A DNA stretch of 64,000 nucleotides from the NCBI GenBank assembly GCA_964550315.1, contig CAZJYY010000007.1:2806-66805 (forward strand). Reading direction: 5' to 3'. Below are positions 1 to 64,000 of this stretch, piece after piece. This DNA comes from an uncultured Oscillospiraceae bacterium (GTDB taxonomy: Bacteria > Bacillota > Clostridia > Oscillospirales > Oscillospiraceae). Below the pieces are notes generated by a model. That model did no database searches. It saw only the letters and a list, made by a program, of their open reading frames with translations, and was not told the origin of the DNA. The translations under genes were made by a program, and so were the position numbers. The number at the start of each line of letters is the position of its first letter. Position 1 is the first letter of the stretch.

Positions 1-245
1 ACCTGATGGGCATAGGCTTTGCTGGCTTTTTGGAGGATAACAGAGATATGGAGACAGGCTGCCCGCTGCTCATTCTCTGCGGTGAGCATGACAGAACGGG
101 CAGGGTGAAAAGCTACTGCAAAAGCTGGGCTACTATTACGGGTGCGCCGCTGGTCTGGATAAAGAACGCCGCCCACAACGCAAACGCCGATAACCCCGGA
201 CAGGTAAATGCAGAGATTGCGGCATTTCTGCGCTCTCTGAAATAG
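1..245 (+). CDS. alpha/beta-hydrolase-fold protein, C-terminal fragment (gene begins left of the window)
   Basis: The frame is open to the window edge. The tail LILCGEHDRTG...VWIKNAAHNANADNP resembles the C-terminal acid/His catalytic region of alpha/beta hydrolases. Stop at 243-245. Confidence 0.5.
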   Translation, partial: LMGIGFAGFLEDNRDMETGCPLLILCGEHDRTGRVKSYCKSWATITGAPLVWIKNAAHNANADNPGQVNAEIAAFLRSLK

Positions 246-282
246 GGGGAATGCTCTTTTGACACAGACAGAGGATAATACG

Positions 283-426
283 GTGCATCTAGACGCAACG
301 AATGACGACCTTTTCCGCACCCAGATGAAAATGCTCAAAGATTTTTTGGAGCGCGGTGCTATAACGCAGGCGCAATATGACCACAGCACCAAGGTGCTTA
401 TTGAGAAGCTACCGCACGGCAAATGA
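283..426 (+). CDS. small hypothetical protein (47 aa) with SHOCT-like C-terminus
   Basis: Not in the ORF track because it is under 60 aa. GTG at 283 is preceded by GAGGA 8 nt upstream. The translation ...MKMLKDFLERGAITQAQYDHSTKVLIEKL resembles the short SHOCT motif. A hairpin plus T-run follows. Confidence 0.25.
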   Translation: MHLDATNDDLFRTQMKMLKDFLERGAITQAQYDHSTKVLIEKLPHGK

Positions 427-444
427 CGCTGCGCGGTAGCTTTT
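408..444 (+). terminator. hairpin plus T-run after the small ORF
   Basis: GCTACCGC (408-415) pairs with GCGGTAGC (433-440), followed by TTTT (441-444). The loop is long (17 nt), so this is weak. Confidence 0.3.
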
Positions 445-447
445 CTA

Positions 448-1629
448 TCACATATAACCCATTTGCATATCCATGCGCTCTCCCGGGCTGCCGAACATCA
501 GCTCGTCGATAGAGAGCGTGCCGTGGTAGGCGATGTAGCCATAGTCTGTGAATGCGCCGTATTCCGAGTTCATGCGCTCGAAGCCGTATTTCTCAAAATC
601 GTAGAAATCGGCGAGGTTTTCATCAAATTCATAGTGACCAGACTCCAAAATCATGTATCTGCCGTAGTCCTCCGGCGTTTTTGCGTTGGGTGCAAAATCG
701 AACAAGTCAAGCTGCTCTGCTAAATGCGCTATCTGTGCAGCGCTTTGCGGCCTTGCAAACTCGGCGGCGGCGCACAGCTTCTCGACATCGGCCTTATCCA
801 GCTTTTCGATAGCAGTGCACATCTCATTGAGCGTGCCGATGCTTTCGTTATTGATATCCAAGAGAGCATAAATACTCTCCGGCAGTTCGCTTTCAATCAC
901 TCGCAGGGACATTTCTCCAAGATTATCAATACCGGCGCGGTACATCGTGCGCTCAATCTGCGTCTGGGTCATCGGCAGATAGAGATAGGTCGCGGGGCTG
1001 TCCGCAGGCGCTTTCCGAGAGGACATCTCGACCTCCATCAAGCAATCTTTGTAGCGGTATTCGGGGAAATTCCGCCCGTCATAAAGCTCCGACATTTCAA
1101 AGCCGTTGTCGTAGACCACGCCGTAGGGTGTGACCCTTCCGACCTCGCCCTCCAGAATAGAAAGTGCAACATCGCGGAAATCCTTGTCCTGCATCTCATT
1201 CAAAGTCGCGCCGTTACCCAGCGTCAGATAGTGCCTGCGCCCCAGCGCTTCAAGGTCGTTGAAGTCAGTAACGACAGTGACCTCCTGACAGCAGAAGGTG
1301 AGGTTTATGAGCTCGTCGGTGCTGCATAGACCAAGCCGATATGCCATGCCCTCAAACTGCGTTTTCTCGTAGGCATCAAAGCTGTCCAGTCGCTTGGCAA
1401 GGTAGTTTAGTTCGTCGATGTTGACGCTCGTATACTCCATGTGCTTGAGAACGGAAAAATCTCCGCGAACCTCATCTAGCTTGCAGTCGTGATTTAACGG
1501 GTCGCCGACCTCAAGCTGACTGAGCATTCCGATGATCTCATCGTACTGGTCAGTCGGAATAGGAAACGGCACAGAAACCACTCCGTATTCGGGGTGGTCG
1601 GGGTTGGATAAAACTGCAGTGTATATCAT
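448..1629 (-). CDS. ArdA-like antirestriction protein (conjugative-element associated), putative
   Basis: 393-aa acidic protein. The C-terminal PEDYGRYMILESGHYEFDENLADFYDFEKYGFERMNSEYGAFTDYGYIAY resembles the C-terminal ArdA region (YIDYxAYGRDL...G.F), recalled from memory. It neighbours other ICE-type small genes. Confidence 0.4.
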   Translation of the reverse strand: MIYTAVLSNPDHPEYGVVSVPFPIPTDQYDEIIGMLSQLEVGDPLNHDCKLDEVRGDFSVLKHMEYTSVNIDELNYLAKRLDSFDAYEKTQFEGMAYRLGLCSTDELINLTFCCQEVTVVTDFNDLEALGRRHYLTLGNGATLNEMQDKDFRDVALSILEGEVGRVTPYGVVYDNGFEMSELYDGRNFPEYRYKDCLMEVEMSSRKAPADSPATYLYLPMTQTQIERTMYRAGIDNLGEMSLRVIESELPESIYALLDINNESIGTLNEMCTAIEKLDKADVEKLCAAAEFARPQSAAQIAHLAEQLDLFDFAPNAKTPEDYGRYMILESGHYEFDENLADFYDFEKYGFERMNSEYGAFTDYGYIAYHGTLSIDELMFGSPGERMDMQMGYM

Positions 1630-1641
1630 CTGATTGCCTCC

Positions 1642-1968
1642 TTAAACGGTAGCTGCATTGCTATGTGCGAACTCGATCTGAGCGAGACCGGCAGCAATGC
1701 TTACGATTTCTGCGCTGCACTGGCGGCGCAACTTTTCCTCATGTTCTTTTCTCTGGCGTTCGTAGATCACTTCCGCGTCCGTCCGCATACAGCTTCCGTC
1801 AGCGTGCCAGCAGATGAAGCCGGTTGCCGGGTATCGGCAGCCCTCGCAGTGGTCGGTTTTTTGGCAACAGAAGGGTTCGGGCGGCGGGGACGAGGTATAA
1901 TTGACACAATTAGATATCTTGATGAATTCGCCGGTTTTGCGGGAGAGTCTTGCAAACATGGTTTTCAT
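1642..1968 (-). CDS. cysteine-rich small protein typical of Firmicutes conjugative elements
   Basis: Internal ATG at 1966-1968 is preceded by GGAAAGGA. The 108-aa product MKTMFARL... carries a Cys cluster (FCCQKTDHCEGCRYPATGFICWHADGSC). The longer 183-aa track ORF has no RBS and a low-complexity N-terminus. Confidence 0.5.
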   Translation of the reverse strand: MKTMFARLSRKTGEFIKISNCVNYTSSPPPEPFCCQKTDHCEGCRYPATGFICWHADGSCMRTDAEVIYERQRKEHEEKLRRQCSAEIVSIAAGLAQIEFAHSNAATV

Positions 1969-2032
1969 TCCTTTCCGTAAAATAGAAAAAGCGGCAGCAT
2001 CTCGTTCAAAAGATGCCGCCGCTTTTCGAGTG

Positions 2033-2428
2033 TCACATATTGAATTGCTGGGATTGGGTATGTTCCGAGGCCTGCGCTGCCGCTGCAATTCGATCCCGCA
2101 CATCGGGTAGGGAGTATTCGATTTGGTTGCAGATGCTTCTGAGTGCAGAAACTGTTTCCCCTGATAGCTCAATGTCGTTATCCAGAGCTTCATCTGCCGT
2201 CCGATAAATCTCTGTGAGCTGTTCGTCGGTAAATAACCTGTGCTTTTCCACCAATCCGGAGCGCTGAGCTAAGTCCTCTTTTGCGGCAACGTAGTTGTTT
2301 TCAAGGTAGTGTCCATGGTAAAGCCCCTTGTGGTCATAGCCCCACTCCCGCGTCGTCGCAAGCTCCGTATCACTCACCTCGCCGCAGGCGGCAAGGTTCA
2401 CTCGCTCCGCTGCTCCTCCTTTTCGCAC
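2033..2428 (-). CDS. hypothetical protein (mobile-element context)
   Basis: 131-aa ORF on the same strand and tightly packed with the neighbouring ICE-like genes. No recognisable motif. Confidence 0.45.
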   Translation of the reverse strand: MRKGGAAERVNLAACGEVSDTELATTREWGYDHKGLYHGHYLENNYVAAKEDLAQRSGLVEKHRLFTDEQLTEIYRTADEALDNDIELSGETVSALRSICNQIEYSLPDVRDRIAAAAQASEHTQSQQFNM

Positions 2429-2457
2429 GGCAAACGCTCCGCTGATTTGCCGTGCGA

Positions 2458-2730
2458 TTAAGACGAGAAGGGCGCGGCCTCCATTATGCTCATGTACTCG
2501 GACACCGTTGAGACGATTTCTGAGACACGGTCACGCGCTTCCTCCTTCTCCATCGTATTGATGTCATCCGGGAAATAGCGGATACCATCGCCGACCACTT
2601 TGCAGAGTGGCTCACCGTCATAATGGACTGGGAGGACATCGTCCTCCAGCGGCTGCGGCTTGAAGCCCTCGCGTTTTAGAATACAGGTGAGTTCCTCAAA
2701 GTAGCGGGTGCGTTGTGTTGAGTTATTCAT
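2458..2730 (-). CDS. hypothetical protein (mobile-element context)
   Basis: 90-aa ORF. AGGAGG-like sequence (aaggaggccagaac) lies just upstream of the ATG at 2728-2730. No recognisable motif. Confidence 0.5.
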   Translation of the reverse strand: MNNSTQRTRYFEELTCILKREGFKPQPLEDDVLPVHYDGEPLCKVVGDGIRYFPDDINTMEKEEARDRVSEIVSTVSEYMSIMEAAPFSS

Positions 2731-2760
2731 GTTCTGGCCTCCTTATTTTTGTTGTAGAGC

Positions 2761-2809
2761 GCAAAAAAGCCCGGCAGTTTGTTCCGTCATAGACGGTAAA
2801 CTGCCGGGC
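2761..2809 (-). terminator. rho-independent terminator (minus strand)
   Basis: GCCCGGCAGTTT (2769-2780) pairs with AAACTGCCGGGC (2798-2809). On the minus strand the stem is followed by TTTTTT (complement of 2763-2768). It separates the tRNA/housekeeping block from the ICE-like genes. Confidence 0.6.
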
Positions 2810-2993
2810 AGATATACTTTGCGACTTATTTCATTAGGTATATTTAGTTTCTGATTTCAAACAGACCGCTGGCGCTGGAAATGCCAGTTTATGGCTCGGT
2901 GTGGGTTCGAGTCACCCCAGTTGCTCAAAAACAGCCATTTGCATCTATGATTTGTTATCTGAAAATTGGGACGAGAAAAGTCCCGAAAAGGTC

Positions 2994-3023
2994 GATGCCA
3001 CAGGCGTTACAGCCTGTGGCATC
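2994..3023 (-). terminator. strong hairpin immediately 3' of tRNA-Leu
   Basis: 12-bp perfect stem GATGCCACAGGC / GCCTGTGGCATC with a 6-nt loop. On the minus strand it is followed by GACCTTTTCGGG. Confidence 0.4.
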
Positions 3024-3041
3024 TAAATTGACCTAACAAGA

Positions 3042-3128
3042 TGGTGCCGGTGGCCGGACTCGAACCGGCACGCTGTTGCCAGCGGTGGATTTTGAGTCCA
3101 CTACGTCTACCAATTCCATCACACCGGC
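3042..3128 (-). tRNA. tRNA-Leu (anticodon CAA)
   Basis: The reverse complement reads GCCGGTG-TG-...-GTGGA-CTCAAAA-TCCAC-long variable arm-GCCGGTTCGAGTCCGGC-CACCGGC-A-CCA. This gives a 7-bp acceptor stem, anticodon loop CU-CAA-AA, a class II long variable arm, a canonical T-arm and an encoded CCA. Confidence 0.93.
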
Positions 3129-3183
3129 ATGTGACGGAGATTATTATACAACACTGCTGCCGATAATTCAAGAAAAATATTAC

Positions 3184-3666
3184 TTATTTCCCGGCAAGTG
3201 AACAAAGCGTATCCCCGCTTAGCCTGTAGACCGTCCACTCCTCCATGGGTGTCGCCCCAAGGGAGAGATAAAAATCAATACTTGGCCGGTTCCAATCAAG
3301 ACAGGCCCATTCCAGGCGGCCGCAGCCACGCTCCACCGTTATCTGTGCAAGCCGTGTCAAGATGGACTTGCCGAAGCCCCTACCCCTAAACTCCTCCAAC
3401 ACAAAAAGGTCCTCAAGGTATATTCCCGCCCTGCCAAGGAAGGTGGAAAAGTTATGAAAGAAAAGCGCAAAGCCCACTTCTCTGCCATCAACCACTGCGA
3501 AGATAACCTCCGCCTTCTCCTTTTCAAAAACCCATTCACAGATAAGCTCCTTTGTGGCAACCACCTGGTCAGACATCTTTTCATACTCCGCAAGCTTATT
3601 TATAAAAGACAATATGAGGTTCGCATCATCTTTTACAGCCGCTCTGAATTCAACTTTTTCCTTCAT
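3184..3666 (-). CDS. GNAT family N-acetyltransferase
   Basis: 160 aa. The acetyl-CoA binding motif region VLEEFRGRGFGKSILTRL (R/Q-x-x-G-x-G/A) is typical of GNAT enzymes. Confidence 0.85.
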   Translation of the reverse strand: MKEKVEFRAAVKDDANLILSFINKLAEYEKMSDQVVATKELICEWVFEKEKAEVIFAVVDGREVGFALFFHNFSTFLGRAGIYLEDLFVLEEFRGRGFGKSILTRLAQITVERGCGRLEWACLDWNRPSIDFYLSLGATPMEEWTVYRLSGDTLCSLAGK

Positions 3667-3668
3667 TT

Positions 3669-4529
3669 CTACTCTCCAAAAAGCTGTGAAACTTTAGTAA
3701 TATATGCGGGAAGCGCATTTTCAAAATCCACCCCGTTGCGCCTGGGTGTACCTCGTTTTGCCGTACGGTCTATGCTGTCACTTACAAGGGAAATTGAAAG
3801 CTCCGTGGCATCTTCAAGAGCTGCTCCCCTTATGATAAGCGCACTGAAGGCCGACGCAAAAATATCCCCGGTGCCGTGGAAGGTGCCTTCCCTTACAGGC
3901 CGCAGTGAAAGATGCCTTTTGCCGGATTTCACATCCACCGAAACTGCACCCACATTTCCCTCATGAGTGCAAACACCGGTAAGTGCGATTACTCCGCTGC
4001 AAAGACTTGAAAGCCCGTTAATAAGGGAGTCAATGTACTCGTGGCTGTGGGGGCCACTGTGGTAAGGGATCCCCGTCAGCAGTGCAGCCTCTGTTATATT
4101 TGGGGTAATAATGTCCGCACCTGCGCAAAGCCCCCGAAAAGCTGTGCACATATCTTCGCCAAAGCCTTGATAATAACTTCCATTATCCGCCATCACCGGG
4201 TCGACAATTATCTTAGTCCGTCTTGTTGATATTATGTTAACCGCATCCCGAAGCAACTCAGCCTGAGCAGAGTTTGCAAGATAGCCTGAATATATACCGT
4301 CAAACTCCGCTCCAACGGACTTCCAGTGCCGTGCAATGGGCAGCATCTCGTCGGAAAGATCGCGGAAAGTGAAGCCTGTGAAGCCCCCTGTGTGGGTGGA
4401 TAAAAGAGCCGTGGGAAGGACGCTGCACTCCACCCCGCTGGCTGAAATGACAGGCAATGCCACTGTAAGTGAGCATTTTCCAAAGCCCGAAATGTCGTGC
4501 ACGGCAGCAATTCTTTTAATTTCGTTCAT
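3669..4529 (-). CDS. pdxK: pyridoxal/pyridoxamine kinase (ribokinase superfamily)
   Basis: 286 aa. N-terminal RIAAVHDISGFGKCSLTVALPVISASGVE and C-terminal GTGDIFASAF anion-hole motif are typical of PdxK/PdxY-type kinases. Confidence 0.8.
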   Translation of the reverse strand: MNEIKRIAAVHDISGFGKCSLTVALPVISASGVECSVLPTALLSTHTGGFTGFTFRDLSDEMLPIARHWKSVGAEFDGIYSGYLANSAQAELLRDAVNIISTRRTKIIVDPVMADNGSYYQGFGEDMCTAFRGLCAGADIITPNITEAALLTGIPYHSGPHSHEYIDSLINGLSSLCSGVIALTGVCTHEGNVGAVSVDVKSGKRHLSLRPVREGTFHGTGDIFASAFSALIIRGAALEDATELSISLVSDSIDRTAKRGTPRRNGVDFENALPAYITKVSQLFGE

Positions 4530-4541
4530 GTTGCTGTTTCC

Positions 4542-5774
4542 TTATTTTTGTTTATCCCTAAAAATCATAACAAGCTCAATAAGCATTTTTGCTATCTTCT
4601 CCATAGAATCTACGCTGCAATACTCATAAGGCCCGTGGAAGTTTAATCCGCCCGTGCAAAGGTTCGGGCACGGAAGTCCCATAAATGAAAGTCTTGCCCC
4701 GTCGGTGCCGCCACGAATGGGAACGATGTTCGGTGTTATGTTAACCTTATTCATAGCCTCCCGAGCATATTCAATAAGCTCCATATGGGGAAGAATTTTT
4801 TCCTTCATGTTGAAGTAGCGGTCCTCCGTCTTAACAAAAACGGTTCCCTCTCCATACTTTTCGTTGAGATAATCCCCCACTCTATGTGCAAATTCTTTGC
4901 GGTGCTCAAACTTTTCACGGTCATGATCCCGGATGATATACTGAAGCTCTGCTTCCTCCACCCCTCCGCTCATGGCGTGAAGATGATAAAAGCCCTCGTA
5001 GCCCTCGGTATGGGAGGGTGTTTCCCATTGGGGAAGCATGGAGGCATATTCCATGGCCACAAGGGACGCATTGACCATCTTATTTTTTGCGCTGCCGGGA
5101 TGAATGCTTTTGCCCTGAACGAAAACGCCGCAGTTGGCGCCGTTAAAGTTTTCGTACTCGATTTCTCCAAGCTCACCGCCGTCAACAGTGTAGGCAAAGG
5201 CGGCGCCGAAATCTTTCACATCGAACTTTTCCGGTCCGTTTCCTATTTCCTCGTCCGGTGTGAAGCCAATGCAAATCTTGCCGTGAGGAATTTCGGGATG
5301 GGTGGTAAAATACTCCACCATGGTCATTATTTCCGCAATGCCCGCCTTGTCATCAGCCCCCAAAAGGGTGCTTCCGTCAGTCACGATAAGCGTTTGTCCC
5401 ACATGCTCTCTAAGACTTTCAAATTCTGCCGGGTCAAGATACATCCTGCGCTCTTCACTGAGCACAATTCTTCCACCGTTGTAGTTTTCAATAATACGGG
5501 GTTTTGCATTTTCTCCCGAAGCATCGGGCGAGGTGTCCATATGGGCAATGAAGCCCAGTGCCGGCACGTCTTTCTCCCCAAGATTTGAGGGAAGCTCCGC
5601 CATAACATAGCAGTAGTCGCTTAAACGCACATTCTGTGCCCCAAGCTCTAAAAGCTCCTTTTCAAGCTCACGGGCAAGGGCCCACTGCTTTTCTGTACTG
5701 GGCAAGGTATCCGCTTCCTCTTTGGACTGAGTGTCAAAGCTTACATATCGTAAAAATCGTTGGGTTAAAGACAT
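4542..5774 (-). CDS. pepT: peptidase T (tripeptide aminopeptidase, M20B)
   Basis: MSLTQRFLRYVSFDTQS..., with HMDTSPD, GADDKAG and TPDEEIG metal-ligand motifs. ATG at 5772-5774 follows GAAAGGAAA. The first codon of the track ORF (5795) is TTG without an RBS. Confidence 0.93.
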   Translation of the reverse strand: MSLTQRFLRYVSFDTQSKEEADTLPSTEKQWALARELEKELLELGAQNVRLSDYCYVMAELPSNLGEKDVPALGFIAHMDTSPDASGENAKPRIIENYNGGRIVLSEERRMYLDPAEFESLREHVGQTLIVTDGSTLLGADDKAGIAEIMTMVEYFTTHPEIPHGKICIGFTPDEEIGNGPEKFDVKDFGAAFAYTVDGGELGEIEYENFNGANCGVFVQGKSIHPGSAKNKMVNASLVAMEYASMLPQWETPSHTEGYEGFYHLHAMSGGVEEAELQYIIRDHDREKFEHRKEFAHRVGDYLNEKYGEGTVFVKTEDRYFNMKEKILPHMELIEYAREAMNKVNITPNIVPIRGGTDGARLSFMGLPCPNLCTGGLNFHGPYEYCSVDSMEKIAKMLIELVMIFRDKQK

Positions 5775-5811
5775 ATATATTTTTCCTTTCGGCAATTACT
5801 CTAATGGAAAC

Positions 5812-5841
5812 ATTATAGCATTTATACACTGTATTTGTCAG
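5812..5841 (-). promoter_or_regulatory. putative sigma-A promoter of pepT
   Basis: On the minus strand: CTGACA (5836-5841), an 18-nt spacer, then TATAAT (5812-5817), about 40 nt upstream of the pepT start. Confidence 0.4.
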
Positions 5842-5854
5842 TATAATTATGCAC

Positions 5855-5869
5855 AAAAAAGGACTTCCC
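5855..5869. repeat. left half of a split host terminator stem (AAAAAAGGACTTCCC)
   Basis: Perfect reverse complement of 20353-20367 (GGGAAGTCCTTTTTT). Read on the minus strand, the two halves form A-tract, stem, stem, T-tract, which is a classical intrinsic terminator downstream of the M23 peptidase gene. Confidence 0.7.
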
Positions 5870-5916
5870 TTCTGATGATGCTCATAGGTACTATATGTGA
5901 ACCTTGTATTGTCAGG

Positions 5917-5952
5917 CAAGGAGGCGGACGGCGAAAGTCGTCCGCCTCCTTG
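5917..5952. terminator. 14-bp perfect hairpin just past the recombinase stop codon
   Basis: CAAGGAGGCGGACG (5917-5930) pairs with CGTCCGCCTCCTTG (5939-5952). A T-run (5953-5957) is on the plus strand only. It may insulate pepT from recombinase read-through. Confidence 0.4.
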
Positions 5953-5955
5953 TTT

Positions 5956-7644
5956 TTATGCCAACAGTCTTATAATGTCGTTTTTGCTTGTAATCGCAGG
6001 CGTGATGTGCGGCTGCTGTTCAGCAGCGTCCATGACGCTGTCTACCGTGCCGATGTCGCGGTAGATGATGCGGATGCTCTGCCCGGAGGAATGCGAGTAC
6101 TTCTTGCCACGCTCTCCCACCTCAATGCGCTGAATGAACAGGCGCAGCAGTTCCGGTGTCAGCTCGTCAATGGTGGTGTACCGCTTCGCCTTTTCAATGA
6201 AGGCATCCACATTGGCTGCAGAGGCTTTAAGTTTCTCCAGCCGCGATTCTTTCTCCGGGATAGCATCCTCCAGCGCCTTTTGTTCGGCATTGTAGTCAGC
6301 GGAGAGCATTCTGAACTGTTCGTTGGTCACACGGCCGAGGACATTGTCCTCATAGAGGTGTTTGAACAGGGTCGAGAGCTCACCGCTCCTTCGCCGCATG
6401 GTGTCCACATCCTTTTGCAGAGCATTGATCTCCCGCCGCAGTTCCAGTGTATTTTTCTGGTTGATGTAGGCCGCGAATTGCCGTTCCTTCATTCTGGCGA
6501 AGTGAGTGACACGGCGAAGATCGTCCAGTATAACTTGCTTGAGATCCACCACCCGAATCTGGTGTGGTGTGCAGGCCTCCTTGCCGCGTTTCCCATAGGT
6601 GGAACACCGCAAGTAGTATTGATCTTCCTGCATTTTTTCCGTGCGGTTGAGATACATGTACTTCCCGCAGTCGGCGCAGTAGACAAGGCCAGAGAACAGA
6701 TTGGGTTCCTCCATGTGCTTGGGTGCGCGGCGCTTGTGCTGACGGACATCTTGAACAATGTTCCATGTTTCCAACGTAATGATTGGCTCATGGGTATTCT
6801 CCACCAGCACCTGCTCGCTCTCTGGATTGTAAACGGCCTTCTTATTTTTGTAAGAGATGGTCGTCTTTCGCATGGAAAGCGTGTGACCGATGTAGACTGG
6901 GTTCTCAAGAATGTGTTTGACTGTCGATTGCTGCCACACATATGGTCTGGTTGTATCCAGTCCCATAACCGTTGCGCCCGTTTTCCGATAGTAATGGTTC
7001 GACGGGTTGAGGATCTGCTCCTTGGTCAGAATGCGTGCAATCTGACTCGGGCCCTTGCCGGAGGCGCAGAGCTCGAAGATGTGCCGCACCACCGGTGCGG
7101 TCTCTTCGTCCGACACAAGGCTTTTGGCGTCAGCATCCTTCTTTTTGTAGCCGTATGGAGGCTTGCCGCCCAGACGCTCACCGCGTTCCGCCTGCATCCG
7201 CTTGACGGCGCGCACTTTCTTGCTGGTATCCTTGGCATGGAGCTCGTTTGCCCAATTTCGGATGGGATTAAAATCGTTGCTGCTCTCCACCAGCGAGTCC
7301 ACGGAATCATTGACGGCGATGAAGCGGACGCCCTTCTGTGGCAGGTAGATTTCCGTATAATATCCCACCTGCAAATACTCGCGTCCCAGACGACTGAGGT
7401 CTTTGACGATGAGTGTCTCCACTTCACCGCGCTCAATCATTTCAATGACCTGCTTCCACGAGGGCCGCTCGAAGTTGGTGCCGGAATATCCGTCATCGGC
7501 CAGAAACAATGTGTTTTCGAATCCGTTATCATGAGCGAATTTCTGTAACAGGATCTGCTGATTGTGGATGGAATTCGACTCGCCCATGCGGTCATCCTCT
7601 TGACTGAGTCTGCCATAAAGTATATTGATTTTTTGGCTTGCCAT
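5956..7644 (-). CDS. large serine recombinase (TnpX/phage-integrase-like)
   Basis: 562 aa. The N-terminal resolvase catalytic domain is ILYGRLSQEDD...SIHNQ...DDGYSG...VKDLSRLGREY. It also has a recombinase domain, a Cys zinc ribbon (CADCGKYMY...CSTYGKRGKEACTPH) and a coiled-coil C-terminus. AGGAGG lies 10 nt upstream of the ATG. Confidence 0.92.
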   Translation of the reverse strand: MASQKINILYGRLSQEDDRMGESNSIHNQQILLQKFAHDNGFENTLFLADDGYSGTNFERPSWKQVIEMIERGEVETLIVKDLSRLGREYLQVGYYTEIYLPQKGVRFIAVNDSVDSLVESSNDFNPIRNWANELHAKDTSKKVRAVKRMQAERGERLGGKPPYGYKKKDADAKSLVSDEETAPVVRHIFELCASGKGPSQIARILTKEQILNPSNHYYRKTGATVMGLDTTRPYVWQQSTVKHILENPVYIGHTLSMRKTTISYKNKKAVYNPESEQVLVENTHEPIITLETWNIVQDVRQHKRRAPKHMEEPNLFSGLVYCADCGKYMYLNRTEKMQEDQYYLRCSTYGKRGKEACTPHQIRVVDLKQVILDDLRRVTHFARMKERQFAAYINQKNTLELRREINALQKDVDTMRRRSGELSTLFKHLYEDNVLGRVTNEQFRMLSADYNAEQKALEDAIPEKESRLEKLKASAANVDAFIEKAKRYTTIDELTPELLRLFIQRIEVGERGKKYSHSSGQSIRIIYRDIGTVDSVMDAAEQQPHITPAITSKNDIIRLLA

Positions 7645-7728
7645 GAATTATTTACCTCCTTCATATCGGGGCAAGCCGGTACGGTAGCATCAGTATACCG
7701 CACCGACCTGCACAAGTCTATTGGAATC

Positions 7729-8013
7729 TCAGGCGCTGTGGGCTTCTTTTGCAAGATCGGCATCAATGAGCGAGAGCAGCTTGTCCGTAGGAGTGGCCTT
7801 CGTCTCCGAAGGGAAAACCGAGGTGACGTGAAACACCTTGCCTCCAATCAGCATTTCCCTTGTACCGGTAAATCCATCGTCTTGGAACCAATAGGTCGTG
7901 TCGCGGAAAGTCGCGGCAACCTTGTTGGCATCCTCTTGGCGGAGCACAGCCTTGTTGGGATCATAGCTGCCCAGCATACCGGTATCTCTGTATTCTTCAT
8001 ATTCAGTTCTCAT
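7729..8013 (-). CDS. TnpW-like small transposon protein (putative)
   Basis: IGGKVFHVTSVFPSETKATPTDKLLSLIDADL resembles the TnpW family of Tn4451-type elements (from memory). The ATG at 8011-8013 follows GAAAGGAAA; the alternative ATG is at 8031. Confidence 0.5.
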   Translation of the reverse strand: MRTEYEEYRDTGMLGSYDPNKAVLRQEDANKVAATFRDTTYWFQDDGFTGTREMLIGGKVFHVTSVFPSETKATPTDKLLSLIDADLAKEAHSA

Positions 8014-8038
8014 AGATTTCCTTTCTGCCATATTCGGC

Positions 8039-9187
8039 TTACATCATAGTCATGCTGAACCCGAACTGCTCCTGCTCGTCCTCATAGCCCATGCAGTTTT
8101 CCGGTTCCTGTTTCAGTTCCTCAATAAAATCATTGAGATTTTGGTCATTGATTTTGTCGTGATCGGTATTGGCGATGGCGTCCAAAAGCAGATACACACC
8201 GGCGAAGGACAGCGCTGTAAGCGTGGCAAGCTCCGTGATGGTTTCCAGCTCATCGTCCTCACTGACGCCCTGCTCCAAGTATTTTGCATGATGCAGAATT
8301 TCATTGGTGAGCTTTCTGCCACTTCGGGACATAGGCATTTCGGATGCCTGCACAGGCTTGCGTTCCAATGTGTCGCGCTGCCATTCCCAGCCGGTGGCTT
8401 GCTCCGGCTCCTGCTTTTTCTCTCTGTAGTCAAACTCCAACTCCATGTTGACCTTGGAGTCCCGCTCACCGAACAGCCGGTCATCACGGCATGGCTTGCC
8501 GTTGGGACACAGGTAGGTGATGGTCTTGCGCTTGTCCGACCACTTGACGAAGTACCCCTGACACTCCATGTTGAAAATGAAATCCTCACGGGTTTTGCTC
8601 TTTGCCATAGCGATGTCGATAGCCTGCTGGAGCGCGTCCTTCCAACTGTCGCCCCGTGCCTGTGCCTTACGCTGGGCGCGGCTTGGAGTCTTGCTTCGTC
8701 CAAAGGTGTAGGTGGGCAGCGTTTCAAACCCGTGCGCTTGGCATATCTCATCGGAGGACAGCCGCAGCTTGCGGATGGTATCTGGTGGCTGATGCAGCTT
8801 TCGCCCGTCTGCGAAGCTCACCGAGTTGATAATAAAATGCGAATGGATATGCGGAGCGTCGATGTGAGTTGCAATCAGAACTTCATAATCCGGATAATTC
8901 TTGCGTGCGAACTCGCATGCAATTTCATGCGCGGTCTGCGGCGAGATATTTTCACCCACCTTGAAGCTTTGGGTGTAGTGGTAGAACTGAACATCGCCGG
9001 TCTTTTTATGCTGCGCCTTGGTGGAGAGGAACTCGGCGACAGCGGTTTCGGCACAGCAGTTCTGTCCCGTGATGAGACGGTACCCCTCCGGCAGCAATGT
9101 CTTTTCCTTTAGACAGGCGTATTGGATCACGCCGCGCAGAGTGAAGGCGGACTGCTTCTTGTACGGGATGTAATTAACGGTCGCCAT
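8039..9187 (-). CDS. relaxase / mobilization nuclease (MobA/VirD2 family)
   Basis: 382 aa. The histidine triad HIDAPHIHSHFIINSV (HxDxxxxHxH) and the N-terminal catalytic-Tyr region MATVNYIPYKK are present. GGAGGA RBS. Its start overlaps the mobC stop. Confidence 0.88.
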   Translation of the reverse strand: MATVNYIPYKKQSAFTLRGVIQYACLKEKTLLPEGYRLITGQNCCAETAVAEFLSTKAQHKKTGDVQFYHYTQSFKVGENISPQTAHEIACEFARKNYPDYEVLIATHIDAPHIHSHFIINSVSFADGRKLHQPPDTIRKLRLSSDEICQAHGFETLPTYTFGRSKTPSRAQRKAQARGDSWKDALQQAIDIAMAKSKTREDFIFNMECQGYFVKWSDKRKTITYLCPNGKPCRDDRLFGERDSKVNMELEFDYREKKQEPEQATGWEWQRDTLERKPVQASEMPMSRSGRKLTNEILHHAKYLEQGVSEDDELETITELATLTALSFAGVYLLLDAIANTDHDKINDQNLNDFIEELKQEPENCMGYEDEQEQFGFSMTMM

Positions 9188-9587
9188 AGGTTTCCTCCGT
9201 AATCCCGAACAGCTCCATCATCTGACGACGACGGTCAACGGTGATTGGCGGTTGTTCCGTCTTCGCTTCTGACTCTGGCGGTACACTGTTCCCGCCGCAT
9301 AGCATGGTGAGCCGGTCGAAGACGCTGCCGAGGGCATCCTTGGTTTCGCTCAAATTGACCGTCCGAAGGTGTCCCAAGTTGGCGCGGACGGTCAGCTGAT
9401 TCAGATTGTTGCCGATGGCCTTCAACTCCCGCGTGAGCTTATGCAGGCCGTCGATCACAACAATCTCCTTGTTAAAAATCGCATGCCGGATAAAATCCGA
9501 CTTGCTCATATGGGCTTTCTTTGCCAGCGCCTTCAGCATCTGCCGCTCTTTTTCGGTAGCCCTAAAGGTTTCAAATTTGTCTTTCAT
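9174..9587 (-). CDS. mobC: relaxosome accessory protein MobC
   Basis: 137 aa. It has a ribbon-helix-helix-like N-terminus (RATEKERQMLKALAKKAHMSKSDFIRHAI) and LKAIGNNLNQLTVRAN, typical of the MobC family. AAGGAG RBS. Confidence 0.8.
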   Translation of the reverse strand: MKDKFETFRATEKERQMLKALAKKAHMSKSDFIRHAIFNKEIVVIDGLHKLTRELKAIGNNLNQLTVRANLGHLRTVNLSETKDALGSVFDRLTMLCGGNSVPPESEAKTEQPPITVDRRRQMMELFGITEETYGDR

Positions 9588-9724
9588 TCAAGTGTTCTCC
9601 TTTTTATCGTTTGTCGTTCCCCGCATCCAAAGTGGGCACGGGCTTCTGCCCGAAAACTGGCGAGGCGCGGGCGTATATACGCCTGCTCTGCTCGCCCCAC
9701 CCGAGGTGGGAAGGCGTATCCCCG
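9588..9724. other. candidate oriT region upstream of mobC
   Basis: Non-coding 137 nt between the AAA ATPase stop and the mobC start. It contains a perfect 14-nt palindrome GGCGTATATACGCC (9670-9683), a hairpin CCCACC-cga-GGTGGG (9696-9710), and a repeat of GGCGTAT as GGCGTATCCCCG (9713-9724). Confidence 0.35.
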
Positions 9725-10792
9725 TCACCCCTCGTCAGGAACGCAAGGGTCGCAAGTGACGGAAGATTTGGCACACCCGGTATTTGCGTCATTTCCGTCA
9801 CTTGAGTCACTGTGAACAGCAGAGAAAGAAATATCTACCAGCCGCTGACCGTTGCTGCGATAGCTGCGGAAGTGTATGCCTGCTTCCTCCAACGGATAGC
9901 GCCACTTGTTCATCATCTGCTTGAGACCTTTTGCTGAAATGTCCATATTGGTGTTAGCATGGAACTGTTCGGTCAGCTCCGCGTTGCTGCCGGTGTAGGA
10001 ACCGATGCCGCGCGTGAACACAATCAGCGCCGCCATCTCTTTTGGCAAAAGCATCTCCGGCATCTCCGCACTGTCCATAATTAAATCCCACGAACAGTTT
10101 TCTTTGCAGAAGTTCAGTTCCAACTCACGGTATTCAATGTCGCGTCCCGTGCAGACAAGTGTTGCTGCCGACTGGCTGCGTTTGCTCTTGTCCAGCACAA
10201 ACACAGCGTCCACCGCACCGCTGATGCCCGTTGTGCCCGAGAGTTTGTTCAGCGGATCGCTGTCACCCTGTTTGCGCAGATGATGTACCAGCAGGAGCGA
10301 GATGCCCAACTCGTCCGCCAACGCTTTTATCTGCTGGATCTCCTGATAATCGCTGGCGTAGGATACATCCGTTTCGCTTCCACGCACCATCTGGAAGGTG
10401 TCGATGGCGACCAGTACCGTGTCGGGGTGCTCGAATATGAATTGACTGATCTGATTGACCAACCCATTCGCCAGCGTCTTGGCCGCCACCGCGAAGAACG
10501 CGTTGGGCGGCACCTCATCGGTGATGCAGAGCAGACGCTCCTGTATGCGCCGGGCGGTATCCTCAAGGCAGAGATACAGTGTCGTGCCCTTTGCGGTTGG
10601 CAGGTTCCAGATGCACTCGCCTTTAGCAATGCGGATGCACAGGTCAAGCACCAGCCAGCTCTTGCCGATCTTTGGTGCGCCGCCCAGCACGGTCACGCCC
10701 TGCGGCAAGAGTGTCTGCACGCAAAACCGAGTCGGCGGCAGCCGCATGTCCATCAGGGTTTCGCCGTCGATGACGGCCAGTTTATTTTCCAT
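9725..10792 (-). CDS. AAA/RecA-like ATPase (RepA/DnaB-C-like, mobile-element replication or transfer helper)
   Basis: 355 aa. Walker A is GGAPKIGKSW and Walker B is LLLVHHLRK, a RecA-fold pattern common in plasmid or ICE RepA-like proteins. GGAGGG RBS. Confidence 0.7.
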   Translation of the reverse strand: MENKLAVIDGETLMDMRLPPTRFCVQTLLPQGVTVLGGAPKIGKSWLVLDLCIRIAKGECIWNLPTAKGTTLYLCLEDTARRIQERLLCITDEVPPNAFFAVAAKTLANGLVNQISQFIFEHPDTVLVAIDTFQMVRGSETDVSYASDYQEIQQIKALADELGISLLLVHHLRKQGDSDPLNKLSGTTGISGAVDAVFVLDKSKRSQSAATLVCTGRDIEYRELELNFCKENCSWDLIMDSAEMPEMLLPKEMAALIVFTRGIGSYTGSNAELTEQFHANTNMDISAKGLKQMMNKWRYPLEEAGIHFRSYRSNGQRLVDISFSAVHSDSSDGNDANTGCAKSSVTCDPCVPDEG

Positions 10793-10903
10793 GTTGATCC
10801 CTCCTTCTTGTCTGCTTTCATTTTACAAAATCGTGTGGTATGCTTATATAGCGAATTGCAAGAATGAAATTTCGTTAAAATCTATTCTTTACGAGGTAAC
10901 TGC

Positions 10904-11989
10904 ATGGAGATTACTTATCCCTTTGCGAAGGTATTTGCAGACAACACAAATCGTCTGAGTGCATTCCTCTGCCACGATGCACAGCACAGCAGCTTTCGGC
11001 AGATCGGCGACATTGGAAACAGCCTTGTGGATTTTTGCGAGCTGGACTTTGCTCCTGCATTGGAGAAAACAAAAGCGCTGGCAACCATGAAGGTTACCAG
11101 CGCCAATGCGGAGGAGATGAAGTCTGTCTGTTGGGCGGCCGTGGATTGTTTGAAGGAGAAACACGCCTATGCCCACTTCTTTTTGAACAGTGATTTGGTA
11201 CGGAATTTTTACGCCTCCAACCGCACTTTGCCGGAGCAGGCGAACTATGCACACTTCCTGTTTCGCTACTATGCTGGGATGCGGGTGTTCTATCGGGAGG
11301 CATTGGAGCTTTGTTTGAGCACCGAGGTGCTGCCGGAATATACGCTTCCGGAGCGGTATGTGATGTTCGCAAACCTTCATCCGGAGGTTCAGAATCAAAT
11401 GCTGCGGACCATGTACGCCGTGGCTCCTGTCAGTCATGGTCAGTTCCACGCCGAGCAGGTAATTCAGTTTGACAATCCGGACGAGGTCAATGTGCGGACG
11501 GTTTTAGACGGGCTGCACAGAGACAGCGAAAACTCCGTCAGCCTTCATGCGTATTTTGCCGTGCAGAGTCTGGAAGAAATATTGTATTTGGAACTGATGG
11601 AAGCGGTGAAGCGAGGCATCCGCGTAAAGCGCTGCGCATTATGTGACCGATATTTTGCCCTTGCCGACAAGCGCAAGCGCAGCTACTGTGACCGCCTTTT
11701 CGACAAGAAGCATACCTGCAAGCAAATCGGCGCCAAGCAGAAATTCAGTCAGGCTGTGGGCGGAGATCCTTACTTGCAGGAGTTTCAGCGGGTCTATAAC
11801 CGAATGTACAGCCGGTACTATCGCGAGGACGCCGGGGACGGCGGCAGTGGAACGAAAAAATTAAGCGACGATGAATTTAAGGTGTGGACGGCCGCCGCAT
11901 CTGAGCTGCGCAGGGCATACCGCAGGAAAGAAATCAGCGGTGAGGAACTACTTCACCGCATTGCAGACGATGGCGCGGTCAAAGGATAG
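10904..11989 (+). CDS. hypothetical protein with C-terminal Cys cluster (only plus-strand gene in the island)
   Basis: 361 aa. The C-terminal RCALCDRYFALADKRKRSYCDRLFDKKHTCKQIG looks like a CxxC...C...C zinc-finger-like motif, followed by a basic Tyr/Arg-rich tail. A weak GAGGT RBS is present. Confidence 0.6.
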   Translation: MEITYPFAKVFADNTNRLSAFLCHDAQHSSFRQIGDIGNSLVDFCELDFAPALEKTKALATMKVTSANAEEMKSVCWAAVDCLKEKHAYAHFFLNSDLVRNFYASNRTLPEQANYAHFLFRYYAGMRVFYREALELCLSTEVLPEYTLPERYVMFANLHPEVQNQMLRTMYAVAPVSHGQFHAEQVIQFDNPDEVNVRTVLDGLHRDSENSVSLHAYFAVQSLEEILYLELMEAVKRGIRVKRCALCDRYFALADKRKRSYCDRLFDKKHTCKQIGAKQKFSQAVGGDPYLQEFQRVYNRMYSRYYREDAGDGGSGTKKLSDDEFKVWTAAASELRRAYRRKEISGEELLHRIADDGAVKG

Positions 11990-12043
11990 TAACCCAAACG
12001 AAAACACACCCACAGCGTTCGCATACGCCGTGGGTGTGTTCCG

Positions 12044-12811
12044 CTATTTCATTGGTGGCGTAGTTTGTGGCTTGCAGTCTGGCGGCGTGCTGATCTTTTC
12101 TGGCCTTGTGTTGATGGTCTGGTCGATGACTTCGCCGTTTGGTTCTGGCAGTTCTTGCGATGGTGCAGATGCATTGTGCGACGGCGCTTCGTCTTCGCCG
12201 CCCATGATACCGACCTTCACGCCGGACTCGTACATGATGTAGTTCTCTGTGCGCTGGCTCGGGCCGCTCCACTTCACCAACCCGAAGCCGGGGACTTCAT
12301 AGTAGGCGTCACCGTCAATCCAGATCGTGTCTGAGCCAAAGGCGGTGGGATATGTGATGGTCTTGCCGACGAGGTTGCCGCCTGAGTCGTTGAGGAGTTC
12401 CTCCGAGTAGACATTGTTTGGGTAGACATCGGTGTGGTAAATATCAGCTGATGCCGGTGCGGAGTTTTGCGGCGCAGATTTCACCGCAGGGGGCGCGGTT
12501 GGTGTCTCTTGCATGGCGGTGCCGGGTTCATCAGCGGTCACGGGCACTGACATGATTTCTTCTTTTACGGCTGTTTTCCCAGCCGTTTCGGGGGTGTAAT
12601 GTTCCGCTACCGGCATGACCGGCGTATCGTCAGAGAATGCATACACTTCTCTTTGCGTAGGCTGCGGAAGCTCCTCCGTGTAGACGCCTAAATCCCCACT
12701 TTCAGCGTCTGCGGGTACTTTCCCGCCCACGTCGTTTTGAGGCAACACAGCGGCACACAGCGCCGCACATGCGGCGATTACGATAGCTGTTGTGAGTATC
12801 TTTTTCATCAT
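12044..12811 (-). CDS. secreted hypothetical protein
   Basis: 255 aa. The signal peptide is MMKKILTTAIVIAACAALCAAVLPQ, followed by a Pro/Thr/Glu-rich linker and a small C-terminal domain. Its start ATGATGA overlaps the stop of the upstream gene. Confidence 0.65.
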   Translation of the reverse strand: MMKKILTTAIVIAACAALCAAVLPQNDVGGKVPADAESGDLGVYTEELPQPTQREVYAFSDDTPVMPVAEHYTPETAGKTAVKEEIMSVPVTADEPGTAMQETPTAPPAVKSAPQNSAPASADIYHTDVYPNNVYSEELLNDSGGNLVGKTITYPTAFGSDTIWIDGDAYYEVPGFGLVKWSGPSQRTENYIMYESGVKVGIMGGEDEAPSHNASAPSQELPEPNGEVIDQTINTRPEKISTPPDCKPQTTPPMK

Positions 12812-13125
12812 TTTGCGTTTTCTTTCACAGATGCAGAAAGGCCATCCAACTCAACCGCCTCGGTCGATGTTGAATGGCCTTCTTCATAATTGTTCAATTC
12901 ATTTGCCAACTGCCACGCCAACTTAAAGCCGCAGATGAAGCTGTCATATGACCGCTCCAACGCCATCATGCCCAAGTCATCTACAATTCGCAACACGACC
13001 TTGCGATCCTCTACCGCCAGCCGTTCCCGTAACAGGTCCCGATTCGCCTCCACCGCCTGTTTCAGTTCCATCATCTCCGGCGGTGAATAAAAGCTGTCAT
13101 ATAGTGCTCCCAGTATCTTGTCCAT
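12808..13125 (-). CDS. small helical hypothetical protein
   Basis: The ATG at 13123-13125 (MDKILGALYD...) is preceded by AAGGAGG 9 nt upstream. It is translationally coupled to the downstream secreted protein gene. Confidence 0.6.
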   Translation of the reverse strand: MDKILGALYDSFYSPPEMMELKQAVEANRDLLRERLAVEDRKVVLRIVDDLGMMALERSYDSFICGFKLAWQLANELNNYEEGHSTSTEAVELDGLSASVKENAK

Positions 13126-13322
13126 GTGCCTCGCCTCCTTGTAGCAAGACACAATACCAGAATAGGATTGGAAAGTCTATTACTATTTCTGTTTGCTTTA
13201 TTGGATTGCTGAAGGGGCGGGAAGTGCAACAGCCATGGCACTTAATATGTCCTGACGGCGTGCCGCCTATTTAGAATAGGTTTACTTTCTTGCCGTTCAT
13301 TAAGGATACGCCACCTCGCGAA

Positions 13323-14660
13323 CTATTCCGATCTGCTTTTGTCTATAGATTCTTCAGCACATATGGGGTTAGATCCTTGTAAAATTTCGTTTATTCCGGA
13401 GACCAGTGTGCATGAGAAACTACGCAGTCCTCCGGGAGTAGAGAGTCCTCGAACCGGTACTTGTATCGCAAAGACTGTGTTGCCGTCAATCTGATAAGTC
13501 GCCGCCAGATTGATAGGTGCTTCTGCATCCAATCCTGACTCGCTTGGATACGCCAAAAACAGATATCTGCACCCAGAAGATTGGCAAAATGCAAGAGCCT
13601 CATATAAGTCGGCGCGATTCACATCTCTGCTGCCATTAAGGGATAAATGCTTGTATTTAGCGTCGACAAGATACACGACTTCACCAGTGTCAGGTTGTAT
13701 TGTACTAACATCTGGATAAACAAATAGTCGCTGCGTTGCCGCATGCTCTTGAACAGTCCCAAACGGGAACGGTTTCTGCCCTACGCTGTCGAGGTCCGTT
13801 TCGCCGATCCGAATGGCGGTTGTCAGTAACCACTCCCATATCTGCCATGTACTTACTATAAAACCGGGTGAAAGAATGCTTCCATCGGTGAATATAGCAC
13901 CCATGCCATGTATAATGTCATATGCCAAATCGTACTCGCCCTTCCATCGAAGTTCGCGCGCTGGCAACTCAAGCCTTGGTCGATCCAGTCTAACAGGATC
14001 CTGCGGTTGGAGTACGGTGATGGATTCTTGAAGAATGCGCTGCACCTTTACATCGGTGATATGTGGCTGTACATAACGCATAGCCGCGAGAATTGTCGCG
14101 TTATACTCATTTTTCTTATCAAATGTGACATTCTCCTGAGGAATTCCATCCGGCTGCAAGACAAAAGCGTCTTCAAAACGGATTTCACCCTCTATGGAAT
14201 AACCATCGAACTGATTGCGCCGGTACTTTCGTAGCAGCTGCCGCCGCAAAGGAATGAAGTTCTCCGCCAAAGCACGACCTACTATATCATAAAGCGTACT
14301 CCGGAATGCTGAGACCGTGTGAATATTATCGCCTTCGAGAAGTCTGCCGTATTTGGAGAGTGTGGAAAGAAGATAAAAATCTTCTTTCCAATGCACGTCA
14401 CTTTCCGCAAAACCAAGGTATTTCGGGACGATTTCAAGTTCGACTTGCACCGAAAGTCGGATAGACCCCGCAACATTTGCCGCGCGAACTGTATCTGGCC
14501 CCATAATCAAAGGTGCAGCGGTGAGGGAAAGTGCTTTCATAATCCGAGCATTCGCTTTGCGCAGTAATATGCGCATATTTTGCGGTGCTATGCGACATCT
14601 GTTCGCAAGTACGTCTATATTTTCTGCTGGTCCGTATTCGTGTAAGACAATTTTATACAT
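13323..14660 (-). CDS. McrC-like PD-(D/E)xK nuclease subunit
   Basis: The LEIVPKY motif and PDTGEVVYLVDAKYK (D...D-x-K nuclease core) match the McrC family. The ATG at 14658-14660 sits in ATGTATAA, overlapping the stop of the upstream AAA+ gene. The longer track ORF (to 14762) would overlap by 110 nt. Confidence 0.8.
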   Translation of the reverse strand: MYKIVLHEYGPAENIDVLANRCRIAPQNMRILLRKANARIMKALSLTAAPLIMGPDTVRAANVAGSIRLSVQVELEIVPKYLGFAESDVHWKEDFYLLSTLSKYGRLLEGDNIHTVSAFRSTLYDIVGRALAENFIPLRRQLLRKYRRNQFDGYSIEGEIRFEDAFVLQPDGIPQENVTFDKKNEYNATILAAMRYVQPHITDVKVQRILQESITVLQPQDPVRLDRPRLELPARELRWKGEYDLAYDIIHGMGAIFTDGSILSPGFIVSTWQIWEWLLTTAIRIGETDLDSVGQKPFPFGTVQEHAATQRLFVYPDVSTIQPDTGEVVYLVDAKYKHLSLNGSRDVNRADLYEALAFCQSSGCRYLFLAYPSESGLDAEAPINLAATYQIDGNTVFAIQVPVRGLSTPGGLRSFSCTLVSGINEILQGSNPICAEESIDKSRSE

Positions 14661-15762
14661 CTGGCTCACCGGCCGCAACCATTGCCGGATAAACATTTGC
14701 TGCAGTAATAGCTGGCTTTCGTAAAACGGCGCGGACATCCTCAGCAAAGTTTGCTTCTTCAACTAAGTACGGCGATCGAACATCGGATGCGTTGATTACA
14801 TATCCGATAGAGATTGAATTTCCAAAAAACAACTCTTCAATGTGCGTCATAATCGTGCCCCACACATCGGCGCAGTAATCCAGGGCAGAGGAGAGGTTGT
14901 CAGCCGCAGGTCTTCTGATATTCATAAATATGCCGTGACCTAATCTATAAACATCGCCTCGCCCGACGGCAACCTTGTCATTTATTCGCTTGAGCGCTCG
15001 TATCGCCGCAAAGTACACTTCCTCAGCACGGGTTGGAATTTCGGGAAGCGCTACATCTTCAGTAATTCCAAAGAAGGTCCTTAAAGCATTGTAATCTGGC
15101 TCCAGCAAAACAGATTCCCAGCGCCTGAGAAACGCCACATCCAACGGAGCAACAGATACATCCGCCTGATTCATAGCTGCCAGAATATATAGGCGCGGCG
15201 AAAATGCGTAATCGACTGCATTCCCATCAACGGGCGAAATTATTTCAAAGCTCTGTGTCGTGGGAAGCACGGTGCCATCTTCAGCCAACCGTTTATCCAG
15301 TTCCAAAGCGGTAATACTCCCGCCGAATGCTTCAACGGCAGGACCGCGGTTGATTTCATCAAAAATGACAAGCGCAGCACTGTCCGGCTGTTTTGCGAAT
15401 TCATTCGCACGGTACAGAATGCCTTGTGTAACACAATACCCGTTATTCTCTGTGCCGATTTGAGGAACAATTCCAGTCAGCAGATCGCGGTACTTAGTGT
15501 TCTGGTGAAATGTTGTGCGGAAAACTTGTTTATGGGGAACGCGCAAAAACGGGAGCCTGCGCATTATGGGTGTTTCGACATCTGCGGGGATAGGAATTGC
15601 AGCACCAGGAATGTGTGCTGGAGCGTCTACCGGTTGACGGACAGTCATAAATTCTTCAGCCACTTCGTTCATAAGTCGAGACTTTCCTGTGCCTGGTGCT
15701 CCAATCAGCAAAACATTTTTACGTGTTTGCAGTTTCGCCAAAACCTCAAATTTATCTGCCAT
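14653..15762 (-). CDS. McrB-like AAA+ GTPase/ATPase lacking an N-terminal DNA-binding domain
   Basis: Walker A is LLIGAPGTGKSR at about residue 20 of 369, and Walker B is LVIFDEINRG. AAMNQADVS and LDVAFLRRW correspond to the McrB signatures MNTADRS and DxAxRRRF. The ATG at 15760-15762 follows GGGAGGG and overlaps the upstream stop by 11 nt. Confidence 0.82.
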   Translation of the reverse strand: MADKFEVLAKLQTRKNVLLIGAPGTGKSRLMNEVAEEFMTVRQPVDAPAHIPGAAIPIPADVETPIMRRLPFLRVPHKQVFRTTFHQNTKYRDLLTGIVPQIGTENNGYCVTQGILYRANEFAKQPDSAALVIFDEINRGPAVEAFGGSITALELDKRLAEDGTVLPTTQSFEIISPVDGNAVDYAFSPRLYILAAMNQADVSVAPLDVAFLRRWESVLLEPDYNALRTFFGITEDVALPEIPTRAEEVYFAAIRALKRINDKVAVGRGDVYRLGHGIFMNIRRPAADNLSSALDYCADVWGTIMTHIEELFFGNSISIGYVINASDVRSPYLVEEANFAEDVRAVLRKPAITAANVYPAMVAAGEPDV

Positions 15763-16345
15763 TGTTCCATTCCCTCCCGTTTTCAATATCTACATATCCA
15801 TTCGGGGTACCCCGACAATGAGCGTTCAGTCCGCGTAAAATGGGATCTTTAACAGCGGGATGCCAATTATCATTACGTAATGACTGCTCCGAAGTAAAAG
15901 ACGGCCATACGCGGTTTTCACTGTCAAGAACAAGTATAAGTACACAATCATCTGTATTAGTAGGCCTAACCTGTTCTGGAAAGCACTGGTGAACTGTTGC
16001 AATACGGACTTCTCCTGGGCGCGAATTCGTCGGCTGATGAATGGTTACATTCGTCGGAGGCAGTTCTGGCCAATAAAACTGCCCTAAGAGCGTGTTATCA
16101 GGACCTTGTACGGTAAACATACGGTTAAACAGCGGCGTGAACACACTATCAGGTCTGAAACGCAAGTCACGCGCGCCTCCTCCGTTATCAGAGTCGTTGG
16201 ACTCTGCTCGGAACTTTCTAAAGTCTCCGGGGACAATTTTTTTATAGATTATCAGCTTAACCCCTGTCAGCTGTGTGTTTCCGTTTGGCAATAAACTCAC
16301 CCGTCCTTTCGCCCACAATATCGGTTGGTATGTATGGTGTTGCAC
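15752..16345 (-). CDS. orphan protein of unknown function (candidate DNA-recognition subunit)
   Basis: 197-aa frame between the methyltransferase and the McrB-like gene, with both ends overlapping its neighbours. The first codon is GTG (16345). Alternative starts are GTG 16300 and TTG 16291, both after GAAAGGA. See findings for a tentative B3/EcoRII-N-like motif. Confidence 0.6.
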   Translation of the reverse strand: MQHHTYQPILWAKGRVSLLPNGNTQLTGVKLIIYKKIVPGDFRKFRAESNDSDNGGGARDLRFRPDSVFTPLFNRMFTVQGPDNTLLGQFYWPELPPTNVTIHQPTNSRPGEVRIATVHQCFPEQVRPTNTDDCVLILVLDSENRVWPSFTSEQSLRNDNWHPAVKDPILRGLNAHCRGTPNGYVDIENGREWNNGR

Positions 16346-18455
16346 CGCATTTACGAGCTGCTCGATAGCGCTCTGAGTATTCTTCTGCTTGTACGCCGTA
16401 TTGACTGGAAGCGCTGGATAATAAGTAGTCGCGTGTAACGGTTGACCTTATTTCGCCTTTGAGCGAGGGCTGCTTGCGGTCGAGGAGGGGAAAATCCTCC
16501 ATAATTAGATATAAATCATTATAACTCAATCCGTATGCCAGCGCTACAGCAATGTCAATCTTACACCGCAACGCCGCAATTTTCATCTCGTCTGCTTCGG
16601 GCGCACTCCGTAATTTGCGTATCGTCCGTGTCGCTGTAATGATCGCCTCAGCGGTCTTTGAGTCTATGCTAATTTCCGGCATTGGAACGCTGAGAATCAT
16701 GAAATAGTTTGCAGTCGTTGAGATAATCCGTCTGAGCAACCAGTCATATACGAAACTGTTTGTAATACCTACCCATAAAAGTTCACGCTTTCCGTCGCTG
16801 CTGTTTTCAAACAGTATAGTTGGAACCTTGTTCCCACAAGCGACGCCGGCAGGCAGAACGCAGCTCATCATCGCACGTTCGTTTGTCTGTCCGGCAATAT
16901 CGCAATAACCGACGCGTTCACGTTGCACTCTGGCATAAAATTCTTTGGATAAATCCTTCGGGTTCATCCAAAACTGCGGTTTCAGTTCGCCATTTGCCGG
17001 TTCCCACCGCGCGGCTCTTCCTGTACCGGACACATACTTTTTAACCGCGAACCAGTGTTGCTGTACCATGCGCCCTTCAACAACGGCAATAGTAGCGCCA
17101 TTCGGCTTAGTGTAAAAAAGGCCTTTATCGTTTGTCATATCAAGTTCACGCGAAATGCTGCAAGCCCACTCGGGGCTGTTACTCCAATCACAGCTGTTCT
17201 CATATATTCGGAAATACAACTCCACCTCTTCTGCTGAGCGAACCTCTGGCAGAGTCAAATCCGGTCTTGCTTTGCGAAGCTTTTGGACAGATATTGTCAC
17301 TGGTTCGGACACCGAAATCTCGTTTTTAGTTCCACCACAATGAGCGAGTTTGATACTTTCCACGAGCGATGCTTTTGCAGTGAAATCGCAATCCAGCAAA
17401 ACAAACTTGAACCGAGTATCTATGGCAAAAAAACGAGGTCGGTTGCTGATAATAACGAAATCTAAATGTGAGCATTTTGTAGCAAGTTTTTCACGAATGG
17501 CAGTTGTACCCTTTGACCGAATAATCCCGGCCGGCAATAGGATCAGGATCCTGCCACCTTCCTTCACCGCACCAAACGCTCTTTGCAAAAAAGCAATATA
17601 GGTGTCGGACTCTGTTTTTTGCAACCAGTCGTATTGTTCACGCAGACGTTTGTTATAATCCGCAAGTTTCTTTTTCTCCGCAGCAAAATGATCATTGTCA
17701 TATGGTTCATACTCTGCACCGTATGTGTGATCGTTGCCGTTCTTCGCCATATATGCGTGTCTCGTCAGTTTGACCTTTCCCCAAGGCGGATTTCCAACAA
17801 CCAGATCAAATTCTCTTGTGGGGAGATCATCATCCAGAAGGCTGTCCGCAACTCGCCATTTCTCTGTCATGGTTTTTATGCCTGTGACATCAGAAAGATA
17901 GGAGGATAACGCGATTCGACAGCCGCGAAGCGCATGCCCCGACAAATCATACGCATACACATTTCGACTAAGCCAGCGCTCCATATCGGCAGGATATTTT
18001 CGTTTGTATGCAGCGGTCACCGCAGTAAGCAGAATACCTGATCCAGAGGACAAATCCGCGACAGTCGATTCTTTTGACAGGACTGCACTGCTGTGATCTC
18101 CAATCAATGTTGCAAGCCGATAGTCAGTATAATATGCGCCCAATTCTTTTTGGTCGGCTCGGTCAAGTGGTTCCCGTGACAGCGCCGCGATAATAAGGGC
18201 CTTGTCCACGCCGATGTTTTCAGCTAATAGCGTCAGCTTTGCCGAAACACTATGCAGAAGCGTAGAATCAAATTTCGCTGCCACCTGAAAGCAAGAGCAG
18301 TAATCGGCGTAGTCAAATCCTCCAATAGTGCTTGCCCAATGCTCAAGCAACTGCAGCTTTCCTTCATATTCGTTGGGGGTGTTCTGGATCGCATTTGCAA
18401 TAGCCGCTTCAAAAGGCTGCAAAAGCGACACTTCATATGTTGTTGTTACAGCCAT
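16257..18455 (-). CDS. gamma-class N6-adenine DNA methyltransferase (Eco57I/TaqI-like NPPW type) with large C-terminal target-recognition region and no nuclease domain
   Basis: 732 aa. It has motif X GAYYTD, motif I DLSSGSGILL and motif IV VVGNPPWG. About 400 aa lie after the catalytic core. The start overlaps the upstream methylase stop by 23 nt and follows AAAGGAAA. Confidence 0.85.
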   Translation of the reverse strand: MAVTTTYEVSLLQPFEAAIANAIQNTPNEYEGKLQLLEHWASTIGGFDYADYCSCFQVAAKFDSTLLHSVSAKLTLLAENIGVDKALIIAALSREPLDRADQKELGAYYTDYRLATLIGDHSSAVLSKESTVADLSSGSGILLTAVTAAYKRKYPADMERWLSRNVYAYDLSGHALRGCRIALSSYLSDVTGIKTMTEKWRVADSLLDDDLPTREFDLVVGNPPWGKVKLTRHAYMAKNGNDHTYGAEYEPYDNDHFAAEKKKLADYNKRLREQYDWLQKTESDTYIAFLQRAFGAVKEGGRILILLPAGIIRSKGTTAIREKLATKCSHLDFVIISNRPRFFAIDTRFKFVLLDCDFTAKASLVESIKLAHCGGTKNEISVSEPVTISVQKLRKARPDLTLPEVRSAEEVELYFRIYENSCDWSNSPEWACSISRELDMTNDKGLFYTKPNGATIAVVEGRMVQQHWFAVKKYVSGTGRAARWEPANGELKPQFWMNPKDLSKEFYARVQRERVGYCDIAGQTNERAMMSCVLPAGVACGNKVPTILFENSSDGKRELLWVGITNSFVYDWLLRRIISTTANYFMILSVPMPEISIDSKTAEAIITATRTIRKLRSAPEADEMKIAALRCKIDIAVALAYGLSYNDLYLIMEDFPLLDRKQPSLKGEIRSTVTRDYLLSSASSQYGVQAEEYSERYRAARKCGATPYIPTDIVGERTGEFIAKRKHTADRG

Positions 18456-19488
18456 CCGATTTGTTTCCTTTCGTATATACGATTAGATACTCGTCAACCT
18501 GTGACTTTCGCTGTACCGCAGTCTGGTTTGGACGATAGCTCCCTATACTTTGTAAATTTACGACTTCTACTTTACCATGCTGCAATAATTCCTGCTTCAA
18601 CGAATCAATGTTGACATGACCGTCATCGCTATACGAAAGTAGTATTTGCTTTGCTGGAAGCGTCAACAAAAGATTAATTAAGGCTTTGTGTGCTTTCGCC
18701 TTGTAGCAGAAAACGGAGGCATCCTGCTTCCATGGGCGTAGCCCGGAAACACCTTCGACGGCAGGCTCATCCTCCTGTGCAATTGTCTCAAGTATGTGAT
18801 AATACGACGCATACTGCCTTTTTGTGTATGGTGGGTCTATATATACACAATCATCCGGGTTACACGGAAGATCAAACACATCGCAGCACATTGCCTCGTA
18901 TCGTGTTGGCTCTGCAAACAAGTCAAAGAGGCTTAACCTAAAGGGCCGCGTTGACTGCTCTGTCCATTTTGATAGGAAACAACCATATGTCCCCGCAGTA
19001 TTTGCAACATTGTTCGCGGCCGACATGACACTCGCGAGCAGCAATGTGTGCTCCCGTTCGTTTATAACACCGTCACGATACCATCCAGCAATTTGTACGC
19101 GAACAGCGTCAATACACTGGGCGTTATCCTCTGAAAAATACCGTCGCTCGTGCGGGGTGAAGCTTTTGGATGCAGGTGAATACTCCCTCCATATATATCC
19201 CTTGATCGGCGATAGCGAATTGAGTTCATCAATAGTGGCTTGATATCCACCGAGAGTTTTAAATTCGGCATCCTGCGCGGAAAGTAATCTTGCTTCCGAC
19301 ATAACAACAGCGTTCTTCATTCTGTCGTTTATTAGAACAGGCCACCCGGCTCGCGCGGCTTCATAGGCGACGATCCCCGTACCGCACATAGCGTCAATAA
19401 ACCTACTGTTTGCAGATTTGGGTTTCCCTACATATTCAATAATTGATTCGACGACCCTTGCTTTTGATCCGATATACCGATATCCCAT
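18433..19488 (-). CDS. D12-class (Dam-like, alpha) N6-adenine DNA methyltransferase
   Basis: 351 aa. It has N-terminal YRYIGSKAR, motif I RFIDAMCGTGIV and motif IV VYIDPPY in the order I-TRD-IV. Confidence 0.85.
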   Translation of the reverse strand: MGYRYIGSKARVVESIIEYVGKPKSANSRFIDAMCGTGIVAYEAARAGWPVLINDRMKNAVVMSEARLLSAQDAEFKTLGGYQATIDELNSLSPIKGYIWREYSPASKSFTPHERRYFSEDNAQCIDAVRVQIAGWYRDGVINEREHTLLLASVMSAANNVANTAGTYGCFLSKWTEQSTRPFRLSLFDLFAEPTRYEAMCCDVFDLPCNPDDCVYIDPPYTKRQYASYYHILETIAQEDEPAVEGVSGLRPWKQDASVFCYKAKAHKALINLLLTLPAKQILLSYSDDGHVNIDSLKQELLQHGKVEVVNLQSIGSYRPNQTAVQRKSQVDEYLIVYTKGNKSDGCNNNI

Positions 19489-19527
19489 TGTTTGTTTACC
19501 TGCTTTATCATTTTTGTTTCCCCGTGT

Positions 19528-19746
19528 TCACTTCGTCGATACTTCCTTTGGAAGAACCTCCATGATATCATTGATACCGACACCCAGCGCCTGACATATT
19601 TTAATTAAAATTTCCGTATTCACATTCTCGCCCTTGCCAAGCTTAGCAAGGGACGATGTGCTTATATCCGCCAGCTCACAAAGCTCGCGCTTTTTCATAC
19701 CGCGGTCAATTAGCAAATGCCATAGCTTCTTATAGCTCGCACCCAA
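19528..19746 (-). CDS. XRE-family helix-turn-helix regulator (controller/C-protein-like)
   Basis: KKLWHLLIDRGMKKRELCELADISTSSLAKLGKGENVNTEILIKICQALGVGINDIM is a classical Cro/C1 HTH. The likely TTG start at 19744-19746 lies 5-6 nt after AGAGGTGA. The track start is GTG at 19755. Confidence 0.8.
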   Translation of the reverse strand: MGASYKKLWHLLIDRGMKKRELCELADISTSSLAKLGKGENVNTEILIKICQALGVGINDIMEVLPKEVSTK

Positions 19747-19793
19747 AATTATCACCTCTCAAGAATAATGCTTGCGAATCAACACTTTCTGGT

Positions 19794-19822
19794 ATTATAT
19801 CACAAGAACTATCGCGATTCAA
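19794..19822 (-). promoter_or_regulatory. putative promoter of the controller/defense operon
   Basis: On the minus strand: TTGAAT (19817-19822), a 17-nt spacer, then TATAAT (19794-19799) with an upstream TGTGA. The spacer and -35 overlap the palindrome ATCGCGAT (19811-19818) and one arm of the inverted repeat CAAGAAAG (19820-19827) / CTTTCTTG (19850-19857). Confidence 0.4.
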
Positions 19823-20245
19823 GAAAGCAATTACGAGTTCTCAAAACTACTTTCTTGTTTTCACAATAGAGGCGTATCGGATAATCTGTTAAATTTGTGC
19901 TGTCAACGCTTCTTCTGGTTCTACACTGCCGACACGGATAAGCCACGGCGATACTTCAAGTGTCATACTATCGGAAACAGCTCAATCCAATGGCCAAATA
20001 CTATGATGTAGAGCCGATAACATGTCCTCAAAATATGTATCGTTTTTGTATGTTTTCTGTTCCAGATCATTAGTGCTTTTCAACAGACGTTGTTTTAATG
20101 AATGCTTGTACGATTGCCTTGAGTACTGCGATGGAAAACTTGGATACTACCTTATTTCAATGAAGTGTCATCAGTGTCAGTTTGCATTGTGGCAAATTTT
20201 TTCGCAGGTAGGCTTTGCGGAGTATAGTGCATAATCATCAACTGA

Positions 20246-20287
20246 CAAAAATAGAGAGTGTGCACTGCTGTTTGCAATGCACACTCT
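20246..20287 (-). terminator. rho-independent terminator inside the right arm of the island (minus strand)
   Basis: AGAGTGTGCA (20255-20264) pairs with TGCACACTCT (20278-20287). On the minus strand it is followed by CTATTTTTGTC. Confidence 0.45.
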
Positions 20288-20306
20288 TTATTACCCCGTA
20301 CCAACA

Positions 20307-20348
20307 GTTAAGCCCCATAGGTCACAAAATGTACCTATGGGGCTTAAC
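20307..20348. repeat. perfect 16-bp inverted repeat at the right island end (candidate att arm or structure)
   Basis: GTTAAGCCCCATAGGT (20307-20322), a 10-nt loop, then ACCTATGGGGCTTAAC (20333-20348). It ends 4 nt before the host half-stem. Confidence 0.6.
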
Positions 20349-20352
20349 CCTT

Positions 20353-20367
20353 GGGAAGTCCTTTTTT
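20353..20367. repeat. right half of the split host terminator stem (GGGAAGTCCTTTTTT)
   Basis: Perfect reverse complement of 5855-5869. It lies 13 nt past the stop of the M23 peptidase gene. Confidence 0.7.
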
Positions 20368-20379
20368 TGCCTTTGCTCT

Positions 20380-21123
20380 CTATCTGGGAGGCAAATAGTC
20401 GGCAGGGTCAACGCTTTGACCGTCAAGAGTCATTCTGAAGCAAAGGTGTGTGTTCTCGGCACGCTCGCCAAGGGCTGTTGCGCCAACGGCACCTATTACC
20501 TCTCCGTTCATTACATTATCCCCCACGGAAACAGTAGGAAGCGCTGCAAGGTTGGAGTAAATACTCTTAAGTCCGCCTGAATGCTCGATGACAACGGTAG
20601 TTCCGTCAACAGGGTCCATCTCCACGCTGACCACACGTCCTGCCCCGCAGGCAAGAACCTGTGTTCCAATGGGGACGCTAAGATCCACACCATCATGAGT
20701 ACGCCAGTCGCCCAGCTTCTCATTATATACCAGCGCAGCCACAGAATAGGGCATGTCTATTTCCCCGAATACCGGCCAAATAAACTGTGCGCTTGGAGTA
20801 ACGGTGGTTTCCTGCTTAGGTTCTGCGCCTGTTTCCACAGTGTCCGTGGCTGTCTCAAGACTTTGGCTGTCGCCCTCCTGCTGTACGTCTGCAGGCTCTT
20901 CATCCTGAATTACAGGCTGCTCCATTACGGGCGGCGTTACCACCACCGGCTGCTCAAGGACGTTGCCGCCCTCAGTCTCCTCTACATCAGTCCCTCTGTT
21001 CGAAAGCATTGCATAGACACTGAAGCCTATAACAGCTACGCACAGTACAAGGACTATGTAGTAGCCCCTGCCATCGACAAAAAACGCTTTTGCGCTCTTT
21101 CGAAAGCTTTTAAAATCGCTCAT
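20380..21123 (-). CDS. M23 family metallopeptidase (LytM domain), membrane anchored
   Basis: It has an N-terminal TM segment (YYIVLVLCVAVIGFSVYAML) and a C-terminal HDGVDLSVPIGTQVLA...HLCF LytM motif. The ATG at 21121-21123 follows AGGAGG. Confidence 0.85.
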   Translation of the reverse strand: MSDFKSFRKSAKAFFVDGRGYYIVLVLCVAVIGFSVYAMLSNRGTDVEETEGGNVLEQPVVVTPPVMEQPVIQDEEPADVQQEGDSQSLETATDTVETGAEPKQETTVTPSAQFIWPVFGEIDMPYSVAALVYNEKLGDWRTHDGVDLSVPIGTQVLACGAGRVVSVEMDPVDGTTVVIEHSGGLKSIYSNLAALPTVSVGDNVMNGEVIGAVGATALGERAENTHLCFRMTLDGQSVDPADYLPPR

Positions 21124-21223
21124 TACAAACCTCCTGAACGAAAAAAATGGTGTTTCCAAGGCTATTTTTGCCAGTGAAAACACCATTTATACTATTCATT
21201 CAGAAAAAGTTTCCGTAATTTTC

Positions 21224-24067
<2,844 letters not shown>

Positions 24068-24071
<4 letters not shown>

Positions 24072-24859
24072 CTTTTATCCTCCCCGGTCACCTGGGAAAC
24101 TGCGTCGATGATCTGGGCAAAATCCTTTGGCTTAAGGGATGCTCCTCCGATAAGTCCGCCATCGATATCAGGCATGGAAAGAAGCTCAACTGCATTTGAG
24201 GGCTTCATTGAGCCGCCATAAAGAACGCTGATGCCACGGGCAACTCTTGCACCGTACTTTTCGCGGAAGATGCGGCGAATATAGCAGCAAACCTCCTGTG
24301 CTTCCTCGGGGGAAGCAGTCTTGCCTGTACCGATAGCCCAAATGGGCTCGTAGGCAATAACGCAGCGTCGTGCCTGATCGTCGGGAATGCAGGACATTGC
24401 AGAAGCTATCTGATAGCTGATGTGCTGCATGGTAAGGCCACGCTCTCTCTGCTCCAGGGTTTCGCCGCAGCAGATAATGGGTATCATACCGTGGGAAAGA
24501 ACCATAGCCGCCTTCTTGCCGACGGTGATGTTGTCCTCATTGTGATACTCTCTTCTCTCGCTGTGGCCAACAATGACATAGCGGGTGGAGAGATTGGTAA
24601 GCATATCTCCGGAAACCTCGCCGGTGTATGCGCCGGACTCATGAAGGCTGATGTCCTGTGCGCCTACGGCAATTCTGCTGTCTCTCAATGCTCTGTGCAG
24701 GGGGGAGATGTGGGTAAACGGTGCGCAAAGCACTGTTTCGCAGGTCTTAGATTTGGGCATAAGACTTCTTAGTTCATCTGTGAAAGCCTTAACCTCGGTG
24801 GGCAAAAGGTTCATTTTCCAGTTGCCTGCAATAACTGTCTTACGGTACTTCTTGTTCAT
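24068..24859 (-). CDS. tpiA: triose-phosphate isomerase
   Basis: AGNWKMN, IVGHSERR, AYEPIWAIGTG and YGGS motifs. Its stop overlaps the gpmI start. Confidence 0.96.
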
Positions 24860-24873
24860 TTATATATTACCTC

Positions 24874-26067
24874 CTATCTGTTCATAAGGCATGCCACGCC
24901 GGGAAGCTCCTTACCCTCAAGGAATTCGAGGGAAGCGCCGCCGCCTGTGGATATATGCGTCATTTTATCTGCAAAGCCAAGCTGTTCCACGGCTGCCGCA
25001 CTGTCACCGCCGCCAACTATGGTAACTGCGCCGGATTCGGCAAGTGCCTTTGCCATGGCCTTGGTGCCTTCTGCAAATGCGGGGAATTCAAAAACGCCCA
25101 TGGGTCCGTTCCAAACAACGGTACCAGCGCCCTTAATGGCTTCGGAGAAAAGTCTGATGGTGTTTGGTCCAATGTCCATGCCCTGCCAGTCAGCGGGAAT
25201 TTCCTTGCTGTCAACGACCTTACGCTCGCAGTCGGGAGCAAAATGGGTTCCCACAGCAGTGTCCACCGGCAAAATCAGCATAACGCCCTTTTGCGCCGCC
25301 TTGTCCATAAGCTCCTTTGCCAGCTCAACCTTGTCAGCTTCAAGAAGGGACTGTCCAATTTCGTAACCAAGAGCCTTCATAAAGGTGTATGCCATGCCGC
25401 CGCCGACAATAATTGTGTCCGCCTTGTCGATAAGGTTTGTGATAACACCAATTTTGTCGCTTACTTTTGCACCGCCGAGGACGGAAACGAAGGGACGCTT
25501 GGGGTCGGAAAGAGCCTTACCCATAACCTCCAGCTCCTTTTCCACAAGAAAACCTGCGTATGCGGGGAGATAGCTTGCAACGCCAACGGTGGAGGAGTGT
25601 GCTCTGTGAACGGTGCCAAAAGCGTCAGAAACGAAGATTTCTCCAAGAGCTGCAAGCTTTTTTGCAAGCTCGGGGTCGTTCTTGGTTTCGCCTGCTTCAA
25701 AACGGACGTTTTCAATGAGCATTATCTCGCCGTCCTTGAGCTTGCCTGCCATTTCAATGGATTCTTCCCCTGCCACGTCATGTGCAAAGGGAACAGGCAT
25801 TTCCAAAAGCTGGGACAGTCTCTTTGCAACAGGGGCCAAAGAAAGCTCGGGCTTAACTTCACCCTTGGGCTTGCCCAGATGGGAGCAGGCTATAACTCTT
25901 GCGCCCTTTTCAAGCAGATATTTAATGGTGGGCAGAGAAGCCACTATGCGCTTGTCGCTGGTTATCTCGCCGGTCTGCTTATCCATGGGGACATTGAAAT
26001 CGCAGCGCAGAAGAACCTTCTTACCGCTGACGTCCACATCCTTGATAGATTTCTTGTTGTAATTCAT
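24874..26067 (-). CDS. pgk: phosphoglycerate kinase
   Basis: [27 protein letters not shown] and STGGGASLE motifs. Confidence 0.97.
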
Positions 26068-26091
26068 GATTTACCTCCAAATAGTGTTATC

Positions 26092-26580
26092 TTAATTGCT
26101 TGTTGCCATTTCGCCCGTATCGCAAAGTCCGGGAAATCCCTGCTGTCGGAGCGCCTCATAGCAGATTACTGCCACGCTGTTTGAAAGGTTAAGACTCCGC
26201 ACCTCGCCCTTCATGGGTATGCGGATGCAGCGTGCACGGTACTTCTCACGAAGCCATAGCGGAAGTCCAGCCGTCTCCTTGCCGAACATAAGTTTTATAT
26301 CGCCGCTCAAGTCGGCCTCTACATAGCTTTGTGGGGCTTTCGTGGTTGCCAGCCAAAGATTATCATCCCCGTTTTTCTCAAAAAACTCATCGAGATTTTT
26401 GTACACGCTAACATCCAAAAACTGCCAGTAGTCCAGACCCGCCCGCTTCAGTGCCTTGTCAGAGATGTCAAAGCCCAGCGGCTCAATAAGATGGAGCCTC
26501 GCCCCGGTGACTGCGCAGGTTCTTGAAATGTTACCCGTATTCGCCGGAATCTCCGGCTCAACCAGAATGATGTCTATCAT
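26092..26580 (-). CDS. trmL: tRNA (cytidine/uridine-2'-O-)-methyltransferase TrmL (SpoU family)
   Basis: 162 aa. ILVEPEIPANTGNISRTC, LMFGKETAGLP and IPMKGEVRSLNLSNSVAV motifs. Confidence 0.9.
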   Translation of the reverse strand: MIDIILVEPEIPANTGNISRTCAVTGARLHLIEPLGFDISDKALKRAGLDYWQFLDVSVYKNLDEFFEKNGDDNLWLATTKAPQSYVEADLSGDIKLMFGKETAGLPLWLREKYRARCIRIPMKGEVRSLNLSNSVAVICYEALRQQGFPGLCDTGEMATSN

Positions 26581-26759
26581 TGCTACACTTCCCTGTATGT
26601 TGTAAGCTGAAACATATTGGTCGTTTCAGTCGTCCGTACGACCTTATTGTACCCGATATTGTTTTCAAAATCAACAGTTTTCTTTTATTTTAGCACAAAT
26701 TTTGCAAATTTACATTATCTGTAAATCCACAATAATAACCAATTTTGTTCATACTTCTG

Positions 26760-26788
26760 TTGCAAAAATCTAATAAAGACACTATAAT
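26760..26788 (+). promoter_or_regulatory. putative sigma-A promoter of the GT2 gene
   Basis: TTGCAA (26760-26765), a 17-nt spacer, then TATAAT (26783-26788). Confidence 0.4.
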
Positions 26789-26851
26789 GTAAAGTAATTC
26801 CAAGACCACATTCCCGGTTTTGTGCAACCATCACATTTTAAGGAGACTATC

Positions 26852-27820
26852 TTGAATACAGAAAATTTAATTCACCGGGGCAACACCCTATATATTGTCG
26901 TGCCCTGTTATAACGAGGAAGAGGCTCTTCCCCTTACCGCCGAAAAGCTTAAGGCCAAAATGCGCGATCTCATTGAAAAAGGGCTTATTTCGGCGCAGAG
27001 CCGCATCATGCTTGTAAACGACGGTTCCAAGGACAAAACCTGGGAAATAATATGTGCCCTGCATGAGTCCGACCCGCTTTTTTGCGGCGTTTGTCTCAGC
27101 CGAAACAGGGGTCACCAAAACGCCCTGCTTGCCGGTCTTATGACCGCAAAGGACAGGGCTGATTTGACCGTTTCCATGGATGCTGATTTGCAGGACGATA
27201 TTGACGCTGTTGACCAGATGGTACAAAAATATCTTGACGGCTGCGAAATTGTGTACGGTGTGCGCTGTTCCCGTGAAAAGGACAGCTTTATGAAGCGCTT
27301 CACCGCCGAGGGCTACTATAAGCTTCTGGCCAAGCTGGGCGGTGAAATTGTATATAACCACGCCGACTACCGTCTTATGAGCAAAACTGCTTTAAACGCC
27401 ATGGCGCAGTACGGCGAGGTAAATCTTTTCCTTCGTGGTATGGTGCCCATGCTGGGTTACAAAACCGACACCGTGGAATACGAGCGGGGAGAGCGTGTTG
27501 CGGGGGAAAGCAAATATCCCCTTAAAAAAATGCTAAGTCTTGCGTGGGAGGGTATAACCTCTCTTTCCGCAAAGCCCATTAAGCTTATAACCGGCTGCGG
27601 TGTTTTTTCCCTTCTTACGGATTTTGTATTGCTTGTGGTTTTCATTGTACAGGCCATTATGGGCAGCGGCTTTGAAATTTCAAAAACCCTTCTGCTGGTT
27701 ACCATTTTGATGGGCGGGCTTATTTTAATAGGTATAGGCGTCGTGGGCGAGTATGTGGGCAAAATTTATCTTGAATCCAAGCACAGACCCCGCTATATAA
27801 TCGGGCAAATCGTGGAATAG
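26852..27820 (+). CDS. polyprenyl-phosphate glycosyltransferase, GT2 family (GtrB/CsbB-like)
   Basis: YIVVPCYNEEEAL, VNDGSKD and MDADLQDD motifs plus two C-terminal TM helices. The TTG at 26852 lies 6 nt after AAGGAG (26840-26845). The track ORF starts at an upstream GTG without an RBS. Confidence 0.88.
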   Translation: MNTENLIHRGNTLYIVVPCYNEEEALPLTAEKLKAKMRDLIEKGLISAQSRIMLVNDGSKDKTWEIICALHESDPLFCGVCLSRNRGHQNALLAGLMTAKDRADLTVSMDADLQDDIDAVDQMVQKYLDGCEIVYGVRCSREKDSFMKRFTAEGYYKLLAKLGGEIVYNHADYRLMSKTALNAMAQYGEVNLFLRGMVPMLGYKTDTVEYERGERVAGESKYPLKKMLSLAWEGITSLSAKPIKLITGCGVFSLLTDFVLLVVFIVQAIMGSGFEISKTLLLVTILMGGLILIGIGVVGEYVGKIYLESKHRPRYIIGQIVE

Positions 27821-27861
27821 GCAAAAAAGACCTGCTGAATTTTTTCAGCAGGTCTTTTTAA

Positions 27862-29484
27862 TTACGATAACAGCAGCTCCAGATTTTTTTCCTGGCTTAT
27901 TCTAAGATTGCCAAGGACATTGCCGTCCCCGTCCAAAATGCTTATCATTTTATCGCCCATGGCTCTTAGCGTCACCGGTAAAAGCTGACCGTCCTTGTAA
28001 AAGTATATTTTCGCTCCAAAAATATGCTCCGTTTCAATGCCGCTTTCGGTTCGATATTGGGAGATGGGCTTCATCATGGGAAGCTCTCCCCTGCCGCTTA
28101 TTGCCCTTACCGCACCGGTCAGCGCCCAGTCACTGGAGGTAACGCCATAGCCATGCTCGTGAAAATAGAAGTTTGCGTCCTCCACATAGGAAGCGTCCAC
28201 GTTCAAAATCCAAATTTCTTCATCCGGGCCAAATTCCTGCCCCTGGAAGGCTTGGGCGGCAGCATTGGAGAGCGCCGTATCCGCCAAAGTTGTCTCCCGA
28301 TAATCGTGAAGCTCGCTAATTCCGGCAACGCAGAATAAAAGCGCCATGCCCGCTGCTATAACCGCTTGTGCGGCAGCTCCGCCCTTTGACCGCCCAAAAA
28401 TGAGGTCAAAAACAGCATCACACATGAGGGCAAGCCCGCAGAAGGAGGTCAATGCATTTCTTGCACCGAACCAGGGCGACTTAATTACAAAGAAAATAAG
28501 AAGGGGCGCCGCTGCTAAAAAAGCACCCGCAAGAAATTCAGCCCAAAAGCGAATTTGACTGCGGTGAAGCGACCGTGCCGAGAAAAAGAAGGCGACGGAC
28601 AAAAGAACTATACCTAATATATATAGTATATTGGGCTCTGAAAACATAATTTCAAAGCCACGGAAAAGCCCCTTAAAGAGAGTAGCTGCGTTGCAGTGGA
28701 TAAATACATCAAAAATCTGCCGTCCTGCACCCATAGCCGAGTGCACCCACCCCTCCTGCCATGGCAGGAAAAGCTCCGTACGCTGGCCGTAAACCCCCGG
28801 AGCAGCAAGCTTTGTTATTATAAGGTACAGTGCCGCACCGCCAAACATCAAAAAGCCCCAAAGCCAGCGGCGGGGTTTGTTTTTAATTTCGCAAAGCATG
28901 ATAACGAAGGTCGCCGCTCCGGAAAAAAGCAGCACCTGCTCATAAAAGCAAAAAGAAATAAACTGCAGCACCGCAAAAAGAACAAGCTGAAGCCTGCTGC
29001 CGTTTTTACACCAAAGGTCAAAGCACAAAAGCGATGCCGAGGCGAAGAAAAGCCCCACAATTATGCGGGAGGAGGCGCTGACCCAGTAAGCTCCCTCAAA
29101 GCCCAGCGGCACAAGGGCGTATATAACAAAAAACAGCATTCCCGTGCCGAAACGGGAGGAAAAAACCTTGTGCAGCATTATGGACGATGCTGCATACATG
29201 GCAGAAATTATGGCCACTGCCAAAATCATGTTTCCGTAAAAATGCGACCACACTGCAAGGTCGCAAAGCCCTGCAAGAGGTCGGGAGGATAAAAGCCCCA
29301 AGCCCTTAATAAGTTCCCCCATGCTGCCCTGATATGCAAGGTAATTGTGATATTGTATGTAGTCGTCCAGCTGATAGAAATATTCAAAGCCATAATAGCA
29401 ATATCTTATGAATATCAAGCCGAACATCACAAAAAACAGGGCGACATATCTGCGCTTGGATATTACGCCGTGTTCATTTTCCAT
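27862..29484 (-). CDS. polytopic membrane protein, probable GT-C-type glycosyltransferase (GtrC/YfhO-like role)
   Basis: About 540 aa with at least 10 predicted hydrophobic helices and a soluble C-terminal domain. The ATG at 29482-29484 follows AGGGGGATTAAGG and overlaps the stop of the upstream GT2 gene by 11 nt. Confidence 0.65.
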   Translation of the reverse strand: MENEHGVISKRRYVALFFVMFGLIFIRYCYYGFEYFYQLDDYIQYHNYLAYQGSMGELIKGLGLLSSRPLAGLCDLAVWSHFYGNMILAVAIISAMYAASSIMLHKVFSSRFGTGMLFFVIYALVPLGFEGAYWVSASSRIIVGLFFASASLLCFDLWCKNGSRLQLVLFAVLQFISFCFYEQVLLFSGAATFVIMLCEIKNKPRRWLWGFLMFGGAALYLIITKLAAPGVYGQRTELFLPWQEGWVHSAMGAGRQIFDVFIHCNAATLFKGLFRGFEIMFSEPNILYILGIVLLSVAFFFSARSLHRSQIRFWAEFLAGAFLAAAPLLIFFVIKSPWFGARNALTSFCGLALMCDAVFDLIFGRSKGGAAAQAVIAAGMALLFCVAGISELHDYRETTLADTALSNAAAQAFQGQEFGPDEEIWILNVDASYVEDANFYFHEHGYGVTSSDWALTGAVRAISGRGELPMMKPISQYRTESGIETEHIFGAKIYFYKDGQLLPVTLRAMGDKMISILDGDGNVLGNLRISQEKNLELLLS

Positions 29485-30208
29485 CCTTAATCCCCCTAAG
29501 TCTTGAGGTGACGCTTCTTCGAATACTGAAAACATCCGCAAACATTCTGATGCTGTCCTTTATTACGTTTACCTTTGATTCGCGGTGATTTATTATCATT
29601 GCCGGAAGCTGCACAATGGAAAGCTTAAGCTTGTTTGCAATCATCATAACCTCAAAATCAAAGGCAAAGCTGTCCGTTTCGCAGAGGGAAAAAACTTTTT
29701 TTGCCGCCTGTGCAGAAAATGCTTTAAGCCCGCATTGGGTATCATAATGAAACCCTGCTATAAGCCCCGTAAGGAAGCTGAAGCAGCGGCTTGCAAAAAG
29801 ACGTATTGCCGGATAGTCTGCATAGCCCTCCGGGTGAAGTTTCCGTGAGCCGATGGCAGCGTCCGCCCCGCTCTTGGAAATAAGTGCGTATAACTCACCT
29901 ACAGCATTTATGCCATAGGCAAGGTCAGCGTCGGTATATGCCACTATTGCGCCCCCGGTAGCCAAAACGCCCTGTCTTACCGCAGCACCCTTGCCCTTGT
30001 TGGGAAAATGGCTCACCACCTTAAGGTGCTCGTCCGTTACAGCCTCAGCCAGTGCCCGGGTCTTGTCCGTGCTGCCATCGTCAGCAATTATCAGTTCGTA
30101 ATCTGAAAAGTTGGCTCTTAAAAACGACAGAGCCGTATTGATGGTATCCAGTATAATTTTTTCTTCATTATACGCCGGTATAACGAGAGAAATTTCGGGT
30201 ATTCCCAT
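29474..30208 (-). CDS. glycosyltransferase family 2 (dolichyl/polyprenyl-phosphate glucosyltransferase-like)
   Basis: ISLVIPAYNEEK, IADDGSTD and YTDADL motifs. The ATG at 30206-30208 follows AGGAGA. Confidence 0.85.
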   Translation of the reverse strand: MGIPEISLVIPAYNEEKIILDTINTALSFLRANFSDYELIIADDGSTDKTRALAEAVTDEHLKVVSHFPNKGKGAAVRQGVLATGGAIVAYTDADLAYGINAVGELYALISKSGADAAIGSRKLHPEGYADYPAIRLFASRCFSFLTGLIAGFHYDTQCGLKAFSAQAAKKVFSLCETDSFAFDFEVMMIANKLKLSIVQLPAMIINHRESKVNVIKDSIRMFADVFSIRRSVTSRLRGIKDGK

Positions 30209-30430
30209 AGTGTTCTCCTGCTTTATCTTATGTTTCTTCATTTTACTCTTGTGGAAAGCCTTTGTCAATCGAAGTCCAATGCACTATATCTTGTGTCAAT
30301 TGGCTATTTGTAGCATGGTGTAGTAACTATATATGCTTTTTTTGTATCATTTTTTATGCCTTGAGGGATTGTTTGCCGGCTCTGCTGGTATTATAATGTA
30401 TTTGCGGTAATGTGCCGCTGGAGGTAAAAC

Positions 30431-31141
30431 ATGCTCATCTGCGGAATCCAAAAGCTTACCCTTCTTGACTATCCGGAAAAAATCGCCGCTACCATCTTTA
30501 CCGGCGGCTGTAACTACCGGTGTCCCTTTTGCCACAACGCATCCCTTGTGCTGCGTCCTGCCCAATGCCAACCCATACCCGAGGAGGAAATTTTTGATTT
30601 TCTCAAAAAACGTGTGGGCAAGCTGGACGGTGTTTGTATAACCGGCGGCGAACCACTGCTTCAGCCGGATCTTGAAAGCTTCATTCGCCGCGTGCGGGAC
30701 ATGGGCTTTCTTATAAAGCTTGACACCAACGGCGCCTTTCCCCAAAGGCTTAAAGCCCTTCTTGACCAGGGTCTTTTAGACTATGTGGCGGTGGACATAA
30801 AAAATTCTCCCGAAAAATATCCGCTTACAGTGGGGCTTGCCGATTTTGACCCCTCCCCGGTGTTTGAAAGTGCAGCACTTCTTATGACGGGCAAAACACC
30901 CTACGAGTTCCGAACCACTCTTGTGCGTGGTTTACACACAAGCGAGGACATTGCTGCTCTGGGAAAAGCCATAAAAGGTGCAAAGAACTGCTTTCTTCAA
31001 AGCTTTATAGACTCCGGCGATCTTGTTGGATTTCCTGAGGAAGGGGCACTTCTCCCAATGGGTAGCTTCACGGAAGATGAAATTAAAGGCTTTCGGGACA
31101 TTTTATCCCAGTATGTGGAAAATGCAGCCATACGGGGCTGA
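30431..31141 (+). CDS. nrdG: anaerobic ribonucleoside-triphosphate reductase activating protein (radical SAM)
   Basis: FTGGCNYRCPFCHN radical-SAM cluster and GVCITGGEPL. It sits next to nrdD. Confidence 0.92.
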   Translation: MLICGIQKLTLLDYPEKIAATIFTGGCNYRCPFCHNASLVLRPAQCQPIPEEEIFDFLKKRVGKLDGVCITGGEPLLQPDLESFIRRVRDMGFLIKLDTNGAFPQRLKALLDQGLLDYVAVDIKNSPEKYPLTVGLADFDPSPVFESAALLMTGKTPYEFRTTLVRGLHTSEDIAALGKAIKGAKNCFLQSFIDSGDLVGFPEEGALLPMGSFTEDEIKGFRDILSQYVENAAIRG

Positions 31142-31152
31142 TTTTAGCACAC

Positions 31153-31215
31153 CACAATATTTTGTGTTTAGTTTGCGGTTTTTCTTATTGACAAGCACAA
31201 TATATGTGATAGAAT
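31153..31215 (+). promoter_or_regulatory. nrdD promoter with two NrdR-box-like palindromes
   Basis: CACAATATTTTGTG (31153-31166) and CACAATATATGTG (31196-31208). The promoter is TTGACA (31188-31193), a 16-nt spacer, then TGaTAGAAT (31207-31215). The second box lies within the spacer. Confidence 0.5.
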
Positions 31216-31268
31216 GCAATTACCGACCGTTAACATAATTTACATGTTCACTATATGGAGGAATCACT

Positions 31269-33662
31269 ATGTACCAGGTATTAAAGAGAGACGGCAAGGT
31301 TTGTGACTTTAATCTTTCCAAGATAAGCGTCGCAATAACCAAAGCCTTTGAGGCACAGGACAAGCAGTACACCCCCGATATTATCGACCTTTTGGCCCTT
31401 AAGGTCACGGCAGACTACGAGGACAAGATAAAGGACGGCCTTGTGGGTGTTGAAGATATTCAAGACAGCGTTGAATCCGTTCTTGTACAGGCTGGCTATG
31501 CGGATGTTGCCAAGGCATACATTCTTTACCGTAAGCAGCGTGAAAAAATCCGCAACATGAACTCCACCATGCTGGACTACAAGGCTCTTGTGGACAGCTA
31601 TGTCAAGGTAACCGATTGGCGTGTTAAGGAAAACTCCACCGTGACCTACAGCGTTGGCGGACTTATCCTTTCAAACTCCGGCGCCATCACCGCCAACTAC
31701 TGGCTCTCCGAAATCTATGATGAGGAAATTGCCAATGCTCACCGTAATGCGGACATTCATCTCCACGACCTTTCCATGCTTACCGGATACTGCGCCGGCT
31801 GGAGCTTAAAGCAGCTTATCCAAGAAGGTCTTGGCGGAATTCCCGGCAAAATCACCTCCTCCCCCGCCGGCCACCTTTCCACCCTTTGCAATCAGATGGT
31901 AAACTTCCTTGGCATAATGCAAAACGAATGGGCGGGCGCACAGGCCTTCTCCTCCTTTGACACCTATCTTGCTCCCTTCGTCAAGGTGGACAACCTTTCT
32001 TACAAGGAAGTGAAGCAGTGCATCCAGTCCTTTGTCTATGGCGTTAACACCCCCAGCCGTTGGGGTACCCAGGCTCCCTTCTCCAACATCACTCTTGACT
32101 GGACTGTTCCGGCAGACCTTGCCGAGCTTCCCTGCATCGTGGGCGGCAAGGAACTTGACTTCTGCTACAAGGACTGCAAAAAAGAGATGGACATGGTCAA
32201 TAAGGCCTTCATCGAAATCATGATTGAGGGCGACGCCAACGGCCGCGGCTTCCAGTATCCCATCCCCACCTACTCCATAACCCGAGACTTTGACTGGAGT
32301 GAAACCGAAAACAACAAGCTTCTCTTCGAGATGACTGCAAAGTACGGCACACCCTATTTCTCCAACTACATCAACTCCGACATGGAGCCTTCCGATGTTC
32401 GCAGCATGTGCTGCAGACTTCGTCTTGACCTTCGTGAGCTTCGCAAGAAGTCCGGCGGCTTCTTCGGAAGCGGCGAATCCACCGGCAGCGTGGGCGTTGT
32501 CACCATAAACATTCCCCGCATTGCCTATCTTGCGGAAAATGAGGCCGATTTCTACCGCCGCTTAGACCATATGATGGACGTTTCCGCCCGCTCCTTGGAC
32601 ACCAAGCGCACCATCATCACGAAGCTTCTTAACGAGGGCCTTTATCCCTACACCAAGCGTTATCTTGGAAGCTTTGACAACCACTTCTCCACCATCGGCC
32701 TTATCGGCATGAACGAAGCCGCCCTCAACGCAAGCTGGCTTCGCACCGATCTTACTACCGCTGAAGGCCAGCAGTTTGCCAAGGATGTTTTGAACCACAT
32801 GCGCGAGCGCCTTAGCGACTATCAGGAGAAGTACGGCGCTCTCTTCAATCTTGAAGCAACCCCCGCCGAATCCACCACCTATCGTCTTGCAAAGCATGAC
32901 CGCAAGTACTACCCCGAAATTATCACCGCCGCAAAGGACGGCGAAACACCTTATTACACCAACAGCTCTCACCTTCCCGTGGGCTACACTGAGGACGTTT
33001 TTGATGCTCTTTCAATTCAGGATGACCTTCAGACCCTTTACACAAGCGGCACTGTTTTCCACGCCTTCTTGGGTGAAAAGCTTCCGGACTGGAAGGCTGC
33101 GGCGAATCTTGTTCGTAAGATTGCAGAGAATCACAGACTTCCCTACTACACCCTCAGCCCCACCTATTCCATCTGCAAGACCCACGGTTATCTTACCGGT
33201 GAAGTGCGCACCTGCCCCCACTGCGGCGAGGGTACCGAGGTTTACAGCCGCATAACCGGCTACTATCGTCCGGTGCAGAACTGGAATGAGGGCAAAACTC
33301 AGGAATTCAAGAACCGCAAGCTTTACAACATTGAGACCTCCGTTGTCCGTCCACTGGCTGCCACCGGAACGGAGGGCTGCGCCCCCTGCTGCAGCGCTCC
33401 CGTTGAAAATATCACTACCGCCGCAGGAGAGGCAAAGGCGATTTTGTTCGCCCGCACAACCTGTCCCAACTGCCGTGTTGCAGAATCCCTTATGGAAAAG
33501 GCTGCCTTCTCCTACGATAAGCTTATAGCCGAGGAAAATGTTGATTTAGTCAACAAGTACGGCGTCAAGGGCGCACCCACCCTTGTTGTGGATGACGGCG
33601 TAAATACTCTTAAGTACTACGGCGTTCCCGAGATAAAGAAGTTCCTTGCCCAAAGCAAGTGA
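31269..33662 (+). CDS. nrdD: anaerobic ribonucleoside-triphosphate reductase (class III) with C-terminal thioredoxin/glutaredoxin-like extension
   Basis: It has an ATP-cone N-terminus, a zinc ribbon CKTHGY...CPHCGEG and the glycyl-radical motif SRITGYYRPV (Gly codon at 33258-33260). About 125 extra residues follow, containing TCPNC (33462-33473) and a thioredoxin-fold-like pattern. Confidence 0.93.
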   Translation: MYQVLKRDGKVCDFNLSKISVAITKAFEAQDKQYTPDIIDLLALKVTADYEDKIKDGLVGVEDIQDSVESVLVQAGYADVAKAYILYRKQREKIRNMNSTMLDYKALVDSYVKVTDWRVKENSTVTYSVGGLILSNSGAITANYWLSEIYDEEIANAHRNADIHLHDLSMLTGYCAGWSLKQLIQEGLGGIPGKITSSPAGHLSTLCNQMVNFLGIMQNEWAGAQAFSSFDTYLAPFVKVDNLSYKEVKQCIQSFVYGVNTPSRWGTQAPFSNITLDWTVPADLAELPCIVGGKELDFCYKDCKKEMDMVNKAFIEIMIEGDANGRGFQYPIPTYSITRDFDWSETENNKLLFEMTAKYGTPYFSNYINSDMEPSDVRSMCCRLRLDLRELRKKSGGFFGSGESTGSVGVVTINIPRIAYLAENEADFYRRLDHMMDVSARSLDTKRTIITKLLNEGLYPYTKRYLGSFDNHFSTIGLIGMNEAALNASWLRTDLTTAEGQQFAKDVLNHMRERLSDYQEKYGALFNLEATPAESTTYRLAKHDRKYYPEIITAAKDGETPYYTNSSHLPVGYTEDVFDALSIQDDLQTLYTSGTVFHAFLGEKLPDWKAAANLVRKIAENHRLPYYTLSPTYSICKTHGYLTGEVRTCPHCGEGTEVYSRITGYYRPVQNWNEGKTQEFKNRKLYNIETSVVRPLAATGTEGCAPCCSAPVENITTAAGEAKAILFARTTCPNCRVAESLMEKAAFSYDKLIAEENVDLVNKYGVKGAPTLVVDDGVNTLKYYGVPEIKKFLAQSK

Positions 33663-33674
33663 CCCCCTAAAATA

Positions 33675-33713
33675 GAAGGCCGGGCTACCATGCGGCCCGG
33701 TCTTCTTTCTTTT
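33675..33713 (+). terminator. rho-independent terminator after nrdD
   Basis: GAAGGCCGGGC (33675-33685) pairs with GCCCGGTCTTC (33695-33705, one G-U pair), followed by TTTCTTTT. Confidence 0.5.
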
Positions 33714-33744
33714 ACCCATTCACATTAAAGGAGATTAGCTTTCT

Positions 33745-34665
33745 ATGTATGATATCGTCGTTGTAGGCGGTGGTCCCGCCGGAATGACAGCCGCACTCTA
33801 CGCCCTTCGCGGTGGAAAAAGTGTCCTCGTAATTGAAAAAGCCGGTTTCGGCGGTCAAATTACATATTCCCCCAAGGTGGAAAATTATCCTGGCTTTCTA
33901 TCCATGAGCGGCAATGAGTTTGCCGACAACATGCTGGAACAAATTCTCCACCACGGTGCAGAGGTGGAATCCGATACCGTTACGTCAATCGTGGACGAGG
34001 GAAAAATAAAGCGCATCTTCACCGAGGACGGCGCGGAATTTGAGGCAAAAGCCGTTATCATCGCCACCGGAGTAAAGCACCGCATGCTGGGGCTTGAAGG
34101 TGAGTACGAGCTTGTGGGTAACGGTATAAGCTTTTGCGCCGTATGTGATGGCGATTTTTACAGCGGACAGACCGTTGCCGTGGCGGGCGGCGGAAATTCA
34201 GCCCTGCAGGAGGCTACCCTTCTTGCCGAAAGCTGCAAGGAAGTCATTATAGTTCAGAATCTTGATTGCTTCACTGGGGAGGAAACCCTCAGCACCGCAC
34301 TTTTGAAGCGTCCCAATGTCAGGGCAATAATGGGTACCGTGATCGACGGTCTTATCGTTGAAAACGGCGAGCTTCGGGGACTTGAGCTTCGTCGGGAAAC
34401 AAGCGGCGAAAAAAGCACTCTTTCCTGCGACGGGCTTTTCGTTGCCATAGGTCTTATACCTGAAAATGACGCTTTTTCCGACCTTGTTGTCCTTAATTCC
34501 TATGGCTATATTGATGCAGGGGAAGATTGCCTTACTGGGAAAGACGGCATATACACCGCCGGTGACTGCCGCTCAAAATCCGTCCGTCAGCTTACCACCG
34601 CTTCGGCGGATGGTGCGGTTGCCGCCCTTGCGGCCTGCCGGTATATTGACAAAGCGGCTCTATAA
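33745..34665 (+). CDS. trxB: thioredoxin-disulfide reductase
   Basis: VVGGGPAGMTAALYA FAD motif, redox-active CAVCDG, and GGGNSALQEA NADPH motif. Confidence 0.93.
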   Translation: MYDIVVVGGGPAGMTAALYALRGGKSVLVIEKAGFGGQITYSPKVENYPGFLSMSGNEFADNMLEQILHHGAEVESDTVTSIVDEGKIKRIFTEDGAEFEAKAVIIATGVKHRMLGLEGEYELVGNGISFCAVCDGDFYSGQTVAVAGGGNSALQEATLLAESCKEVIIVQNLDCFTGEETLSTALLKRPNVRAIMGTVIDGLIVENGELRGLELRRETSGEKSTLSCDGLFVAIGLIPENDAFSDLVVLNSYGYIDAGEDCLTGKDGIYTAGDCRSKSVRQLTTASADGAVAALAACRYIDKAAL

Positions 34666-34839
34666 TCCTTCAGCCTCTTATTATTACATATTTTAGCCTG
34701 ATTTCCGGTAGCATAAATCTCTGGGAATTAGGCTAATTTTATATTGCTGCTTCAATTACTTGTGTAATTTGCCGTTTTTTTATCCTATTGCCACTAAATG
34801 TTGCCATTTTAGAACTTATACGTTATAATAATCACAAAA

Positions 34840-34870
34840 TTAACAAATGGTATTGAATACCATTTGTTAA
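34840..34870. promoter_or_regulatory. perfect 14-bp inverted repeat (operator-like) between a -10-like box and the RBS of the small membrane protein gene
   Basis: TTAACAAATGGTAT-tga-ATACCATTTGTTAA. TATAAT is at 34824-34829 upstream and the GGGAGG RBS at 34876-34881 downstream. Confidence 0.45.
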
Positions 34871-34889
34871 AATTAAGGGAGGATAATTT

Positions 34890-35330
34890 ATGGAAATCAA
34901 AGGCCAGAAAATGCTAAAGGTTTGCAGCATACTCATGATTGTTTTCGGTTCCCTCGCTCTGCTTATTTCCCTTTTGGGCGTTCTGGGTTTAAGTCTTTTG
35001 GGCGGCGCAATGGCCGGTGCTGAAGGCGCTGCAGCCCTTGGGGGGATTGCGCTAATTCTTTTTGTTGTCGCCTGCGCAGGCTCTATTCTTGAGCTTGTTG
35101 CCGGAATTGTGGGTGTAAAGGCGGCGAAGGAGCCAAGTATCAATGGCATAAAGACCAGCGCCATACTAGGCATAATCATTCTTGCCATCTCTGTTATAAG
35201 TGTTATTTACACCTTCATCAACTCAACCTTCGACCTTACCGACCTTATCGGTCTTATTATCCCCACCCTTTATGTTGTGGGCGTTATCCAGTACAAGAAC
35301 GGACTTTTGGCCCTGCTTTCCGGCGAATAA
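34890..35330 (+). CDS. small integral membrane protein (4 predicted TM helices), function unknown
   Basis: 146 aa. Hydrophobic segments include CSILMIVFGSLALLISLLGVLGL, IALILFVVACAGSILELVAGIVGV, ILGIIILAISVISVIY and LIGLIIPTLYVVGVI. A strong AAGGGAGG RBS is present. Confidence 0.75.
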   Translation: MEIKGQKMLKVCSILMIVFGSLALLISLLGVLGLSLLGGAMAGAEGAAALGGIALILFVVACAGSILELVAGIVGVKAAKEPSINGIKTSAILGIIILAISVISVIYTFINSTFDLTDLIGLIIPTLYVVGVIQYKNGLLALLSGE

Positions 35331-35353
35331 GCCGCAAAGCTAAGGTTAATACA

Positions 35354-35384
35354 CCCCGCAGGAGGCGTCCTGCGGGGGATTTTT
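35354..35384 (+). terminator. rho-independent terminator
   Basis: CCCCGCAGGA-ggcg-TCCTGCGGGG followed by GATTTTT. Confidence 0.6.
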
Positions 35385-35401
35385 ATAGGCCTTCGGGCAC
35401 T

Positions 35402-35442
35402 AAAAAAGCGGTAATTACAAAGCTTTGTAATTACCGCTTTTT
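35402..35442. terminator. bidirectional terminator (terminates leuS on the minus strand)
   Basis: AAAAAA-GCGGTAATTACAAAG-c-TTTGTAATTACCGC-TTTTT, a 14-15-bp stem flanked by A- and T-tracts. Confidence 0.7.
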
Positions 35443-35453
35443 GCGCCATTCGC

Positions 35454-37865
35454 TTATGCCTTTGGCTTAATAATAAGGTTAATAAGTTTGTTTTTGACAA
35501 CGATGGTCTTAACGATCTCCATACCCGTGAGAATCTTTTGAATCTTCTCGTCGGCGCAGGCAATGGTCTTAACTGTCTCATCGTCGGCATCCATAGGAAT
35601 CACCACGGTGGTCTTAAGCTTTCCGCCCACCTGAACCGCAATTTCCTTTTCGCTGTCCACAGTCTTGCTCTCGTCATACTTGGGCCAGCTCTGCTGATTG
35701 GCCATGCCCTTGAATCCCTGCAGCTCCCAAAGCTCGTCGGCAATGTGGGGTGCAAAGGGAGAAAGCATGATAAGGAAGGTTTTCATATCCCCTCTTGAGG
35801 GCTTATTCTCATAGAAGGTGTTAACAAGACTCATAAGGGTGGCAATGGCGGTGTTGAACTTCATGTTTTCGATGTCGTCGCTGACCTTTTTGATGGCCTT
35901 ATGAATTTCGGACTCGTTTGCCTTGGAGTAGTCGTCACCCGTAAGTGGTTTTTCAGCCAGATTCCAAACCCTGTCCAAAAAGCGCTTGCAGCCCTTAACA
36001 GCAGTTGCGTTCCAGGGAACAGCCTTTTCAAAGTCGCCGATGAACATGATGTAAAGGCGCAGCGTGTCAGCGCCAAACTCGTCAACAATGTCGTTAGGGT
36101 TAACCACATTGCCGCGGGACTTGGACATCTTATCGCCGCCCTCGCCCAGAATCATGCCATGGCTTGTGCGCTTCATATAGGGTTCCTTGGTTGGAACAAC
36201 CCCTATATCGTAAAGGAACTTGTGCCAGAAACGGCTGTACAAAAGGTGCAGGGTTGTGTGCTCCATTCCGCCGTTGTACCAGTCCACCTGATGCCAATAG
36301 TCCATGGCATCCTTTCCCACCAAAGCTTCACTGTTGTGGGGATCCATATAGCGCAGGTAGTACCAGCTTGAACCCGCCCATTGGGGCATGGTGTCCGTTT
36401 CACGCTTTGCGCTGCCGCCGCAATGGGGGCAGGTGGTGTTCACCCACTCGTCCATGTGGGCAAGGGGGCTCTCGCCGTCGTCGGTGGTTTCATAGCTCTC
36501 AACGTCCGGCAGGCGCACGGGAAGCTCGCTCTCGGGTACAGCGACCCAGCCGCACTTTTCGCAGTAAACCAGCGGAATCGGCTCGCCCCAGTAGCGCTGA
36601 CGGGAGAACACCCAGTCACGGAGCTTGTAGTTTACCTTCTCGTGGCCAAGCTTCTTGTCCGCAAGCCATTTTACAATCTCTTTCTTCGCTTCTTCAACGG
36701 GCATTCCGTTTAGGAAGCCGGAGTTGACCATTATGCCCGTTTCGCAGTCCGTGAAGGCTTCCTCCTCCACATTTCCACCCTTGACAACCTCAATAATTGG
36801 CAGTCCAAAGGTCTTTGCAAACTCCCAGTCACGGGTGTCGTGGGCAGGAACTGCCATAATAGCGCCGGTGCCGTAGCTTGCAAGAACATAGTCTGAGATG
36901 AAAATGGGAATCTCGTTTCCGGTTACGGGGTTTATTGCACAAACGCCCTCAAGCCTGACTCCGGTTTTGTCTTTGGCAAGCTCCGTGCGTTCAAAATCGG
37001 ATTTCTTTGCAGCCGCAGACTGATATTCCCGAACTGCATCTAAATTTGTAAGCCTGTCTGCCCACTTCTCGATGAGTCCGTGCTCCGGTGCCATTACCAT
37101 GTAGGTAGCGCCGAAAAGGGTATCAGGGCGGGTTGTGAAGACCGTCATCGTGTCGCCGGCTGTTGTGCCGAACTCAACCTCGGCACCGGTGGAGCGTCCA
37201 ATCCAGTTTTTCTGCTGGATTTTTACACGCTCAATAAAGTCAACCTCGTCCAAATCGTCAATAAGACGCTGGGCATACTCGGTTATTTTCAGCATCCATT
37301 GGCTTTTTTCCTTGCGCACCACTTCGCTACCGCAACGCTCGCAAACGCCGTTGACAACCTCCTCATTTGCAAGAACACACTTGCAGGAGGTGCACCAGTT
37401 AACGGGCATACTGGTCTTGTAGGCAAGACCCTTTTCAAACATTTTCTGGAAAATCCACTGAGTCCACTTATAGTAGTCAGGGTCGGTAGTGTCCACGCAG
37501 CGATCCCAATCAAATGAAAAGCCCAGCATTTGAAGCTGCTCGGTAAAGCGCTTTATATTGGTCTCCGTCACCTGACGGGGGTGCATATGATTTTTAATGG
37601 CATAGTTCTCTGTGGGCAGGCCAAAGGCATCATAGCCAATGGGGAAAAGAACATTATAACCCTCCATACGGCGCTTTCTTGCAACAATGTCAAGAGCGGT
37701 ATAGGGTCTGGGATGTCCCACGTGAAGTCCCTGTCCTGAAGGGTACGGGAACTCAATAAGTCCGTAAAACTTAGGCTTCTCGCTTCCGTTGACCGCCGTA
37801 TAGACTTTTTCGTCCAGCCAGCGCTTCTGCCATTTTTTCTCAATGGATGTGAAATCGTACTTCAT
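35454..37865 (-). CDS. leuS: leucine--tRNA ligase
   Basis: 803 aa. It has HVGHPRPY (HIGH), KMSKSRGN (KMSKS) and a CP1 editing domain. Confidence 0.97.
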
Positions 37866-37910
37866 AGCTTTCTCTATCCTCTATTCAAACGGGCGCACAC
37901 CGCCCAAAAA

Positions 37911-38273
37911 TTATCTTTCGCCAACAAGGGCGGAAACGTCCACGTCCTCTGCATCCTGCCAAAGCCGCTCCAGTGAGTAAAACTCACGGGCCTCGTCAAG
38001 GAAAACGTGAACCACAACGCAGCCATAGTCCAAAAGAACCCAGCCGCCGCTGCGATAGCCTTCACGGTGGATAACCTTTTCACCCTCCGCCTCAAGCTTT
38101 GCCTCCACCTCGTCACAAAGACTTTTAATCTGCGTGGTGGAGTTTGCCGTGCATATTACAAAGTAATCTGCAAGTACTGAAATTTTGTCAATTTTCAAAA
38201 GCTTGATGTCCTTGCCTATTTTGTTGGCGAGAACACCTACTATTTTTTCAGCCATTTGCTGAGATGTCATCAT
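37911..38273 (-). CDS. rsfS: ribosome silencing factor RsfS
   Basis: 120 aa. ADYFVICTANSTTQIKSL...GGWVLLDYGCVVVHVF is typical of RsfS/YbeB. Confidence 0.9.
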   Translation of the reverse strand: MMTSQQMAEKIVGVLANKIGKDIKLLKIDKISVLADYFVICTANSTTQIKSLCDEVEAKLEAEGEKVIHREGYRSGGWVLLDYGCVVVHVFLDEAREFYSLERLWQDAEDVDVSALVGER

Positions 38274-38290
38274 GTGGTAGTTTCCTTTCT

Positions 38291-39586
38291 TTATCCCTTG
38301 CCCCAGGCGAAGTTTGTATACACCTCAGAGCCGTCTGTGGTGGCAAAATCCTCCACCTCTGCATAGTGCTGGCTATTTATCAAAGCCCTGTCGACAATCG
38401 TATGAACAATTGTAAGTTCTTCCTTTGTTATTTGTCTTTCATACGGGTTTATGGTCTCGTTTATCATTTTAACCCAGGCATCAGGCATAAGCTGAACATA
38501 AGCTGTGTCTCTCACCCAAACGCCTGCAGTAGGGGCGGTGTAGAAATGAATGTCCTCCATAGACATCTGAAGGAACTTTTCACCGAACCACTGGATATTT
38601 CCAAGTGAAAGGTCGGTTTTGCAGTGATCCATAACGGCTTTCACCATGTCCATCAGCGTTACAATGTTCCTTGTGCTCATAGCCTTTTGGGCTATTGCCA
38701 TCATAAGGTCGTGCTGAACCTCAATACGCTGCCAGTCTCCGGCAGGATAACCGCGAAAACGGAAAACGCCCAGAGCATCATAGCCATTGAGAGTCTGCAC
38801 TCCCTTTTTAACATTTATAACAAATTCATAGGGGCTGCCATCGGGATATCTTGCATAGTCCTCATGGTACATATCCGTAGGGACATCAAACTCAATTCCA
38901 CCCAAGGCATCCACCACGCTCATAAAGACCTGAATGTCCAGCATTACATAGTTGTTGGGACGAAAGCCGGTGATACCTTCAAGCTCATCCATAAGCTTAT
39001 CCATTCCACCATTGTTATCGTAATATGCGGCATTTATTCTTTTCGTTCCCCGTTCTACATTAACAATCGTGTCCCTAGGGATAGAGACGATGTCTGCCTT
39101 CATCTCCACTGTGTCAAAGCGGGCAATCATTATTGTATCCGTATTAAGTCCAACCTGATCCTCTCCCACAACAAGCACCGTGTAGTAGCGCTCCTGCGTG
39201 GCAACAGGGTTCTCATCTTCGGAAATTACCGGGGGCTCGTTTTTCTCAGGCGGCTTTGTTGTAACCTTCCAATATATAAAGGCAGCTGCCAGAAGCAGAA
39301 CAACAACAAGCAAAACGCTAAGTACGACCTTACCGGCCCTCCCCTTCTTTTTCGGGGGCTGAGGAGACTGCTGTGCGGGTCTGCGCTGCTGCGACGGCAC
39401 AGGCTGACGCTGCGGCTGTGCCGATTGACGCTGCGGCTGCTGAATATTTGCCTGCTGTCTTATTGGCTGCTGGGGCGCAGGCTGTTCGTTTTCAAATCTG
39501 TTTATATGGCTACCGCCTGTGCTTCGAGAGGGTTCAGAATGGCTGCCGCTGCGGCTCCCCCCACTGTTTCCACCAAAGACTTTCAT
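38291..39586 (-). CDS. LytR-CpsA-Psr (LCP) family cell-wall glycopolymer transferase
   Basis: It has a Gln/Pro-rich cytoplasmic N-terminus, one TM helix (VVLSVLLVVVLLLAAAFIY), then the LCP core NTDTIMIARFD...SIPRDT. Confidence 0.85.
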   Translation of the reverse strand: MKVFGGNSGGSRSGSHSEPSRSTGGSHINRFENEQPAPQQPIRQQANIQQPQRQSAQPQRQPVPSQQRRPAQQSPQPPKKKGRAGKVVLSVLLVVVLLLAAAFIYWKVTTKPPEKNEPPVISEDENPVATQERYYTVLVVGEDQVGLNTDTIMIARFDTVEMKADIVSIPRDTIVNVERGTKRINAAYYDNNGGMDKLMDELEGITGFRPNNYVMLDIQVFMSVVDALGGIEFDVPTDMYHEDYARYPDGSPYEFVINVKKGVQTLNGYDALGVFRFRGYPAGDWQRIEVQHDLMMAIAQKAMSTRNIVTLMDMVKAVMDHCKTDLSLGNIQWFGEKFLQMSMEDIHFYTAPTAGVWVRDTAYVQLMPDAWVKMINETINPYERQITKEELTIVHTIVDRALINSQHYAEVEDFATTDGSEVYTNFAWGKG

Positions 39587-39632
39587 ATTATTTTATCCTT
39601 TCACCAACCGTCTTAATATGCAAACACTATGC

Positions 39633-40826
39633 TTAAAAGACGGTGTTTGTGTCGGTTTTGTTTCCATTTTGCAGAAATTCCAGAGCTTTTATCGAATTAA
39701 CATGGGGCGTTGTCCCTCTCCGCTGAAGATCTTCAATGCCCATTTGAAGGCCCAAAGCCACGGCCTTGTCCAAATTTTCATAGGCCAGCGTGCGAAGCTC
39801 CTCAACGCCTTCAAAGCTGCGGTTTGGTTCAATATAGTCCGCCATATAGATTATTTTTTCAAGCAGGCTCATATCAGGCTTTCCCGTGGTGTGCCATAAA
39901 ATTGCGTTATAAACCTCGTCACATACGCCAAAGTGCCTTCTTGAAAATTCCGCTCCGGTTTTTGAGTGCAGCAGCTTATAGTTGCTCCGCTCGTCATCGT
40001 CCGTAATAATATCATAGTCCTGACACAATTTCAACTGCTCAGGCCCCTTTAGTTTCTTTGTTATGTCGTGAAGTATACCGGCTTCTGCCGCCAAATCCGG
40101 GTCAGCACCCCAACGTCTTGCAAGCTTCACAGCCTCCTGCTCGCACCCCATAACGTGGGGAATGCGTCTCTCGTCAAGGCAGGCGTAGGCCCTGTCTCTC
40201 AGCCATTGAAATTCCGGACAGGCACCATAAAGCCGCTTTCTTATTATCTCCCCGTAAACATCCTCGGGGAAATACTCTGTTCCCTTCCGGTTTCTTAATA
40301 GCTCCCTAAGCCTTGTTGAGGAAATCTCAACCGGCGTGAAGCTTAGGACTTCTATCCTTGCGCCATACTCGCCCTTCAGCTTTTCGGCCATTTCGGAAAT
40401 ACGGGTACAATCACCCTCTCCTCTTGGAAAAACAGCCAGTGTGACAAGCTGAAAAATACGCCGGAAATTGCGCCAACTCTCAAAGCACTCCAGCATGTCC
40501 GTACCCATGAGAAGGAAAAGCTCGTCATCGGGCCAGCGGGTTTTAAGCTCCTCCAGCGTGTCCACTGTATAGCTTTTTCCCCCCCGCACAAGCTCAATGT
40601 CCAAAACCTCCGTATTGTGCAGGCGAGAAAAAGCCAAGCTTGTCAGCGCAAAGCGATCTTCCGCACCGGGGCTTCCCTCCGCCTGCTGCTTATGGGGCGG
40701 AGTGAAGCTGGGAATTATAAAAAGCCTGTCTGCCGAAAGCATTGCAAGCGCGGCGCTAGCCGCCTCCACATGGCCGATATGAGGCGGGTTAAAGCTCCCG
40801 CCGAATATGGCTGTGCGCATAGCCAT
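39633..40826 (-). CDS. nadD: fused nicotinate-nucleotide adenylyltransferase (NadD) and HD-domain phosphohydrolase (YqeK-like)
   Basis: The N-terminus is IFGGSFNPPHIGH (the H/TxGH nucleotidyltransferase motif) and ISSTRLR. The C-terminal half has HVMGCE...ILHDITK (HD motif) as in YqeK. Confidence 0.88.
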   Translation of the reverse strand: MAMRTAIFGGSFNPPHIGHVEAASAALAMLSADRLFIIPSFTPPHKQQAEGSPGAEDRFALTSLAFSRLHNTEVLDIELVRGGKSYTVDTLEELKTRWPDDELFLLMGTDMLECFESWRNFRRIFQLVTLAVFPRGEGDCTRISEMAEKLKGEYGARIEVLSFTPVEISSTRLRELLRNRKGTEYFPEDVYGEIIRKRLYGACPEFQWLRDRAYACLDERRIPHVMGCEQEAVKLARRWGADPDLAAEAGILHDITKKLKGPEQLKLCQDYDIITDDDERSNYKLLHSKTGAEFSRRHFGVCDEVYNAILWHTTGKPDMSLLEKIIYMADYIEPNRSFEGVEELRTLAYENLDKAVALGLQMGIEDLQRRGTTPHVNSIKALEFLQNGNKTDTNTVF

Positions 40827-40843
40827 CCCTCCCGAAATAGTCT

Positions 40844-41152
40844 CTATTTTTTCTTCTGAGTTTTTGGCAATTCTATTTTCGGCTTAAGCTCGTTGCGTTT
40901 GTACAGCACAAATTTGCTGCCTATCACCTGAACACCCTCGGCCTTGCACTGAAGGCAAAGTGCGTCACAGGCTTCTCTGGGTGTAAGCATGGAATTTTCC
41001 AGAACCCGCCCCTTAACAAGCTCCCTTGCCTTCAGAGCCTCTTTGGTTTGGGTAATAACATTTTCCGTAAGGTCGCCCTTTCCGATGTGTATGATGGTAT
41101 CCTCGCTGGCGGCAAGTCCCCGCAGATATGCTCGCTGTTTACTTGTCAGCAT
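40844..41152 (-). CDS. yhbY: ribosome assembly RNA-binding protein YhbY (CRM domain)
   Basis: 102 aa. LTSKQRAYLRGLA...IHIGKGDLTENV...ELVK is typical of YhbY. Confidence 0.88.
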   Translation of the reverse strand: MLTSKQRAYLRGLAASEDTIIHIGKGDLTENVITQTKEALKARELVKGRVLENSMLTPREACDALCLQCKAEGVQVIGSKFVLYKRNELKPKIELPKTQKKK

Positions 41153-41735
41153 AATAGCTCCTTAATTTCTCTTCAAAATTCCTTAGGGCCGCTCCCCTGT
41201 GGGAAACGGCATTCTTTTCTTCGGCACTTATCTCCGACATTGTTTTGCCCGATTCCGGGAATTCAAATACAGGGTCGTAGCCAAAGCCGCCTGCCCCCCT
41301 TGGGACAGGGCTTATAACGCCCTCGCATTCCCCACGGGCTTCGATAATATCCCCATTAGGAAAAACGCAGGCAATGCATGAAACAAATCGGGCGCTTCTT
41401 TGGGTCTTTCCCTCCATATTTTTCAATAGGAGGGCCGTGCGCTCCATATCGTTTTTGCATTCATCGCCGCCGTAGCGGGCGGAATAGATCCCCGGCTCTC
41501 CCCCAAGGGCATCAACCACAAGTCCTGAATCGTCGGCAATTGCAGGCTCACCAAGGGCATCGCAGGCTGCCCGGGCTTTAATAAGGGCATTTTCCTCAAA
41601 GCTTGTGCCGGTTTCCTCGGCCTCCAGCTCAAGTCCTGCATCCCGCTGGGAAATAACCTCCGCTCCGGTGGCTGAGAGTATTTGAGAAAGCTCGGAAAGC
41701 TTCCCTTTGTTGTTACTTGCAAGTATAAATCTCAT
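41139..41735 (-). CDS. rdgB: dITP/XTP pyrophosphatase (RdgB/HAM1 family)
   Basis: ILASNNKGKLSE, EETGTSFEENA, DDSGLVVDAL and FGYDPVF motifs. Confidence 0.92.
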   Translation of the reverse strand: MRFILASNNKGKLSELSQILSATGAEVISQRDAGLELEAEETGTSFEENALIKARAACDALGEPAIADDSGLVVDALGGEPGIYSARYGGDECKNDMERTALLLKNMEGKTQRSARFVSCIACVFPNGDIIEARGECEGVISPVPRGAGGFGYDPVFEFPESGKTMSEISAEEKNAVSHRGAALRNFEEKLRSYYADK

Positions 41736-42643
41736 TGCTGCAGCAGCGCCTCCACAAAGCCCTCAGGCTCAAAGGGCATAAGGTCGTCAACTCCCTCGCC
41801 CACTCCAATATATTTTACAGGCAGCTTAAGCTCGTCGGCAATGGCAAAAACAATTCCGCCCTTCGCCGTACCGTCCAGCTTTGTAAGGACAATACCTGTA
41901 ATATCTGCGGTGTCTTTAAACTGCTTTGCCTGAATAAGTCCATTTTGTCCAGTGGTGGCATCCAACACCAAAAGTGTTTCCTTGTCCGCCTCGGGAAGCT
42001 CACGTGCAATAATCCTTGTTATCTTATTCAGCTCGTTCATAAGGTTCTGCTTATTGTGCAGGCGGCCTGCAGTGTCAATGATTATCACGTCACAGCCACG
42101 GGCCTTTGCCGCCGCAATACCGTCAAAAACCACGGAAGCAGGGTCGCTGCCCTCCTCGTGGCGGACAATATCGGCCTTTGCCCGATCCGCCCAAATTGTA
42201 AGCTGCTCCGCAGCGGCGGCACGGAAGGTGTCTCCCGCAACCAGCATTACTTTTTTGCCTTCTGCGCTCATCTTTGCCGCAAGCTTTCCGATGGTGGTGG
42301 TTTTTCCGACGCCGTTTACACCAACCATTAGGATAATTGCAGGCTTTGTTGCAAGCTTAAGCTCCCTGCCCTCAATATTCAAAACCTCTGTAAGAACCTC
42401 GTTAAAGGCGTTTTTAACTTCTTCGCCGCCCCGAAGGCCCCTGGCCTTAACAAGCTGCCTTAGCTTTTCAACCGCTTCAACCGAGGTGTCCACTCCGGCG
42501 TCAGCAAGGATAAGAGCTTCCTCAAGCTCGTCAAAAAACTCCTCATTTTCACCGGAAAAGCTTGCGAACATGTTGTTCATTTGAATTGACATGTTCTTTT
42601 TTGTTCTTGCAAGCCCCTGTTTTATCTTGTCAAAGAAACCCAT
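41732..42643 (-). CDS. ftsY: signal recognition particle receptor FtsY
   Basis: MVGVNGVGKTTTIGKLA, GDTFRAAA, DTAGRL and TKLDGTAKGG SRP-GTPase motifs. Confidence 0.95.
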   Translation of the reverse strand: MGFFDKIKQGLARTKKNMSIQMNNMFASFSGENEEFFDELEEALILADAGVDTSVEAVEKLRQLVKARGLRGGEEVKNAFNEVLTEVLNIEGRELKLATKPAIILMVGVNGVGKTTTIGKLAAKMSAEGKKVMLVAGDTFRAAAAEQLTIWADRAKADIVRHEEGSDPASVVFDGIAAAKARGCDVIIIDTAGRLHNKQNLMNELNKITRIIARELPEADKETLLVLDATTGQNGLIQAKQFKDTADITGIVLTKLDGTAKGGIVFAIADELKLPVKYIGVGEGVDDLMPFEPEGFVEALLQQ

Positions 42644-42686
42644 TTTTGTCTCCTTATGATTTTATTGTATCGCCAAATTTGGGAGC

Positions 42687-45600
42687 TTAGCCGGAAATGG
42701 CCTTTTCAGCCTCCTCCAGATCCACGCTCAGTACTTGAGAAACGCCCTTTTCCTGCATGGTTACGCCGTAGAGCATGTCCGACTCCTCCATGGTTCCTCG
42801 GCGGTGAGTAATTACAATGAACTGGGTGCTGTGAGTAAGCCTTCGCATGTACTGGGCATAGCGTGTAACGTTGGCTTCGTCCAGCGCCGCCTCAATTTCG
42901 TCCATAACGCAGAAGGGGGCAGGGCGAACCTTCATAATGGCAAAATACAGGGCAATTGCAACAAATGCCTTTTCGCCGCCGGACATAAGGCTGATGGTAG
43001 AAAGTGCCTTTCCGGGGGGCTGAACCTTAATTTCAATGCCGCAGCTCAGAATATCTTCCTCGTCCTCAAGGATAAGTGCAGCTCTTCCCCCGCCGAAAAG
43101 CTCAAGGAAGGTCGTACGGAAGCTCTCGTCAATTGCCTTAAACTCCCTTGCAAAAATTTCCTTCATTTCGCCGGTTATATCCGCAATTATCTTAAGAAGG
43201 TCTCGCTTTGCCTTCTCCACATCGTCACGCTGCTCTGTTAGGAAGTTATACCTTGTGCTGACCCGCTCGTATTCCTCGATAGCACCCAGGTTTGGCGTGC
43301 CAAGGGAAGAAATCTCCCGCTTAATACTGCTTATGCGTTTTGTGGCGATGCTCAGATTTTCAACCGGTTGACGCACAAGCTGCGCCGCCGTACGGGAAAG
43401 CTCATAGCTGTCCCAAAGCTTATCGATAATCTGCTTTTCCTCCATTTCGGAGGCAAGCTTCTTCTGCTCAATTGCAGCGGAAAGCCGCTCTAAATCAAGA
43501 AGCTCCTTATTTTTTTCCTGAGCGTCACGGTCGCTTTGTGTGCGCCGTCCCTCAAGCTCCAGCTTTTGGGTATTGATGACGGAAAGCTCACTTCTTATGC
43601 TTTCAGCACGCTGCCTTCCCATTGCAAGCTTTTCCTCAGCTTTGGAGATTTCTTCCTCCATCTGTTTATTTTCCGCAAGCAGGCCCTCAATGGTTTGCCT
43701 GCGTGTATTTTCATCCCTCGAAAGGTCTGAATGCAGCTCACGAAGCTGCTCCACAGCAGCAAGGGTGGTATCGCTTTCGGAAATAAGAGAGGATCTTCCC
43801 TCCGCAATAGTGGAAAGTCTCTCCGAAAGCTCCCGTGCCTGCCGTTCACGCTCAATATTGCTTTGTGTAAGCTCCTCCACCCGCTTGTCTGCGGCGGTCA
43901 GCGCCTTTTCAAGCTCAGTAATGTCAATCTGTGCCGAGCTGATGCGCTCCTCGCTCTCCTGCCGCCTTAAATCGCTGTTTTGCTCTTCCTCTTCAAGGCC
44001 CTTGATAGCCTTTTGAGTCTCCTGGGCAAGGAAGCTTGTTTGGGTAACGGCGCTGTCACATTCCCTGCGGCGCTCCGTGGCCTCCCTAAGCTCAAATTCG
44101 GCAGTGGACAGCTCATACCTTGCCGAGCTAAGCTCCCGGCTTGCCTCTGCAAAGCGCTCGGAGCAATCCTTTTCCTCCGCTGTAAGCTCCACAAGCTTCT
44201 CTTTAAGAGCTTTTAGCTCGTTGGCACGGGATAGTATGCCCACGTTCTTTGCGGTGCTTCCGCCTGTCATAGAGCCGCCGGCGTTAATAAGCTGCCCGTC
44301 AAGGGTCACTATGCGAAGCTGGTTGTCGTGTTTTTTGGAAAGCCGCACTGCGTCCGCCAAGGTTTCCGCAACCACGGTTCTTCCAAGAAGATTTGAAAAA
44401 ACATCCTTAAATTTCTCATCGAAGCGGGCAAGCTCCAGCGCAGTGCCAAGAAAGCCCTGCTCGCCGTCTATGCGCCGATTAAGACTTGAGCCCCTAATTG
44501 TATTCACGGGAAGGAAGGTGGCACGACCCGCGTCCTGCCGCTTCAAAAGCTCAATTGCGGCCTTGCCCTGCTCCTGGGTATCCACCACTATGCTTTGCAT
44601 GGAACCGCCAAGGGCAGTTTCAACGGCAAGAGCATACCTGTCATCTGTCTTGACAAGATTGGCAACAGGTCCAAAAACACCACGCAGGGTTCCTCGCTCA
44701 TGCTCTCGCATAACGGTTTTAACAGCCTTTGAATAACCTTCAAATTCCTTTTCCATCTCGCCCAGCATGTTTGCCCGGGAGCGAGTGGAATTAAGCTCGA
44801 TAGTAAGCTTTGTACGCTTTTCCTCAAGGGACTTGACCTTGCCCTCCCTGCCCTGAATCCGCAGAGAATAGCCCTCTATCATGTTGGAAAGCTCATCGGT
44901 TTTTTCCTTTGCGGAGGCTGCGTTTGCCCTTTCCTCCGCAAGCTGAGCATTTAGCAAATCAAGGCGCTTTTTCGCCTCCTCAATGTCATTGCTGCGGCGG
45001 CTGTCCCCTTCTTCAAGCTGCTTTTGTGCATCCGAAAGCATGGTGACCATCGTGTTAAGGTGAGCAAGCCTTGACGACAGGTCATTTTTCTTCTGAAAAA
45101 GCTCCGCCATCTCACGCTTTTGTGCGTCATCACCCTCAGCCTGGGCGCTCATGCTCTGGGACAGTCCCGAAAGCTCGCTGTCAAGCCGAAGAATTTCAGT
45201 CTTTATGTCTTCAACACGGGCAATGCGCTGATCTATCTGTGCAGACAGACTCTTTGACCGTTCGCCCTGTTCGCCGATTTCAGCTTCAAGCTGACTGCGT
45301 CTTTCCTCGTTGTGCTGCAAGCTGTTTTTTAGAACCGCAAGGGCACTTTCCTGCTCTGCACAGGCATTTTCCGTTTCTCCAAGCTTTACTCGGGTGTTTT
45401 CTGCTTCGATGTCCTTTTCCCGCATTTTCTCGGAAAAATTCTCAGATGCAGCATACAAACCATTAAGCTCGTCGTGAGCCTTCAAAAGCTCCGCCTTTGA
45501 CTTTTCCCAGTCCATTTCCACGGTTTTTGCCCGCTCGTTAAGCTTGTCCAGGGTTTCCATCCACACCGAAACTTCCAAAAGACGCAGCTCGTCACGAAGA

Positions 45601-46250
45601 ACAAGGTACTTCTTTGCGGTTTCCGCCTGTTGCTTGAGCGGGTCAACCTGGATTTTCAGCTCGTCTATCTTGTCGTTAATACGCACAAGATTTTCTTCCG
45701 TGTGCATGAGCTTGCGCTCGCTTTCATCCTTGCGATAGCGATAGCGGGAAATGCCTGCGGCCTCCTCAAAAAGCTCACGCCGATCACCGCTTTTTGCGCT
45801 GACCACCTCTGATATTCTTCCCTGTCCGATTATTGAATAGCCGAAGCGCCCAAGACCGGTGTCCATAAGAAGCTCGGTAATATCACGAAGGCGCACATTT
45901 TCTTTGTTTATGTAGTATTCGCTTTCACCGCTTCTGTAATAGCGGCGGGTTATCATAACCTCCGTGCTGTCCAAATCAAAAATACGACTGCTGTTGTCTA
46001 CGATAAGCGAAACCTGGGCAAAGCCCATTTTGGGACGCTTCTCGGTTCCGCCGAAAATAACGTCCTCCATCTTGCCGCCCCGCAGCGCTTTGGAGCGCTG
46101 TTCGCCCATGACCCATAAAATAGCATCCGAAATATTTGATTTGCCGCTGCCATTGGGGCCAACGATAGCGGTAATGTCCTTTTCAAAGGTCAACCTTGTT
46201 TTGTCGGGAAAGGATTTAAAGCCTTGTATTTCAAGTGCTTTTAGGTACAT
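42687..46250 (-). CDS. smc: chromosome segregation protein SMC
   Basis: 1187 aa. It has N-terminal Walker A GPNGSGKSN, long coiled coils, a hinge, and a C-terminal LSGGEK signature plus a DEIEAALD Walker B. Confidence 0.97.
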   Translation of the reverse strand: MYLKALEIQGFKSFPDKTRLTFEKDITAIVGPNGSGKSNISDAILWVMGEQRSKALRGGKMEDVIFGGTEKRPKMGFAQVSLIVDNSSRIFDLDSTEVMITRRYYRSGESEYYINKENVRLRDITELLMDTGLGRFGYSIIGQGRISEVVSAKSGDRRELFEEAAGISRYRYRKDESERKLMHTEENLVRINDKIDELKIQVDPLKQQAETAKKYLVLRDELRLLEVSVWMETLDKLNERAKTVEMDWEKSKAELLKAHDELNGLYAASENFSEKMREKDIEAENTRVKLGETENACAEQESALAVLKNSLQHNEERRSQLEAEIGEQGERSKSLSAQIDQRIARVEDIKTEILRLDSELSGLSQSMSAQAEGDDAQKREMAELFQKKNDLSSRLAHLNTMVTMLSDAQKQLEEGDSRRSNDIEEAKKRLDLLNAQLAEERANAASAKEKTDELSNMIEGYSLRIQGREGKVKSLEEKRTKLTIELNSTRSRANMLGEMEKEFEGYSKAVKTVMREHERGTLRGVFGPVANLVKTDDRYALAVETALGGSMQSIVVDTQEQGKAAIELLKRQDAGRATFLPVNTIRGSSLNRRIDGEQGFLGTALELARFDEKFKDVFSNLLGRTVVAETLADAVRLSKKHDNQLRIVTLDGQLINAGGSMTGGSTAKNVGILSRANELKALKEKLVELTAEEKDCSERFAEASRELSSARYELSTAEFELREATERRRECDSAVTQTSFLAQETQKAIKGLEEEEQNSDLRRQESEERISSAQIDITELEKALTAADKRVEELTQSNIERERQARELSERLSTIAEGRSSLISESDTTLAAVEQLRELHSDLSRDENTRRQTIEGLLAENKQMEEEISKAEEKLAMGRQRAESIRSELSVINTQKLELEGRRTQSDRDAQEKNKELLDLERLSAAIEQKKLASEMEEKQIIDKLWDSYELSRTAAQLVRQPVENLSIATKRISSIKREISSLGTPNLGAIEEYERVSTRYNFLTEQRDDVEKAKRDLLKIIADITGEMKEIFAREFKAIDESFRTTFLELFGGGRAALILEDEEDILSCGIEIKVQPPGKALSTISLMSGGEKAFVAIALYFAIMKVRPAPFCVMDEIEAALDEANVTRYAQYMRRLTHSTQFIVITHRRGTMEESDMLYGVTMQEKGVSQVLSVDLEEAEKAISG

Positions 46251-46340
46251 TTGTCACCTCAGCATGTTTGATTATCGAAATTTAAACCGCAATATGTTGT
46301 AGAATAATTAAGTATACACCACAAGCACTGTTTTTGCAAC

Positions 46341-47345
46341 TTACTTGATTAAAATGTTTCCCTTTGGCGTGTCCACGCCCTTCACAAACACTGAAGAAAA
46401 TCCGAACTCCGCCTTAAGGATGTCTACATTTTTTCTTCCCTGACCAATCATTTGGGAAAGCTGTGCGGGGTTCACCTCAAGCACAAGGCTTTCTCCAAGC
46501 TCACGGTCTTTTAAAAGTGTCCTTGCCCTGTTCAGCATTATCCGTGAGCGCACAAGCTCGCCCAGCGCCGGATGGTACGCCCCCCCAAGGGCAGCACCTG
46601 CGGACAGCTCCTCCGTAGGGTTAAGGCCAAGTCGTATTACAGCAATCCCCGCTTCCTCAAAAAGCGGCAAAATGGCGGAGCAGTAGTCCACTGCCTCCTC
46701 CACTGTGTGCTCGTCATATTCACCCCTGCGCCACATATCGCAAAGCTCAGTGTCTGAAACGATTACTGTGGGATAAATTCGCACGCCGTCAGGCTCAAGG
46801 GCAATTATGCGCTTCGCCGTTTCAATGCATCGCGCCTTTGTGTCCCCCGGGAGTCCCGTCATCATCTGGAGCACAAGCTTGAAGCCACACTCCTTTATTA
46901 GCCGCGCTGCGTGCTCCGTCTGCCGGGCGGTATGACCCCGCTTTGAAAGTTCAAGCACTTCATCAATCATAGACTGACTGCCAAGCTCAATTGTTGTGAC
47001 CCCGTAATCCCGCAGCCGGCTTAAAATTTCTTCATCTATGGCATCCGGTCTTGTGGAAAGCCTTATTGAAGAAATTTGCCCGGCACGCAAAAACGGCAAG
47101 GCCGCACCGAGAAGCTCACACTGCTTTTCGGTGGGAATTGCCGTAAAACTGCCGCCGTAAAACGCCAGCTCGATATTACTGCCCTCAGGATTTTTCAAAA
47201 TGCCCTCCCGTATGGTTTCCGCAACGGCTGCGGCATCCGGCTGGGAAAGACTGCCCGAAATTCGGCGCTGGTTGCAGAAAACACAGCCCCGTGGGCAGCC
47301 CAAATGGGGAACAAAAACCGGAATAATCCTCCCCTTAACACTCAT
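46341..47345 (-). CDS. radical SAM protein (ELP3-like family)
   Basis: CPRGCVFCNQ radical-SAM cysteine triad near the N-terminus. 334 aa. It sits between rnc and smc. Confidence 0.75.
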   Translation of the reverse strand: MSVKGRIIPVFVPHLGCPRGCVFCNQRRISGSLSQPDAAAVAETIREGILKNPEGSNIELAFYGGSFTAIPTEKQCELLGAALPFLRAGQISSIRLSTRPDAIDEEILSRLRDYGVTTIELGSQSMIDEVLELSKRGHTARQTEHAARLIKECGFKLVLQMMTGLPGDTKARCIETAKRIIALEPDGVRIYPTVIVSDTELCDMWRRGEYDEHTVEEAVDYCSAILPLFEEAGIAVIRLGLNPTEELSAGAALGGAYHPALGELVRSRIMLNRARTLLKDRELGESLVLEVNPAQLSQMIGQGRKNVDILKAEFGFSSVFVKGVDTPKGNILIK

Positions 47346-48040
47346 TTTGAAATCTCCTCAAGGCCGTTTCTTGCGGCGGACTGCTCCGCCTCCTTCTTTG
47401 TGCGCCCGCTGCCCTTACCGATTTCTTCGTCGTTAAGTAGCACCCGAACCATAAAAATCTTTCGGTGGTCAGGGCCACTTTCGGAAACAAGCTCATAGCT
47501 TAAGCTTTGGCCGGGCTTGCGCTGTATAAGCTCCTGCAGTGCGGTTTTATAGTCGCTCATGGGCTGTGGCTCGTCGCCGCAGACCTCTGCAAGAATATGT
47601 TCGTTAATAAAATTCCTTGCAACATCAAGTCCTCCGTCAAGGTACAGCGAGGCAATGACCGCCTCAACCGCATCTGCGAGGATAGACTCCCGCTGTCTTC
47701 CGCCGGAATGCTCCTCGCCCTTTCCAAGGCGAATATACTTACCAAGCTCCAAGGAACACGCCACCCTATGCAGACTGTGCTCGCAAACCAGCTCTGCACG
47801 AAGGCGTGTCATCTTACCTTCGGGCATTTGTGGAAAGTTAAGGTAAAGATAGCTCGCCACCACCTGCCCCAAAACAGAATCTCCCAAAAACTCCAGGCGC
47901 TCATTGCTCATGAGTCCCTCACCCTTGTTTTCGTTGGCGTAGGAGCTGTGGCTCAATGCCGTGAGCAGGAGCGCCCTGTCTTTGAAGCTGTAATTAAGTT
48001 TTCTTTCAAGCTCGTCCATGGGACGCTCCTTCTCTGCCAA
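47342..48040 (-). CDS. rnc: ribonuclease III
   Basis: NERLEFLGDSVL signature and a C-terminal dsRBD (GSGRTKKEAEQSAA). Confidence 0.95.
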   Translation of the reverse strand: MAEKERPMDELERKLNYSFKDRALLLTALSHSSYANENKGEGLMSNERLEFLGDSVLGQVVASYLYLNFPQMPEGKMTRLRAELVCEHSLHRVACSLELGKYIRLGKGEEHSGGRQRESILADAVEAVIASLYLDGGLDVARNFINEHILAEVCGDEPQPMSDYKTALQELIQRKPGQSLSYELVSESGPDHRKIFMVRVLLNDEEIGKGSGRTKKEAEQSAARNGLEEISK

Positions 48041-48049
48041 ATAAGAACA

Positions 48050-48286
48050 TTAGTCCTGAATGCAGCTACTAACGTAGTCAACAAGGTCACCGACGGTAAC
48101 GATTTGCTTAAGCTCATCGTCAGAAACCTCCGGTAAAGAGAATTCCTCTTCAATTGCCATTGTAAGCTCTACAATGTCAAGGGAGTCGGCGCCCAAATCG
48201 TCAATGAAGGAGGTTTCCCTCGTAACGGCTTCGGGGTCAATAACAAACTGTTCGCATATTAACTGTTGAATTTTTTCAAATACCAT
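48050..48286 (-). CDS. acpP: acyl carrier protein
   Basis: DLGADSLDIVEL phosphopantetheine attachment site. The ATG at 48284-48286 follows GGAG. Confidence 0.92.
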   Translation of the reverse strand: MVFEKIQQLICEQFVIDPEAVTRETSFIDDLGADSLDIVELTMAIEEEFSLPEVSDDELKQIVTVGDLVDYVSSCIQD

Positions 48287-48339
48287 GATACACATCTCCA
48301 TTTATTTGCTTGCTACAGATGATAATATTCACAAAGCCT

Positions 48340-49377
48340 TTACTTGTCAATACCATCTTCCTTTGAAATTGTCATAAGTCCAATATTTTTTGCTATCTCG
48401 TTGGTAACATCCGCTTTTATAAAGTTAACGGATTGAGCAATTGCATTTTTTATCGCCCTGGCATCGGAAGAACCGTGGGCCTTGATAACGGGTTTTGTAA
48501 TTCCTAAAAGCGCTGTTCCGCCGATGGTCGCCGGATCAATAAGGGTTTTTAGGTTTTCAAGCTTTTTCTTAATAAGAAGAGCGCCCATCTTTGTTCTTAT
48601 TCCGGACATGAGAATAGTTTTAAGATTAGAGCTTATGAACTTTGCCATGCCCTCGCTGCCCTTCAAAAGAACGTTTCCGGAAAATCCGTCGGTAACAACC
48701 ACGTCCACCTCACCGGAGAAAACATCACGGCCTTCAACATTGCCAACAAAGTTTATGTGACCGTTGTCCCCCGCCTGTTTCAAAAGTGCGAAGCTTTCCT
48801 TCTGCAGTTCTCCACCCTTGGTCTCCTCAGTACCCACATTAAGAAGGCCGATCTTCGGCCTTGCTATTCCCAGAATATCTTGGCAATAAAAGCTGCCCAT
48901 ATATGCAAACTGCAAAAGGTACTCCGGCGTGCACTCCACGTTTGCGCCGCAGTCAATAAGCATGGTTCCCTTGCCTCCATTGGGAATAACCGGTGCCATC
49001 GCCGCCCTTCTTATTCCCTTAACACGCTTCACAATAAGGGTCGCTCCCGCAAGAAGTGCACCGGTGCTGCCGGCGCTGACGCAGGCGTCCCCCTCTCCAT
49101 TTTTAAGCATGTTCAGGGCAACAAACATGGATGAGTCCTTTTTTGTCCTTAAAACGCCTGTGGGGTCATCCTCCATGAGCACAACCTCCGTGGCATTAAC
49201 AACATTTATCTTGTCCCCGAGATTCCCCGCCTTCTCGTTTTTAAGGCAGGTACGAACCTCAGTCTCTTTGCCCACCAAGGTTACGGTAACGCCAAACTCA
49301 CGGACAGCCTCCACTGCTCCTTTTACTATCTCCGCAGGAGCGTTGTCTCCCCCCATTGCGTCAATTATTATTCTCAT
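48340..49377 (-). CDS. plsX: phosphate acyltransferase PlsX
   Basis: MRIIIDAMGGDNAP..., IGLLNVGTEE and VVTDGFSGNV motifs. The start at 49375-49377 avoids overlap with the trmFO stop. Confidence 0.94.
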   Translation of the reverse strand: MRIIIDAMGGDNAPAEIVKGAVEAVREFGVTVTLVGKETEVRTCLKNEKAGNLGDKINVVNATEVVLMEDDPTGVLRTKKDSSMFVALNMLKNGEGDACVSAGSTGALLAGATLIVKRVKGIRRAAMAPVIPNGGKGTMLIDCGANVECTPEYLLQFAYMGSFYCQDILGIARPKIGLLNVGTEETKGGELQKESFALLKQAGDNGHINFVGNVEGRDVFSGEVDVVVTDGFSGNVLLKGSEGMAKFISSNLKTILMSGIRTKMGALLIKKKLENLKTLIDPATIGGTALLGITKPVIKAHGSSDARAIKNAIAQSVNFIKADVTNEIAKNIGLMTISKEDGIDK

Positions 49378-49381
49378 ATGT

Positions 49382-50701
49382 CTATCTCCATTCTGCCGCT
49401 TTGTCTCTAAAACGATTTTCAATTATGTCAAGAGACCTTGCTGAAATTTCGGCATTTTTGTTTCGCTTGCCTTTAACTCGCTTATCCAGCGGCGGGATTA
49501 TACCGAAATTAACGTTCATGGGCTGGAAATGTGCCACCGTACTGTCGGAAATGTACAACGCCAGTGCGCCGATTGCCGTTTCCGGTGGGAAGTCATAGGA
49601 CTCCTGTCCCAAAACACGGGCTGCGGTTTCCATGCCTGTAAGCATGCCTGAGGCGGCCGATTCCACATATCCCTCCACACCCGTCATCTGACCGGCAAAG
49701 CTTATTCGCGGCTCTGATTTCAGCCTGTAATACCTGTCAAGAAGCCGTGGCGAATCAAGATAGGTATTTCTATGCATAACGCCATAGCGGACAAATTCCG
49801 CATTCTTAAGCGCCGGAATCATTGAAAAAACACGCCTTTGCTCCGGGAAGGCAAGGTGAGTTTGAAAGCCCACAAGATTATATATCGTTCCGGCGGCATT
49901 GTCCCGGCGAAGCTGCACAACAGCGTAATTTTCCCGCCCGTTTCTGGGGTCAATAAGTCCCACGGGCTTTAAGGGGCCGAAGCGCAGGGTATCCTCGCCC
50001 CGGCGTGCCATAACCTCAACCGGCATGCAGCCTTCAAATACGCCGCCGTCATCAAAGCCGTGAACCTCCGCCTCTCTTGCGGTGCAAAGCTCCCGCCAAA
50101 AGGCAAGGTACTGCTCCTTATCCATGGGGCAGTTAATATAATCCGCCGTACCCTTATCGTAGCGTGAAGCGTAAAATGCGCTATCTAAATCAATGCTTTC
50201 AAGGGTCACAATAGGCGCTGCCGCATCATAAAAGCTCAAATACTGTGCTCCGCTGCAAAGCTCTCCTATTTTTTCCGCCATAGCATCGCTGGTGAGGGGG
50301 CCTGTGGCGATTATAACCTCGCCCTGGGGAATTTCCACTGCTTCTTCCTGCACTATTTCCACATTTGGGAGGGCGCAGAGCCTGTCTGTTACCATTTGCG
50401 AGAAACCCACCCTGTCCACCGCCAGAGCGCCGCCTGCAGCCACACGTGTAGCGTCGGCACATTCCATTATAAGCGAGCCCAAACGCCGCATTTCCTCTTT
50501 AAGAAGCCCTATGGCATTGCTAAGCTCATCGCTTCTCAGTGAGTTTGAACACACCAGCTCCGCAAAGGTGGGTGCACTGTGAGCCGGTGTCATTTTATTC
50601 GGTTTCATTTCCACAAGCCGCACAGGGATATCCCGTTTGGCAAGCTGCCACGCAGCCTCGCTTCCCGCAAGACCCGCGCCTATCACCGTGACCTTATCCA
50701 A
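49382..50701 (-). CDS. trmFO: methylenetetrahydrofolate--tRNA-(uracil-5-)-methyltransferase TrmFO
   Basis: [19 protein letters not shown] motif, ELVCSNSLR and [11 protein letters not shown] motifs. Confidence 0.93.
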
Positions 50702-50720
50702 TATTCATCCTCCGGTGTAA

Positions 50721-53093
50721 TTACTTTGATGCTGCTTTTTTCGCCGCAGTCGTCTTTTTCTCTGCCGGTTTCTTTGAAGCTGCAGGCTTTTTGGCTGTCT
50801 TGTCCGCTGCTGCGGTCTTTTTGCCCTTGGCAGCCGGGGTCTTTGCCGCCGCCTTTTTTGCCCCGGCCTTCTTTGCGGTTTTTGCTTCGGCTTCGTCCTT
50901 TTTATCCTCGGGTTTTTCCTCGCCCTCGGCAGGCTTTTTGCGATATCCCCGCTTATCCTCCGGCAAATATCGTGAGCATTCTTTATTGATGCAGAAAGGA
51001 GTTTTCTTGCCCTTACCTGATAGCTTAAACATAGTCTTTCCGCACTCGGGACAGTTTTCCTTAACCGGAACGTCCCAAGTCATGAAGCCCACAATTTCGT
51101 TTCCATCGGCTCCCTCACCCCGATATGGGCAGTCCTTGCCCCGCTCGCAAGCGTAGAAGGTGTAGCCATTTTTGGAGGTGCGCTTCAAAATCCTGCTGCC
51201 GCAGAAGGGGCATCTGCCCGGCATTTCAATGACAATAGGCTTTGTAAAATCGCATTCGGGATAGCCCGGGCAAGCCAAAAACCTTCCGAACTTTCCGCTT
51301 TTAACTACCATCTGCTTTCCGCACTTATCGCAAAGCTCATCTGAAAGCTCGTCGGGAATTTTGATGTGCTGGCCTTCAAGGGAGGCCTCGGCCTCCAAAA
51401 GTTCCTTTTCAAAGCTGCCGTAGAATTCCTTTAAAATGTCCTTCCAAAAGCGCTTGCCCTCCTCAACGCTGTCAAGGGTGTCCTCCATGCGGGCAGTGAA
51501 TTTCAAATCAACTATATCGGGGAAATATTTTTCCATCATTTCCTCGGTAACCGTTTCTCCAAGCACCGTTGGACGAAGGTATTTGCCCTCCTTCACCACG
51601 TATTCACGGCTGGTTATTGTACTGATAGTGGGGGCGTAGGTACTTGGCCGTCCAATGCCCTTTTCTTCCATGGCACGAATCAGCGTCGCCTCGGTATATC
51701 GGGAGGGTGGCTGGGTGAACTGCTGCTCCTTGTTATACTTAAGGAACTTCATGCTCTCGCCCTCTTTAAGTGCGGGCAGTGGTATCTGACGCTCGGTGTC
51801 CTCCTCGTCCTTGCTTTCCTCGTACACTGCAGTGTAGCCGGGAAATTTAAGGCTTGAGTGGTTTGCCTTGAACATATATCCTGCACTGATTGTCTCCACC
51901 GATACGCTGTCGTATATGGCGTTGGACATCTGGCAGGCGGTAAAGCGCCCCCAGATAAGACGGTAAAGCCTGTACTGGTCAGGTGTCAAATCCTTGCGAA
52001 TCGCCTCCGGTGTAAGCTCAATATTGCTGGGACGAATGGCTTCGTGGGCATCCTGCGCACCAGCCTTGGTTTTAAAGGTACGAGGCTGACCGGGGTAATA
52101 TTCCAGTCCATAGCGGCCTATAATAAACTTTTTTGCAGCCGCAGTGGCATCGTCTGAAAGACGCAGAGAGTCCGTTCTCATGTAAGTTATAAGACCCAAT
52201 GTTCCCTCGCCGCTAATATCCACGCCTTCGTAAAGCTGCTGGGCAATGGACATGGTTCGATAGGGGGTCATTCCCAAACGGCGGGAAGCCTCCTGCTGAA
52301 GTGTTGATGTGATGAAAGGGGGTGCAGGACTGCGCTGTTTTTCCCCACGCTTAACGGTTTTGATTAAAAAGTCCTCTTTGGAAACTGCTGAAATTACAGA
52401 CTCCACCTGCTGCTCGCTTTTCAGCTCCTGCTTTTTGCCGTCCTCTGTGCCATGGAAACGGGCAATAAATTCACCCTTTTTGCCAATGCTGCCAAGTGTA
52501 ACGTCCAAAAGCCAGTATTCTTCCTGGTTAAACTCCCTTATCTCTTTCTCCCTGTCCACCACCATTCGGGTGGCAACAGACTGGACACGGCCTGCACTTA
52601 GTCCACGGCGAACCTTACGCCAAAGAAGCGGGCTAAGCTTATAGCCCACAATACGGTCAAGAATACGCCTTGCCTGCTGTGCATCAACCAAATCAAGGTC
52701 AAGATCACGAGGCTCTGAAATGCTTTCTGTAACCACCTTTTTTGTAATTTCGTTGAAGGTTACCCGCTTGGCCTTCTCGTCGGGAAGCTTTAAAAGCTCC
52801 TTAAGATGCCAGGAGATGGCCTCTCCCTCACGGTCCGGGTCCGTTGCCAGATAGACGGTGTCCGCAGCCTTTGCCTGGCTTTGAAGCTCGCCTATCACGG
52901 TTTCACGTCCCTTTACCGGCTGATAGTCCGGTACAAACCCATTGTCTATATCAACGCCCATGGTGCTCTTGGGCAAATCACGCAAATGGCCCATAGAGGC
53001 CACAACATGATAGTCTGTGCCCAAGTAACGTTCAATCGTCTTGGCCTTCGCCGGTGATTCCACGATGACCAAATTCTTCTTCGCTTTCGCCAT
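50721..53093 (-). CDS. topA: DNA topoisomerase I with Lys/Ala-rich C-terminal tail
   Basis: LVIVESPAKAKTI (Toprim), the active-site region ITYMRTDS, three or four C-terminal Zn-ribbon motifs, then about 70 residues of K/A/E-rich low complexity. Confidence 0.96.
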   Translation of the reverse strand: MAKAKKNLVIVESPAKAKTIERYLGTDYHVVASMGHLRDLPKSTMGVDIDNGFVPDYQPVKGRETVIGELQSQAKAADTVYLATDPDREGEAISWHLKELLKLPDEKAKRVTFNEITKKVVTESISEPRDLDLDLVDAQQARRILDRIVGYKLSPLLWRKVRRGLSAGRVQSVATRMVVDREKEIREFNQEEYWLLDVTLGSIGKKGEFIARFHGTEDGKKQELKSEQQVESVISAVSKEDFLIKTVKRGEKQRSPAPPFITSTLQQEASRRLGMTPYRTMSIAQQLYEGVDISGEGTLGLITYMRTDSLRLSDDATAAAKKFIIGRYGLEYYPGQPRTFKTKAGAQDAHEAIRPSNIELTPEAIRKDLTPDQYRLYRLIWGRFTACQMSNAIYDSVSVETISAGYMFKANHSSLKFPGYTAVYEESKDEEDTERQIPLPALKEGESMKFLKYNKEQQFTQPPSRYTEATLIRAMEEKGIGRPSTYAPTISTITSREYVVKEGKYLRPTVLGETVTEEMMEKYFPDIVDLKFTARMEDTLDSVEEGKRFWKDILKEFYGSFEKELLEAEASLEGQHIKIPDELSDELCDKCGKQMVVKSGKFGRFLACPGYPECDFTKPIVIEMPGRCPFCGSRILKRTSKNGYTFYACERGKDCPYRGEGADGNEIVGFMTWDVPVKENCPECGKTMFKLSGKGKKTPFCINKECSRYLPEDKRGYRKKPAEGEEKPEDKKDEAEAKTAKKAGAKKAAAKTPAAKGKKTAAADKTAKKPAASKKPAEKKTTAAKKAASK

Positions 53094-53107
53094 GTTCTTC
53101 CTCGCTT

Positions 53108-54394
53108 TTAATTTCTATTGACGTCTATATTCAAAGTAAATCGCTTTCCACTTTCCTGTGAAACAAAGCCCTTAATCTGAAGCACTGTAAGCTCCGACAG
53201 CACTGTGGGAGCTGAAAGCCCCGCCCTGTCTATAATATCGTCCACATGCATGGAGCTTTCATTCATAGCAGAAATAATTTTTAGCTGGCTTTCAGACAGG
53301 GTCTTAAGCTGTCCACGCAAATCAATATATTCCCGGGAATTTTCCTTGTCAATCTTTTTCCGCTCATTCTTTACCCGAAGCTTGTAAAAGCCCCGACCGG
53401 TTTCCGGCTGGGAAGATGCCGATTTTACGGGCGTCTCCGGCGGTTTTTCACTCTCTGCCCTCTTTTCACGTTCATCCAAAGCAGCCATTTTCTGCTTTTC
53501 CGGCTTTGAAAGTTTTTGATGGAAGCGGGCTTCAAATTCCGATAGGATATCCCAGCCATCGGTTATAAGCCCGGCACCGTCCTTTATTAACATGTTTGAG
53601 CCGGTGAATCCCGGTGCGTCAACATTTCCGGGCACGGCAAAAACCTCTCGTCCCTGGTCAAGTGCACGGGCGGCGGTGATAAGTGCTCCGCTGCCCTTTG
53701 GTGCTTCCACCACCGCAACGCCGAGGGACAAGCCACTTATAATTCTGTTGCGCTCAGGGAAATTTCTGCCCTCCGTGGGCACTCCGGGTGGATATTCCGA
53801 AATCAATGCACCCGAAAGGGTAACATCATTATATATGTCCGTATTATAGGCAGGATATACCACGTCAATTGCACATCCAAGAACGCCAAGGCAGGCTCCT
53901 CCCGCCAAAAGTGCACCTTGAGCCGCTGCGCTGTCAACACCTGCGGCAAGTCCGGTTACCACCAGTGCTCCGCCCTTTGCAAGCTCAAAGCCGAGACGCC
54001 TTGCCATTTTTATTCCGTAGGGACTTGCGTTTCTTGTGCCCACAACGCCGATTGCGGCTTCCTCATCCACCGCCGGAAGTCTACCCTTTATGTAAAGAAC
54101 TATGGGTGCATCATAAATATTTCTCAGCCTTGCGGGATACGCCCCGTCGCTGATGGTCAAAATATCAATTCCGTCCCTGGTACAGCGCTCAAGAATATCT
54201 CCTGTGCGCTCCAGTGATTTGTCCAAAATAGCACGTCTTTCCCCGTCCGTAAGGCGAACCTTTAGAGAAAGCTGCTGTTCGTCGGCGAAATAAACTGCCT
54301 CCGGCCCGTCAAATGCCTCCACAAGCTTAAGCTTGGTACGGGATTTCAGGGCGGAAATTGCAGACAGCCACACCCAATACTTAAGCGATGCCAT
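53108..54394 (-). CDS. dprA: DNA processing protein DprA
   Basis: Rossmann-like core VVGTRNASPYG...VTGLAAGVDSAA...GSGALITA and a C-terminal winged helix. The ATG at 54392-54394 shares ATGA with the upstream stop. Confidence 0.9.
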   Translation of the reverse strand: MASLKYWVWLSAISALKSRTKLKLVEAFDGPEAVYFADEQQLSLKVRLTDGERRAILDKSLERTGDILERCTRDGIDILTISDGAYPARLRNIYDAPIVLYIKGRLPAVDEEAAIGVVGTRNASPYGIKMARRLGFELAKGGALVVTGLAAGVDSAAAQGALLAGGACLGVLGCAIDVVYPAYNTDIYNDVTLSGALISEYPPGVPTEGRNFPERNRIISGLSLGVAVVEAPKGSGALITAARALDQGREVFAVPGNVDAPGFTGSNMLIKDGAGLITDGWDILSEFEARFHQKLSKPEKQKMAALDEREKRAESEKPPETPVKSASSQPETGRGFYKLRVKNERKKIDKENSREYIDLRGQLKTLSESQLKIISAMNESSMHVDDIIDRAGLSAPTVLSELTVLQIKGFVSQESGKRFTLNIDVNRN

Positions 54395-55158
54395 CAGCCA
54401 AGCCTCCCCCTGCACATTTCCCAGGCAACAATGGACGCTGCCACACCGGCATTAAGGGACTCGCTTCCCGGAACCATTGGGATAATCGTACAGCCATTAC
54501 ACATTGCCAAAAGCTCCGGTGACAGTCCCCGCCCCTCGCTGCCTATTGCAACCGCGGCGCAGGAAACGTCAGTTTGCCTAATGTCGACTGCGGTATCCGA
54601 AAGAGCCGCACCGTAAAGCTTTAGCCCATTTTGGTTTACATAATTATGCATCTCTTCAAGCCCCAGCTCCAGCACCCGCTGGCGGAATATTGCGCCCATA
54701 GTTGCCCGAACTGTTTTGGGGTTATATATATCAGCGCAGTCTCCTGTAAGTATCACTGTTCCGACACCAAGGGCGTTGGCCGTGCGCAAAACTGTGCCCA
54801 CATTACCGGGATCCTGAACATTTTCAAGGATTAATGTACTTTTATTTCCCAGACACGGTGCCGTTTGGCTTGGAATTGAAACGGAAAAAACCGGCCCCGG
54901 TGAATTTTTAAGAGGCGAAACATACTCCATCAGCTCTGCATTGCAGCTATAGCACTCAGCGATATTTTCAATACCCACAGGCTTGTCTCCGCAGTAAAGC
55001 ACACAGTTTATCTGTGCATGGGAGGATATGGCCTCAATTAAAAGCTTTGCCCCGTCGCAAAGAAATTCCCCCTTTTCACGGCGGTATTCTCCTTCCCGGG
55101 CAAGGCTTCTAAAGTGCTGAATTATGCTGTTTTTTCGTGATGTAATGTGCTCCGGCAT
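54394..55158 (-). CDS. TrmH/SpoU family RNA 2'-O-methyltransferase
   Basis: LENVQDPGNVGTVLRTA, IGSEGRGLS and IPMVPGSESLNAGVAASI motifs. The ATG at 55156-55158 follows GGAG. Confidence 0.88.
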   Translation of the reverse strand: MPEHITSRKNSIIQHFRSLAREGEYRREKGEFLCDGAKLLIEAISSHAQINCVLYCGDKPVGIENIAECYSCNAELMEYVSPLKNSPGPVFSVSIPSQTAPCLGNKSTLILENVQDPGNVGTVLRTANALGVGTVILTGDCADIYNPKTVRATMGAIFRQRVLELGLEEMHNYVNQNGLKLYGAALSDTAVDIRQTDVSCAAVAIGSEGRGLSPELLAMCNGCTIIPMVPGSESLNAGVAASIVAWEMCRGRLG

Positions 55159-55221
55159 ATAGTACTCCGTATAACAAGGCTGCGGCGGGGCGAACCGCCC
55201 TGCCACAGCCGATTTAGTTCA

Positions 55222-56736
55222 TTATGCTTCAATTGGTTTCATAGTGGGGAACAAAATTACCTCTCTAATGGAGTCCACCCCGCAAAGGAGCATTACGCAG
55301 CGGTCTATACCTATGCCAAGTCCGCCCGTCGGGGGCATAGCATATTCAAGAGCAGTTACGAAATCCTCGTCCATCATGCCTGCTTCGGCATCGCCCTTGG
55401 AACGAAGCTCTGCCTGCTTCTGGAAGCGCTGCTTCTGGTCAATGGGGTCGTTAAGCTCCGAGAAGGCGTTGCCCATCTCGCTGTGGCAAATGAAAAGCTC
55501 AAAGCGCTCGGTAAGGCGGGAATCCTTGGGACTGCGCTTTGCAAGGGGTGAAACGTCAACAGGGTGCATGGTGATAAAGGTGGGCTGGATAAGTTTCTCC
55601 TCCACCTTTTGGTCAAAGCACTCGTAAAGAGCATTGCCCCAGGTTTTTTCCTTCTCCTTGGGTATTTCAACGCCAACGGATTTTGCAAGGGCAACCGCAT
55701 CCTCGTCAGTGGATACGCCCATAAAGTCCACACCAAGATACTTTTTAACGGCTTCGTGCATGGGCAGACGCTCCCAGCCAGGAGCAAGAGAAATGTCATA
55801 TCCCAGCCAATTAACGTCATATGTTCCCAGAATGTCCATTGCCGCCCCGGAAAGAAGCGCTTCAAAAAGGTCCATCATTCCGTTGAAATCTGTGTATGAC
55901 TCGTAAAGCTCAACCGTAGTAAATTCCGGGTTGTGCTTCGTGTCCATACCTTCGTTGCGGAAAATCCGGCCGATTTCGTAAACACGCTCGATACCACCAA
56001 CGATAAGGCGCTTTAAATGGAGCTCCGTGGCAATACGCATGTACATGTCAATATCAAGAGCGTTGTGATGAGTGATAAAGGGGCGTGCGGTAGCACCGCC
56101 GGAAATGGTGTTCAAAACCGGCGTTTCAACCTCCATATACCCGCGGTTATCCAAAAAGCTGCGGACATAGCGGATGAAACGGCTGCGGATTTCAAAGTTT
56201 CGGCGAACCTCGGGATTCACGATAAGGTCAACATAGCGCTGACGGTAGCGGGTCTCCGTGTCTGTAAGGCCGTGGAACTTCTCCGGCAGGGGCAAAAGCG
56301 ACTTTGAAAGAAGCTTTACAGTTTTAACGTGAATGGATATCTCTCCCTTGCGGGTGCGGAAAACAAAACCTTCCACGCCGACGATGTCGCCGATGTCCCA
56401 CTTTTTAAACTCAGCAAAGGCATCCTCGCCCAGGTCGTTAACCCGAACATAAAGCTGTATACGGCCCTTGTCGTCCTGAATATCGGCAAAGAAGGCCTTT
56501 CCCATGTCACGCTTTGACATAAGCCGACCGCAGGCGGAAACATCCTTTTCCTCCCACTGGTCAAAGTTATCTTTAATCTCGGCGCTGTATGCCGTTCTTG
56601 TAAAGCTGGTCTGCTGGAAAGGGTCACGCCCGTCCTGCTGTAGTCTTGCAAGCTTATCTCTTCTTATTTGGCGTATTTCCGAAATGTCCTGTGTCTCTTC
56701 GCCTGCGATTTCTTCTCTGATGGTATCTTCGCTCAT
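55222..56736 (-). CDS. lysS: lysine--tRNA ligase (class II)
   Basis: An OB anticodon-binding domain, then class II motifs FRNEGMDTKHNPEFT and GGLGIGIDR. Confidence 0.96.
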   Translation of the reverse strand: MSEDTIREEIAGEETQDISEIRQIRRDKLARLQQDGRDPFQQTSFTRTAYSAEIKDNFDQWEEKDVSACGRLMSKRDMGKAFFADIQDDKGRIQLYVRVNDLGEDAFAEFKKWDIGDIVGVEGFVFRTRKGEISIHVKTVKLLSKSLLPLPEKFHGLTDTETRYRQRYVDLIVNPEVRRNFEIRSRFIRYVRSFLDNRGYMEVETPVLNTISGGATARPFITHHNALDIDMYMRIATELHLKRLIVGGIERVYEIGRIFRNEGMDTKHNPEFTTVELYESYTDFNGMMDLFEALLSGAAMDILGTYDVNWLGYDISLAPGWERLPMHEAVKKYLGVDFMGVSTDEDAVALAKSVGVEIPKEKEKTWGNALYECFDQKVEEKLIQPTFITMHPVDVSPLAKRSPKDSRLTERFELFICHSEMGNAFSELNDPIDQKQRFQKQAELRSKGDAEAGMMDEDFVTALEYAMPPTGGLGIGIDRCVMLLCGVDSIREVILFPTMKPIEA

Positions 56737-56737
56737 T

Positions 56738-57226
56738 CTATGCTCCCAACCTATTTTCTATTTTTACGATTCTGTACTGGATTATGCCGGACGGTGCTTC
56801 AACAGATACGGTTTCGCCCTCGGAATGGCCCAAAAGCCCCTTGCCAAAGGGTGAATCGTCGGATATACGTCCCTGCATGGGGTTAGCTTCCTGAGAACCA
56901 ACAATGGTATAGTTCTCAAGCTCGCCATCCTCCAGGCACTCAACCTGCACCTTGCTGCCCAAAACGATATTGTGCACCGCTTCGTGCTTCGCAATGACCT
57001 CGGCATTGTCGAGAATGTTTCTAAGCTCTGCTATTTTGGAATAAAGCTTTCCCTGCTCCGTCTTTGCCTCGTCATATTCGCTGTTTTCCGAAAGATCACC
57101 GAAGCTTCGTGCTTCCTTGATCTGCTCTGCGACTTCCTTTTCACGGACAGTCTCCAGATATTCGAGCTCTTCCTTGATTTTGTCAAGGCTTTCCTGGCTC
57201 ATTTTGAACTTTGCTTCGTTAGCCAT
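56738..57226 (-). CDS. greA: transcription elongation factor GreA
   Basis: Coiled-coil N-terminus with ARSFGDLSENSEYDEAK and a C-terminal FKBP-like domain. ATG at 57224-57226. Confidence 0.92.
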   Translation of the reverse strand: MANEAKFKMSQESLDKIKEELEYLETVREKEVAEQIKEARSFGDLSENSEYDEAKTEQGKLYSKIAELRNILDNAEVIAKHEAVHNIVLGSKVQVECLEDGELENYTIVGSQEANPMQGRISDDSPFGKGLLGHSEGETVSVEAPSGIIQYRIVKIENRLGA

Positions 57227-57343
57227 TTCCAAAAGTCCCTTCACTTTATGATAATATAGATATATACATTTAATATAGGCGTGACATCATTGAAACGTAT
57301 TATAGATACAAATTATCCCCCTGTCAAGACGAAACAGCGCCGC

Positions 57344-58540
57344 TCACCCGGCGATTTGTTGCAAAAGAGCATTCTCCGCTGCCTTAAACTGCGCATCCTT
57401 GTCAAAATCCAGCCGTCCAGCAGCCAAATATGCGGTGTCCTCCTCGCTTAGCTCAACAACCACATCCGGTACAAGTCCACCCTGCTTTGCAAGGTCAACT
57501 CTATTGGGTGTAAGGTAGCCCCTGGTGGAAAGGTGCACCACGCTTCCGTCGGACAGTTCAATATTAATCTGGCTACGTGCCTTTCCTGTGGTGTTTATTC
57601 CAACAACCTTTGCCAAATCGTACTCTGAAAGGGCCGCCGCAAAAAACTCCGCTGCGCTGTAGCTATTGTTGTTCACAAGAACAGCCATTGGAATATCAAC
57701 GCTTCCCTCCGTTGTGGACATAATGGTTTCCGTCCCATTTTTGTCCACGGACACGAATACCTCGCCCTCCGGCATTAGGTGATCAAGTGTTTTGATAAGC
57801 TCGGAAAGAAGGCCGCCGGGGTTATTGCGAACATCAAAAACTATTCCCTTTGCACCCTTTTCAATAAGATCGTCAACGGCTTCGATGGTCATATTACTGC
57901 TTTCGCCTTCAAAGTTTTTTATCTTCACATACCCTATGCCGTCGGACAAAAGTTCATACTTAACCGGCTTTGAAAAAACCAGCCCCGCCTGAACACTTAT
58001 TTCCTGCTCGTCACCGCTTGCATTTATAAGCTTAATATTAAATTTTGTCTCACCCTTTGAGACTACCATTTCCTTAACTGCGCTTATGGTAAGCCCCTTT
58101 AAGCTGACGTCATCAATAGAAACAAGCACATTTCCAATTTCAATCCCCGACGCCTGCGCTGCAGAATCCTCCAAAACCCCTTCAACCACAGGCAGTTCCT
58201 TTTCTTCATCAAGGGCGATGGTTATTCCGATACCGGTATAGCTGTTACTCTGGTATTCCTTATATGCTTCATATTCCTTTTGATTCATATAATAGCTCCA
58301 GCGGTCACCCACTGCCTCGGTAAGCGCTTTATATGCAATATCGGTCATAAACTCCGTGTCGGCTTCACCCACATAGTTGTCTTCAACTACGGATATAATC
58401 TCTGCAAACTTTTTGGCATACTGATATGAATCACGACCGCCTATGGCCGCAATAGCATATCCCCCGCCAAGGGCAACACCTGCCGCAATACTTATAACTA
58501 TCGCTGCTGCAAGTCCTAAAATGCTGACTTTTTTCTTCAT
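57344..58540 (-). CDS. S41 family C-terminal processing peptidase (Ctp)
   Basis: It has a TM anchor, a PDZ region, GIVFDVRNNPGGL and a catalytic Ser context NNNSYSAAEFFA. The ATG at 58538-58540 follows GGAGG. Confidence 0.9.
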   Translation of the reverse strand: MKKKVSILGLAAAIVISIAAGVALGGGYAIAAIGGRDSYQYAKKFAEIISVVEDNYVGEADTEFMTDIAYKALTEAVGDRWSYYMNQKEYEAYKEYQSNSYTGIGITIALDEEKELPVVEGVLEDSAAQASGIEIGNVLVSIDDVSLKGLTISAVKEMVVSKGETKFNIKLINASGDEQEISVQAGLVFSKPVKYELLSDGIGYVKIKNFEGESSNMTIEAVDDLIEKGAKGIVFDVRNNPGGLLSELIKTLDHLMPEGEVFVSVDKNGTETIMSTTEGSVDIPMAVLVNNNSYSAAEFFAAALSEYDLAKVVGINTTGKARSQINIELSDGSVVHLSTRGYLTPNRVDLAKQGGLVPDVVVELSEEDTAYLAAGRLDFDKDAQFKAAENALLQQIAG

Positions 58541-58753
58541 TTGGACCTCCAAAATAAAATAAGCCGCTGCACCTGTAAAAGCAGCGGCTTTTATCATGTG
58601 CGCAGTATTTGTAATTATTCCAAGCAGGCAGCCTATCTGTGTCGCCATGCAGGAATCGCAAATGCTATTGTAGTCAAACTGTTTGTTGTGTTTCCACGCT
58701 TAAAGGAGGGTTAGTATCCAAAAAAGCCTTAAACGGCCACAAAACCATAATTA

Positions 58754-58779
58754 GCCGGGCAGCCGAAAAGCTGCCCGGC
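58754..58779 (-). terminator. hairpin terminator after the coiled-coil M23 peptidase gene
   Basis: GCCGGGCAGC-cgaaaa-GCTGCCCGGC, a 10-bp perfect stem. A T-rich tract follows on the minus strand. Confidence 0.45.
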
Positions 58780-58798
58780 AATATTATATGTATTTTTC

Positions 58799-59989
58799 TT
58801 AGAACTGAGACATGGGGTCGGTGAGAACTCCGCCAAGCTTAATCTCGAAGTGAAGATGCGCACCGGTGGACCAACCAGTTGAACCAACATATCCGATAAC
58901 GTCACCTTTGTTAACTGTTTGCCCGGCGCTGACCGCCATGGAGCTCATATGGGCATACAGTGTGGAGTTTCCGTTGCCGTGGCTGATTACAACATAATTG
59001 CCATAGGAACTGCTGTAAACCGCTGTTACCACCGTTCCGCTGTCCGCTGCCAAAATCTGTGCGCCGTGGGCTGCACCGATATCCACACCGGAGTGGAAAC
59101 GCTGATCCCCGAATATGGGGTGCGTTCTATAGCCATAGGGAGATGAAACATAATAGCTGGAGGGTGTGGGCCAAAGGAAGCTGCCCGTACCGCTTGTAAT
59201 ATTTCCGCCCTGCTGCTGTTGCTGCTGACGCTCCAGCTCCGCAATAAGGGTATCTATCTGGTTGCGTATTGCCTGCTCCTGAGAGGCATTGGCATCAAAC
59301 TGCTTCTGATATTCGGCAATGTCAGAGTCAAGACCGTTTATAACCTCAACTGCATTGTCTATCTGTATTTCAAGCTCTTTTTTCTTTGCTTCAAGCTCTA
59401 CCTTTTTATCTTCATTTTCCTGCTTGGTTGCTTCGTATTCAGCCTTTACCTCTTCAACATGCTGGCGTGCGGCTATGTACTGATCCTCAAGCTTTTTGTC
59501 GTATTCCATTACCATTGTAATGTCGTTCAAAAGGGACAAAAAGTCGGTGAAGCTGCTCGCTTTGAAAAGGACGGAGAAATAAGAAAGCTTGCCGTTTTCC
59601 TCCATTGCTCTCATGCGGACACGAAGAGCTTCCTTCTGAGCTTCTTCCACCTTCTTGGCTTCCTCAAGCTCTGCGGCCTTCTTTTCAATAAGCTTTTCAT
59701 AAAGGTCGATTTGCTCATTTATAAGCTCAATTTCCTGGCGAGCCAGCTCATTTTGCTCATCAAGATAGGTCTTTTTCTCCACCGCTGAGGTCATTTGACT
59801 TTGAAGGTCCGTCAGTTTGTCCTTAATTTCATTTTTCTGCTGATTGATGGCTTCCTGCTGGTTTTTCAACGCATCAATTTGTGACTGGGTCACCGCCTGT
59901 GCACTTCCGAATGCTGTAAGCACAAGGGAGAGCAAAAGGGTGAACACGAGAAGAACACAAATTACACCGGCAATCTTCTTCCTGTTCAT
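58799..59989 (-). CDS. coiled-coil M23 peptidase (EnvC/PcsB-like, FtsEX-associated murein hydrolase or activator)
   Basis: It has a signal or anchor sequence, about 230 aa of heptad-rich coiled coil, then the LytM domain FHSGVDIGAAHGAQILA...HLHFEI. It lies immediately downstream of ftsEX. Confidence 0.88.
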   Translation of the reverse strand: MNRKKIAGVICVLLVFTLLLSLVLTAFGSAQAVTQSQIDALKNQQEAINQQKNEIKDKLTDLQSQMTSAVEKKTYLDEQNELARQEIELINEQIDLYEKLIEKKAAELEEAKKVEEAQKEALRVRMRAMEENGKLSYFSVLFKASSFTDFLSLLNDITMVMEYDKKLEDQYIAARQHVEEVKAEYEATKQENEDKKVELEAKKKELEIQIDNAVEVINGLDSDIAEYQKQFDANASQEQAIRNQIDTLIAELERQQQQQQGGNITSGTGSFLWPTPSSYYVSSPYGYRTHPIFGDQRFHSGVDIGAAHGAQILAADSGTVVTAVYSSSYGNYVVISHGNGNSTLYAHMSSMAVSAGQTVNKGDVIGYVGSTGWSTGAHLHFEIKLGGVLTDPMSQF

Positions 59990-59998
59990 AAAAGCCTC

Positions 59999-60892
59999 CT
60001 AAACCTTGAGATAATTACGAATGGCGATGCTGCCGCCAAATATACCTACAAGCATTCCCACTCCAAGGAAAACAAGTCCCATGGGAACTGCCAGAGTAAC
60101 AAATGGAACAACGCTTACCGCAACTCCTGCAATGCTTGTCATTACCTTTGTTGTAATGACCTCATAAACACCCCACTGAACACCAAAGGCAAGTATTGCG
60201 CCAAAAAGGCCCAAGACAAGACCTTCAACAATAAAAGGTGTTCTAATGAAGCTATTAGTTCCGCCCACCATACGCATAATGGAAATTTCTTCCCTTCTTG
60301 AGAAGGTGGTCAGCTTAACTGTGTTTGTCATAATAAAGACACTTACAAGGCAAAGAATTGCAATAAGGATAACGCTGACTGCACTTACCACATTGCGAAC
60401 CATCACAAAGGTTTTTGAGATTTCAAGCTGGGCGGAAACCTCCGCCACGCCGTCAACCGCCTCAAGCTTTGCCTGAGTTTCCGGCATAAGACCAATGTCA
60501 TCAAGATATATTACATATCTGTGACGCAAAAGAGTGTCTGAGTCCAGACTTTCAAAAAGCTTCTTGTTCTCATAACGGTTCTCGAAGTTTGCATATGCTT
60601 CTTCACGGTCGATAAACTCAACTCTGCTTATGTTTTCGATATGGAGAATTTTCTCCTCCAGCGCTTTCGCTTCATCATAGCTGAGACGCTCATCAACAAA
60701 GGCAAGCATTTCGTTTTCCTTTTCAAGACCGTCAATAAGCCGCTCAACGTTGACAGCAAGAAGGGAGAAGCAGCCCATAATCAAAAGACACGCAGTAATG
60801 ATTGTAACTGACGCAAAGGACATAAAGCCATGGGCAAAAATGCTTTTGAAGCCTTCTTTGAAGAGATAACCGATCTTATTCATGAATGCCAT
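59999..60892 (-). CDS. ftsX: cell division permease FtsX
   Basis: 297 aa with four TM segments and a large first extracellular loop. It overlaps the ftsE stop. Confidence 0.9.
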   Translation of the reverse strand: MAFMNKIGYLFKEGFKSIFAHGFMSFASVTIITACLLIMGCFSLLAVNVERLIDGLEKENEMLAFVDERLSYDEAKALEEKILHIENISRVEFIDREEAYANFENRYENKKLFESLDSDTLLRHRYVIYLDDIGLMPETQAKLEAVDGVAEVSAQLEISKTFVMVRNVVSAVSVILIAILCLVSVFIMTNTVKLTTFSRREEISIMRMVGGTNSFIRTPFIVEGLVLGLFGAILAFGVQWGVYEVITTKVMTSIAGVAVSVVPFVTLAVPMGLVFLGVGMLVGIFGGSIAIRNYLKV

Positions 60893-61571
60893 AGCTATAA
60901 TACCCGTCCATTCCGTCGCTGACTATCGTTCCTGAATCGATTGCGACAACTCGCTTTGAGAAGGAGTTTACCAGCTCCTTTTCGTGGGTGACAACCAAAA
61001 CCGTAGTCCCAAGCTCATTGATTTTCTCAAGAAGCAGCATAAGCTCAAGGCTCTTCACCGGATCCAGGTTACCGGTTGGTTCGTCCGCAATTATAATGGT
61101 GGGACTGTTTACCAATGCCCTTGCAATGGCAACCCTTTGCTGCTCTCCTCCGGAAAGCTCCTGAGGATAACGCTCACCGCAGCCGTCCAAGCCGACAAGC
61201 TGAAGGACATACGGCACCCGTCTTTGGATTTCTTTCTTTCCCGCGCCGACCACACGCATGGCAAACGCCACGTTATCGAACACTGTCTTATCGTCGATAA
61301 GACGGAAATCCTGGAAAATAACGCCTAGTGTACGGCGCAGCATGGGCATCTTTCGGGCCTTTATAGTGCGAAGATTAAAATCATTGACATATATCTCGCC
61401 GTCGTTCGCCCTTACCTCGCCCGTAAGAAGCTTTATGATGGTGGTCTTTCCGCTTCCCGAAGGGCCAACAAGAAAAACAAACTCACCGTCGTTTATTTCA
61501 AGGTCCAGTCCGTTGGCAGCAACCGTGCCGCTATTTTCATAGACCATTGAAACATTGTTCATAGAAACCAT
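60876..61571 (-). CDS. ftsE: cell division ATP-binding protein FtsE
   Basis: GPSGSGKTT Walker A, LSGGEQQRVAIARA signature and IIIADEPTGNLD Walker B. Confidence 0.94.
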   Translation of the reverse strand: MVSMNNVSMVYENSGTVAANGLDLEINDGEFVFLVGPSGSGKTTIIKLLTGEVRANDGEIYVNDFNLRTIKARKMPMLRRTLGVIFQDFRLIDDKTVFDNVAFAMRVVGAGKKEIQRRVPYVLQLVGLDGCGERYPQELSGGEQQRVAIARALVNSPTIIIADEPTGNLDPVKSLELMLLLEKINELGTTVLVVTHEKELVNSFSKRVVAIDSGTIVSDGMDGYYSYGIHE

Positions 61572-61619
61572 TTAAGACTTCCTCCTGTACGGAAACGCCA
61601 CACCGCTCTTCGGTATGAC

Positions 61620-62711
61620 TTATGCTTTCGAATTCTGTGAATTGAGGTACTTCTTAACCATCAAGGCCACCTTAAATACGATGGCGTGATCGAATTCTCT
61701 CAAATCCAGGCCGGTCAGCTTCTTGATTTTTTCAAGTCTGTATACCAGCGTATTTCTGTGTACAAACAGCTTTCTGGAGGTCTCCGACACGTTAAGGTTA
61801 TTCTCGAAGAATTTGTTAATCGTGTAAAGAGTCTCCTGATCAAGGGCCTCAATGGGGCTCTTTTTAAACACCTCGTCAAGGAACATTTCGCAAAGAGTGG
61901 TTGGCAGTTGATAGATAATGCGGCCTATACCAAGGTTTTCATAGTGAATGACGGGCTTGTCTGTCTCGAAAACACGCCCCACCTCAATGGCAACCTGGGC
62001 TTCCTTATAGCGGTCTGCCAGCTCACGAAGGTGGTTAGCCACGCTTCCGATACCAACAACGGTTTTCACCAACAGCTCGTCATTTACAAGCGTACCGATA
62101 TCCTCAGCCAGGCGGCAAATTTCCCTTGTCTCCATTCCCTGATCGATTTCCTTGATGATAACAATGTCCGTTTCGCTCATGGAAAGAACAAAGTCCTTCT
62201 GCTTGTCCGGAAATCTACTCTGAATAAGTTCCAAGGTTGCAACGTCAGTTTTATCTATCTGACGCACAAGAAGCAACGCCCGGGGAACGTCAGTAACAAA
62301 ATCCAGTTCCTTTGCCCTAACGTAAACGTCACCGGGGAGGATATTATCGGAGATGATGTTCTTAACAAAGGTAGACTTGTTGTACTTCTCGTCATAATTT
62401 GACTTTGCTTCATTAAATGCAACTGCGGCCATAATGCAAATACTTCTCGCCACAGAATCCCGTCCCTCGACAAACACTGCGTAGTCGAATCGGGAATTGG
62501 GGCTTCCCAGTATTTTGTAAGTACGGTTTCCGCTAACGAAGAATTGCTCCGGCACTTCCCCGCCAAACCCCTGAATGCTTTCAAGCCTTGTTCCGATATT
62601 GGAAAGCTCACTGCATGCAACAACATAGCCGTCGTTGTCTATAACACCAAGGCTTCTGTCTGTGGCATCCTTCATCTGGACAATAACACTCTGAAAAATT
62701 CTGCTTGACAT
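61620..62711 (-). CDS. PucR/CdaR family transcriptional regulator
   Basis: The C-terminal HTH ETSRKLFVHRNTLVYRLEKIKKLTGLDLREF is typical of PucR-type regulators. Confidence 0.8.
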   Translation of the reverse strand: MSSRIFQSVIVQMKDATDRSLGVIDNDGYVVACSELSNIGTRLESIQGFGGEVPEQFFVSGNRTYKILGSPNSRFDYAVFVEGRDSVARSICIMAAVAFNEAKSNYDEKYNKSTFVKNIISDNILPGDVYVRAKELDFVTDVPRALLLVRQIDKTDVATLELIQSRFPDKQKDFVLSMSETDIVIIKEIDQGMETREICRLAEDIGTLVNDELLVKTVVGIGSVANHLRELADRYKEAQVAIEVGRVFETDKPVIHYENLGIGRIIYQLPTTLCEMFLDEVFKKSPIEALDQETLYTINKFFENNLNVSETSRKLFVHRNTLVYRLEKIKKLTGLDLREFDHAIVFKVALMVKKYLNSQNSKA

Positions 62712-63078
62712 ATTTTAGTCATCCTCCCAAAACTGCTGTAACCAGCGTCAAAACTCATAAACCCTATGTTATCTTATTTATTTGTTTTTTTCAATAGTTT
62801 TTGGAGGATTTTTTGTAAATTTTTTTATGTTTTTGTCGGGTTATTCTCTGTTTTTAATCATTTTGTAAAGCTGTAGCTGTCAAAAATGCCAGTAAAATAA
62901 GCGCTTTTGTTAAAATTGACAACAAAAAGCCTCTTTAACAAAAAATTGACGATGCTCACAGCACCGCCAATTTATATTACGGAAGGCACTTTTGAGCTAT
63001 TCGTATAATATCACAAAAGGCTCCTTCTGTATATTCTCTATATTACCAAAGCTGTCGCCATCAATTTGTAAATGTTTA

Positions 63079-63828
63079 TTACATATTGTTACTTTTTGAA
63101 ATCACGGTTTCAAAAATGCTGTCTATCTCCTTTTGGTCAATTTCCCTGTACTGTCCCTCTTTAAGTCCCTGATCAAGGCTTAGTCCACCTATGGATATCC
63201 TCTTTAATTCCATAACCGGCTTACCTCTCGATGCAAGCATTCGCTTAACCTGGTGGTATTTTCCCTCCTGAATTTCCACAAGACACCTATCATTTTGTCC
63301 CTCGAAAATGGTCAGCTTTGCCGGAAGGCAGAGGGTTCCGTCCCGGAGTTGTACCCCCTCCAGAAACGCCTTAGCATCCCCGTCGTCAAGGATTCCGTCC
63401 ACCCGGGCTTCGTATATTTTACTAACATGTTTTCTCGGTGCTGTTACTGCATGGCAAAAGTCTCCGTCATTTGTAAGCAGTAAAAGTCCTGTGGTGTCCT
63501 TGTCCAGCCTGCCCACGGGGAAAAGTCCTCCGGCAGAAAGCTCCTTGGGCAAAAGGTCAAGCACCGTAACCTGACTTGCGTCCTCTGTGGCTGACACACA
63601 GCCTTTAGGCTTATTCAGCATAAGGTAAATAAGGCCGCCGCTAAGCTTTTTCCCATCAAATAAAACATTGTTCTCCCGGGGCTCAAGCTTAAGCTCAGGC
63701 TGAAGGGAGATTTCTCCGTTCACACGCACCCGTCCTCTTTTTATAGCCTCCCTCGCCTCGCTTCGGCTAAGGCCGCTTCCCTCGCAAAGGAGCTTGTCCA
63801 GTCTTATTTGTGCCACAACACCCTCCAT
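63079..63828 (-). CDS. rsuA: pseudouridine synthase (RsuA/RluB family) with S4 domain
   Basis: It has an S4 domain (RLDKLLCEGSGLSRSEAREAIKRGRVRVNG) and the catalytic motif GRLDKDTTGLLLLTNDG. The ATG at 63826-63828 was chosen; the track start at 63870 is GTG. Confidence 0.9.
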   Translation of the reverse strand: MEGVVAQIRLDKLLCEGSGLSRSEAREAIKRGRVRVNGEISLQPELKLEPRENNVLFDGKKLSGGLIYLMLNKPKGCVSATEDASQVTVLDLLPKELSAGGLFPVGRLDKDTTGLLLLTNDGDFCHAVTAPRKHVSKIYEARVDGILDDGDAKAFLEGVQLRDGTLCLPAKLTIFEGQNDRCLVEIQEGKYHQVKRMLASRGKPVMELKRISIGGLSLDQGLKEGQYREIDQKEIDSIFETVISKSNNM

Positions 63829-63865
63829 AGTTCCCGCGCCGCATACAGGTGCTTCCACGCTCTCT

Positions 63866-63907
63866 GGCACGGCCTGATTGAAAACTTATAATAATCGCTT
63901 TGCGATT
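63866..63907. repeat. direct repeat copy 1 (42 nt)
   Basis: GGCACGGCCTGATTGAAAACTTATAATAATCGCTTTGCGATT, identical to 63957-63998. It contains the mini-palindrome AATCGC-ttt-GCGATT. Confidence 0.8.
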
Positions 63908-63956
63908 TATAGCATGATTTCATCATGCTATAATGCGGCCATGTGCCGTCTCTGAC

Positions 63957-63998
63957 GGCACGGCCTGATTGAAAACTTATAATAATCGCTTTGCGATT
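63957..63998. repeat. direct repeat copy 2 (42 nt, window ends 2 nt later)
   Basis: Identical 42-mer, 91 nt downstream of copy 1. The preceding TCTCTG(AC)GGCAC also resembles 63861-63870. Confidence 0.8.
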
Positions 63999-64000
63999 AT

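Follow-up and report, generated by a model that had tools for sequence, protein, structure and literature searches.

A TnpX-Like Serine Recombinase Probably Placed an Integrative Mobilizable Element in the Terminator Loop between an M23 Peptidase Gene and pepT

Introduction

Serine recombinases act on duplex DNA sites that are bound by dimers. Tn4451 is a mobilizable element that encodes a serine recombinase, TnpX, together with a Mob relaxase; TnpX is a longer protein than the recombinase described here, and the core dinucleotide of both Tn4451 and Tn5397 is reported to be GA. Many of the integrative mobilizable elements (IMEs) described to date rely on tyrosine integrases and reside at the ends of tRNA or ribosomal-protein genes.

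A clade of multi-targeting large serine recombinases, for which the criterion is a 90%-identity cluster of recombinases that occurs in over three clusters of target genes, was described by Durrant et al. (2022; PMC10083194). According to the portions of that article on which we draw, 63% of the clade carry DUF4368 and TndX-like enzymes are included; the motif of Cp36 is A-rich in its 5' region, has AA as its core, and is T-rich in its 3' region; and one enzyme has 21 attB sites with a TT core and T/A-rich ends. The words "terminator" and "hairpin" and the stem "palindrom-" are absent from the main text of the article, as far as it was available, and from the available passage of a 2026 paper on multi-targeting bacterial integration (PMC13137831), and our literature search found no paper linking DUF4368, TndX/TnpX, or large serine recombinases to terminators.

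Here, we analyze an element in the window, by which we mean the whole 64-kb stretch of DNA that was examined. We conclude that this is very probably an IME that was inserted by its own TnpX-like recombinase into the loop of the M23–pepT terminator, and that its relatives have inserted likewise in other terminators.

The Element and Its Genes

The element occupies 14.48 kb (5870–20352) and splits the terminator between an M23 peptidase gene and pepT; its own length is ~14,481 bp, corresponding to the interior (5872–20350) plus one core dinucleotide. The host features on either side are the following.

4542..5795, minus strand: pepT (peptidase T), a host gene lying downstream of the terminator that is split; 605 bits to NCBIfam NF003976 (cut-off 255), Pfam M20 and M20_dimer
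5812..5841, minus strand: pepT promoter-like site, CTGACA, 18 nt, TATAAT, with TG; 11 of 12 matches; also present at the empty site on C81 (see below)
5848..5869, minus strand: host arm B', GGGAAGTCC plus a T-run on the minus strand, the predicted 3' half of the M23–pepT terminator; identical to C81 up to 5869; half-site score 9.9
20353..20374, plus strand: host arm B, GGGAAGTCC plus a T-run on the plus strand, or, on the minus strand, an A-run and the predicted 5' terminator half; same sequence as C81 from 20354; half-site score 14.2
20380..21186, minus strand: M23 peptidase gene, whose terminator is split; Pfam PF01551; the order M23–hairpin–pepT recurs in 13 genus relatives

Within the element the following genes could be assigned.

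5956..7644, minus strand: TnpX-like large serine recombinase of 562 aa; Pfam Resolvase, Recombinase, Zn_ribbon_recom, and DUF4368; PDB 2mhc, E 5.6e-40
8039..9187 and 9174..9587, minus strand: relaxase (MobA/VirD2-type) and NikA/MobC-like accessory protein; Pfam PF03432, PF21983, and PF05713
9725..10792, minus strand: AAA_25/DnaB_C-like ATPase; Pfam
13323..14762 and 14653..15786, minus strand: cargo, McrBC-like pair; Pfam McrBC and AAA_5
16257..18455 and 18433..19488, minus strand: cargo, two N6-adenine methyltransferase-like genes; Pfam N6_Mtase/Eco57I and MethyltransfD12
19528..19755, minus strand: HTH (Cro/CI-type) regulator; Pfam HTH_26 and HTH_3

The recombinase matches, in this order, PF00239 (4.4e-18), PF07508 (2.3e-24), and PF13408 (7.9e-15), followed at its C-terminus by DUF4368 (PF14287, 5.7e-21, residues 469–535). 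Residues 4–117 align with the catalytic domain of TnpX (TnpX 5–118), including the serine motif Y.RLS. The protein fits the DUF4368 multi-targeting clade, in which we place it on the strength of its domains and motif and not by identity to Cp36.

Matches of the mob genes to MobP-type NCBIfam models fall under the cut-offs. None of the 18 ORFs of the island matches a type IV secretion system or conjugative pore family in Pfam (six of the 18 have no Pfam match), and the element thus combines an integration enzyme and a relaxase with no pore detected by Pfam, which is the combination that characterizes an IME. An inverted repeat upstream of the mob genes (9746–9811) is a candidate oriT. The small ORFs gave no match to PHROGs (0 of 8) or to NCBIfam (0 of 7; the same set minus 10904–11989), and no candidate for a directionality factor was identified among the island ORFs put to these two collections. 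Judged from these predicted genes, the make-up is that of an IME with defence-type cargo.

The Junctions and an Empty Site

A first-pass annotation of this DNA had read a pair of 15-mers at the two ends of the island as the halves of one host intrinsic terminator, with the island lying in the terminator loop between the M23 gene and pepT. The 15-mers, two 9-mers lying inward of them, the M23 stop, and the promoter strings are all present where that annotation had placed them. The 15-mers AAAAAAGGACTTCCC (5855–5869) and GGGAAGTCCTTTTTT (20353–20367) are perfect reverse complements of each other, and, allowing up to one mismatch, the 15-mer occurs in the 64-kb window only at these two positions (0.02 expected from 100 shuffles); this number has to be read with the caveat that, by rough arithmetic, about two perfect 15-nt inverted pairs of any 15-mer are expected per 64 kb. 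What gives the pair weight is therefore where it lies and what the comparisons show, and not the mere occurrence of an inverted pair. The inverted repeat stretches to 46 nt with 74% complementarity (5855–5900 and 20322–20367), making it the longest within 5000–21500, and the 9-mers CATAGGTAC (5883–5891) and GTACCTATG (20331–20339) each lie 13 nt inward of the 15-mers. On the minus strand, the last position of the M23 ORF is 20380, and host arm B lies 12 nt past its stop codon.

The annotation had proposed searching for an island-free version of the locus, and such a version exists on another contig of the same assembly, C81. C81 carries a third copy of the 15-mer, and on it pepT and its promoter adjoin the hairpin, followed without a break by the 3' end of the M23 gene. 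In a three-way alignment, C81 is identical to the left junction up to 5869 and to the right junction from 20354, which places the island in the hairpin loop between the two host genes and bears out the position assigned to it in the first-pass annotation. From one side to the other, the C81 site consists of an A-run, an 8-bp stem GGACTTCC (5 G-C pairs), a 4-nt loop, the arm GGAAGTCC, and a T-run, each strand having 6 or 7 T. Folded as RNA, the hairpin reaches -24.4 kcal/mol (z -5.8) for the gene strand and -22.0 kcal/mol for the other strand. The host site thus has the sequence features by which an intrinsic terminator is predicted, namely a GC-rich stem-loop followed by a U-run near a stop codon. 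A consensus terminator scan did not flag the empty-site hairpin on C81, which we attribute to pairing of the A-run with the T-run and greedy extension of the stem.

The loop on C81 reads CGCA on the plus strand, whereas the junctions imply CTTG; the two differ in three adjacent letters, and C81 has GC as its central dinucleotide. C81 is therefore a sister allele and not the direct ancestor of the occupied site. It is the only empty site found, and the exact pre-insertion allele with a CTTG loop was not found. That C81 derives from another strain is seen in its pepT protein, which is 94.9% identical, and in a promoter region that has diverged. In contigs of the probable source runs, a second variant of the left flank has about one-fourth to one-third of the depth of the main strain, which fits a co-resident strain that lacks the island. 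The assembled Logan contigs of three runs, which may be the source, include none that skips the island or carries the circle junction; rare forms are invisible in such assemblies, and this result has no bearing on excision.

Thirteen other species of the genus have the M23 gene next to pepT, at a distance of 155–555 nt and free of the island; in 12 of the 13 a hairpin with a T-run directly 3' of the M23 gene was recognized by eye, with stems that are species-specific. Some of these relatives have an additional small gene. A metagenome scan for the hairpin with a free 4-nt loop found at least 121 loci and, among the matches listed, none resembling the flanks of the window by blastn or tblastn. 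The stem as such is common, since it is found on at least 121 unrelated metagenome contigs.

Related Elements and Their Target Sites

A scan of one genome per species yielded 80 loci with related recombinases, 28 of which encode proteins that are 69–92% identical to that of the window including the C-terminus. Only one relative (L155, 92%) reaches 90% identity, and it is located at a different site; the 27 others are 69–80% identical and adjoin 26 further distinct arms. All 28 near ends, by which we mean the recombinase-proximal ends, have the same structure: a hairpin, an arm containing GTACCTATGGG, and the letters ATCAG followed by two nucleotides, after which similarity ends. Beyond this point, there is a GC-rich arm and then a T-run, and apart from one duplicate the arms are distinct (27 distinct arms). 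A T-run 7–20 nt out is present in 26 of the 27, compared with 2,870 of 20,000 random positions (14%); L158 is the exception in this close group. By columns of the 29 arms, T is found in 19–27 at positions 11–18; positions 2, 3, and 6 favour G, and position 9 favours C. More distant recombinases were examined at near ends only.

Group B, 58–69% recombinase identity: T-run in 9 of 11 arms
Group C, 36–43% recombinase identity: T-run in 25 of 27 arms
Group D, 42–45% recombinase identity: T-run in 2 of 4 arms

Far ends were sought in the genomes of 10 of the 28 relatives and at the L158 locus, and the conserved hairpin located them for 10 relatives, which with the window gives 11 elements that range from 8.7 kb to ~97 kb. 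The two host arms are complementary in all 11 islands, and an A-run precedes the far-end arm in each; by eye, an A-run is present in 14 of 14 far arms. When cognate arms were joined in silico, they folded at -14.4 to -32.1 kcal/mol, compared with a mean of -11.3 kcal/mol for 132 non-cognate pairings. For nine of the 11 pairs, only 0–5 of the 132 non-cognate pairings fold as well, and for the two weakest pairs 12 and 30 do. The pairing behind these figures was not blind, as arms were matched by contig position or by complementarity, and L184/L247 have no clear contig relation. L166/L244 was rejected as a cognate pair: its arms are not complementary and fold at -9.9 kcal/mol, with 82 of the 132 non-cognate pairings as good, and we assume that these are two different elements in a fragmented metagenome-assembled genome.

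Because cognate arms are complementary but differ between islands, the arms are host DNA and not terminal repeats of the elements. Consistent with this, the possibility that the 15-mers are ends belonging to the element itself, which the first-pass annotation had named as a way in which its reading could fail, finds no counterpart among the relatives: none of the 28 related islands carries the 15-mers, and the host arms that flank them differ. Together with the intact hairpin on C81, the complementary arms of the 11 islands uphold the view of the 15-mers as two halves of one predicted terminator. On the basis of these comparisons, the behaviour is family-wide rather than a one-off, and this group of recombinases appears to use terminators as landing pads.

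Element Ends and the Probable Crossover Dinucleotide

The following features were recognized at and inside the two junctions; those given with no strand are unstranded.

5870..5871: inferred crossover dinucleotide at the recombinase-proximal junction, TT on the plus strand and AA on the recombinase strand
5872..5900: putative attP arm P', which holds CATAGGTAC at 5883–5891; conserved in 28 relatives to the junction, where similarity ends
5917..5959, plus strand: 14-bp hairpin at 5917–5952 past the recombinase stop, with a T-rich tail on the plus strand, resembling a terminator that faces inward; by eye and by folding
20255..20287, minus strand: hairpin of 14 pairs resembling an intrinsic terminator, with the tail CTATTTTTGT, ~65 nt inward of the far end and facing inward
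20301..20354: far-end hairpin, 22 bp, 91% complementary, fold -41.8 kcal/mol; conserved in 13 of 13 related far ends
20322..20350: putative attP arm P, the 3' half of the far-end hairpin, with GTACCTATG at 20331–20339
20351..20352: TT, the probable crossover dinucleotide of the far junction

The first-pass annotation had suggested that the 9-mers are the arms of attP. They are conserved, and their spacing from the junction is the same in every relative, which agrees with that assignment, but the arms are about 18 nt long and not 9: 20322–20339 and 5883–5900 are complementary at 15 of 18 positions by our count, each is 11 nt from the core, and the 9-mers are their centres. Similarly, the dyad of the host stem does supply likely half-sites of attB, as had been proposed, but these half-sites probably include the A- and T-runs and are not the stem alone.

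The sequence CCCTT is common to both junctions (5867–5871 and 20348–20352), which leads to a site composed of the arm GGACTTCCC, TT, and the arm GGGAAGTCC. Relative to the element, the position of the core is fixed: at the near end it directly follows ATCAG, and at the far end it lies 5 nt ahead of AAGCCCC. In all 11 islands the core dinucleotide is equal at both ends (seven AA, three AC, and one GA) and thus co-varies, and in all 11 it falls inside the predicted loop, in most cases centrally in a tetraloop according to our own reading of the bracket strings. Over all near ends, AA accounts for 22 of 29, AC for five, and GA for two. In the runs X2–X4, contigs from other elements match the element end and diverge at 20352/20353 into sequences made up of a GC-rich arm and a T-run. 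The crossover at this locus was therefore most likely at TT, 5870–5871 and 20351–20352. An identical dinucleotide at both ends is, at the level of sequence, the signature of the shared core in a serine recombinase reaction.

Both ends also have a hairpin that faces into the element. That at 5917..5959 is conserved in relatives with changed stem letters; the consensus terminator scan did not flag it, presumably owing to a stem that is extended with G-T pairs. At the far end, a hairpin with a T-rich tail in a like position was detected by a crude finder in 11 of 14 far ends, window included, and the predicted terminator at 20255..20287 is oriented against transcription entering from the M23 gene. 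The inward hairpins may replace the two directions of the terminator that was split.

Predictive Power of the Target Motif

We constructed a half-site matrix from 40 arms of relatives, with the window excluded, and ran it over 2,519,848 genome positions with the core left free. The rejoined site of the window scores 24.15; only one position in the genome scores as high, and none with an AA or TT core does. Thus, with a matrix derived from relatives alone, the site that the element occupies ranks first among the AA/TT-core positions of the 2.5-Mb genome, although this rank has to be read in the light of what the matrix largely encodes, a symmetric terminator with 9–10-bp stems. Second place among contiguous sites goes to the empty site on C81, and the top matches to the matrix are all terminator hairpins. 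The highest-ranking sites that it predicts in the genome are C11:16032, C32:21517, and C24:788. Four sites score as high with a matrix built from near arms only. Among five controls with column-shuffled matrices, four scored low at the site and one scored high (23.74). The element thus lies at roughly the best site that is predicted in its host, which argues for targeting over mere survival of harmless insertions.

Proposed Mechanism and Alternative Explanations

The mechanism that we propose is as follows. The 562-aa recombinase of the element would act on double-stranded DNA, with one dimer per site, and would insert the element in the loop of a bidirectional-looking terminator located after the M23 gene and before the pepT promoter. 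The dyad of the terminator would offer two similar half-sites, GC-rich arms flanked by an A-run or a T-run at a fixed distance, while attP would offer its two 18-nt arms (20322–20339 and 5883–5900), each 11 nt from the core. Strand exchange at the central TT (AA on the recombinase strand) would leave TT at both junctions, and the inward hairpins with T-rich tails at both ends may then stand in for the split terminator. Since close relatives occupy many different terminators, target choice would follow a degenerate terminator-shaped motif and not one particular gene. We infer that the arms together with the A- and T-runs are what the recombinase reads and, likewise, that the element is still active.

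Two alternatives concern the identity of the 15-mers, and to each we give only a minimal chance. Perfect inverted repeats at the exact ends of a foreign segment, with an imperfect extension to 46 nt, are what the terminal inverted repeats of a transposon-like element would look like, but C81 has the uninterrupted hairpin without the element, the 15-mers are missing from all 28 related elements with their differing flanking arms, and what is conserved of the repeat, the attP arms, begins 13 nt farther inside; terminal repeats that belong to the element are thus scarcely credible. It is just as hard to maintain that the 15-mers match by chance, or are halves of independent terminators, and that the true boundaries lie elsewhere. 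A 15-nt inverted pair in 64 kb would by itself be unremarkable, and a stem that is found on at least 121 unrelated metagenome contigs adds little distinction; the similarity to C81, however, ends at 5869 and resumes at 20354, and similarity among related elements ends at the same junctions. The geometry of the insertion, with host arms on both sides of it, therefore holds at the level of the aligned sequences.

The other two alternatives accept this geometry and concern how it arose. Insertion might be of low specificity, with terminator loops being the places where insertions survive since no gene is broken there. All of our data are natural, fixed insertions, in which selection is inseparable from specificity, yet we consider this explanation quite improbable: all 11 islands have the crossover in the loop, the distance at which the T-run starts stays within a narrow range, neutral intergenic DNA has many other harmless spots, and a matrix from other sites ranks the occupied site first among AA/TT-core positions. 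Moreover, in the part of PMC10083194 that deals with Cp36, a member of the same clade, the A-rich/AA/T-rich motif was obtained from human cells, in which there is no bacterial selection. The same portion of that article, which reports integration of Cp36 in human chromatin at this motif, also speaks against a recombinase that reads DNA structure, such as an extruded cruciform or a single-stranded hairpin formed in transfer or replication, rather than the bases of a duplex. Stems that vary from site to site while complementarity is kept, and stem columns that hold little information (0.03–0.83 bits per position), are what structure reading would lead one to expect. Complementarity is nevertheless inherent to terminators and need not be read by the protein, there are base preferences at arm positions 2, 3, 6, and 9 and in the T-run, and serine recombinases are enzymes of duplex sites bound as dimers, so that we regard structure reading as unlikely. 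We therefore retain insertion by the recombinase of the element into a duplex terminator site, a reading in which the motif predicts the occupied position.

It is conceivable, though we would put it at slightly below an even chance, that this holds for the whole TnpX-like DUF4368 branch, from 40% to 92% identity: the natural attB would be a generic bidirectional terminator shape, of which the published motif would be the rim, and inward terminators would stand in for the one that is split. Such an attB would consist of an A-run, any GC-rich dyad of ~9–10 bp, a loop in which the core dinucleotide lies, and, at a set distance, a T-run. In sequence logos this shape would be hidden because stems differ between sites and co-vary only within a site. 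If this is true, the elements land in a safe harbour that almost all bacterial genomes offer, and the cost to the host is next to nothing.

Comparison with Known Systems

For the host genome the element is ordinary, a mobilizable element with defence genes and clean ends that is lacking in the co-resident strain, and elements of this kind are already known; the wider point is the terminator rule of target choice. Such a rule would explain how these multi-targeting enzymes spread among distant hosts while leaving genes intact, and it would explain the A-rich/AA/T-rich motif that is given in the available part of PMC10083194. It would further permit the prediction of sites and could guide how such enzymes are employed for integration in non-model bacteria.

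Among systems with a solved structure, the catalytic domain of TnpX (2mhc) is nearest, linking the recombinase to enzymes of clostridial mobilizable and conjugative transposons, TnpX of Tn4451/Tn4453 and TndX of Tn5397. Tn4451 resembles the element also in pairing a serine recombinase with a Mob relaxase; in contrast to the core of Tn4451 and Tn5397, however, AA dominates here, and the cargo comprises McrBC-like and methyltransferase genes and no resistance gene. The catalytic, recombinase, and zinc-ribbon domains are shared with SPbeta SprA/YokA, TP901-1, and PhiC31 (PDB 9dxh, 6.5e-14; 3bvp, 2.4e-9). As in phage serine integrases, attP and attB show dyad symmetry, with a dinucleotide at the centre, but the phage enzymes use one attB, usually within a gene, whereas the sites here are many intergenic terminator hairpins. 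With the IMEs of Firmicutes (reviewed by Guedon et al. 2017; PMC5704250), the element shares an integrase, a relaxase, and a MobC-like gene; it differs from them in its serine recombinase and in its location in a terminator loop. Close counterparts are the enzymes of the Cp36/Pc01/Enc9 clade which, as far as the available text of PMC10083194 describes them, have the same four-domain make-up including DUF4368, occupy many loci, and use sites with an A-rich region, an AA (TT) core, and a T-rich region. What distinguishes the sites described here from the sites in that text is the GC-rich dyad between the two tracts, which varies from site to site and which, with the core in its loop, forms a predicted terminator.

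Host terminators as insertion sites

At least 121 unrelated metagenome contigs carry the stem into which the island is inserted, GGACTTCC / GGAAGTCC, together with its A and T tracts. The 121 loci listed gave 140 loop matches, of which 35 have the loop CGCA or TGCG. Across organisms, terminators with this stem are very common. Next best among the predicted landing sites of the element family in the host assembly are C11:16032, C32:21517, C24:788, C18:34183, and C78:4092 (given as contig and position), all of them terminator hairpins, the last two being the same predicted site present twice in this assembly.

Among related elements, a far-end flank together with the core dinucleotide (AC) is identical between L240 (G044:C12) and L248 (G046:C115), one insertion site being common to two species-level genomes. 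At two other loci, L180 and L238 (AP018533.1, about 2,474,155 to 2,571,290), complementary host arms lie approximately 97 kb apart, directly after a tRNA gene, and the span represents either a single element of very large size or a tandem array of several within one terminator. Sequence resembling a tRNA also adjoins the near (recombinase-proximal) ends of L182, L186, and L188.

Structures at the element ends and inside the island

At loci L201-L234, the recombinases of which are 36-43% identical, complementarity is often seen between the element end ...CACCGCCCC and the first bases of the host arm (GGGGCGG...). In such cases the junction itself forms a hairpin with the host T-run behind it, an arrangement that may represent a rebuilt terminator. 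The island in the window carries the following structures at its ends:

20301-20354, far-end hairpin, 22 bp, -41.8 kcal/mol including flank
20255-20287 (-) and 5917-5959 (+), terminator-like hairpins facing inward, at both element ends

The inward-facing hairpins may replace the split host terminator with terminators of the element's own. The far-end hairpin, which might serve the recombinase as an accessory site, contains a third copy of the CCCATAGGT arm motif, inverted and beside the attP arm, and is kept at all 13 of the related far ends. Further inside the island we identified:

9746-9811, candidate oriT immediately upstream of the mobC/relaxase genes, an inverted repeat of 19 nt with 84% complementarity
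10889-11449 (-), ORF matching no family
10904-11989 (+), ORF with DUF6076

The last two overlap on opposite strands, and likely just one is real.

The island-free allele

The empty site of the co-resident strain (contig C81 of G000, L033:1495-1535) has GC at its loop centre, versus the AA/TT needed by the element. Other serine integrases are known to require core identity; if the recombinase of this island does so as well, the C81-strain site would refuse the element.

Follow-up and report, generated by a model that had tools for sequence, protein, structure and literature searches.

The closest described relatives of the locus analysed here are the restriction systems LlaI of Lactococcus lactis (pTR2030), BsuMI of Bacillus subtilis and LlaJI (Lactococcus pNP40, with a homologue in Helicobacter pylori), all of them methylase-associated and directed against unmodified DNA (bioRxiv 10.64898/2026.08.31.748284; PMC1459862). 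Canonical McrBC, by contrast, has a fused modification-reader and a GTP-specifying N-linker, lacks a cognate methylase and attacks modified DNA (bioRxiv 10.64898/2026.08.31.748284). The LlaI/BsuMI class is built from a separate R1, a domain-less McrB-like R2 and an McrC-like R3, and in LlaI a controller lies upstream in a single operon located on a mobile element (bioRxiv 10.64898/2026.08.31.748284; PMC1459862). The genes are C, M, R1, R2 and R3 in LlaI and M1, M2, R1, R2 and R3 in BsuMI; both R1 proteins bind R2, DNA binding being demonstrated for LlaI.R1 and putative for BsuMI.R1, while the domain-less R2 proteins, devoid of the GTP-specifying N-linker, hydrolyse GTP, ATP, XTP and ITP (bioRxiv 10.64898/2026.08.31.748284). 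The reader domains used by McrB partners are very varied (bioRxiv 10.64898/2026.08.31.748284).

LlaI.R1 (331 aa) comprises an ERCC4-like domain and a second domain and matches Eme1, ERCC1 and FAAP24, and the two BsuMI methylases are encoded in a separate operon. The methylase gene of LlaI encodes one fused two-domain, FokI-like enzyme, and the methylases of BsuMI are m5C enzymes. In LlaJI, an unmodified asymmetric site is read via a B3 domain, and two methylases are needed for full protection.

The window considered here is a stretch of 64,000 nucleotides from an uncultured Oscillospiraceae bacterium (GCA_964550315.1 CAZJYY010000007.1:2806-66805). An earlier note on this DNA had described six co-directional genes forming one overlapping operon between positions 13,323 and 19,822; all six are present there, on the minus strand, and every motif that it quoted was found in the translations (Table 1). 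Consecutive genes from M1 to R3 overlap by 23, 35 (M2/R1), 11 and 8 nt (R2/R3), and 39 nt separate C from M1. LlaI, LlaJI and BsuMI, named in that note as relatives, are the right ones according to their published descriptions: the cassette shares with LlaI and BsuMI the three-gene R1-R2-R3 module plus cognate methylase(s), with LlaI also an upstream (here putative) controller gene, the single operon and the mobile element, and with LlaJI, which acts against unmodified DNA, an McrB-related NTPase, an McrC-related nuclease and two methylases. We consider it likely that the cassette, working as proposed below, is a complete non-canonical McrBC-type restriction-modification (R-M) operon of the LlaI/BsuMI kind; it is cargo of a mobilisable island.

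Table 1. Features of the cassette and of the island that carries it, in window coordinates
Feature	Position	Strand	Evidence
Mobilisable island backbone	5956..11989		Pfam matches
Large serine recombinase	5956-7644	-	Pfam
MobA/VirD2 relaxase	8039-9187	-	Pfam
NikA/MobC	9174-9587	-	Pfam
AAA_25 protein	9725-10792	-	Pfam
DUF6076	10904-11989	+	Pfam
R3, McrC-like PD-(D/E)xK nuclease, 445 aa from ATG	13323..14660	-	PF10117 McrBC
R2, McrB-like AAA+ NTPase, 369 aa from ATG	14653..15762	-	PF07728 AAA_5; NCBIfam McrB E 4e-15
R1, 179 aa, predicted B3-like DNA-binding module, putative nuclease specificity subunit	15752..16291	-	AF2, Foldseek and fusions
M2, gamma-class N6-adenine DNA methyltransferase, 732 aa	16257..18455	-	PF02384 and PF07669
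M1, N6-adenine DNA methyltransferase of the D12 class (alpha-type motif order), 351 aa	18433..19488	-	PF02086 E 1e-26
C, XRE-type HTH regulator (putative controller)	19528..19755	-	PF13443 HTH_26 E 1e-16 (Pfam)
Promoter-like site	19794..19822	-	TTGAAT, 17-nt spacer, TG-extended TATAAT; consensus match only
Imperfect inverted repeat	19820..19857		18-nt arms, 78% complementary, 2-nt gap (repeat search)

The reading of the first three genes as an XRE HTH regulator, a D12 methylase and a gamma-class methylase agreed with the Pfam assignments. M1 matched the PADLOC MTase_II profile PDLC03257 over its full length (E 2.5e-65), and its translation contains FIDAMCGTG and DPPY. M2 matched TIGR02987, the Alw26I/Eco31I/Esp3I family, at E 1e-30 in NCBIfam, yet with a score under the family cutoff; between residues 280 and 600 it matches Type IIG enzymes in their methylase/TRD portion (PADLOC PDLC03622, E 9e-21), and its long C-terminal target-recognition region of ~400 aa is related to these enzymes. 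Profile searches detected no nuclease domain in M2. In both proteins the SAM-binding and (D/N)PP(Y/W) motifs are intact. The cassette thereby differs from LlaI, with its single methylase gene, in having two separate m6A methylases of different classes, from BsuMI in having them inside the same overlapping operon, and from LlaJI, the methylases of which are m5C enzymes, in that M1 and M2 are of N6-adenine types. What sets it apart from the known class is this pairing of a D12/alpha with a gamma m6A methylase, together with the family and fold of R1. Of the three features proposed earlier as distinctive, the adenine methylases of two classes thus stood, whereas the domain-less motor and the extra stand-alone protein are both defining traits of LlaI/BsuMI. 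A MADS (methylation-associated defence system) identity was rejected as well, since the matches were weak and partial (a MAD2 methylase at 26.5 bits against an NCBIfam cutoff of 720, and a mad8 ATPase in PADLOC at E 1e-4, limited to the P-loop) and the other MAD genes were absent.

Assignment of the 369-aa and 445-aa proteins to the McrB and McrC families was borne out by NCBIfam, by McrB structures and by PF10117. R2 matched the structures of the Thermococcus gammatolerans and Escherichia coli McrB proteins at E 9e-15 to 9e-13 and aligns with both over the Walker B sequence DEINRG, the MNxAD loop and the RR(R) motif; its Walker A and B motifs, MNQAD loop and RR motif are at least 90% conserved among 44 orthologues. 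R3 covers the whole PF10117 model (1-318 of 318) and scores 64.9 bits, the cutoff being 23.9; its PD...vDAKYK motif is at least 90% conserved among 41 orthologues, and its gene lies immediately downstream of R2. The likeness to canonical McrBC extends to Walker A/B, the MNxAD loop, the paired arginines and the McrC family nuclease, whereas the fused reader, the N-linker, the lack of a methylase and the modified-DNA target do not apply to the cassette. [quoted passage not shown] Whereas a conserved aromatic residue follows the P-loop in canonical McrB, none does so in R2, and nucleotide handling may therefore differ. The earlier description of the machine as GTP-driven is doubtful, given that domain-less R2 proteins without the GTP-specifying N-linker hydrolyse four NTPs; by analogy with these, R2 probably uses any NTP and not GTP alone.

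Related loci were found in 48 species genomes and three plasmids from at least eight phyla, belonging to Bacillota, Pseudomonadota, Actinomycetota, Cyanobacteria, Chloroflexota, Gemmatimonadota, Rhodothermales and other groups. M1-M2-R1-R2-R3 are adjacent and in the same order in every one of these 51 loci with enough sequence, M1 being inverted in one of them (L042). M1 (35-73% identity) adjoins M2 wherever the locus reaches that far, M2 is kept beside R1, and R1 is a separate gene directly upstream of R2, an adjacency that is strictly conserved. Repetition of this gene order in 51 independent loci places the association far beyond chance, and the coupling of McrB/McrC to two methylases, conserved across phyla, argues for a methylase-protected system against unmodified DNA, which supports what the earlier note had proposed. 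Identity with canonical Type IV McrBC was rejected, as the operon has two methylases and R2 lacks the N-terminal domain. It might still be supposed that R2 and R3 are an ordinary Type IV McrBC that happens to lie beside unrelated methylases, with R1 reading foreign modified bases, since both proteins belong to the McrB/McrC families and known McrB partners use very varied reader domains. We regard this as highly improbable: five overlapping genes that keep their neighbours in 51 loci, in many phyla and on unrelated backbones, are unlike chance neighbours, a Type IV enzyme passed on together with two active methylases would be liable to attack its own cell, and methylase association with targeting of unmodified DNA is documented for LlaI, LlaJI and BsuMI.

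The small stand-alone protein R1 had been described as a 197-aa protein with no assignable family. The absence of a family held, as no match was obtained in Pfam, PADLOC, NCBIfam, PHROGs or PDB sequences, but the length did not: 197 aa is the longest ORF (15752-16345), and the protein most likely has 179 aa from a TTG at 16291, because all homologues measure ~175-200 aa and gene callers give 179 aa on near-identical contigs. As to whether the architecture was already characterised, the R1-R2-R3 arrangement is of the known LlaI/BsuMI kind, while the R1 family is not matched in PADLOC. After clustering at 90%, 112 homologues were obtained, and a profile search recovered 300 clusters at the 50% identity level; GGGARDLRF and T..R..E.R are invariant motifs. 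R1 represents a widespread, hitherto undescribed protein family. Modelling and a Foldseek search, both suggested earlier, gave an AF2 model with a pLDDT of 90.7 and a pTM of 0.87, the top matches of which were BfiI (E 2e-3, probability 1.0), plant B3 domains (TEM1 B3, target-normalised TM 0.64) and the B3 domain of UbaLAI. These fold matches are modest, with query-normalised TM values of 0.42-0.47 and none at E ≤ 0.001, and the PDB sequence search found no link of R1 to any solved structure; a B3-like DNA-binding fold for R1 is thus moderately supported.

BfiI, UbaLAI and EcoRII-type enzymes, which the model matches best in structure through their B3-like recognition domains ('DNA-binding pseudobarrels'), are single-chain nucleases without a motor, whereas R1, with no sequence similarity to them, is free-standing and accompanied by an AAA+ ring protein and by a nuclease on a chain of its own. 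LlaJI carries the B3 domain as the N-terminus of its McrB-like protein and has two R genes, while in the cassette the predicted B3-like protein is separate and there are three; a comparison of the R1 profile with the N-terminus of the LlaJI-like R1 of plasmid pLS2 revealed no similarity (hhalign probability 0.3%). R1, with one domain predicted to be B3-like, also differs from LlaI.R1, ERCC4-like according to its published description, and no ERCC4-type structure appeared among the 50 Foldseek matches listed for the R1 model.

Domain fusions bear on the function of R1. Its domain occurs fused to PLD nuclease, to NOV_C and, rarely, to McrB-like AAA_5 proteins, where it forms the N-terminus; in a bona fide homologue, P0249, a PLD nuclease at the N-terminus precedes the R1 domain at the C-terminus, an order like that of BfiI (hhalign 99.7%). 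R1-R2 fusions are confined to a few of the 300 family clusters and could be frameshift artefacts, since their length approximates the sum of two overlapping genes; in the present locus the two are encoded separately and occupy different reading frames. The predicted B3-like fold and the nuclease fusions suggest that R1 supplies DNA binding. We put at about even the chance that R1 founds a further class of stand-alone specificity subunit for McrBC-type motors, the third so far and different in structure, as a B3-like reader blocked by N6-adenine methylation. In that reading it would follow LlaI.R1, which is ERCC4-like, and BsuMI.R1, which is unmodelled.

Cleavage specificity might instead be supplied by the recognition region of M2, following the logic of Type I, III or IIG enzymes, with R1 acting only as an adaptor, assembly factor or regulator. 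The ~400-aa region related to Type IIG enzymes, the 35-nt overlap of the M2 and R1 genes and the near-neutral R1 (pI 6.9), not strongly basic, would fit such an arrangement, and P0125, the single M2-R1 fusion protein found, hints that R1 might serve the methylase instead; this lone case could, however, be a frameshift across overlapping genes. Direct fusion of the R1 domain to the nucleases PLD and NOV_C with no methylase, best fold matches to the domains with which restriction enzymes recognise DNA, and the binding of R2 by LlaI/BsuMI-class R1 proteins, with DNA binding by LlaI.R1, all speak against it, and we judge specificity through M2 to be unlikely, preferring R1 as the reader.

Upstream, the putative controller C probably has 72 aa from a TTG at 19746, the gene call carried by near-identical contigs, although the longest ORF encodes 75 aa. 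The coupling to a C-protein proposed earlier fits this locus, in which a gene for a putative controller is present, but not the system at large: orthologues at the same position (51-59% identity) were found among the related loci only in L004-L006, and C is replaced or missing in most of them, RHH-like proteins, excisionase-like HTH proteins (types read from sequence) or nothing standing in its place. A controller is not a constant component of the system. A consensus scan located, ~45 nt upstream of the C gene, a putative promoter with 10/12 consensus matches plus the TG extension, and the inverted repeat abutting its −35 hexamer might, speculatively, be an operator for C.

The island is a serine-recombinase mobilisable element, as claimed before, and bears a relaxase: the recombinase, MobA/VirD2 relaxase and NikA/MobC were all found with Pfam. 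Its backbone proteins were unmatched in the 51 related loci, save for two weak recombinase matches (22-24% identity, L039 and L004), and related cassettes ride unrelated mobile backbones. In other genomes the cassette sits on plasmids or ICE-like regions. This location as cargo on mobile elements, and a GC content (0.470) that differs from that of the backbone (0.531), could suggest that the cassette is mainly an addiction (post-segregational killing) module stabilising the island, or that it is inactive in its host. We find this distinctly improbable, as the catalytic motifs of its enzymes are all intact and conserved and the sequence bears no sign of decay. Addiction and defence are, moreover, compatible and not exclusive in R-M systems.

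The analysis shows the family assignments, the intact catalytic motifs, the overlaps between genes, the conserved synteny, a fold prediction for R1 and the fusions of its domain; the working that we propose is as follows. M1 and M2 would each take one strand of an asymmetric site and methylate an adenine there, thus protecting host DNA, a division of labour drawn by analogy from Type IIS, LlaI and LlaJI systems. R1 would read the unmethylated site and dock on R2, which would form an McrB-type AAA+ ring fuelled, by analogy with LlaI.R2 and BsuMI.R2, probably by any NTP. R3 would insert into the ring, stimulate hydrolysis and cut DNA after translocation, probably when two complexes collide. The XRE protein and the promoter/inverted repeat region (19794-19857) would probably time or tune expression as the island arrives in a new cell.

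The overall LlaI/BsuMI kind being already known, the novelty lies in R1, the small predicted DNA-reading subunit. If R1 does found a class of its own as a B3-like reader, the M1-M2-R1-R2-R3 cassette would be a widespread, experimentally untouched R-M subtype, and its m6A marks would make the recognition site readable directly by SMRT sequencing. Given such marks, and an R1 that models at high confidence, the cassette could become the most tractable system in which to study the positioning of DNA on an McrB-type ring by a detachable reader.

Profile searches of each gene bore out the earlier note's reading of six co-directional genes on the minus strand (13323-19755), namely a regulator (C), two m6A methylases (M1 and M2), a small protein (R1), a McrB-like AAA+ protein (R2) and a McrC-like nuclease (R3). 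Neighbouring genes of this cassette overlap by 23, 35, 11 and 8 nt. For R1, a start at TTG 16291 giving 179 aa appears more likely than the 197-aa form, because homologue lengths and independent gene calls agree. M2 is related to the Alw26I/Eco31I/Esp3I family (TIGR02987), with a score under the family cutoff. Membership of R2 and R3 in the McrB and McrC families, also proposed from sequence reading, is supported by their profile matches and, for R2, by matches to the McrB structures of Thermococcus gammatolerans and E. coli (E about 1e-14), the only PDB sequences that R2 recovered; R3 found no match in PDB sequences, PHROGs or PADLOC. Canonical McrB proteins carry a nucleotide-stacking aromatic residue directly after GK(S/T) (bioRxiv 10.64898/2026.08.31.748284). 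The residue following the P-loop of R2 is Arg, at a position variable among 44 orthologues, and may be linked to altered nucleotide handling.

Features of the cassette and of the island backbone to its left
Feature	Position	Strand	Remarks
Large serine recombinase	5956-7644		Island backbone, left of cassette (Pfam)
MobA/VirD2 relaxase	8039-9187		Island backbone (Pfam)
NikA/MobC	9174-9587		Island backbone (Pfam)
AAA_25 protein	9725-10792		Island backbone (Pfam)
DUF6076 protein	10904-11989	plus	Opposite strand to cassette; between mobilisation genes and cassette
R3, McrC	13323-14660	minus	445 aa; PF10117, whole model covered
R2, McrB-like AAA+	14653-15762	minus	369 aa; PF07728; NCBIfam McrB, E 4e-15
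R1, small protein	15752-16345	minus	179-197 aa
M2, gamma-type N6 methylase	16257-18455	minus	732 aa; PF02384 and PF07669
M1, D12-class m6A methylase	18433-19488	minus	351 aa; PF02086, E 1e-26; PADLOC MTase_II, E 2.5e-65
C, XRE HTH	19528-19755	minus	72-75 aa; PF13443, E 1e-16
Promoter-like site	19822-19794	minus	TTGAAT, 17 nt, TG-TATAAT; just upstream of regulator
Inverted repeat	19820-19857		Just upstream of regulator

An exact-nonapeptide scan of 185,579 species, each represented by a single genome, yielded at least 48 species loci, a lower bound, with hosts in Clostridia, Bacilli, Alpha- and Gammaproteobacteria, Actinomycetota, Cyanobacteria, Dehalococcoidia, Gemmatimonadota, Rhodothermales, Binatia and Vulcanimicrobiota. 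The same arrangement occurs on three plasmids, from Citrobacter, Sphingobium and Pimelobacter, and the cassettes closest to that of the window belong to Caproicibacter and to Oscillospiraceae MAGs. Carriers available in culture include Paenibacillus sp. D2_2, Sediminibacillus halophilus CGMCC 1.6199, Rhodobacter aestuarii DSM 19945 and Citrobacter RHBSTW-00903. In tblastn searches with the window proteins, the gene order M1-M2-R1-R2-R3 was found in every locus long enough, with a few variants, among them an inverted M1 in a Rhodothermales locus and a different, 939-aa M2 in Virgibacillus and Sediminibacillus; the catalytic motifs of R2 and R3 show at least 90% conservation across 41-44 distinct orthologues. 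A Type IV McrBC that came to adjoin methylases by chance is hard to square with this conserved synteny, and we regard such an origin as very improbable. In the Virgibacillus and Sediminibacillus loci (L015, 4439-11980, and L017), M1 identity is just ~35%, the 939-aa M2 aligns solely to residues 216-679 of the window M2, and a ~630-nt gap with an antisense ORF lies ahead of R1; this variant may represent a swap of specificity in the methylase pair with R1-R2-R3 kept.

R1 itself found no match in Pfam, PADLOC, NCBIfam, PHROGs or PDB sequences, and its profile, run against all PDB sequences, returned a chance match only and thus no sequence-level tie to any solved structure. Its family comprises 112 clusters at 90% identity; at 50% identity the profile search recovered 300, of which 136 had an E value under 1e-30. 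Nearly all of these proteins are free-standing and 175-210 aa long, the invariant residues being the motifs GGGARDLRF and T..R..E.R and one tryptophan. The AlphaFold2 model built with 48 homologues as input (pLDDT 90.7, pTM 0.87) gave consistent but modest Foldseek matches in PDB, none at E <= 0.001: BfiI ranked first (E 2e-3, probability 1.0), followed by the plant B3 domains ARF5, TEM1 (target-normalised TM 0.64, rmsd 3.4 Å) and At1g16640, and then by the UbaLAI B3 domain. We consider a B3-like DNA-binding pseudobarrel the probable, not proven, fold of R1. A comparison of the R1 profile with the N-terminus of the LlaJI-like R1 of plasmid pLS2 by hhalign (probability 0.3%) provided no sequence-level tie to that B3 domain.

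Domain fusions lend independent support to the assignment of R1 as a B3-like DNA reader. Within the family, P0249 places the R1 domain after a PLD nuclease, the arrangement of BfiI (hhalign 99.7%), P0115 has the R1 domain followed by NOV_C, and in P0163, P0174 and P0188 the R1 domain precedes AAA_5, as in the canonical McrB layout. The AAA_5 fusions, whose length is about the sum of two overlapping genes, might be frameshift artefacts, an explanation that cannot hold for the PLD and NOV_C fusions. Specificity could otherwise come from the recognition region of M2, which resembles Type IIG enzymes in the profile search, with R1 acting as an adaptor only; this, the main rival to R1 as the reader, seems to us rather unlikely. 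Two further observations concern this family. P0125 (884 aa) is a single protein with an M2-like methylase (PF07669 and PF02384) in front and an R1 domain at its C-terminus (residues 703-878), and represents either a frameshift across overlapping M2 and R1 genes or a hint that R1 can also partner the methylase. In nine Collinsella loci (L043-L051; e.g. L045, 8971-9510) R1 is intact at ~170 aa and residues 14-102 alone align, the C-terminal half having diverged past tblastn detection, which suggests a variable region that could bear on DNA specificity or partner contact. Neither Foldseek of the R1 model against viral structures nor tblastn against phage genomes gave any sign of phage-borne copies or decoys.

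LlaI, LlaJI and BsuMI had been rightly named as relatives. LlaI from Lactococcus lactis and BsuMI from Bacillus subtilis constitute a class of non-canonical McrBC systems with a stand-alone R1, a McrB-like R2 that lacks both the N-terminal domain and the N-linker, and a McrC-like R3, accompanied by methylases and, in LlaI, by a controller; R1 binds R2, DNA binding is shown for LlaI.R1 and putative for BsuMI.R1, R2 hydrolyses GTP, ATP, XTP and ITP, no target site is known for LlaI, and BsuMI.R1 is not amenable to modelling (bioRxiv 10.64898/2026.08.31.748284). O'Driscoll et al. (2006) described the McrB-like proteins of LlaI and BsuMI as short and lying within three-ORF cassettes (PMC1459862). 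LlaJI, with two R genes, bears a B3 domain fused to its McrB-like subunit, through which it reads an unmodified asymmetric site, and has two methylases (PMC12707154; PMC7680126), and a census of McrBC systems found methylase association to be frequent and probably ancestral (PMC11090510). Two of the three distinctions claimed in the earlier note, the domain-less motor and the stand-alone extra protein, are hallmarks of the LlaI/BsuMI class, and with a domain-less R2 its description of the machine as GTP-driven is probably incorrect.

The window cassette is like LlaI and BsuMI in its split three-gene restriction architecture and like LlaJI in the B3-type reader predicted for R1, and therefore would combine both traits. 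Its two m6A methylases are of the alpha and the gamma class, whereas LlaJI and BsuMI have m5C pairs and LlaI a single methylase. As to a match with a characterised system, the gene-role architecture agrees with that of LlaI, but the small protein does not correspond to LlaI.R1, a 331-aa protein with an ERCC4-like and a second domain from whose published description the window R1 differs in size and predicted fold; PADLOC has no model for R1 or R3. A tblastn search of plasmids with R2 retrieved two-gene loci resembling LlaJI from Fructilactobacillus, Staphylococcus and Bacillus and did not find LlaI, and a large protein search with R2 gave no named LlaI or YdiS entry among the matches listed. 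Membership in MADS was rejected because the MAD2 and mad8 matches were weak, far under cutoffs, and the remaining MAD genes were absent. None of the papers searched describes the R1 family or the five-gene cassette; a specificity may already be assigned in REBASE.

The analysis shows the families to which the proteins belong, their intact motifs, the operon and its conserved synteny, a predicted fold and the domain fusions. The mechanism that we propose on this base, and hold to be fairly probable as a whole, is inferred in all of its biochemistry, as are an asymmetric site and what the regulator does. M1 would guard one strand of such a site and M2 the other, R1 would read the unmethylated site and dock on the R2 ring, R2, which is probably not specific for GTP, would spend NTP on translocating DNA, R3 would cut it, and the regulator would tune establishment in a new host. 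The central interpretation of a methylase-protected McrBC directed against unmodified DNA seems right.

The view of the cassette as cargo of a mobilisable island is sound, because a mobilisation backbone lies to its left (serine recombinase, relaxase and NikA/MobC) and its GC content differs from that of the backbone (47.0% vs 53.1%). The possibility that this backbone travels with the cassette was rejected, since it is absent from the related loci except for two weak serine recombinase matches; the cassette is therefore a self-contained portable module. Two ORFs of 255 and 114 aa (12044-13152, minus strand) with backbone-like GC lie between the mobilisation genes and the cassette; the 255-aa ORF had no Pfam match. 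To the right, a terminator-like hairpin precedes an ORF (20380-21186) that we take by eye to encode an M23-type peptidase, and the ORFs farther right are presumably glycolysis genes (enolase, phosphoglycerate mutase), judging from their translations. At 448-1629 (minus strand), ~4 kb past the serine recombinase and beyond genes for a Phos_pyr_kin-family kinase and an M20 peptidase, a 393-aa protein ends in an ArdA antirestriction domain (PF07275, E 4e-10), which may mean that another mobile element lies at the edge of the window, or that the island is composite and larger.

The controller, regarded in the earlier note as part of the system, is an interchangeable accessory, varied or missing across loci. 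An XRE regulator stands upstream in the window and its three nearest relatives; by sequence reading, ribbon-helix-helix-like regulators are found in L001, L002, L014 and L029, and excisionase-type HTH proteins in two Clostridia loci (L009, 5481-5753; L011, 5583-5780), while many other loci have no obvious gene in the slot upstream of M1. The regulator is on this comparison outside the cassette core, and its slot seems to be filled interchangeably. Citrobacter, Sphingobium and Allohahella share a conserved RHH-like protein, MRFTD.KSETLNLRVS... (L001, 4336-4704; L002, 4411-4671; L029, 5381-5656), and L014 encodes another (5438-5692, likewise labelled from its sequence).

The concept itself will not surprise a restriction-enzyme specialist. 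Nevertheless, the wiring of one predicted B3-like reader domain to PLD, NOV_C and McrBC-type nucleases speaks to the modular evolution of restriction enzymes, and the family offers practical assets in a compact R1 that models confidently, m6A marks readily seen by SMRT sequencing and dozens of orthologous cassettes. In bacteria of the gut and the environment the cassette, carried by mobilisable islands, plasmids and ICE-like elements, is likely a transformation barrier, and its family may yield new specificities for asymmetric sites. As a widespread and tractable split system, it could help to explain the arrangement of DNA on a McrB-type ring by a detachable reader, with a bearing on the way in which rings of the McrBC type grip and move DNA.
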